Shown piece by piece: positions 1 through 32,000 of a stretch of DNA of 32,000 nt; position 1 is the first letter of the stretch, and every line of letters starts with the position of its first letter. The translations under genes were made by a program, and so were the position numbers. Source of the stretch: Wallemia ichthyophaga EXF-994 (taxonomy: Eukaryota; Fungi; Basidiomycota); NCBI RefSeq assembly GCF_000400465.1, contig NW_008806280.1, positions 90,001 to 122,000 on the forward strand, read 5' to 3'. Below the pieces are notes generated by a model that had not been told where the DNA came from, searched no databases, and saw only the letters and a list, made by a program, of their open reading frames with translations.

Positions 1-885
1 TAGCCAAAGAATAAGATACGCTTTTGCAAGAGAAGAAGTTTCAGTAGGGTGAGTGTTTTGTGTTTGAACTTTAGCACAAGCTCGTGTAGGTTGGTGCCTG
101 TGTTAAGAACAGCCTGGTTAGTGTAATCGAGCAAGCTGTGTTCAAGCGACTGGTGAAATTGGACAAGCAGCTGTCGTTCGCTGAAGTTGCGCTGGTGAAA
201 AAAGGCACGCGTGATGACGCCGAGCTTGTCCCTGTTGAGCGTGAGCGTGTAAGAAGCGAGCAGTCACCAGCAATGCAACCCACCTTATTGGTCCAAAAAC
301 TGGCTTAGTAGTGAGTACCACGATTGCCTTCTGGACAATTGACCTGGTAACATGGCTATCTCTTTCGATCAACTCACTCGCCTTGAGCTGCCGATTGCAA
401 CTAATACCGAAGACGGTGGATTTGCCGAGCTTGCCGTCCTCCGGCGGCTTCAAGTGAAAGTAGGAAAAGTCCTCTTGCGTCATATGTGCGCCGTCAGGGA
501 GAGCGAGGAAAGGGAGAAGACGGGCAAATTCGGAGTCAGTGACGGTATTTGGTGGGTGGCAGAACTCAATAATTGGGCCGAGATTGTGATGGAAGTCTAT
601 GAGTAGAGTTGCGAGGAGTGGATCGTTCTCGCTACGCTGCGATTGTGCGGCAGAAATATCATCGCTAGTTGAGCGTGTAGAATGAGATGAAGGACCTGGC
701 AGTGGCGACGGCAGTGATGGCAGCGTTGCGTGCTTCGTATGCGGTGTATGCTGGGAATGCTCGTACTCGAATGGATTTACATCTTGGTGAAACGGCGTCG
801 GAGTGAGCTTGGATTGAAGTTCCGATAGAGACGCCCGCGGATCTGATGCCCAGGGATCTTGGTCGAATGAGTTTAGGTGGGACAT
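1..885 (-). CDS. AVL9: Late secretory pathway protein Avl9 (DENN-like domain), 3'-truncated by the window edge
   Basis: ATG at 885. Motifs LIDFHHNLGPIIEF, LPFLALPDGAH, FGISCNRQL and VTRSIVQKAIVV. A 52-nt intron at 232-283 (GTGGGT..CAG) joins GPIR to DKLGVITRAFFHQRNF...TLTLLKLLFLQKRILFFG, all typical of the Avl9 family. Confidence 0.9.
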
Positions 886-975
886 GGCCGTGTGTGCGCA
901 AGGAGGTACGTGTGCCTCGAGATTTCCTCCAATTACTGCTGGAATGACACGAAATGTATATTTGTCGCATGAAAT

Positions 976-1869
976 CTAATTTAAAATGATACAGAATCTA
1001 AGAAAGCCGTCGGGAGATGCCATCGTTGACGCCAGCCACGAAATGTCAGCTTCGAGAGGGATAGCTGTGCCGTGAAGAACGGGATAAGCTAGCTGTGGGT
1101 ATTTGGAGCTGTCTGAGGGGAATAGTAAGGGCAACGATGTCGATAAAGCTTGCTGGAGTGTTAACTTTGGCGGAAGAATGTCTTGAATTACAATCTGATC
1201 TGGTAAGATGAATTTGAGCGGGATTGAGCGCGGTTTTGGCGTTTCATTATCATCCATCTCTTTTTCTTTGATTGACAAGGGCAATGGGAGCAATTTGTCC
1301 GCAATTTTGAAGTATTCGTCAATGTCATTCGACTGAATTGAGTGCCACAGCTGCTCAGTTTGATTAGTTTTTAACTGAGTTATGCGCTTAACAGTGCCCC
1401 AGTATATCAGCTGAGATTCCTTCAAACTACCCATGAAGCTCAGTTTGGTGGATTGCAGGTGAGCAGCAGCACTATCAGCAGAATTGGACAAGTGCAGGAT
1501 GAGTTTGAGAGGAGGGGCGTGATTTTTAAGTGGATTATAATTAAACGTGTAATAATCATACGATAGACCAATATTCCAATGCAATTTGAGCTTATCGGGG
1601 ATGTTATTAGCGGTCGTGTTGCTCTCGGGCAAATCAACGACTTCAAACCAAATATCGTCGTCGTTGATACTGTTAAGCTGGTTGGAGCTATGATTTGATT
1701 GCAGGAACGCATATTTCAATTGCTGGTATATGAAAAATGGGTAGGAATTTCTATACGCCGTGAAGTAAACGGTATCTAGCACGCTAAGGCCATCTTTTCT
1801 AACAGAGAGTTCCAAGGAGACGGTAGAATTCCAATTGAGACTCCTAAAGTAATTCAAGTCAGAGGACAT
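976..1869 (-). CDS. ATG5: Autophagy protein 5 (Atg12-conjugation target), intronless, 297 aa
   Basis: Likely start is the Met at 1869 (MSSDLNYFRSLNW). Motifs IWFE, LKLHWNIGLSYD, FMGSLKESQLIYWG, EQLWHSI, RSIPLKF, LHGTAIP and SPDGFLRFCI match the Atg5 pattern. Confidence 0.9.
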   Translation of the reverse strand: MSSDLNYFRSLNWNSTVSLELSVRKDGLSVLDTVYFTAYRNSYPFFIYQQLKYAFLQSNHSSNQLNSINDDDIWFEVVDLPESNTTANNIPDKLKLHWNIGLSYDYYTFNYNPLKNHAPPLKLILHLSNSADSAAAHLQSTKLSFMGSLKESQLIYWGTVKRITQLKTNQTEQLWHSIQSNDIDEYFKIADKLLPLPLSIKEKEMDDNETPKPRSIPLKFILPDQIVIQDILPPKLTLQQALSTSLPLLFPSDSSKYPQLAYPVLHGTAIPLEADISWLASTMASPDGFLRFCIILN

Positions 1870-1939
1870 TTGAATCGTCTGCTCGGTATGAAGATTCAAA
1901 CTAAGTTGAACGGGTAAAAACAAGGCTAGAAGGACTACG

Positions 1940-2200
1940 ATGAAATTATTCAACAAGTTCAACAAGAAGAGGAGTAACAAGAAGACCAAGAAGGGAATAT
2001 CCAATACAGATATCATTCCGCACCTCTCGCCGTTTGATCCTTTCACATATAATCACGATCCATTTGCAAAACTAGACGACAGTAAGCAAGAACGGAGACA
2101 AGTGCAGTACAAGAACAATCACCTCAAGAATCCAATCTATAAGCTACCTTCTATCGACGATATCAGTTTACCAGATTTATCCGACAAAGGAGGCGCTTGA
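1940..2200 (+). CDS. Small Lys-rich hypothetical ORF (86 aa), divergent from ATG5
   Basis: ATG-initiated ORF filling the gap between ATG5 and the next gene's TATA-like region. No recognisable family, and no in-frame splice to the downstream gene was found. Confidence 0.3.
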   Translation: MKLFNKFNKKRSNKKTKKGISNTDIIPHLSPFDPFTYNHDPFAKLDDSKQERRQVQYKNNHLKNPIYKLPSIDDISLPDLSDKGGA

Positions 2201-2266
2201 ATGGAATTATACCTTAAGTGAAAAGCAAGACACTGGGTATAAAATACGCGAATATCCATGACTCAA

Positions 2267-2280
2267 TATAAATTATATAA
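2267..2280 (+). promoter_or_regulatory. TATA-like elements (TATAAA, TATATAA) about 60-70 bp upstream of ATG 2340
   Basis: Sequence tataaattatataa upstream of the large CDS. Confidence 0.35.
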
Positions 2281-2339
2281 TGAACCTGTAATATACCGAC
2301 AAGACAGTCTAACACTCTTTGTACCATACCACCACCAAT

Positions 2340-5300
2340 ATGCCACAGCCGAATCATCGTACAATACCTTCACAGTCTCTAAACACACCAAAGCCAGCAA
2401 AGAAGGCTAAGAAAGTTGCAGTAAAGCTTCCCAGCCGTGATGGAAGAAGGGTTCTCGACACAGACAATGCCACGGACACGGGCACTGCCACTTCCACGCC
2501 ACCAGTTATATCCACAATACCCACATCTACTTCACATTTACACCAGTCTCCTGACGATAATGTTATTGATATCTTCCTTCCAGGAAAAGACGCTTGGGAC
2601 GCTATCAAGCAGCGTGGAATAACCAATCAGCTATACAAGCTGGGAATACACACCCAGCCTACACTATCTGAGCAGAAATATGACTCAAACTTTGATACCC
2701 CACCTGAAAATGACTTATTATCCTTTAAAATGGATAGGTTCTTTAATGACTCGCTTGTCGATAGCAAGACACCCAATCCAGACAACTCCACTCTCTCTTT
2801 GTCCAATTTCAACACCACAAGCTTATCGCCGGCTTTGTCTTCTCCGTCGGGCTACTTGCAGCACTCCCCACTCTCAAACACAGGCCATTTAAGTATTCCA
2901 CATACTTCAGCTCCAGCTTCAAACGCCTCACCCAACCCATCCTCACTTGCTGATGTCGAAGAAGTCGAGGAAGTGGAAGAGGTAGAAAACGCGGCGGAAA
3001 ACTTGGCTTATAACACAGAGGCAGTTGATAACACAGTGTCGACTGATAATACTCAGCAACAAGATAACAAAGACCAATTAGAGGTGGAGAATCATCTCAA
3101 TAACACCTCTCCAAACACCTCAATCATCCCAGATGAGGCTCCTCAATTGCCCCCACCCTCTTTCCAAGAACTCAGCAGAGGGTTTGGCTATGAGCTTGAC
3201 TATGAAGACGAACAGGCTCAGCTAGCCCAGCTCGAGAAAGAGGAAAGAAATCACAAAAAGTCCATGTCAGGATTTTCTATCAAGTCCGATAGCCAGCAGT
3301 ATGATAATGATGAGGATGTCCAAGACGCAGTGGATGAAAAGGACGACGGGGCTACAGAGGATACCGCCACTGCTCAAGACACTGACGCTGAAGCAGTTGA
3401 AGACATTTTCAAAGCAGAAAGTTTAGACGGTGAGTGCGAGTGTCTCACTACACCAAACACTCCTAACACTTTTCGCAGATAACAACACCAACACTGATAT
3501 TGATGAACAAGCCTTCAATTACGAGCTGTATGAGCTGCAGAGAAAGGACACAGAGGCTGACGAACAAGTGCAGCTTCAGCGCGATCAAGAAGAAAACACC
3601 AAAATACCATCCGCATATCCCAAAAGCGCTCTCAAACCGACTGTTACAGAGTTTGTCCCCGCAGCTCCTGCAGCTCCTTTCAAAGACAGCACCAACGAGT
3701 ACAACTCAGCTTTCAAATTCGATCGGTACTCATTACCAGCGCAATACGACGCACCAAAACAACCTATACCCAATCACATGACCAAACGTCAAAGAGCATC
3801 ATCGCGCGCGACCTCGGGCGAGGGTGATAACTGGTCAGGCTTCGACGTCAACAGTGACGGAGGGGACCTCGACACCTTCTCTAACCCTTCCGATGAAGAG
3901 CGGCTGCTACAGCACCGCCTCAATAGCCGCATGATGTCGAATCATGCTTTACAATTCGGGGGTAAGGAGAATGAGCGTGAGCAGGAGCAGGAGCAGGAGC
4001 AGGAGCAAGATGATGAACACACACTCTCTGCGCCGCTCAACGCACTCAATAGAAAGACGTCGCTCTCTGCTAATGCACCGGTGTTTGAGCCCGGCAACTT
4101 CACTTTCAAGTCTGAGCTGAGTCTGAACCGGAGTGCGCCACCTGAAAGCTCACTGGGGTCGCTTCATAGGACGGAGTCGAAAGAGAGTGAGATGCCTTAT
4201 AAGCGGGGACGCCCTAACCCAAGTGATACCTCGGATGACTGGAAGATTCCATCCACGATCAAGCAGGAAGAGGTCGAGGGCGATGTGTACGATGTCAATG
4301 TCAGTGGTGTGAAGCACTCTGACAGAGAGTGCGAGAGCGTAAACGCTTCGCGCACGAACTTGAGTCTGCAGGATGTGTATCACAAATTGGAGCAGCTATC
4401 TATCAACCTCAAAGCACGCGATGTAGTGACGAGGGACGATCTAAAAGAAGCCATTGAACATGACAGAGGCTTAATAATGGAGGTCTTGTTCCGAAACAGC
4501 TCGTCTGGTGATGTTTTGGCCGCTCTTAAACCACAAATCGCATCACTGAAGCCTGATGAAGACGCAATTGCTACGAGGTTATCAGATTTTGTTAGACCTG
4601 ATATACTGTCGTTGATTAATATGGCGGCTTCAGGTGGGTTGATGTCTTGTCTTATTTCACTCAAGCTCACGCTCACGTCACAGACAAAGAGAAGACGGCA
4701 GATATTATCACAGAACACCTCACAAATTCAGACATATTCACGTCGATCAAGACTGCACTGAGTGACATGGTCAGCAGACACAGTGAGCTTTATGACTCAT
4801 TCCACTCAACACAGACAGAGATTTTCACAAATGCATCCTCGCTGCATGCCAAGCTCGGTGATTTGCCTGACGGGATAACGGCGGCGACGGGTGCGCTCCA
4901 AACTGCGACGGAGAAGCTGAACGCGTACTCATCTCTTCCCGGAGAGCTAAAGGGTATGAGTGAATACGTGAGCGATAATGCAGCGCTTCGCAACGACATC
5001 TCCAAAGCACAATCGCACCATGGCAAGCTGCGCACCGAGAAGGACCGACTGCTTGACAAGCTGCGGGTAGCGGAAGAGGAGCGTGACTCAGCCAAGATAG
5101 AGGCGGATCTATCGCGCCAGTCTAGCCGTAAGATTGAGTCCGATCTCGTCAAGATCGAGGCGACGAATGGCAGTCTGATAGAGAGTCTAAACGGAATGGC
5201 GAACAAGTGCGCGCAGTTTGAGCACCAGTTGGAGGATCTGTTCGACCAGAAGCAGACATGGTACGCAGCTGACCGCGACTACCAGGTGAGGGTGAAGGAG

Positions 5301-5939
5301 CTGGAGATGCAGTTGGAGATGCAGAGCAGGGAGCGTGAGAATAAGATGAGAGCGATTTCGGAGGAGCACGAGCGCATTCAGAATCATGCCGAGGAGCTCG
5401 CCCGTAGCTTACATTCCTCTCATCTCGAAAACACTCGTTTGCACAGCGAGTACGAGGATATGTCGCGAAGCTCCCTCGCTGTCAACCAGGACCTCGCCGC
5501 TAAATGTGGTTTACTTGAGAATCGTAATGCGGAGCTGGAGGATGTGGCTGATGGGGCCAGGGAGTCAGAAGAACAACATCTACAGGCGCATCATGCGGCT
5601 AGCCAACACGTACACGAGCTCGAAGAGAAGGGCGTGCAGGATAAGGCTTTGCTGCAGGAGGCTACTAGCACTATCGAGAGACTTTACGAGGAGATGTCCG
5701 CGACGACGCACGAGATGGCCCATCTTAGGAGGGAAAATGAGGGATTGAAGGGGGGTGCGGGTGTAGATGTGGATGGCAGACGCACGCCCACTAATAAGAA
5801 TTACAAGTCACAAGATGTTCACGCCCCCGTACCCGCTTATAACACACCCGTCTCACCGGCTTTCAGCTCGATATCAAAACTCAGCACTAGCACGGCAGCT
5901 ACCTACCAAGCTGACGATGGATGGTTCTATCCGACGTGA
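2340..5939 (+). CDS. Large disordered/coiled-coil protein (about 1166 aa) with two PAM2-like motifs and a C-terminal DDGWF; candidate Upa2 homolog
   Basis: Exons 2340-3429, 3479-4633 and 4684-5939. Introns GTGAGT..CAG (49 nt) and GTGGGT..CAG (50 nt) join the three ORFs in frame. PAM2-like KSALKPTVTEFVP (3622-3660) and KTSLSANAPVFEPG (4054-4095), a long heptad-rich C-terminal region, and the end YQADDGWFYPT*. Confidence 0.8.
3979..4008 (+). repeat. (GAGCAG)n hexamer repeat encoding an EQ run
   Basis: gagcag x4 followed by gagcaa, within the CDS. Confidence 0.9.
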
Positions 5940-6227
5940 TGAATTATGCTTATTTTAACGCATTTTAGTAATCCAAAGTCGTTGAGGCTGTAGATTGTAT
6001 ATGCGCACCATTGCCTGGAAACATAAAGACCATTTATCGTATATTTTATGTGCACATATGTGTCGATGATGTCATTGATGTTATCTGAGACAGGGTCAGC
6101 TCCGATAAATTCAGCCTTGATAAATTACGCCAAGCTATATAGAAACAAATATTTAGGAGCAAAGACGTTTTGTTAGCCTCATACGACGATTAGAACGTGA
6201 CTTATCCAGCCAAGTTGCGCGTATCAG

Positions 6228-6816
6228 ATGAAGGTGTGTGTGAACTCGGAGGCTGTGTTCGATGGCGAAGACGAGCACGAAATCAGATAGTACTCCTAGA
6301 CGCCACAATCGTCACACACTGTCTCGCTGAAATACTCAGCATCGAGTGAATCTATCATGTCTTCCGGGTCCGCTATATCTGCTGCTAATGACAGCCATGA
6401 AAAATTATATATCCCGGTGATGTACACACACTCATACGGCACCGACGCAGTCATACGTGAGGCTATTCGTCTGTAGGCAGCCAACGTAGTAACAACTCAA
6501 AACAGAGACACTGCCGCTGCCATTCGCAGGTCGCAGCAAGATTGACCGGTCGAGCGCAATACCCAAGACAATGACGATGGGCGGAACTAGCCAGACGAGC
6601 ACAGAGGCTAGAGATAGCAAGAGGAGTGAGGATGCCACGGAGAGGGAGCTAGTGCCACGGCTGGCAGTGAACCAGACGAGCTCGAACAAGGCTAGTGCAG
6701 GATGTGCAGGAGTTTTGCAAGGTGAGTGTAGATAGATGTCTGTGTGAGTGGATACGACGCGGACTGAGCTGCTAAACGCAGGCGACACAGGACTGGATTT
6801 TGAATTTAATAGTTAA
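6228..6816 (+). CDS. Tentative spliced hypothetical protein (about 140 aa, Ser/Thr-rich)
   Basis: Putative introns at 6234-6299, 6457-6505 and 6722-6781 (the last is GTGAGT..CTAAACGCAG) give a continuous frame ending GDTGLDFEFNS*. The 5' end is uncertain. Confidence 0.3.
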
Positions 6817-6869
6817 ATGTAAATGCTATTGATACACTGGAGTTACTAATGTTGTTGGATATATAAGAC

Positions 6870-7157
6870 TCAAACGGCGTCGACTAGCTTTGGACCTTCT
6901 CTATTGGGATGCTGCTGATGCTGCTGATGCTGCTGTCGTTGAGGTGCTGGTTCAGCCCTTGCTTCGTGCCTCTGATTACGCTCATTATTTAGGCCAGAGA
7001 GGAGATTATTGATGAGCTTATAGCGCTGCTCAACCAGGTCATGCTCTACATCATTATCGTCCATTCTTCGAGTGCGTTTGCTTGTGCTGGTTGCTTGGCT
7101 GTCGCTGGGCTTGCACACATCACTACTCCCATCACTCCCAGACCTTTTTCGGTTCAT
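6870..7157 (-). CDS. Small hypothetical protein (95 aa) with basic NLS-like N-terminus and a YxxINxxL helix
   Basis: ATG at 7157 (MNRKRSG...SKRTRR), followed by QRYKLINNLLSGLNNERNQR and a Gln-rich tail. Confidence 0.55.
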   Translation of the reverse strand: MNRKRSGSDGSSDVCKPSDSQATSTSKRTRRMDDNDVEHDLVEQRYKLINNLLSGLNNERNQRHEARAEPAPQRQQHQQHQQHPNREGPKLVDAV

Positions 7158-7223
7158 AATATTTGACCTTTGATATTTTGGATGAAGATCACTCCTTTTA
7201 ACCAAATACACTGCTAAAATTGA

Positions 7224-9864
7224 ATGGAAATCAAAGAATTAATAGAAGGTATGCATGTTTTATATCTTCTGAATATAAGTAACGCTTTCATAGCCACAGA
7301 GGGCTTCAACTTGCTTTTCAATGATAAGATTGAGGAGTCGACACGCGAGCTATCCAAACACAATAATGCGTTTGGTAAAACTGGATTAGGAATTATTCTC
7401 TTCTTACAAGCTGCGTTGGGTATGGAGGATGGCATGATGGAAAGGGCACAGGATCAACTTCTCCAGGCCGAGAAAGCTGCCGACTCTGCCAAGAGAGAGT
7501 GCAGCAATGCAAAGCACAATAAGACTAGATTCGCTAGCGCTGCTCCTTATGTGTGACTGATCACTCGTACAAAACAGCAACCTAACAGCTCCTCACAGGA
7601 GCTACTTGTAGCTGCGAATGTAATTGGGCAATCTATGACTCAGATTTTAACGGAATCCTCTGTTGAAATGATCAAAGCCATTTACAAAGTTGGTTGATTA
7701 CTCATACACGCCCACCCGCACTAATTTTAGAACAGCTCAACAGATCCTATAAGCTGTACAACAACTCGTTCCTCACAGTCTTCCCTGGTGGCGCTGCGTC
7801 TCTGCCAGACACTCCAATAGCTTCTCCTTCGCTATCGAGACAACAATCCACCCAAACACTCAACAAACCAGCCCCACCAAAGCCACAGAAAAGCTTCCTC
7901 GCAAAGAAGTTTGGTAGCTTCTTAGGCGGGGCTGGTGGTGGCACAAATACCGCTCAAATCACCACTCCTCAACCGCCATCCGATGAAGTTGAGGAATTTG
8001 TCATGTCTGGTGCTTGTTTCGGATTCGGATTGTTCGGTTTGGTATTCTCGCTTATGCCGCCAAAGCTGTAGGTTATTTGTGTAATAGCTCCACTGTATAC
8101 TCACTCCATTAAGGAAGAAGCTAATTAACGTTTTTGGGTTCAAGAGCGATAGGAAGGAGGCCCTCAAGGCGTTAAGTCTGAGTGCTAGCTACAAAGATGT
8201 TCACTCATCCTTCGCTGCACTCACCCTCCTCTTCTACACCTCATCCACACTACTTCTTGCTGGTTGGAATGCTGATTCAGAAAATGACATGCGCATGTTC
8301 GAGAAAATTTTGAAAAGGTGCGTCTCATTTTGAACTACAGTCACTATTGAGACGATTTATCAGTTGTGAAGAAAGGTGAGCGTCGACGGGATACAAAGAT
8401 GTATATTCACATCCACAGATATCCAGACGGCACCCTATGGACGCTCAACAGAGCCAAACTGGAGCGTATAAATGGAAATGCTGACAAGGCCCTTGAAATT
8501 TTGGGTAGTACGCTCAACAAAGATGGCGGCTTCCCTCAGGCTGAGGTAATTATAGTTTTTGAATACGCTTGGCTCCTGCTCGCCGAGAATAGGTGGGTTG
8601 CTTTTGTGTTCTAGGATACGCTAACAAACCAACTAGATACCAAGATTCTGCACAATACTTCCTTCATCTGATGAAACTCAATTCGTGGTCACACGCCACA
8701 TACACTCTCTTGGCAGCTGGCTGTCATTTGTCCCATGCGCAGGAGGTAGACACAGAGGAGAACCACGCCAAAGCGCACGAGGAGTTTATGAAGGCAAGTC
8801 TGCGTGGTGTGGATAGAGAGGGTATATGAGCTGACATGATCTCTAGGTGCCCAGTCTCCTCAACGCGAAGAAACTCGGTGGACGTAATATGCCAATGGAG
8901 GATGTGAGAAGGGGTTTGAATTGTGACTGATCAACTAACCAAATCGCCCACACAGTTTGCACAGCGCAAAATAGCATTCTGGAAGCGTAAGCATGAGCGC
9001 CGTGTCGGTGCATGCGCGAAACAGGGCATTAGTGTCGATCCTGAGCGATGGGATTTGGCCATTAAGGTAATTTGGGATGTTGGTAGGAATACACACACAC
9101 ATACTCACACATACTCCAGATTAGTCCGGCAGATGTGAGTGGAGTTTGTATGGCTGGTCTTCACTTGCAGCTGACGCACGTGGTAGGAAATGGCATGTTT
9201 CTGGAACAGCTATGGGAAGATAACACGTCACGCTGCTATCAAGCACATGGAATCTTTGTGTCAACTCACACCTGCACCTCTGATCGAGACTCACCTAGTC
9301 GACATGACCAAGGCGGAGGGCAGCGCAGGTGCAGGTGCAGGCACAATGGAAGATCTGGACACACTCGACGAGAAGGCTGTAAGATGTCTTCTTCTCGGAA
9401 TTCTCCATCGCGCTATCGGAGAGCTGGCCTTGTCTCGCAGATACCTCGACGAGTGTGTGTCTTACAGAGGGCAGATCACTGACGATACTTGGGCGCCTGC
9501 ATTTGCGGCTTACGAGTTAGCGGTGTTGGAGCTGAACGAATGCGACAGACTGACAGCTAAGAGTAGGTCGGACAGCGGTACACCAGATTCCTCAGCTGCG
9601 TCCTTCTCCACGGCGAGGGAGGGCGAAGATGCAGAGGGTGAGAAGGCTGAGAAGGCTGAGACGGATGAAAAGACAGTCGAACCATCCACCGCAAAGACGT
9701 CCAAGGATATCTGGAAGAGGGGTATCGACGCTAGTGAGAAACACCTCGCTCTGGTTGCCTCAGGAGAGTTTGGGACTACGTACGATCTCGAAGGTCGTCA
9801 AGGCACAAGAATGTATTTACTAAAGGATGAGATACAGACCAAAAAGGCACAGATGGAGTTGTGA
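7224..9864 (+). CDS. IML2: Iml2/TTC39 family TPR-like protein (DUF3808), about 11 short introns
   Basis: Segments EGFNLLFNDKI, GIILFLQAALGME, SGACFGFGLFGLVFSLMPPK, GFKSDRKEAL, YPDGTLWTLNRAK, FEYAWLLL, NSWSHATY, LLLGILHRAIG, WAPAFAAYELAVL and YDLEGR are joined by GT/GC-AG introns. Confidence 0.88.
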
Positions 9865-9923
9865 GGGTGGTAAAACTGCTTTTTTTTGTTGCTCTTGTAC
9901 ACAGTTACGTTTCTTTGCTACTC

Positions 9924-10124
9924 TCAGAAAATACTCCCGCTCTGTTTGTATTTGCTAAACCAAAGAGTGAAAATTGTGAGACACAAGACGAGGATGATGG
10001 AGTTGAGGGATTTGTAGAGCTGCTGGTACGCAGGATTGTGGATTGGGTAGGATTTGTATATTACATGCCATTGTCTGAGCGAGTAGCCGATGGAGAGCGC
10101 TGCGAAGATGTACACGGTGCCCAT
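9924..10124 (-). CDS. Orphan 66-aa membrane microprotein
   Basis: ATG at 10124 with a TATATAAAT box about 40 nt upstream (10164-10172 on the minus strand). Hydrophobic segments VYIFAALSIGYSL and SIILVLCLTIFTLWF. The stop lies 59 bp from the convergent IML2 stop. Confidence 0.5.
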   Translation of the reverse strand: MGTVYIFAALSIGYSLRQWHVIYKSYPIHNPAYQQLYKSLNSIILVLCLTIFTLWFSKYKQSGSIF

Positions 10125-10270
10125 GTTGGGTGTTTGGATGCGAGTGGGGGTGTGGGTTTGTGGATTTATATACACAAAATGCAAATTTTAGCAGCGAGAA
10201 ATGCAATTCATTTAAATTATAGAGTACTCTAGCTAATCTATAGAGACAAAAAAAAAGTGAGTCAGACATA

Positions 10271-11872
10271 TCACAGCGCAACATCAGCCAAGCGCGCAAC
10301 CTCAATAACGCCACCGACGAGATGGAGTGAGCCGCAGACGAGGATGTGTGTGTGTGAGTGTGGATTATTGGTACTATTCACACTCAGGCTCTCACTCCTA
10401 TCGATATAATCCACAGCAGCCTCGATCGACGGTAGTACTTCAACGCAGCCTTTGAATTGGGGGAGGAGGGAGTTCCACGCCGCTTTGAGCTCATGTTGAA
10501 CCTCTAATTCCTGTATAGTGAGTACGTCTACATTCCTAGCCGTGAGATCGCTGGCAAACTCGCCCGACGTGTAGGTCAGATTGGTGCAGAAAATGACCGA
10601 GGTGAAGAGTGTTTCCATGTTCGCGCCCGCTGCGGTGAGGTAGGCAGCGACCACGCCGAGCAGCTCGGTCGGTGACCTGCCCTTAGTGCAGTTAAAGATG
10701 AGGTGAGTGCGAGTGTGTTGTTGTGGCTGCTCCACCTCCAGCTCCCGTTCCCGCCGCGCTCTCACAACCCCGCCGAACCACTGCATGCATGCAGTGAGGC
10801 TGTCAGCGGTATGGCTGCCATCAAGAAACCACGTCGTGCTTGGCCGTCTTGGATCTACCACCGTCTGGCACCTTCCTGGCCACCTAGCCTTTGTGAGACC
10901 GTCGACGAACACCTGCGGAAGACCATTTCTCCAATCGTGCCCCTCTAGCTCACCTTTCCAGCTAGCGAACTTGTTGCTCTTTCCCGCATTCACAAAAGCA
11001 CGCACGACATCGACGGCCAGTCGCGCATTAAGCGCCTGGTGCACACCGGGCAGGCCGAGGGGGAGTGAGAGGGTGTGATTAGCGGGAGCATCGCGTGTGT
11101 CGACTACGCCGAAAGGGGCATTGACGCGCTGAGCACACTCCGCCAGAACGGCCTCGCCATCTTCGGGCTGAGGGACGGTGAGTGCCGCGGCGCCTGCTTT
11201 GTATATCCCCCCTTTATTGAGGGCTATCGCGCGAATAGTCCCGCCTAGCAAAGCCGTGTGGTCGAGACCAAGACTGCTCACAGCTGCTACTGCCGGCGCG
11301 GGGACTATGTTGGTGCAGTCGAGCGACCCCCCAATACCGACTTCGAGGACGGTCGCGTCTACGTCTTCGGCGAGGAACGTGTGGAAAGCTACGAGCGTCA
11401 TGAAGCGGAAGTAAGCGGGTTTGGGGAGAGTGGACGTGGAGTGTGTGTTGTTGACGCTGTCCACGTCGCTCACCTCATCCTCGCCCACGCCATCCAAAGC
11501 CATCCACACGTCAAAAAAGTACTTGGCGAAACGCTCTTCGCTGAGTGGGTGGCCATTGATGCGTATACGCTCGCGGACGGCTACGAGGTGCGGGGAGGTG
11601 TACAGACCCACGCTGGCGTGTGGATTGAGGGACTGGAGGAGGGACGAGACAAAGGCGGCAGTGGAGCCCTTGCCCTTTGTGCCGGTGATGTGAAGGACGT
11701 TGAGTCTGTTGAGATCGCTTGGCGTGTATCCCATCCGGCGTAGATAGACCTCCATGTCGCGGAGCGTGTGTCCACGACGAGCCTCGCGTGCGCAAGTGGA
11801 AGCGGCGATAGTAGCAGCATTGCTCTGTAGGCTGTTGAGGCATTCGATGGCGTGTTGGTAAGTCTTCTTCAT
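10271..11872 (-). CDS. MET7: Folylpolyglutamate synthase (Met7-type), intronless
   Basis: Motifs AIECLNSLQSN, HITGTKGKGST (P-loop), GLYTSPHL, RERIRING, LEVGIGG..DCTN, LGLDHT, WPGRCQ, FLDGSHT and LVCGSLHLVGG. First ATG at 11872. Confidence 0.93.
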   Translation of the reverse strand: MKKTYQHAIECLNSLQSNAATIAASTCAREARRGHTLRDMEVYLRRMGYTPSDLNRLNVLHITGTKGKGSTAAFVSSLLQSLNPHASVGLYTSPHLVAVRERIRINGHPLSEERFAKYFFDVWMALDGVGEDEVSDVDSVNNTHSTSTLPKPAYFRFMTLVAFHTFLAEDVDATVLEVGIGGSLDCTNIVPAPAVAAVSSLGLDHTALLGGTIRAIALNKGGIYKAGAAALTVPQPEDGEAVLAECAQRVNAPFGVVDTRDAPANHTLSLPLGLPGVHQALNARLAVDVVRAFVNAGKSNKFASWKGELEGHDWRNGLPQVFVDGLTKARWPGRCQTVVDPRRPSTTWFLDGSHTADSLTACMQWFGGVVRARRERELEVEQPQQHTRTHLIFNCTKGRSPTELLGVVAAYLTAAGANMETLFTSVIFCTNLTYTSGEFASDLTARNVDVLTIQELEVQHELKAAWNSLLPQFKGCVEVLPSIEAAVDYIDRSESLSVNSTNNPHSHTHILVCGSLHLVGGVIEVARLADVAL

Positions 11873-11956
11873 GGAGTGATATTGATGGTGCTGGACGAAC
11901 AAGTCAACAACTAACAACCATCAACCAATCAACTAAATAACCAATCAACCATCAGA
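11873..11956. promoter_or_regulatory. 84-bp bidirectional promoter region with two CCAAT boxes
   Basis: Lies between the divergent FPGS and RIB4 ATGs. CCAAT at 11925-11929 and 11941-11945 inside a repeated AACCA(A)TC pattern. Confidence 0.45.
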
Positions 11957-12568
11957 ATGGCCCCCCACTCAATGCCGCAGCCACCCGCTTCTCTCTCCGG
12001 CAGCAATCTCAAGATCGGCATCGTGCACACCCGCTGGAATTCGGAGGTTGTCGATGCACTCGTCCAAGGCACACGCAATCGTCTTCTCTCACTCGGAGTT
12101 AAGCCTGAGAATGTAATTATCCAGCAGATCGCTGGTAGCTGGGAATTACCGATTGCGACCAAGAAGATGATTCTCGCTGGTAGAGTTCAGCAAGGGCATT
12201 CACAGAACCTGCTCTCGGGTTTAGATCCACTCAGCTCTCCAGAGGCTCCGGGCGCATCAACAGACACAGCTTCAGCTACTAAAGTCGGCGAGTTCGACGC
12301 TGTAGTATCTATCGGTGTCCTCGTGAAAGGCAGCACACAACACTTTGAATACATCGCTGGAGCTGCGACTGACGGCCTCATGCGCGTCAGTCTCGATGAG
12401 AACACCCCCGTCGTATTCGGCGTGCTCACTTGCAATAACGAGGAACAGGCTAGAAGCAGAGCGGGTTTGGTGCCAGGTGGCCTCGAAAATCACGGTCCTA
12501 GTTGGGCAGACTCGGCTGTTGAACTCGCTGGTCTATCGGCAAAGTGGAGTAAAGGGGTGTTTGAATGA
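11957..12568 (+). CDS. RIB4: 6,7-dimethyl-8-ribityllumazine synthase, intronless
   Basis: Motifs IGIVHTRWN, GSWELP, FDAVVSIGVLVKGSTQHFEYI, PVVFGVLTC and NHG, with the low-complexity insertion seen in filamentous-fungal enzymes. Confidence 0.96.
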   Translation: MAPHSMPQPPASLSGSNLKIGIVHTRWNSEVVDALVQGTRNRLLSLGVKPENVIIQQIAGSWELPIATKKMILAGRVQQGHSQNLLSGLDPLSSPEAPGASTDTASATKVGEFDAVVSIGVLVKGSTQHFEYIAGAATDGLMRVSLDENTPVVFGVLTCNNEEQARSRAGLVPGGLENHGPSWADSAVELAGLSAKWSKGVFE

Positions 12569-12757
12569 GTAGTTAGTTTGATAAAGTATACACGCTTAAT
12601 GAATGTGGATATTACAATGGATCGATCCCGTCGAGTTGTCGAATTCGTATAAAGTGGTTCAATGAGTGAATATGCTGCTATCTGGTAGCGCTGTGGTTTT
12701 CCATGACTTTCTATTCTTCTTGATTGTCTATTCTGCTTCTTCTGACCTCTCTAGCCT

Positions 12758-13121
12758 CTAACTATGCGCCCTTCTAGGGAGGTGGAAGAGAAGTGAAGGT
12801 GGACGGTGGAGTGTTTTTACGGGACTGGTGAGGCGTGGGGAGTGGTCGTTGAGTGGAACGCAGAAAGACTGCTGCTTGGTCAAATAACCGTCAAACTCAA
12901 AAGAATTGCTCTGTGAGGTTGAAGAGGACGTTGAGCAAGTTGAAGCAGACGAAGTCGATGAGACTGATGAGGATGATCTCGATCTTTTCTGTCTTTTGGA
13001 GTGTCAGTGCCGTTCCTGCTACTCAAGCCTTGACTTACACTACAGGACGCCCAGGACGCCCAGCTTTGAAAGGGTCAAGGTCTTGGAAAAGACTGTCCGT
13101 CTTGGCTTCCGTAAGCTTCAT
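12758..13121 (-). CDS. Tentative Ser-rich hypothetical protein (about 105 aa, one intron)
   Basis: A consensus 46-nt intron at 12993-13038 (GTAAGT..CTGAC..AAG) joins MKLTEAK...RPVV to QKRSRSSSS...RRAHS* in frame. The 5' end may extend further. Confidence 0.35.
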
Positions 13122-13530
13122 CTGGGCTGATTATCTAACACTCCACGTCGACGTCGGTAGGGAGCAAGTCTTGTCGATCGAGTTGTCCAGACTGCGCACG
13201 GATGTCAGGCGGGGGCGAGACAACTCTAATTAAGAATATTTTTTAGGGTAAATGGGGATGGGCCATGTTTGACTAGGTGCATTGAAATCGTTCAACGGAA
13301 TTTATGCGTTTGTTGTACATGTGTTATTTATATCGATGTGAAAATTTGTCAGTCCTGACTGTGCAAAGTGGGAAATGAGAGTAGAATAAGTGGGAGATTG
13401 CTAGTATTGCCAAGTGAGTCAATTAAGACAAATGAGCCAGCCATTTGAGTTGAAAGTGTATGCCAGAGTGGAGATATAAACCAATGGAGCCAATGAGCTG
13501 GGTTATAAGCCATATTTGATATTTGGTAAA

Positions 13531-13833
13531 TCAATAGGACCACTGTGAGCCTGCAGAGTGATCGCTATCGAATGAACTTGTGCTTGTTGTGCTTAATGTG
13601 GACGATGTACTTGTAAGTGAGCTGCTTCGTTGTCTGTTTGAAGCGGCTGAAGCGATACAAGACAATGAATCAGTCCTGCTGAAGGTGCTGAGCGTGTCGA
13701 TATTACTATCACTCCCCCTCAAAACAGCAATTGGCAACGGCTTTGGCAGCGTGTACTTGGATGAACTACGGGAGGGTAAGGGAATGTTATTTGGGATCAG
13801 CTTCAGTGGCGTTGGTGGTTGTCTACGTGGCAT
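13531..13833 (-). CDS. Hypothetical Pro/Ser-rich protein (100 aa)
   Basis: ATG at 13833, sequence MPRRQPPTPLKLIP...KYTLPKPLP..., divergent from TAP42 with a 65-bp gap. Confidence 0.55.
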   Translation of the reverse strand: MPRRQPPTPLKLIPNNIPLPSRSSSKYTLPKPLPIAVLRGSDSNIDTLSTFSRTDSLSCIASAASNRQRSSSLTSTSSTLSTTSTSSFDSDHSAGSQWSY

Positions 13834-13898
13834 TTCAGCGAGTTTAACGACCTGCGTTTTGTTTATCTTTATATCCTGTTGGTGGTTTCGCTTCTCCA

Positions 13899-15005
13899 AT
13901 GACTTGCACAATCCCAACAAAGGAAATTTTAAAAGAAATTATTTCAAGTTATGAATCTGGGGAGAGTGGAGACGAGAATATATTGGATAAAGTCAACTCC
14001 ATCTTGTTTAGACTATCTGCAACTGCGAATACTTCCGATACACACGAGCATCACAGCGAACTCAGTTTAAATAGGTTGAGATATCTTATAGTCTATTATC
14101 TTCATCCAGAATTCATCTACAGTTCTAAATTTGGCAGTGTGGATTTCAGACAATCGAATCTATCGAAATGCCTCAATCTATACACTCAATTCACAGAATT
14201 GTTAGATTCAATTGGTTTTGATGGTATCACTATACACGGTGACTCCAAAGATCCTTCCACTCAGCGTGATTTAAAGATTCAGCGTTTTAAACAGCACAAA
14301 CGGTTGGAATCTGAGGTTTTGGAGTATAAAGAGTTGTTAGAAGATAAGCCTGATAGTGGCTTGTTTCATACCACCTTTAATTCATCTTCTCCCGCTCAGT
14401 CCACCAACCACAAGGACAGTGACGACGACGACGATGACGACGACGATATCCTCCGCGAATACCTCATCAGACTCCTTAAATACCTCTATTCGCTATCGCA
14501 ATCTCAAATCCATTCTATCCATGCTGAATTAGACCTCCTCAGCAACGTCAACAGCAACAGCACAACCGACACACGCACACGCACACAAACCCCTGCAAAC
14601 GATTCGACATGGAGATTGGACAGTGCAGTTAATGCACCCGCCAACAACCTCCTCGACAAAGAAGGCAGACCTACGCGACCATTCACGATAATGCCGCGCG
14701 GTACACACACTACACGACAGCAGATGGCAGATGGCGTGTTTCAACCCAGCCACCGTCTTCCTACAATGACCATTGACGAGTATCTCCAAGACGAGCAGGC
14801 TCGGGGGAATGTTATACAGGGGGGTGGACCTGCGAGTGAGAATCAACCAACTAGCAAGGAACAGCTCCAGCTAGACACTGAGCTCGATGGCACTCTCTTT
14901 GCTCAGCGTGCTCAGGATCAGCAGCGCGCTGACACGGAGAATTGGGCAAGGTATACCGAGGAGGTGGAGAAGGGAAGTGGCAATACTATGGCCAATAATG
15001 GGTAG
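13899..15005 (+). CDS. TAP42: PP2A-associated protein Tap42/alpha4 (IGBP1), intronless
   Basis: Motifs RDLKIQRFK, IHSIHAELDLL, LLDKEGRPTRPFTI, VFQPSHRLPTMTIDEYL and W..Y......GSGNTM at the C-terminus. Confidence 0.93.
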   Translation: MTCTIPTKEILKEIISSYESGESGDENILDKVNSILFRLSATANTSDTHEHHSELSLNRLRYLIVYYLHPEFIYSSKFGSVDFRQSNLSKCLNLYTQFTELLDSIGFDGITIHGDSKDPSTQRDLKIQRFKQHKRLESEVLEYKELLEDKPDSGLFHTTFNSSSPAQSTNHKDSDDDDDDDDDILREYLIRLLKYLYSLSQSQIHSIHAELDLLSNVNSNSTTDTRTRTQTPANDSTWRLDSAVNAPANNLLDKEGRPTRPFTIMPRGTHTTRQQMADGVFQPSHRLPTMTIDEYLQDEQARGNVIQGGGPASENQPTSKEQLQLDTELDGTLFAQRAQDQQRADTENWARYTEEVEKGSGNTMANNG

Positions 15006-15042
15006 AAGAAGTTATTTATAATGGACAATCGATCATCGATCA

Positions 15043-15231
15043 TTAGTGTATCGTTTGTGTGCTTTGTGCAATTGAAAATCTTTCATCGAGTTGAGTGCAG
15101 TGCAGTATGAGTTGGCACTCAGTCTCAGTCTCAGTCTCAGTCTCAGTTTTTATCTGTATGTTGTAGACTTGCTGCTCAAAATGCCTCGCAAATGGTAAAA
15201 TCCACTCTATTCTCTGTCTCAAACGATTCAT
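15043..15231 (-). CDS. Possible 62-aa micro-ORF placed back-to-back with the GSKIP-like gene
   Basis: ATG-initiated, fills almost the whole TAP42-GSKIP gap, and carries an in-frame hexamer repeat. No family recognised. Confidence 0.25.
   Translation of the reverse strand: MNRLRQRIEWILPFARHFEQQVYNIQIKTETETETETECQLILHCTQLDERFSIAQSTQTIH
15118..15147. repeat. (CTCAGT)5 hexamer microsatellite
   Basis: Five perfect units. On the minus strand they encode TETETE within ORF 15043-15231. Confidence 0.95.
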
Positions 15232-15570
15232 ATGTCAGAAACGCTGCACAACGAACTGTTACTTGCATTGAGTGAACAGTATAACCAGTCTCTAATATCC
15301 TCCTACACACCGATCGATACATGCACAGCGACAGTCGAGCTACTCGAGGGTGTCCAAGTGCGTGTACACATAACCCAATTTGGATATAGCCTGGGGGGCG
15401 GTGGTAGTAGTATTGGCAGTGATAGCAGCAGAAGCAGTAACACCAACACTACCAATCAATCAGAAGACTTAGAAGGCCTCTTACGCGGATGCAGTCCAGC
15501 ATTCAACCAACGCACCACAGCAATTCTGTTGGATAAACTCGATAAATTGGCTAAAGTACAACATAAATAA
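15232..15570 (+). CDS. GSKIP-domain (DUF727-like) protein, 112 aa
   Basis: Pattern ATVELLEG...ITQFGY...EDLEGLLRGCSPAF.....LLDKLDKL parallels the GSKIP C-terminal ETVYSLLDTLSPAY...LLQRLEAL (recalled motif). Confidence 0.7.
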   Translation: MSETLHNELLLALSEQYNQSLISSYTPIDTCTATVELLEGVQVRVHITQFGYSLGGGGSSIGSDSSRSSNTNTTNQSEDLEGLLRGCSPAFNQRTTAILLDKLDKLAKVQHK

Positions 15571-15598
15571 AAAGCTTTCAAGTCATCACGTTATCAGG

Positions 15599-16506
15599 TC
15601 AAAATCCACCCAGCTCCCTCTCTAGCTCTGCCAATGCTTCGTTCTCCAGTGCATCCCTGTCTGCGTCCATCCCGCCCAGTTCATCATCTGGCGGTATGTC
15701 GTCTGGAATGTCATCGTGCGTGTCAGCCTTGTTACGCGGTGGCGGTGGCGGTGGTGATCGCGGTGGCGATGGCGATCTAAATAGGGCATCTTGTTGGTGC
15801 TTCTCTGATGCATTCTCATTGTCGTGTACCTTGTCGTGATCGTTCTCTCCCTCCCGCTCCAGCTCCACACCATCCACACCACCGACACCACCGACACCAC
15901 CGACACCCATTTCACCCCTTCTCAAAGCATCCTTCCACCCCTTTAAAGCAGCCTCCATACGACGCTGATGGCAAATCTTCTCCGTGCGTTCTACGACATC
16001 GCCGAACTGCAATTTAGGGAAAAGTTTATGTGTCCAAAGGTGGTATCTGGCGAGCAGCCTACGCAAATCGGCCCATTCGTGCCCCTTACCTGCGAATTTC
16101 CAGTGAGCGCTATCGTGCATGAGCGCAGGTAAACCGTGTGTGCCGAGGAGTCTGTTCGTTGGTGAGTGAGTCACTCAGACAGTACTCCCACTCCCACTCA
16201 CCTCTCTGCATCTATCTTGGCCACCACGCGTCTAGGTTTGCCTTGAACCGCGCCGTCGTCGTCGTCTTCTCCCCCGGCCGGCTGCTTGGCTGTGGCGAGG
16301 TCGTCGCCTATCGACTCGAATATATCGTCGACTGTTTGCTTGTGTGCGCTGTGGTCGTCGTGTGCTCTTTCATCCTCTCGATCGTTATCCACCTGTGTAT
16401 GCGTGCGCTTACGCGTGCTCGCCGGCGCAACAACGCGCTCCTCGGACATTTCGCGTGCAGGTCTGCGAGTCAGGTTAGGCGGTGCGTCAAAGTCGATGAA
16501 AGACAT
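15599..16506 (-). CDS. CSM3: Replication fork protection complex subunit Csm3/Swi3/Tipin
   Basis: Intron 16152-16201 joins KPRRVVAKIDAER to LLGTHGLPALM..GKGHEWADL..LL..YHLWTHKLFPKLQF..VVERTEKICH, the Swi3 domain. ATG at 16506. Confidence 0.92.
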
Positions 16507-16565
16507 GATCGTGTGTGTAGTGTGTAGTGTGTTGGGAGTGAACGGTGAACACACCACGCACACCA

Positions 16566-17132
16566 ATGAACACGGCGAAACTCAAGCAATTCGGTGAAGA
16601 GCAGTGGCGCGGGAAGGGCGACAAGATAAATGCGGAGCTTTTCGTGATGACTTATGGGGCACTGGTGAAGCAGCTGTGGGAGGACTACGAGGATATTGGC
16701 GCGGTTAATAGCGCACTGGATCGAATGGGATATGGAATTGGTGTGCGTCTGATTGAGGAGTTTCTCGCAAAACATAGCCCGGGTTTGGCTAAATGTAGGG
16801 TCTTCGCTGAGACAGCTGACGTTGTGGCTAGCGTGGGGTTCAAGGTCTTCCTGAATGCTAGCGTTGGAGTGTCGCATATCACCCACGATGAATACTCGCT
16901 CACTCTTCTCGATAATCCGCTTAATCAGTTCGTTGCCCTCCCCGATTCAGCTGTCGAGAAAGGCCTCCTTTACAGCAACATACTCGCAGGTTGCGTTCGA
17001 GGTGCGCTTGAAATGGTTAATATGCACACCGCTGTTACTTTCACAGAGGATGAACTACTCGGCCACCAACACACCACTATCAACGTTAAATTACTCAATT
17101 ATATCGATGAACATGTACCAGATGATGAATAA
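16566..17132 (+). CDS. BET3: TRAPP complex subunit Bet3 (TRAPPC3), intronless
   Basis: Motifs KINAELFVMTYGALV, MGYGIGVRLIEEFLAK, conserved Cys in AKCRVF, NPLNQFV and YSNILAGCVRGALEMV. ATG at 16566. Confidence 0.96.
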   Translation: MNTAKLKQFGEEQWRGKGDKINAELFVMTYGALVKQLWEDYEDIGAVNSALDRMGYGIGVRLIEEFLAKHSPGLAKCRVFAETADVVASVGFKVFLNASVGVSHITHDEYSLTLLDNPLNQFVALPDSAVEKGLLYSNILAGCVRGALEMVNMHTAVTFTEDELLGHQHTTINVKLLNYIDEHVPDDE

Positions 17133-17155
17133 ATGAATAAATGAATAAATGAATA
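17126..17155 (+). repeat. (TGAATAAA)3 tandem repeat at the BET3 stop, giving three AATAAA hexamers
   Basis: tgaataaa x3 followed by tgaata. The first unit contains the BET3 stop codon. Confidence 0.85.
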
Positions 17156-17204
17156 TAGAAATGAATTTATACCTTGGATATAAGATTGGATATATGGTTT
17201 GCAT

Positions 17205-17500
17205 TTAAACAACCACACAACATCCACCGCCTTGTGGTGCGTATGGGTCTTCTTTCTTATCGACAGGGCCCCAGACAGAGGGGATCTGAGGGGAGTGTGT
17301 TAGTGTGACTGTCATGAACTACAGCCTCCATAACTTACCAAATAATCCTTGGTGGAATTACAAAACCTAATTAATCCCTGACTCGCTTCGCTGACATTGA
17401 TCCGTGGACGCGCATAATCATCTTTAAGTCTCTGGTTGTGTTCGTTGAGGCGTCTAAGCTTTAATTCGCTCATACTTTGCTTGTGAGGTCTGCCTGTCAT
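17205..17500 (-). CDS. Heterotrimeric G-protein gamma subunit (Ste18-like)
   Basis: [46 protein letters not shown], then intron 17286-17338, then IPSVWGP...DPYAP..GCCVVV*, ending in a CCAAX lipidation motif. Confidence 0.95.
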
Positions 17501-17584
17501 GACTTGATCACTCGAGTATTTAGGTGGCTCGTGGTGGCTGTTGTAATGAAACCAACGTGTATTCGAATACATTTGTCTAGACGC

Positions 17585-18388
17585 TTACATCTTCTTATAA
17601 GCCTTGTAGAGCATGCCACTCAACTCGGTCTGCTCAACTTCTTTCACTTTGCGCTCTCTCTTGAGCAACGCCTTTACCTCAGCCAACTCATCACGTAGAC
17701 TAGCAATGGTATTGTGCAACGAGGCTATTTCATTAACCTGTTTGCTGAAATGGTCAACGAGTATTTCTTCGCTGCTGTTGCGTCTGCGAGTGGGTTGAGC
17801 GGGTTTAGTGGGTTTTGTTGGGGTATTGATAGCATCAAAGAAATCTGATGAGTTTGATGGATTAGGAGAGTGCCTTAAGTGCCTTGATTGGTGTGTTTTT
17901 CTTGCCTTCTTTGGTGGCTGTGGCTGTAGCTGTGGCTGTGATGTGGACTGGCTATTGAGACATTTGGTGGGTGTGGCTGGAATATCCCACTCGCTTTGAT
18001 GTTTTCTTTTGTTTGTGCGTTGACCACCATCTACAATACTACCTCCCCCACTCGGGATATCAAACTCGGCGAGAACGTCGTCGTTGGTGTTAGTTGACCA
18101 GCTGCCCTTATTGTATTGATCATTTGCCATGATACAAGCTTGAATTATGTGTCTGCGGTTTGTTGTGCTCTGTACCTCGTCCAAGTGGCTATCAACGCAT
18201 TTCTCGAAATCAGCGAGCCAAAAGAAATACTGGCAATTGTCACTATCGCCAATTGAGCACCTATAAAACAACTCCTGTGGATGCCTTTGTGTATTGGCTC
18301 TAAGGAGAAGTACACGCTTATCGTGATTACAGAGCGGCCAACCGAGTTTATCTGTATGATTTATAGCCTGTAGCAATTTAATAGCCAT
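17585..18388 (-). CDS. GRF-type zinc-finger protein with disordered middle and C-terminal coiled coil (267 aa)
   Basis: N-terminal C-x-H...FYRC...C.YFFW pattern (CNHDK...FYRCSIGDSDNCQYFFW). C-terminal heptads IASLHNTIASLRDELAEVKALL. Confidence 0.72.
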   Translation of the reverse strand: MAIKLLQAINHTDKLGWPLCNHDKRVLLLRANTQRHPQELFYRCSIGDSDNCQYFFWLADFEKCVDSHLDEVQSTTNRRHIIQACIMANDQYNKGSWSTNTNDDVLAEFDIPSGGGSIVDGGQRTNKRKHQSEWDIPATPTKCLNSQSTSQPQLQPQPPKKARKTHQSRHLRHSPNPSNSSDFFDAINTPTKPTKPAQPTRRRNSSEEILVDHFSKQVNEIASLHNTIASLRDELAEVKALLKRERKVKEVEQTELSGMLYKAYKKM

Positions 18389-18455
18389 GAATGAATATTT
18401 TAAGTATCCCGGTTATCATCGCTGTTGGCTGCCAACCACCAGCACCAACACCACC

Positions 18456-18893
18456 ATGGAAGCAGCCAGCCATACACGCAAGCAGCGTCTGGAAGCCTTG
18501 AATAATAGAACACACGGCACCGGCGAGCACATAGTTAAATTCAGAAACTACGATCCAACGAGTAGAGAGGTAAAGAAGGGCGATAACAGCCAGACCTCCG
18601 TCGACACAGTCGAATCCGCTGTCACTGGTTTAGTTGATTCTATCCTCGATAAAGATGAGGAGCTGCGTAATGAGGATTTGGATATCTTCAATATCGCACC
18701 AAAGAGACCAAACTGGGATATGAGGAGGCAATTGACCAATAAGATGTCTCTATTGAATAAGGCTGATCAGCTAGCTATCAATACACTGTTACGCAATAGA
18801 CTTTCTAATCCCAACGACAATAACGTAAACAACGGTGCTGCTTTAGCCAGTGCCTCAAACAAACTCATCCATTACTCAGACCAAGATGATTGA
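18456..18893 (+). CDS. CWF18: Pre-mRNA splicing factor Cwf18/CCDC12
   Basis: Motifs RKQRLEAL, KFRNYDP, LDIFNIAPKRPNWD and AINTLLRNRL. Start taken as ATG 18456; an in-frame upstream ATG exists at 18387. Confidence 0.9.
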   Translation: MEAASHTRKQRLEALNNRTHGTGEHIVKFRNYDPTSREVKKGDNSQTSVDTVESAVTGLVDSILDKDEELRNEDLDIFNIAPKRPNWDMRRQLTNKMSLLNKADQLAINTLLRNRLSNPNDNNVNNGAALASASNKLIHYSDQDD

Positions 18894-18935
18894 TACGCGC
18901 ATTCTAACAATTCTAGCAATATATTTATTCTTTAC

Positions 18936-21299
18936 TTACATAGCCTGTCGACGTGACGTCATTTCTATCGACTGTATCACATCACCTGCTTTCATATCCT
19001 GAAAGTTTTCAAATCCCAATCCACACTCTAATCCTTTACCTGCGTGGTTGATATCCTTCTTGTGATGTTTGAAAGTATCCAATCTACCCGTATACACTGT
19101 CTCACCACCTCTGATCACTCTCACACTCCCCTGTCTTGTGATATTTCCATTCCCTACTCTGACTCCAGCCACCCGCTTGAATGTACGACCTTTGACGTTG
19201 ATATCGAACAACTCCACCACGCTAGCCTCACCCAGTACTCTCATTTCCGTTATCGGTGGGAGTAGTTCACTGACGCGTACCTTCATTTGATCTAGCAATC
19301 GGTATATTACCCCATCCACCGTCAGCTGTACATTCGACATGGCTGCTGTGTTCATTATACTGCGTGTGGCTTTAACGTTGAATCCTACGATAGATGCTGA
19401 TGTGTGTGTTAACATTTCTACCTCGTTTCAATGACGCTAGCGATAACAATAACGCTAACACTCCAACCCACCTTCACCTGCCACTGCTCGCGTTATATCC
19501 GAATCACTTATATCACCCACCCCACTCGCAACGACTTTGACACGCGCGTGTTCGTTGCCGATATCTTCCAACGCCGCTACGAATGCCTCCACTGTGCCGC
19601 TGACGTCACCCTTGACAACGACATTGAGGTATTTAGTGGGTGTTTGTGCAGTATCTTGGGCGTTCTCCGCGTTATCATCGTGGCTAATTCCATGGGTGGT
19701 TTCGTTAGCATTCTCTCTCAGCTCACGATGAGCGAGGCGCTTATCGTTGATAACCTCGAGCTCGGCCATAGTTTTGAGGCGGTGCATAGCATCCACACGA
19801 TTAGATACAGCCCGTTTAGCCTCATCTTCGCCGGTAGCTTCGAGGACCTCATCGCCCGCTTTAGGCAGGTCCTTCCACCCAGCGACGACAACGGGAAGGC
19901 CAACCTGAGCGCTCTTGACAGTTTCCCTCTTATCGCTCTCCATCTGTCTCACTTTACACCACGTCGCGCCACCCACAACGCACGCGCCTGCTTGGAGTAC
20001 GCCACGCGTGACGAGCACAGTAGCGAGATTACCCCGCCCTTTATCGACGCGGCTCTCCAACACCACACCGTGAGCGCGGCCCGTCATCTCCGAACGCAAA
20101 TCCTGCATTTCGCTCAGTGCGGCAATCGTATCAGTCAGCTCGGCCATTCCACGCCCACTGCGAGCTGATACTAACACGGCTGGCGTCTCGCCACCGAACT
20201 CCTCCAGCGTGACTCCATTCGCGAGGAGATCATACTTGATCGCTGTCGTATCTACACCTGCCTTGTCGCATTTGGTGATGGCTACGATCACACCGAGGTT
20301 GGAGCGCGTGCATAACTCAATCACCTCCTTTGTCTGCGGCATCACTCCGTCGTCCGCGGCTACCACAACCACCGCTATGTCCGTCACACTCGCACCGCGT
20401 GCGCGCATGTTTGTAAAAGCTGCATGGCCAGGTGTATCGAGGAAAGTGATGCTGTTGGGTGAGTCTGTTGTCGGTGTGGTGGTGCTGCCACTACTGCCGC
20501 TGCTGTTCGTGTTGGTGCTCAAGCTCGACACAGCCACGGAAAAGGCACCTATGTGCTGGGTAATGCCACCCGCTTCCGAGGGTGCAACAGCTGCAGATCT
20601 GAGCCTATCGAGCAGGGTAGTCTTGCCGTGATCTACGTGACCCATAATAGTGACGACGGGTGGACGCAGAGGGAGAGAGTCGGGTTCAGAATGTGGTGGG
20701 GAAGGGTACAGGTCGAATGCCCTCTCCTCATTCTGCACAGGTTCCAAACCACACTCCATAGCGAGGAGAGACGCGTCTTCAGATACGAGCACCCTGTCGT
20801 ATTGCATATTGTCCAGCCCGGAATGTATCATTATCCGCTGTAGCTTGTCGAGGCGCATGTTGAATAGCCTGCTTAGGTTCGCTACGGATATGAATGCTGG
20901 GATGAATACTTGACGTTTGGCGGGTGCTGGTGCTTTATTGGGTGGTTTGGATGTGTTCTTCTTCTCCTTGGACTTGGTCGGCGCGTGTGCTGCCTGCTTC
21001 GACTTTGTCTTCTTCCAAGCCGATGGGTCTACATCGCCACTCAGCAGCGAACTCCTGCCGGATTTCTTCTTGTTCGCTGGTATTGGTTGGGTTTTGGTTT
21101 GTGGAGAGGTGGTATTGGGATTGCTAGTGGGATTACTAGTAGGATTACTAGTAGCCTTGCGAGTGTCCTTGCCATTGGCCTTGCTTGTAACCTCAGGAAC
21201 TTTGAAATCAACCGGCCTAGCCCATTTATTGTGGAAAATAGAAGCTGTGTTTATATTTCTATGGCTATTTACCAGCACTCTCCTTCGCAGCACCCACAT
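18936..21299 (-). CDS. IFM1: Mitochondrial translation initiation factor IF-2
   Basis: Arg-rich presequence MWVLRRRVL, then RPPVVTIMGHVDHGKTTLLD, GGITQHIGAF, FLDTPGHAAF, TKCD and KGDVSGTVEA. Intron 19397-19471 leads to ASIVGFNVK, and the C-terminus contains GLECGL. Confidence 0.95.
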
Positions 21300-21331
21300 G
21301 ACGGTCACAGACAAAGAGATTAAATTTACAC

Positions 21332-22809
21332 TTAAGACATTGTAACATCTACAATTATCGTAGCCAAACCGAGTATTATCTCAACCACTATCAGCCATAT
21401 CACGATCCTCTCGAGTCCTTCTGAGTGTCTGCTATACACGCTCTCTTTGAGCAGCCTGAGCAGATCCTGGAGAACTACAACACGCGTTATTTTGGTTATA
21501 CTTGTTGATATATATATTCACCCACCTTCCACTCGCGCATTCAACAGATCTATCCTCTGCCTCACCTCCAGATACTGCCTGAACGCAAGGTACAGCGGCT
21601 CTAGATCGGGATATGTCCAGAACAGCTCTGGACTATCCAAAACTGATCCAACCACGTTGATATTCATCCGCAGTATGAATAATTGTCCCTGTATTCTCAC
21701 TTAGTATTCCCTCATGAAAATATTCAAAACACCCTCACTATCTGCATCATTATCACTTTCCTAGGCATACCTATCTTTCCCGACGCTGCAATGTCCTGTG
21801 GTATATCCTTTGTCTGTTCAATTGTCGCCGATATCAGTTCCTCGAAGAGTGATATTTTCACGCTCTGTGCTAGTGCATGAGACAGTGCCAATTTGGTCCT
21901 ACAGATTGTTAAAAGGTTTATTTAGCAACTTGAGACCCACATAAATGATGATCCACGTAGCAAGGCAATCACATCATGGAAAATACGCGTATAATCGGCG
22001 TAGTAGAAGTTGAGATCCTCCATCTCGACATCCTCAGCAGCCAGTTTATCCACCTCGAAGCGTTTCAGCATAGAAAGTACTCGCCTCTCCATCGCCTCCT
22101 CCATGCCCCACATGACGACGACGCCCGTCTCGGAAAAGAAGAAGACGTCTGGGGTGTGTGCGCCGAGTTGGAAGCGCTGATAACGCGATGTTTTCCGATC
22201 GACGAGTTCTGGCACGCCGAGCAAGTCGGCTTCTGCGTCAGTGTGTGAGTGTGAGTGCGTGCTTGCGTTTGCGTGGGTGTGAGGCACGTAAGGCGTGTAA
22301 ATCACGTCATCGAACACTCTGGGATCGGTAGCGTGAGTGTATCGTCTAGATTCGAGATGTTTGAGTAGTTCTGGCTGACGATATGAGCTAGCAGTGCAAT
22401 AAGCCGTGACGCCTGCATTGGGATATTGTGAGCAAAGATGCGCAACTCTCTCCACCATATTCTACGTACGCGGCAACCTCTCTTTCTCCTTCTTGGTGAG
22501 CAGTCTCGCGTCTTTGCGCGGTGCACCTGCAGGTATCCTCGCTATCTGCTGGTAGACCTCGGGGGCAGGCGTGGCCAAGTCGTCGTCATCGTAGTTGTCC
22601 TCCTCCTCGTCATCCTCCTCATCGTCGTCGTCGTTGTCCTCCGAGTGCCTCTCGCCGTGTCCTGCCCCGCCCAGCTTCAACGACGGCTCCTCGGGCAGCA
22701 CTTTAAGCTTCTGCGACGCTTTCGTCGTCCGCTTCGCCCGCGCTTCCTGGGTCTTGGCGCCAGAGAAATGCTGGGGAAGACTTAGCTTGCGTGTGTTTGT
22801 CGGTGCCAT
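21332..22809 (-). CDS. RMD1: Rmd1/Sif2 family (DUF155) protein with C-terminal transmembrane segment, 4 introns
   Basis: Segments RLPRVTAYCTASSY, GVVVMWG, EDLNFYY, SHALAQSVKISLFE, LFILRMNINVVGSVLDSPE.FW, YLEVRQRIDLLNAR and HSEGLERIVIWLIVVEI. ATG at 22809, stop at 21332. Confidence 0.9.
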
Positions 22810-22847
22810 TTTGCGTTGGTGGTGATGGTGGTTGCGTCAGAACAACG

Positions 22848-24045
22848 ATGAGCGGATTATCGAGGATTCCACTGGAAAATCAACCACACGACTGCGTATT
22901 CTCGCCCAACTCGGATAACGTCTACGTCGGTCTCCTCACTGGGGAAATCAAGGGGTTCAGCTATACGGAACAAGGTTACGAGAGGAAACTGCGAGTGAGG
23001 CCGAGCAAGAAAAGCTGTCGTGGATTGGATGTGAGTGGAGACGGGAACACGCTCTACGCAGTCTCTAAGGATGGGTCGATGAGGTGGGTGTGTGTCGGTG
23101 GAAGCGAGAAGACACGACTTACACCGGCATTTCAGTCACATAGACGCAATCACCGGACAGACAGCCGCACACACGCAGAAGGCACACGGCGAGCCCATCA
23201 GTAGGGTCAAACTGACCATGCCAAACCTCCTCGCTACTGGCGACGACGAAGGCGTAGTGAAGCTATGGGACACGCGCAAACCCGAGCCACTGCGAGCATA
23301 CACGCACCACTTCGACTATATCTCAGATTTCCACTATGAAGATGCTGATAGAAAACTACTCTCTTCTTCAGCTGATGGAACACTGAGCGTTATTGACGTG
23401 CGCAATAACAAACCAGAGCCTGTGGGGCATAGCGAGGATCAGGAGGATGAGCTGCTCTCTATTGCCCCACTCGCAGGTACATCCAAGTACGCCGTCGGTA
23501 CACAGCTGGGTGTCCTCTCCATATTTAATAGCAAGCAGGGCTGGGGAGACTGTGTGGATCGGATACCAGGTCATCCTCAGTCTATTGACGCTCTCGTTAG
23601 CTTGGGCCAGTCTATTCTTGCTACTGGCTCGTCTGATGGTCTAATTCGCGTCATGAGCGTCTTGCCAACCAAATTCATGGGCGTTATTGGCGATCATGGA
23701 GAGTTTCCAATCGAGAGAATGAAACTTAGCGGCGATGGCAAGTGGCTCGCGTCCATGTCGCATAATGAAGAACTCATGATGACTAGAGTCGATGATATGT
23801 TTGAGGATAGCGATGGTGAGGATGACAAGGAGGATATGGAGGGAGTAGAGGGTGTTCAGAGTGGTGAAGATGCTGAAGATGCTGAGGATGCTGAGAACAC
23901 AGCCACCGCTACAGCCACCGCACCAGACTCAGACTCAGATTCAGACTCAGACACCCCACAACAACCACAGCCGATCAAGAAGAGCAAGAAGAGCAAGCAG
24001 AATAAGCAATTTATACAAGATGAAGACTTTTTCGATGGATTGTAA
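22848..24045 (+). CDS. JIP5: WD40 protein Jip5/WDR55 (60S biogenesis)
   Basis: Motifs GLLTGEIK, KKSCRGL, ATGDDEGVVKLWD, HFDYISDF, SEDQEDELLS, CVDRIPGHP and GSSDGLIR, with an acidic/basic tail. Intron 23084-23135. Confidence 0.9.
23924..23952 (+). repeat. (CAGACT)n repeat encoding a DS run in the JIP5 tail
   Basis: About five near-perfect hexamers. Confidence 0.85.
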
Positions 24046-24080
24046 ATTTTCACTCTGTATCAGATGTATTATTGAGAAAT

Positions 24081-24176
24081 ACGCGTAGAAATGGACATAT
24101 AAATGCACATACACATAGTACATGGAGTGACGCGTCTTTAATACAGATTCTTTTGATAGCTCATCTCACCACGCGT
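24081..24176. promoter_or_regulatory. Three MluI cell-cycle boxes (ACGCGT) upstream of MCM7
   Basis: ACGCGT at 24081-24086, 24130-24135 and 24171-24176, the last followed by CTCGCGAA. Confidence 0.65.
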
Positions 24177-24209
24177 CTCGCGAATACCATCATCATCACC
24201 GATAACGCC

Positions 24210-26644
24210 ATGGCAACGAACCAGCCACAGATAAACATAAGCTATGATGATGAACAGAGTGAGTATGGCGTGTGTGTTATATCCCCTCTTATCACTGTCC
24301 CCAGATAAGGCAGAGGATTTCCTTGGGAAGCACAAAGCAAATGAGCGCGAGCAATCTGACGCGACGCTATTGGCTGGGATGGAAGATGTGAACATGTATG
24401 GTTCAAGCACAGCCAATCCGGGCAATCCACCCAGCGGTCTCAAATACATGGATCAGCTCGTGCGTCTTGGGCGTACACGCGCACCACTCTAACACACCCA
24501 CAGCAACGGATTTCAAACAGACTACAAGAGGAGCTCGTCATTGATCTTGAGGACGTGGCTAGTGTGAGTATTCGCCTTTCACCGCCCGCTCCACTCACTC
24601 TCAGCAGCACCAAGGCGGCCCCAGCCTCGTACATAGCATCACAAACAACACGCGCCGCTACATTGACATTTTCAGTAAAGCGGTCGACAAGCTTATGCCG
24701 CAGCCTACGCTCGACATTTCCAGCAAAGACGACGTTCTCGACACTATCGCCCACCAGCGTCGCCAGAAGCAGTCGGAGAATGAAGAATCTGGCATGCAGG
24801 GTTTCCCTGAGCAGATTATGCGTCGCTACAACCTCTACTTCAAGCCACGCAACGCTGCCCCTCTTCTCGCCGTGCGCACCATCCGCGGTGCAGACGTCGG
24901 TAAATTGGTAACCGTTAAGGCGATAGTGACGCGCGTATCGGAAGTGAAGCCATGCCTCAAGTTCAACGCATACACCTGCGACGCGTGTGGACATGAGATT
25001 TTCCAAGAAATCACCTCGAGACAATTCACTCCGATCACCGACTGTGTGTCTTCTGACTGCCAGATCAACCAGACGAAGGGATCGCTACATCAACAAACAC
25101 GTGCATGTCGCTTCATGGCGTTCCAAGAAGTCAAGGTGCAGGAAATGGCAGAACAGGTCCCTGTCGGACATATACCGCGCACAATGACCATTCATATGTA
25201 TGGGAATCTCGCTCGCACCGTTAATCCAGGTGACGTTTGCCATATCGCTGGTATTTTCCTTCCTCAGCCTTACACAGGCTTTAGGGCTATACGCGCTGGT
25301 CTCCTCCAAGACACTTACCTCGAGGCGCAGTATGTCCACCAGCTCAAAAAGCAGTACGACGAAATGGAATTGACCCCCGAGATCGAGGAAAAGATTGCTG
25401 AACTCACCCAGGATCCTTCCCTCTATTCCAAGCTTGCCAATTCGATAGCTCCAGAAATATACGGCCACGACGACGTAAAAAAAGCTCTGCTCTTGCTGCT
25501 CGTTGGTGGTGTAACTAAGGGGATGGGAGACGGGATGAAAATACGTGGAGACATTAATGTGTGTCTGATGGGTGATCCAGGTGTAGCCAAGTCGCAGCTC
25601 CTCAAGTACATATCCAAGATAGCACCTCGCGGGGTGTACACAACGGGACGCGGTTCCTCTGGAGTAGGATTGACAGCGGCGGTGATGCGCGACCCCGTCA
25701 CCGACGAGATGGTTCTTGAAGGCGGTGCACTCGTCCTAGCCGACAATGGTATCTGCTGCATCGATGAGTTCGACAAGATGGAAGAGATGGATCGTACAGC
25801 CATCCACGAAGTGATGGAGCAACAAACTATATCTATCTCAAAAGCAGGCATCACGACTACCCTTAACGCCCGCACATCAATCCTCGCAGCTGCCAACCCA
25901 CTCCTCGGACGTTACAACCCCAAGATATCCCCCGTAGACAACATCAACTTGCCCGCTGCACTGCTATCGCGTTTCGACATACTCTTCCTCATGCTCGACT
26001 CACCCAGTCGCGAGGCGGACGAGCGACTCGCGCAGCATGTCACCTACGTGCACATGCACAACCAGCATCCACAAATAGAACATGAGCCTGTAGATCCGGT
26101 GATAATGAGGCATTACATCGCTCTCGCTCGTCAGAAACGTCCTGTCGTACCCCAGGCGGTGGCTGAGTATCTCACCGGCACTTACGTTCAGTTGCGCAAG
26201 GCGCAGAAGGAGGATGAGTCCGGTTTTACTTACACCTCAGCACGTACCCTCCTTGGCGTTCTTCGTCTCTCACAGGCCCTCGCTAGGTTGCGCTTTGCTG
26301 ACGTCGTTGAGCCCGCTGATGTGGACGAGGCGCTTCGTTTACTAGACGTTTCCAAAGCCTCCCTTTACGATAGTAAGGATGGAAATCGTGCAGAGAATGA
26401 TATGTCGGCTACTTCTAAAATCTGGCGCATTATTCGCGATCTTAGACGCATTAATGCCGCTGGTAGAGAGGGCGATGGTGACGATGACCTCCTTCAACTT
26501 AATCTCCGCCAGGTTAGAGATAGAGTGCTAGCTAAGGGCTTTACAGAGGATGCGCTTATGGATACTATCAACGAGTATGAACGTCTCGATATCATTCAAA
26601 GAGTCGCTGGCGGTACTCAGATACGCTTCGTCGATGAATTGTAG
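24210..26644 (+). CDS. MCM7: DNA replication licensing factor Mcm7
   Basis: Three short 5' introns (first at 24259-24304). Zn finger CDACG...C...[12 protein letters not shown], Walker [19 protein letters not shown] and arginine finger SRFD. Confidence 0.97.
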
Positions 26645-26748
26645 GAGCGCTTTGCTTCGGTGTTGTTGTAGTCATAGTTCTTGTCACAGTCACTCTGATT
26701 CGTCCAATGTAATATAAGTTATATAAATTAATCAAATTAATCTTATGT

Positions 26749-28119
26749 CTATAGAGATGACTGTGTTGAATTTTTTTGGTGTGTCAGATGGGCCACTACG
26801 ATGGCATTCTTGGCAGCAGATGACGGCAATTTCTCCCATCTACCCATGCGAGGTTCTTGAGCTGTAGCGGCAACGAGGACGAGCTGATCCTTCTCCTGCT
26901 CTTCCTGAACGAGCTGAATGGAGTTGACGAATCCTTTAGCGTCGATTTCTGCGAGTTTAGAGAAAGCCTTAAGATTCGCATCTATCCTCCATAGCCTAAT
27001 ATAGCCATCGCTGGACCCACTAGCAAAGAGATCCGAGTAGGGAAATGCAGCGAGCGCAGTGATTCCTCTGGGCTGCTTGATGACGCCCTCAGTCTCCGAG
27101 TGGTGGTGGTGCACGCCGTGTGCGAGATAGCTAGTGTAGATAGCTTTCTTCTTACCAATGTTCCACAAACTGATGAATCCTGAGTCACCACCAGTCAGGA
27201 AATGTTGCTCGTCGATCATGGCACACACGTCGAGACTGCCCTCCACGAAACCGGCTTGCTTGCCACGACGAATGGGCTCGCCGTCAACATCCATGCCCTG
27301 AGCATCGAAGTCAAGAGCACCGTCTATCATGTCGCGTATCTTAGATCTGCCACCACCTCTAAAGACTAATTGAGACTCGTCTACTACTTTCCAGTAACGC
27401 GCAGATTTGTCGCGACATCCAACACTCAGCGCCAGGTCAGACCTGAGTACGTCGACTGAGTAGATGGAGTCTTGGTGTCCGAAGAGTGTCTCTACGTAGG
27501 ATGGAGGGTCTGGTGGGCTAGGAGGGAAAGAGTAAATTTTGATGGATCTGTCTAAACTGGCAGCGAAGAGCGCAGTGGGGGTTGATTTTCTAAAGGATAA
27601 CGAGGTAATCGAGTCTTTGAAGCCAGGAATAGTGGTAATTAGGGAGAAAGGGGATGTTTGGGTGTTGTAAATGTCGATAGTGTTGATTGAGGTACCAACA
27701 GCGAGCCAATTGAAATCAGGGGAAGTTGCTAAGCATAAGGGGTGCCTAGTGGGTAATCTGTGCCTGTCCTTTGAGTTTAAGGGCTGCGTGTATAGATTAT
27801 TATCCTTTGCGCTGAATACTAGGATTGGTGTGGTAGAAGTAAATGAAATGATAGCGTGAGTGAGTGGTGATTTGTGCTTAATAGATCTAACTGTCTTAAT
27901 ATTTAAATTGGCTGATATAAATTTATTCATTTTGTTGCTCTTTTCGAGTAAATTGGATTCCAACGTCGTCTCGACATCCTCGCCGTCTAAACCACTCAAA
28001 TACTCCTTTGCGAGCTTAATTCTCTTATTCTGTACATCTCCCTCATCTTCGCTACTCGACGAGTACACTTCTTCTTCTCTCTCTCTCTCGCTTTCACTCC
28101 CACTCGATACGGAAGACAT
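26749..28119 (-). CDS. RRP9: U3 snoRNP protein Rrp9 (U3-55K, WD40), intronless
   Basis: Motifs KRIKLAKEYL, YVETLFGHQD, RDKSARYWKVVDESQLVFRGG, FLTGGDSG.ISLW, DLFASGSSDG and QEPRMGRW. First ATG at 28119. Confidence 0.95.
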   Translation of the reverse strand: MSSVSSGSESEREREEEVYSSSSEDEGDVQNKRIKLAKEYLSGLDGEDVETTLESNLLEKSNKMNKFISANLNIKTVRSIKHKSPLTHAIISFTSTTPILVFSAKDNNLYTQPLNSKDRHRLPTRHPLCLATSPDFNWLAVGTSINTIDIYNTQTSPFSLITTIPGFKDSITSLSFRKSTPTALFAASLDRSIKIYSFPPSPPDPPSYVETLFGHQDSIYSVDVLRSDLALSVGCRDKSARYWKVVDESQLVFRGGGRSKIRDMIDGALDFDAQGMDVDGEPIRRGKQAGFVEGSLDVCAMIDEQHFLTGGDSGFISLWNIGKKKAIYTSYLAHGVHHHHSETEGVIKQPRGITALAAFPYSDLFASGSSDGYIRLWRIDANLKAFSKLAEIDAKGFVNSIQLVQEEQEKDQLVLVAATAQEPRMGRWEKLPSSAAKNAIVVAHLTHQKNSTQSSL

Positions 28120-30401
28120 GATGGATTGCGTCCTAGATGCGTATAAACGTGAAATATCAATCGAGTTGAATGAAATTAAAAATAATTTTATATTCAAAAT
28201 AAACGTTGATCTAGCCAGCTACTCGCTGTCGTACTCTTCTAAGCTGCTCATCTCGCTATCCACCACCCACAAACACGTTTTTAAGTACGCTTTTCCTCCT
28301 TGATCCTATACTCCCATCATTTAACATGAATTAATCAGAAATGGCGATCTCGCTGCTATCGTCGACACAAAGAACGCCGAGCTATTTCGAGGTGTTGTTT
28401 ACTCTTCCACAACTGACAATATTACCATCTCCATCGACAGAGATGAGCTCGATCTCCCTTCTCCAATCTACCTCGTAAAGCTTCAAGATGAATCCACCTA
28501 TAACAGGCTGCTACACACTATTTCCATCTACCAGAAAATCTTCACTTCAAACACCCAATCTCCCTTAATCAACACTATCTTTGGCCTGTCCAAGCCTACA
28601 TTTTGCCAGACTCCACCTGCGCTCTACCTCGACAAGTCACTCAACGATTCTCAAAAGCGCGCCGTCGATCGGTGCATCTCTGCCGATCATCTATCCCTTA
28701 TCCACGGCCCGCCAGGAACTGGAAAGTCGTACACGCTAATCGAAATTATTCGTCAGCTAATAACTCAAAATAAGCGCATTTTAGTTTGCGGTGCTTCCAA
28801 TTTGGCTGTAGACAACATCCTCGAGCGCCTCTCCGCACACAACATCCCCGTCACCAGACTCGGTCACCCCGCACGCATCCTGCACTCTCTCCAACCACAC
28901 ACCCTCGAGTATCAGACCTCCCACTCGCACCAGAATGATATCGTCAATGACGTCAAGAAGGAGCTCGAGGACTTGATGAAAGACTTAAAAGACGGCCGTA
29001 TTAAAGGCAAGCTCAAGCGGAAGAATGCGTGGAATGAAGTTAGGGAATTGAGGAAGGAGCATCGCAAGCGATCTGCTGGGGTGCTCAACAACCTCATCAC
29101 TCGCGCTCAAGTAGTACTGTGTACCCTGCACGGCGCAGGCGGACGTCAGCTGCACAACAAACATTTTGATGTGTGTATCATAGACGAGTCCACACAGGCA
29201 CTTGAACCTAGCTGTCTTATCCCTGTCCTCAAAGCCAATAAACTGATTCTAGTGAGTTTAAAACACTTTGCGGATGAGTTGAAATTTGACCTTGCTATTT
29301 AGGCAGGCGACCCCCTCCAGCTACCACCCACCGTACTCGCCCAGCCGGGCAAGAAGAAGAAGGAGGTACCCAAGATAATACCCAAAGATGGCGCGAAGAA
29401 GGCAGAGGAGGGTGCCAATGGGGGAAAAGATACACAAGAAGCAACTGCAGCACTCTCCAAAACATCAATCAGTAGCCATTCTCCACCCACCCAACCTACC
29501 CTTAAACCACTAGCCTCGCTCAACCAAACCCTCTTCGAACGGTTAGTCGGAATACACGGCAACAGGATCAAGACGCTACTCAGCGAGCAATACCGCATGA
29601 ACGATCTTATAATGCGCTACCCGTCCGAATCAATGTATGGGGGAGCGTTGACTGCACACTCGTCAGTATCGCACCATACGTTGCTCGATCTGCCCAGTGT
29701 ACAAGCGCACGAAGGAGCGCATGACGAAATAGAGCTCAATTCACCCCTCGTCCTTTTAGACACCGATGGTCTAGACTACATGGAGCGCGTCGACTCGGAG
29801 GAGATGAAGAAGGGCGAGGAGGAGGGCAGCAAGTACAACGAAAATGAGGTCGAAGTGGTGCGCGAAAAGGTTGGACAGCTCGTCAGTCAAGGTGTCCTCG
29901 ATACCCAGATCGCCATCATCACCCCTTATCAAGCTCAAGTGGGACATCTCAAAAACGCTCTGAGAGGTACATACCCCGGTTGCGAGATCGGCAGTGTCGA
30001 TGGCGTACAGGGACGCGAGGAGGAAGTAGTGATCATGTCGCTTGTGCGCTCGAATGATGCAGTGGGTGTCTAACGCTTTGTGCTTTTAGTTAGTTGATCA
30101 CCGCTCACTACTCTCTTTTTTCTTTTAGGGCGAAGTAGGCTTTTTGAAGGAGGAACGCAGGTTGAATGTGGCTATGACCAGAGCTAAAAGGCAGCTGGTG
30201 GGTGTTTTGATTTTTTTTTTCATTTGGCCGGGTGCTGATTTTGCATTGCAGATTGTCGTCGGGAATAGCGCAACTATCAGACGCGGGAGCACATACCTGA
30301 AGAAGTGAGTTTGTTGAGGTTTTGATTTGTGTTTAGCTTATCACACGCGCAGGTGGATGGACTTTTTGGAAGAGCACGCTGATATTCAGGTGCCTGAGTA
30401 A
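28118..30401 (+). CDS. HCS1: SF1 DNA/RNA helicase Hcs1/IGHMBP2 (SMUBP-2), 5 introns
   Basis: Motifs IHGPPGTGKS, ASNLAVDN, IDESTQ, GDPLQLPPT, QYRMN, ITPYQAQV, SVDGVQGRE and RRLNVAMTRAKR. Intron 28285-28338 joins THKHVFK to NGDLA. Start at ATG 28118 or 28121. Confidence 0.92.
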
Positions 30402-30515
30402 TTTTTCTTTGTAGATGACGAGATAAGCAAATGAGTAGATAAATAGACTTTTTTGCGTGCTCCTATCTGATTGGCTGAGAGTGTGATGATTTGAAAGAAG
30501 ATGAATTGGATGCAA

Positions 30516-30623
30516 TTGTTTACATGGGTGTTTTAAGCGTACCCGCGTGTGCTACTTTCCTCTTACGCCGCAACCGCAGATCTGGATAGGTGCACACCAC
30601 CGCGCACACAAATAAAGACGCGT
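30516..30623. promoter_or_regulatory. Forkhead site (TTGTTTAC) and MCB (ACGCGT) upstream of the polo kinase
   Basis: TTGTTTAC at 30516-30523 is the reverse complement of GTAAACAA. ACGCGT at 30618-30623. Confidence 0.45.
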
Positions 30624-30822
30624 AATTTCAGAGCTAAGGAGCCTTTAAATGCTTCAGCCCCACTTCAGCATCGTATTTACACCTCAAACGCCAACGAAAA
30701 AGAAATAAATTCCTCATCAAGCTGATTTTGACGCGCCTGGGATCTCTCACCCGAACGACGACGACGATCGATTAAGCGGGATATTAAAGGATTTCTAAAG
30801 CATACAGCACAGCGAAAACGTC

Positions 30823-32000
30823 ATGAAAACTCCGCCACGCCCAAAATCGACAAAGCTCTCCGAGACGTGCGCACCACCGCCGGAGACGATTAGAGATAAG
30901 AAGAGGAATAAGAAATATTCGCGGCATGGGCTCTTAGGGGAGGTGAGAAATGACAGCGACGGGGATGAAAACGAATCTGACACTCGAGTAGGGCGGATTC
31001 GCACGAGTGTACGAAGTCGAGGATGACCACGGCGGGTTGCTTGCCATTAAGACAATATCTAAAACAGCGCTGCAGTCCAAGAAAAACAGGACTAAGGTGT
31101 GTCTTGAATTCTGATAATATTGTGACGCACACACTGACACACTCACAGCTCTATGCTGAAATCAAACTGCATAAAGCATTATCACACCCGAATATAGTCG
31201 GCTTTGAGGAATGCTTCGAGGATGAAGAAAACGTTTACATGCTGATGGAATTGTGCAAGGCAGGCAATATGATGGATCTTCTTCGCGCGAGAAAGAGATA
31301 CACAGCTCCAGAAACACGCTTCTTCCTCGTACAGCTTATAGGCGCGTGTCAGTACATGCACGAGCATTCAGTTATTCACCGTGACCTTAAACTGGGCAAC
31401 TTGTTTTTGGACGAGTCGATGAATGTCAAAGTGGGTGACTTTGGCTTGGCCGCTTTGATTGAGCGCGAGGGCGAGCGGAAGAAAACAATATGCGGTACTC
31501 CAAATTATATCGCTCCAGAAGTTCTATTTGATACATCGAATGGACACAGCTTTGAAGTCGACGTGTGGTCTATTGGCGTAATCATGTACACTCTTCTAGT
31601 AGGGAAACCACCGTTTCAGACCAAAGATGTCAAGGAAATTTACAAGTGGGTTTGAGACACTGCTGAGACATGCGCACTTAACACTCACCCTTCAGACGGA
31701 TAAAAGACAATTTGTACGAATTCCCAGTGGATGATCCAATCCCGACTGAAGCTGAGGATCTCATTTCGTGCATCCTGACACCAGATCCTAGTGGGTTTGA
31801 GTTACTTAATAACTTGATTTTTCAGCTAACAACAAACTCCAGACGACAGACCGACTCTTCACGAAATTTTAGACCATCCTTTCTTTAGTGGGATTACGCC
31901 GCCATCTATCCCGTCAACAGCGCGCATGTCTAAACCTGACTTCAGCAACGTGACAAACGCAATGTCTAAACATAACATGCGCAGGCTGCGTCAGCAAGTA
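30823..32000 (+). CDS. CDC5: Polo-like kinase Cdc5/Plo1, 3'-truncated by the window edge
   Basis: Segments LLGE|[59 protein letters not shown] and [10 protein letters not shown] are polo-family kinase signatures. Introns at 30942, 31098, 31646 and 31791. Confidence 0.95.

What the first reader, a model, noticed from the sequence alone, without database searches (positions are those of the whole stretch)
2340..5939. Candidate Upa2-type endosomal mRNA-transport scaffold with a GWF tail instead of GWW
Seen in the sequence: once two consensus introns are removed, three ORFs join into a protein of about 1166 aa. It has an acidic disordered N-half, two PAM2-like motifs (LKPTVTEFVP at 3631-3660, LSANAPVFEP at 4063-4092), a long C-terminal coiled coil, and the terminus DDGWFYPT* (5913-5939). 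Established knowledge: Ustilago maydis Upa2, a core factor of Rrm4/Pab1 endosomal mRNA transport, combines multiple PAM2 motifs, a coiled coil and a C-terminal GWW motif needed for endosome attachment. Inference: this is a compacted Upa2 ortholog with fewer PAM2 motifs and a W-to-F change in the targeting motif. That would imply endosome-coupled mRNA transport in this lineage and give a natural variant for probing the GWW code. Automated pipelines would probably label it hypothetical or myosin-like.
Basis: partly seen in the sequence, partly recalled or inferred. Interest (0 to 1): 0.75.

Follow-up and report, generated by a model that had tools for sequence, protein, structure and literature searches.

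The report
Compact Wallemia orthologue of Upa2 scaffold
This gene of the salt-loving fungus Wallemia ichthyophaga, labelled "hypothetical" in databases, is a half-size relative of Upa2, the scaffold protein that helps the corn-smut fungus carry mRNAs on moving endosomes; this is a useful annotation, not a new kind of system.

Summary
Removing two short GT..AG introns joins three ORFs into a 1166-aa protein. It is identical to the public model J056_004154 (XP_009267630.1, "hypothetical protein") of Wallemia ichthyophaga EXF-994. Both PAM2-like motifs, the long C-terminal helix and the DDGWFYPT tail sit at the stated coordinates and are conserved in all Wallemia relatives found.

A Wallemia profile finds only one family among 1.8 billion proteins. 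Its members are about 1850-2120-aa basidiomycete proteins with central PAM2 motifs, a C-terminal coiled coil and a terminal [DE]GW[WY]x. The reverse profile hits the window protein at E 1e-27, and hhalign gives E 8e-46. Conserved blocks are colinear from N-terminus to tail. Published primers and residue numbers for U. maydis upa2 place that gene in the same family.

Caveats:
- Neither Wallemia motif reaches the Pfam PAM2 threshold.
- GWF is not unique, because GWY tails occur in 16 of 58 tails examined.
- The U. maydis protein itself could not be fetched.
- Whether Wallemia has Rrm4, Upa1 or endosomal mRNA transport could not be tested.

Verdict: a new, compact member of a known family, of moderate to low interest.

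The parts
2340..3429 (+). Exon 1 (aa 1 to the first base of codon 364)
   Evidence: The first ATG of the ORF is at 2340. The model is identical to the public one, J056_004154.
3430..3478 (+). Intron 1, 49 nt, GTGAGT...CTAAC...CAG
   Evidence: Read directly from the sequence. Removing it restores the reading frame.
3479..4633 (+). Exon 2
4634..4683 (+). Intron 2, 50 nt, GTGGGT...CAG. It lies inside the most conserved block of the family (AAS|DKEK).
   Evidence: P0003 is a model that reads through this intron and shows an insertion at this point.
4684..5939 (+). Exon 3, including the stop codon at 5937-5939
2409..2432 (+). KKVAVKLP (aa 24-31), a basic block shared with the family (KKVxVxLP)
2565..2651 (+). 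N-terminal conserved block VIDIFLPGKDAWDAIKQRGITNQLYKLGI (aa 76-104), with a predicted helix at aa 83-100
   Evidence: It aligns to the family consensus VDVFLPGKxAWxxxKxxxIEEKLEKLG. AF2 pLDDT is about 80.
3159..3266 (+). SFQELSRGFGYELDYEDE block followed by a helix (aa 274-309). It is a candidate counterpart of the Upa2 effector-domain region.
   Evidence: It aligns to the family block RPDFxRGFGLDIPEEEE, and the helix is at aa 288-309. The link to the effector domain is an inference from position in the similar-length Tulasnella protein. The effector domain is mapped to aa 339-599 in U. maydis.
3625..3660 (+). PAM2-like motif 1, SALKPTVTEFVP (aa 413-424), specific to the Wallemia lineage
   Evidence: It fits the consensus at L3, V7, E9, F10 and P12. 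It is conserved in all Wallemia relatives and lies in a disordered region. It gets no Pfam PAM2 hit.
3829..3924 (+). NWSGFDVNSDGGDLDTFSNPSDEERLLQHRL block (aa 481-512)
   Evidence: It aligns to the family block EWSNPSDEERARQxR. Among Wallemia species, 75% of columns are invariant.
3934..3963 (+). Degenerate PAM2 remnant MSNHALQFGG (aa 516-525)
   Evidence: It is positionally equivalent to the family motif LNPxAKPFVFG and to U. maydis PAM2-2, LNPDAKEFKFGG. The gapless register is my own inference.
4057..4110 (+). PAM2-like motif 2 with flank, TSLSANAPVFEPGNFTFK (aa 557-574)
   Evidence: HMMER aligns it to the family motif LNvaApEFkPtgFtF. That motif is a Pfam PF07145 hit in Tulasnella P0010 at aa 969-982. 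U. maydis PAM2-3 has the same PGxFTF flank.
4201..4212 (+). KRGR basic patch (aa 605-608)
   Evidence: It is conserved in Wallemia and is positionally equivalent to the family block QGREKRQRR.
4366..4928 (+). Helical domain, aa 660-830, spanning intron 2. It contains the family hallmark FVRPDILSLINMAASDKEKTADII (aa 734-757, nt 4588-4709).
   Evidence: hhalign gives E 7.8e-46. P737, D749, K750, T753, A754 and I757 are invariant across 18 to 27 sequences. The model shows helices here.
4980..5720 (+). Long C-terminal helix or coiled coil, aa 848-1094. It includes AQSHHGKLRTEKDRLLDKLRVAEEERD (HGKLRTEKD is nt 5019-5045).
   Evidence: AF2 predicts a single helix with pLDDT 80-90. The heptad score is high. 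It aligns to the family block ARGAHGQVRVEKDxLxEKLxxVEAERD.
5844..5936 (+). Conserved tail TPVSPAFSSISKLSTSTAATYQADDGWFYPT (aa 1136-1166). GWFY is nt 5919-5930.
   Evidence: It aligns to the family tail SPTPSxVSxAPTxGxDGWWS. G1161 and W1162 are nearly invariant.

Best explanation
The gene (J056_004154) encodes the Wallemia orthologue of the basidiomycete Upa2 family, in a version about half the usual length.

Shown here:
- It is homologous over its whole length, in the same order of blocks, to the roughly 1850-2120-aa proteins of Agaricomycotina. One Puccinia fragment also matches.
- Those proteins carry central PAM2 motifs, a C-terminal coiled coil and a terminal [DE]GW[WY]x.
- The Wallemia protein has a mostly disordered, acidic N-terminal half with short conserved islands.
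- It has a helical domain around the motif (A/F)V(K/R)P...L(I/V)(D/N)(L/M)A(A)SDK(K/E)(E/K)TA.
- It has a predicted helix of about 250 residues, and a conserved tail ending DDGWFY plus two residues.

Inferred by analogy with the experiments on U. maydis Upa2:
- The long helix dimerises the protein.
[quoted passage not shown] A dimer would then gather several Pab1-bound mRNAs.
- The GW-aromatic tail binds a still unidentified protein of the transport mRNP and so places the scaffold on Rrm4/Upa1-positive endosomes.
- The conserved N-terminal islands, especially the RGFG-acidic block, correspond to the unmapped effector function.
For: Homology from Wallemia outwards. The Wallemia profile was searched against 1.84 billion representative proteins and gave 91 hits at E<=1e-3. 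Every hit inspected belongs to this one family. The named hits are Agaricomycotina 'hypothetical proteins', plus one Puccinia striiformis fragment.

Homology in reverse. An HMM built from 19 Agaricomycotina proteins hits the window protein at E 9.9e-28 with Z = 1.84e9. Six colinear segments run from aa 3 to 1163. The PAM2 motif aligns to PAM2 and DDGWF aligns to DDGWW. hhalign gives 100% probability and E 7.8e-46.

PAM2. The positional orthologue of motif 2 is above the Pfam gathering threshold for PAM2 in Tulasnella, Hydnum and Calocera proteins.

Tail. G-W-aromatic is present in all 58 genuine tails examined: 37 W, 16 Y and 5 F.

Link to U. maydis Upa2. The published description is 2121 aa, four PAM2 motifs, a dimerising coiled coil at 1712-2121, GWW at 2118-2120, and orthologues in Agaricomycotina, Pucciniomycotina and Ustilaginomycotina. 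Peptides translated from the published upa2 primers are PAM2-2 (L863) LNPDAKEFKFGG, PAM2-3 (L925) LNVGAAPFTPGLFTF, HVPSIR at 1211-1216, AAVKPN near 1415 and EGGWWS*. The Tulasnella protein has LNPLARPFVF at 919, LNVAAPEFKP at 971, NVLSIS at 1233, AVKP at 1510 and GWWM at 2116.

Structure. The predicted disorder and helices fit a scaffold built from short linear motifs plus a coiled coil.
Against: - The U. maydis Upa2 sequence, and the orthologues listed in Table S7 of the paper, were never retrieved. The last link therefore rests on the literature and on short peptides deduced from primers.
- Neither Wallemia motif is detected by the Pfam PAM2 model, even at E<=10. Asn4 is replaced by Lys or Ser, and motif 2 lacks Glu9.
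- The literal GWW motif is absent.
- W. ichthyophaga grows as multicellular clumps. By my own knowledge it does not form long hyphae, the cell type in which the transport machinery matters in U. maydis.
- Presence of Rrm4 and Upa1 in Wallemia was not tested.
- About 950 residues found in other members are missing. These include the third central PAM2 and the DFKHPVSTNTVPAGLFKAL...VPSIS segment.
Confidence: 0.8

Rival explanations
1. The protein is a true homologue of the family, but in Wallemia it no longer works in endosomal mRNA transport. It would be a general cytoplasmic Pab1/mRNP scaffold, or have another role. The shortened architecture and the GWF tail would reflect relaxed or changed partner binding.
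For: About 45% of the usual length is lost, including one central PAM2 and a conserved segment. The PAM2 motifs are degenerate and fall below the Pfam threshold. W. ichthyophaga forms clumps rather than long hyphae (plus my own knowledge). Müller et al. describe a C. neoformans Upa2-like protein that lacks GWW in a species without a proper Rrm4. This shows that the machinery can decay in basidiomycetes.
Against: The tail, both motifs and the N-terminal islands are strongly conserved across Wallemia lineages that are only 41-57% identical overall. This argues for continued selection on the same interaction surfaces. G-W-aromatic is kept, and Tyr replaces Trp in many Agaricomycetes. Hyphal Wallemia species (W. 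mellicola, W. hederae) carry the same compact form.
Confidence: 0.15
2. The Agaricomycotina/Wallemia family found here is not the Upa2 family of Jankowski et al. It would be a different large protein with PAM2 motifs and a coiled coil that happens to end in GWW.
For: No listed Upa2 accession was matched directly. Three word-index searches never returned a Ustilago protein or any Table S7 species.
Against: Five independent peptides deduced from U. maydis upa2 primers match family landmarks in the same order and at similar positions. The published architecture, length and terminal GWW plus one residue are the same. The word-index tool appears to restrict candidates by length and by shared words, so its silence carries little weight.
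Confidence: 0.04
3. The protein is an unrelated coiled-coil protein (myosin-like, Uso1-like or similar), and its PAM2-like strings and GWF ending are chance.
For: Pfam finds no domain. One relative carries the UniRef name 'Transport protein USO1'.
Against: There is no hit to any PDB chain, including myosins and tropomyosins, at E<=0.01. The profile search found no unrelated coiled-coil proteins. The homology includes regions outside the coiled coil, namely the N-terminus, PAM2, the helical domain and the tail.
Confidence: 0.01

Closest known systems
Ustilago maydis Upa2 (UMAG_10350, XP_011391917.1; Jankowski et al. 2019)
   Same: Both have a disordered N-terminal and central part carrying PAM2-type motifs, a conserved helical region, a long C-terminal coiled coil, and a terminal acidic-G-W-aromatic motif within the last few residues. 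The landmarks are in the same order.
   Different: The Wallemia protein is 1166 aa against 2121 aa. It has two consensus-like PAM2 motifs plus a remnant, against four. It has no PAM2 at the extreme N-terminus. The tail is GWF-Y plus two residues instead of GWW plus one. Function, partners and localisation are untested.
Agaricomycotina Upa2 orthologues (for example Tulasnella KAG8900984.1, Pluteus TFK76630.1, Coniophora XP_007763137.1, Calocera KZT61864.1). All are annotated as hypothetical.
   Same: Homology is significant in both directions (E 1e-22 and 1e-27; hhalign 8e-46). The shared blocks are KKxxVxLP, LPGKxAW...KLG, RGFG-acidic, NPSDEER, PAM2 with its PGxFTF flank, a basic patch, AVKP...ASDKxETA, HGxxRxEKD...ERD, and the tail.
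   Different: Wallemia lacks about 150 N-terminal residues, the third central PAM2, the DFKHPVSTNTVPAGLFKAL...VPSIS segment, about 150 residues between the ASDK block and the coiled coil, and about 150 residues of coiled coil. It has its own extra PAM2-like motif upstream of NPSDEER. Overall identity is about 20%.
Other PAM2 adaptor proteins that bind the MLLE domain of PABP (Upa1, Ataxin-2/Pbp1, PAIP1/2, eRF3, GW182/TNRC6)
   Same: They use short L-x-x-x-A-x-x-F-x-P motifs in disordered regions, presumably docking the same MLLE pocket through the Leu and Phe residues.
   Different: There is no homology outside the motif. The Wallemia motifs fall below the Pfam PAM2 threshold. Binding was not tested.
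C-terminal GWW micro-domain of bacterial RNase E, which binds PNPase (cited by Jankowski et al. as a precedent)
   Same: It is a terminal G-W-aromatic peptide used as a protein-protein docking element.
   Different: It is an unrelated protein from another kingdom. This is an analogy only.

Membership tests
Upa2 family (basidiomycete scaffold of endosomal mRNA transport) | Significant reciprocal sequence homology to recognised family members from Agaricomycotina and Pucciniomycotina | tested here: met
   The profile search gave 91 hits, all from this family. The reverse HMM gave E 9.9e-28 with colinear segments. hhalign gave E 7.8e-46.
Upa2 family | Direct homology to U. maydis UMAG_10350 itself, as best reciprocal hit | not testable with these tools
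   The sequence could not be retrieved. Only primer-derived peptides and published residue numbers are available, and these agree with the family landmarks.
Upa2 family | Several PAM2 motifs in a disordered central region | tested here: inconclusive
   Two conserved motifs fit L-x-x-x-[AV]-x-x-F-x-P and lie in predicted disorder. Motif 2 aligns to a Pfam-positive PAM2 in relatives. Neither Wallemia motif is found by Pfam PF07145.
Upa2 family | C-terminal coiled-coil (dimerisation) region | tested here: met
   There is a single predicted helix at aa 848-1094 with pLDDT 80-90. The heptad score is high. The region aligns to the family coiled coil. Dimerisation itself was not tested.
Upa2 family | GWW motif at the very C-terminus | tested here: inconclusive
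   The literal GWW is absent. The homologous position reads DDGWFY plus two residues in four Wallemia species and DDGWYYES in a fifth lineage. Among 58 tails, the third position is W in 37, Y in 16 and F in 5. The conserved feature therefore appears to be G-W-aromatic.
Upa2 family | N-terminal effector domain (aa 339-599 in U. maydis) | not testable with these tools
   No U. maydis sequence is available. The conserved RGFG-acidic block is at aa 280 in Wallemia and at aa 525 in the 2119-aa Tulasnella protein. That position would fall inside the mapped interval, but this is an inference from position only.
Upa2 family | Co-occurrence with Rrm4 (RRMs plus MLLE) and Upa1 (FYVE plus PAM2L) in the genome | not testable with these tools
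No paper in the library links Wallemia with Rrm4.
Upa2 family | mRNA-dependent shuttling on Rrm4-positive endosomes, and binding of the Pab1 MLLE domain | not testable with these tools
   These are experimental properties.
Pfam PAM2 (PF07145) | Score at or above the gathering threshold of 20 bits | tested here: not met
   There was no hit for the whole protein or for 36-aa peptides at E<=10, and none for W. hederae or W. mellicola.

The most novel reading that the evidence does not exclude
The Wallemia protein is a naturally minimised Upa2. On this reading, the roughly 1150 residues it keeps define the functional core of the family. That core would be the N-terminal LPGKxAW helix, the RGFG-acidic block, NPSDEER, one ancestral PAM2 with its PGxFTF flank, the AVKP...ASDKxETA helical domain, about 250 residues of coiled coil, and a G-W-aromatic tail. 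The RGFG-acidic block would be the still unmapped effector element. The endosomal docking code would be 'acidic-G-W-aromatic' rather than GWW. The conserved FNY (aa 376-378) and WFY (tail) strings with acidic flanks might even contact Rrm4-type MLLE domains in the way PAM2L motifs do.
Probability: 0.3. Interest if true: 0.5.

Novelty: new member of a known kind. Interest (0 to 1): 0.33.

Why it matters
The finding gives a functional hypothesis to a gene annotated as hypothetical in every Wallemia genome. It also extends the Upa2 family to Wallemiomycetes, a deep branch of Basidiomycota that the published surveys held here do not mention.

Its practical value is comparative. The half-size protein shows which blocks of a 2000-residue, mostly disordered scaffold survive strong compaction. 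The census of tails shows that the third position of the "GWW" motif tolerates Trp, Tyr or Phe. Both points narrow the search for the unknown partners of the effector domain and of the tail.

The finding does not reveal a new mechanism. Conservation of Upa2 across basidiomycetes was already reported.

Tried and rejected
- Pfam scan of the whole protein and of four short segments. No PAM2 or other domain was found.
- phmmer of the two motif peptides, and a Wallemia profile, against PDB sequences. Nothing was found.
- Word-index homologue search with the single protein. It returned only Wallemia.
- Word-index search with a 280-aa block alignment. It returned only fragments shorter than 500 aa, so the tool seems to limit candidate length relative to the query.
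- Word-index search with 19 full-length proteins. It returned only 28 Agaricomycetes and no Ustilago or Table S7 species.
- Scan of metagenome contigs with a 22-nt stretch of a published U. maydis upa2 primer, in the hope of recovering the gene. The single hit is a bacterial contig encoding phosphofructokinase and a GGDEF/EAL protein, so it is a chance match.
- Synteny. The Avl9-ATG5 neighbours are kept between W. ichthyophaga and W. mellicola but not in Pluteus, so synteny gives no help with orthology.
- Structure comparison was not run. The model has pTM 0.29, and its only confident part is one long helix, which would give meaningless matches.
- The primer-derived reading of U. maydis PAM2-1 and PAM2-4 was set aside. 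The printed primer sequences do not give a consistent frame or the L-to-F spacing of seven residues.
Full report
**What is there**

The window is nuclear DNA of a fungus with short introns. ORFs at 2319-3482, 3430-4761 and 4647-5939 on the + strand join after removal of two introns. Intron 1 is 3430-3478 (49 nt, GTGAGT...CTAAC...CAG). Intron 2 is 4634-4683 (50 nt, GTGGGT...CAG). The coding sequence is 3501 nt and encodes 1166 aa. The product is identical to XP_009267630.1/EOR01368.1, "hypothetical protein J056_004154" of Wallemia ichthyophaga EXF-994. Other strains carry a 1164-aa allele that is one Glu-Gln unit shorter.

Neighbouring genes are ordinary housekeeping genes: Avl9, ATG5, a folylpolyglutamate-synthase-like gene, TAP42, mitochondrial IF2, WDR55 and MCM7. 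The Avl9-ATG5 neighbours are shared with W. mellicola.

**Is it more than chance?**

The relaxed PAM2 pattern L...[AV]..F.P occurs twice. Two or more occurrences arose in only 1 of 20,000 shuffles, though the pattern was chosen after seeing the motifs. Conservation is more telling. Between W. ichthyophaga, W. hederae and W. mellicola the proteins are 48-57% identical overall. Invariant columns make up 75% of motif 1, 88% of motif 2 with its flank, 75% of the NWSGF...FGG block and 72% of the tail. The linkers between them score 0-39%. A more distant Wallemia-like organism is known only from metagenome assemblies and is 41-46% identical. It keeps LKPTVPEFVP and LSAKAPAFKP and ends in DDGWYYES.

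**Anatomy**

- Residues 1-400 have net charge -45 and are rich in D, E, S, T, N and P.
- An AlphaFold2 model built on a 27-sequence alignment has mean pLDDT 50 and pTM 0.29. It predicts disorder (pLDDT below 50) for aa 1-78, 112-287, 309-499, 511-658 and 1100-1157.
- It predicts short confident helices at aa 83-100 and 288-309, a set of helices at aa 660-830, and one uninterrupted helix at aa 848-1094 with pLDDT 80-90.
- Both PAM2-like motifs therefore lie in disordered segments, as short linear motifs should. The C-terminal third is a coiled-coil-type stalk followed by a flexible tail of about 70 residues.

**Relatives**

- Pfam finds no domain, and PDB sequences give no match.
- A profile of the Wallemia proteins was searched against 1.84 billion representative proteins. 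It gave 91 hits at E<=1e-3 and 42 at E<=1e-10.
- Apart from Wallemia fragments, the hits are full-length proteins of about 1850-2120 aa, or fragments of them. They come from Agaricomycotina (Tulasnella, Serendipita, Rhizoctonia, Botryobasidium, Calocera, Heliocybe, Pluteus, Auriscalpium, Coniophora, Fistulina, Suillus, Hohenbuehelia and others), plus one fragment from Puccinia striiformis.
- Nearly all are called "hypothetical protein". No unrelated coiled-coil protein appeared.
- In the reverse direction, an HMM built from 19 full-length Agaricomycotina proteins, with no Wallemia sequence, hits the window protein at E 9.9e-28 for a database of 1.84 billion. Six colinear segments cover aa 3-1163.
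- hhalign of the two alignments gives 100% probability and E 7.8e-46.

**Shared blocks, in order (Wallemia / family consensus)**

- KKVAVKLP / KKVxVxLP.
- VIDIFLPGKDAWDAIKQRGITNQLYKLG / VDVFLPGKxAWxxxKxxxIEEKLEKLG.
- SFQELSRGFGYELDYEDE / RPDFxRGFGLDIPEEEE.
- TFSNPSDEERLLQHRL / EWSNPSDEERARQxR.
- MSNHALQFGG / LNPxAKPFVFG.
- LSANAPVFEPGNFTFK / LNxAAPEFKPTGFTFR.
- YKRGRPNPS / QGREKRQRR.
- FVRPDILSLINMAASDKEKTADII / AVKPHISQLIDLASDKRETAGLIV.
- AQSHHGKLRTEKDRLLDKLRVAEEERD / ARGAHGQVRVEKDxLxEKLxxVEAERD.
- SPAFSSISKLSTSTAATYQADDGWFY / SPTPSxVSxAPTxGxDGWWS.

**Is that family Upa2?**

Jankowski et al. describe U. maydis Upa2 as a 2121-aa protein. It has one N-terminal and three central PAM2 motifs, an effector region at aa 339-599, and a dimerising coiled coil at aa 1712-2121. 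GWW lies at aa 2118-2120 and is needed for endosomal shuttling. The last 163 aa suffice for shuttling, and the PAM2 motifs are dispensable. Orthologues are reported in other basidiomycetes. Müller et al. report orthologues in Ustilagino-, Puccinio- and Agaricomycotina, and loss in Malassezia and Cryptococcus along with Rrm4.

I could not retrieve the U. maydis protein or any accession from the paper's Table S7. The supplement, however, prints the upa2 primers and the mutated residue numbers. Translating the primers gives these peptides:

- the C-terminus EGGWWS*, from three primers that agree;
- AAVKPN at the 1414/1415 construct boundary;
- HVPSIR|WGDRRT at aa 1211-1222;
- PAM2-2 (L863, F870) LNPDAKEFKFGG;
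- PAM2-3 (L925, F932) LNVGAAPFTPGLFTF.

The 2119-aa Tulasnella member has LNPLARPFVF at 919, LNVAAPEFKP at 971, a third PAM2 at 1079 (1051 in U. maydis), NVLSIS at 1233, the invariant AVKP at 1510 and GWWM at 2116. Five landmarks occur in the same order and at similar positions, including the family's hallmark AVKP and the PGxFTF flank of one PAM2. This makes it very likely that this is the Upa2 family. I put the residual doubt at about 5%.

**The PAM2 motifs**

- Motif 2 (aa 559-568) is the positional orthologue of the family motif LNxAAPEFKP. That motif passes the Pfam PAM2 threshold in Tulasnella (28 bits at aa 969-982), Hydnum and Calocera.
- Motif 1 (aa 415-424) lies upstream of the NPSDEER block, where other members have no PAM2, so it is a feature of the Wallemia lineage.
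- The family's first central PAM2 (LNPxAKPFVFG, which is U. maydis PAM2-2) survives in Wallemia only as MSNHALQFGG (aa 516-525). This stretch is invariant within Wallemia, but Leu is replaced by Met and the terminal Pro/Phe is lost.
- The third central PAM2 is absent.
- No Wallemia motif is recognised by the Pfam model. The Leu and Phe that were mutated to abolish Pab1 binding in U. maydis are kept in motifs 1 and 2.
- Binding to Pab1 is plausible but not shown.

**The tail**

The GWY tails come from Rhizoctonia/Ceratobasidium, Suillus, Fistulina, Hohenbuehelia, Termitomyces and others. It is GWF in 5, all from Wallemia. The divergent Wallemia-like lineage, with DDGWYYES, is one of the 16 GWY tails. 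Gly and Trp are nearly invariant, and the preceding residues are acidic. The conserved code therefore looks like acidic-G-W-aromatic. In Wallemia-type proteins the next residue is an invariant Tyr, followed by two variable residues. Most other members have a single residue after the motif. The W-to-F change is real, but it is one of several natural variants.

**What was lost**

Compared with the roughly 2000-aa members, Wallemia lacks:

- about 150 residues before the KKxxVKLP block;
- most of the segment between the ancestral PAM2 and the helical domain, about 500 residues reduced to about 100, including DFKHPVSTNTVPAGLFKAL and VPSIS;
- about 150 residues between the ASDK block and the HGxxRxEKD block;
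- about 150 residues of coiled coil.

**Most likely mechanism**

By homology with the U. maydis experiments, the protein would work as follows:

- It would be a dimeric scaffold, dimerised through aa 848-1094.
- Its disordered arms would present PAM2-type motifs to the MLLE domain of Pab1.
- Its terminal GW-aromatic peptide would dock an unidentified protein of Rrm4/Upa1 transport mRNPs on endosomes.
- The conserved N-terminal islands would supply the effector function.

Only the homology and the architecture are shown here. Every binding and localisation step is inferred.

The main reservation concerns biology, not sequence. W. ichthyophaga grows as multicellular clumps, and I could not test whether Wallemia has Rrm4 and Upa1. 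The strong conservation of the interaction motifs across Wallemia lineages, including hyphal species, argues that the partners still exist.

**Novelty and verdict**

No paper in the library links Wallemia with Rrm4 or with endosomal mRNA transport, and the published surveys held here do not mention Wallemia. The gene is a new, unusually compact member of a known family, in a lineage where one would expect it. It is useful for annotation and as a natural deletion series for Upa2. It is not surprising to a specialist. Interest is 0.33.

Noticed in passing
window 3979-4007: A perfect (GAGCAG) x 4.8 microsatellite encodes the (EQ)n run at about aa 531-540. W. ichthyophaga strains differ by one unit, giving 1164-aa and 1166-aa alleles.
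   Followed up: partly
window 3511-3528 (aa 375-380, AFNYEL): An F-x-Y string in an acidic context is invariant in all Wallemia relatives, including the divergent one (HVFNYEQE). It resembles the FxY core, flanked by acidic residues, of the PAM2-like motifs that bind Rrm4 MLLE3 (Devan et al. 2024). The protein has only two other [FW]xY strings. They lie in the RGFGYEL block and in the GWFY tail, and both are conserved among Wallemia species. The significance is unknown.
   Followed up: partly
window 142-2046 (- strand): Avl9 (DENN-like transport protein) and ATG5 lie immediately upstream and are transcribed divergently from the candidate. The same arrangement occurs in W. mellicola (L003) but not in Pluteus cervinus (L002).
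   Followed up: yes
window 9000-28200: The other genes are ordinary housekeeping genes. They are a folylpolyglutamate synthase-like gene (10271-11917 -), TAP42 (13899-15005 +), a GRF zinc-finger protein (17585-18388 -), mitochondrial IF2 (19455-21314 -), WDR55 (23092-24045 +), MCM7 (24695-26644 +) and a WD40 protein (26749-28197 -). Exon structures were not worked out.
   Followed up: partly
relatives P0007, P0008, P0009 (metagenome assemblies; ENA/Logan): An unnamed Wallemia-like organism seen in many samples carries the same gene, split into three called ORFs. This is probably because its introns were not modelled. It is 41-46% identical to the known Wallemia species and its tail is DDGWYYES.
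   Followed up: partly
relatives P0102/P0103 (Rhizoctonia solani) and P0037 (Hohenbuehelia grisea): Some family members carry misleading public names: 'pyridine nucleotide-disulfide oxidoreductase domain protein' (at 2296 aa the longest member of its cluster, so possibly a fused gene model; I did not check this) and 'Transport protein USO1'. The whole family is otherwise unannotated as Upa2.
   Followed up: no
L001 (metagenome contig Ga0209800_10000025): A 22-nt stretch of a U. maydis upa2 primer matches a bacterial contig by chance. The match lies inside a GGDEF/EAL response-regulator gene. It is irrelevant to the finding.
   Followed up: yes
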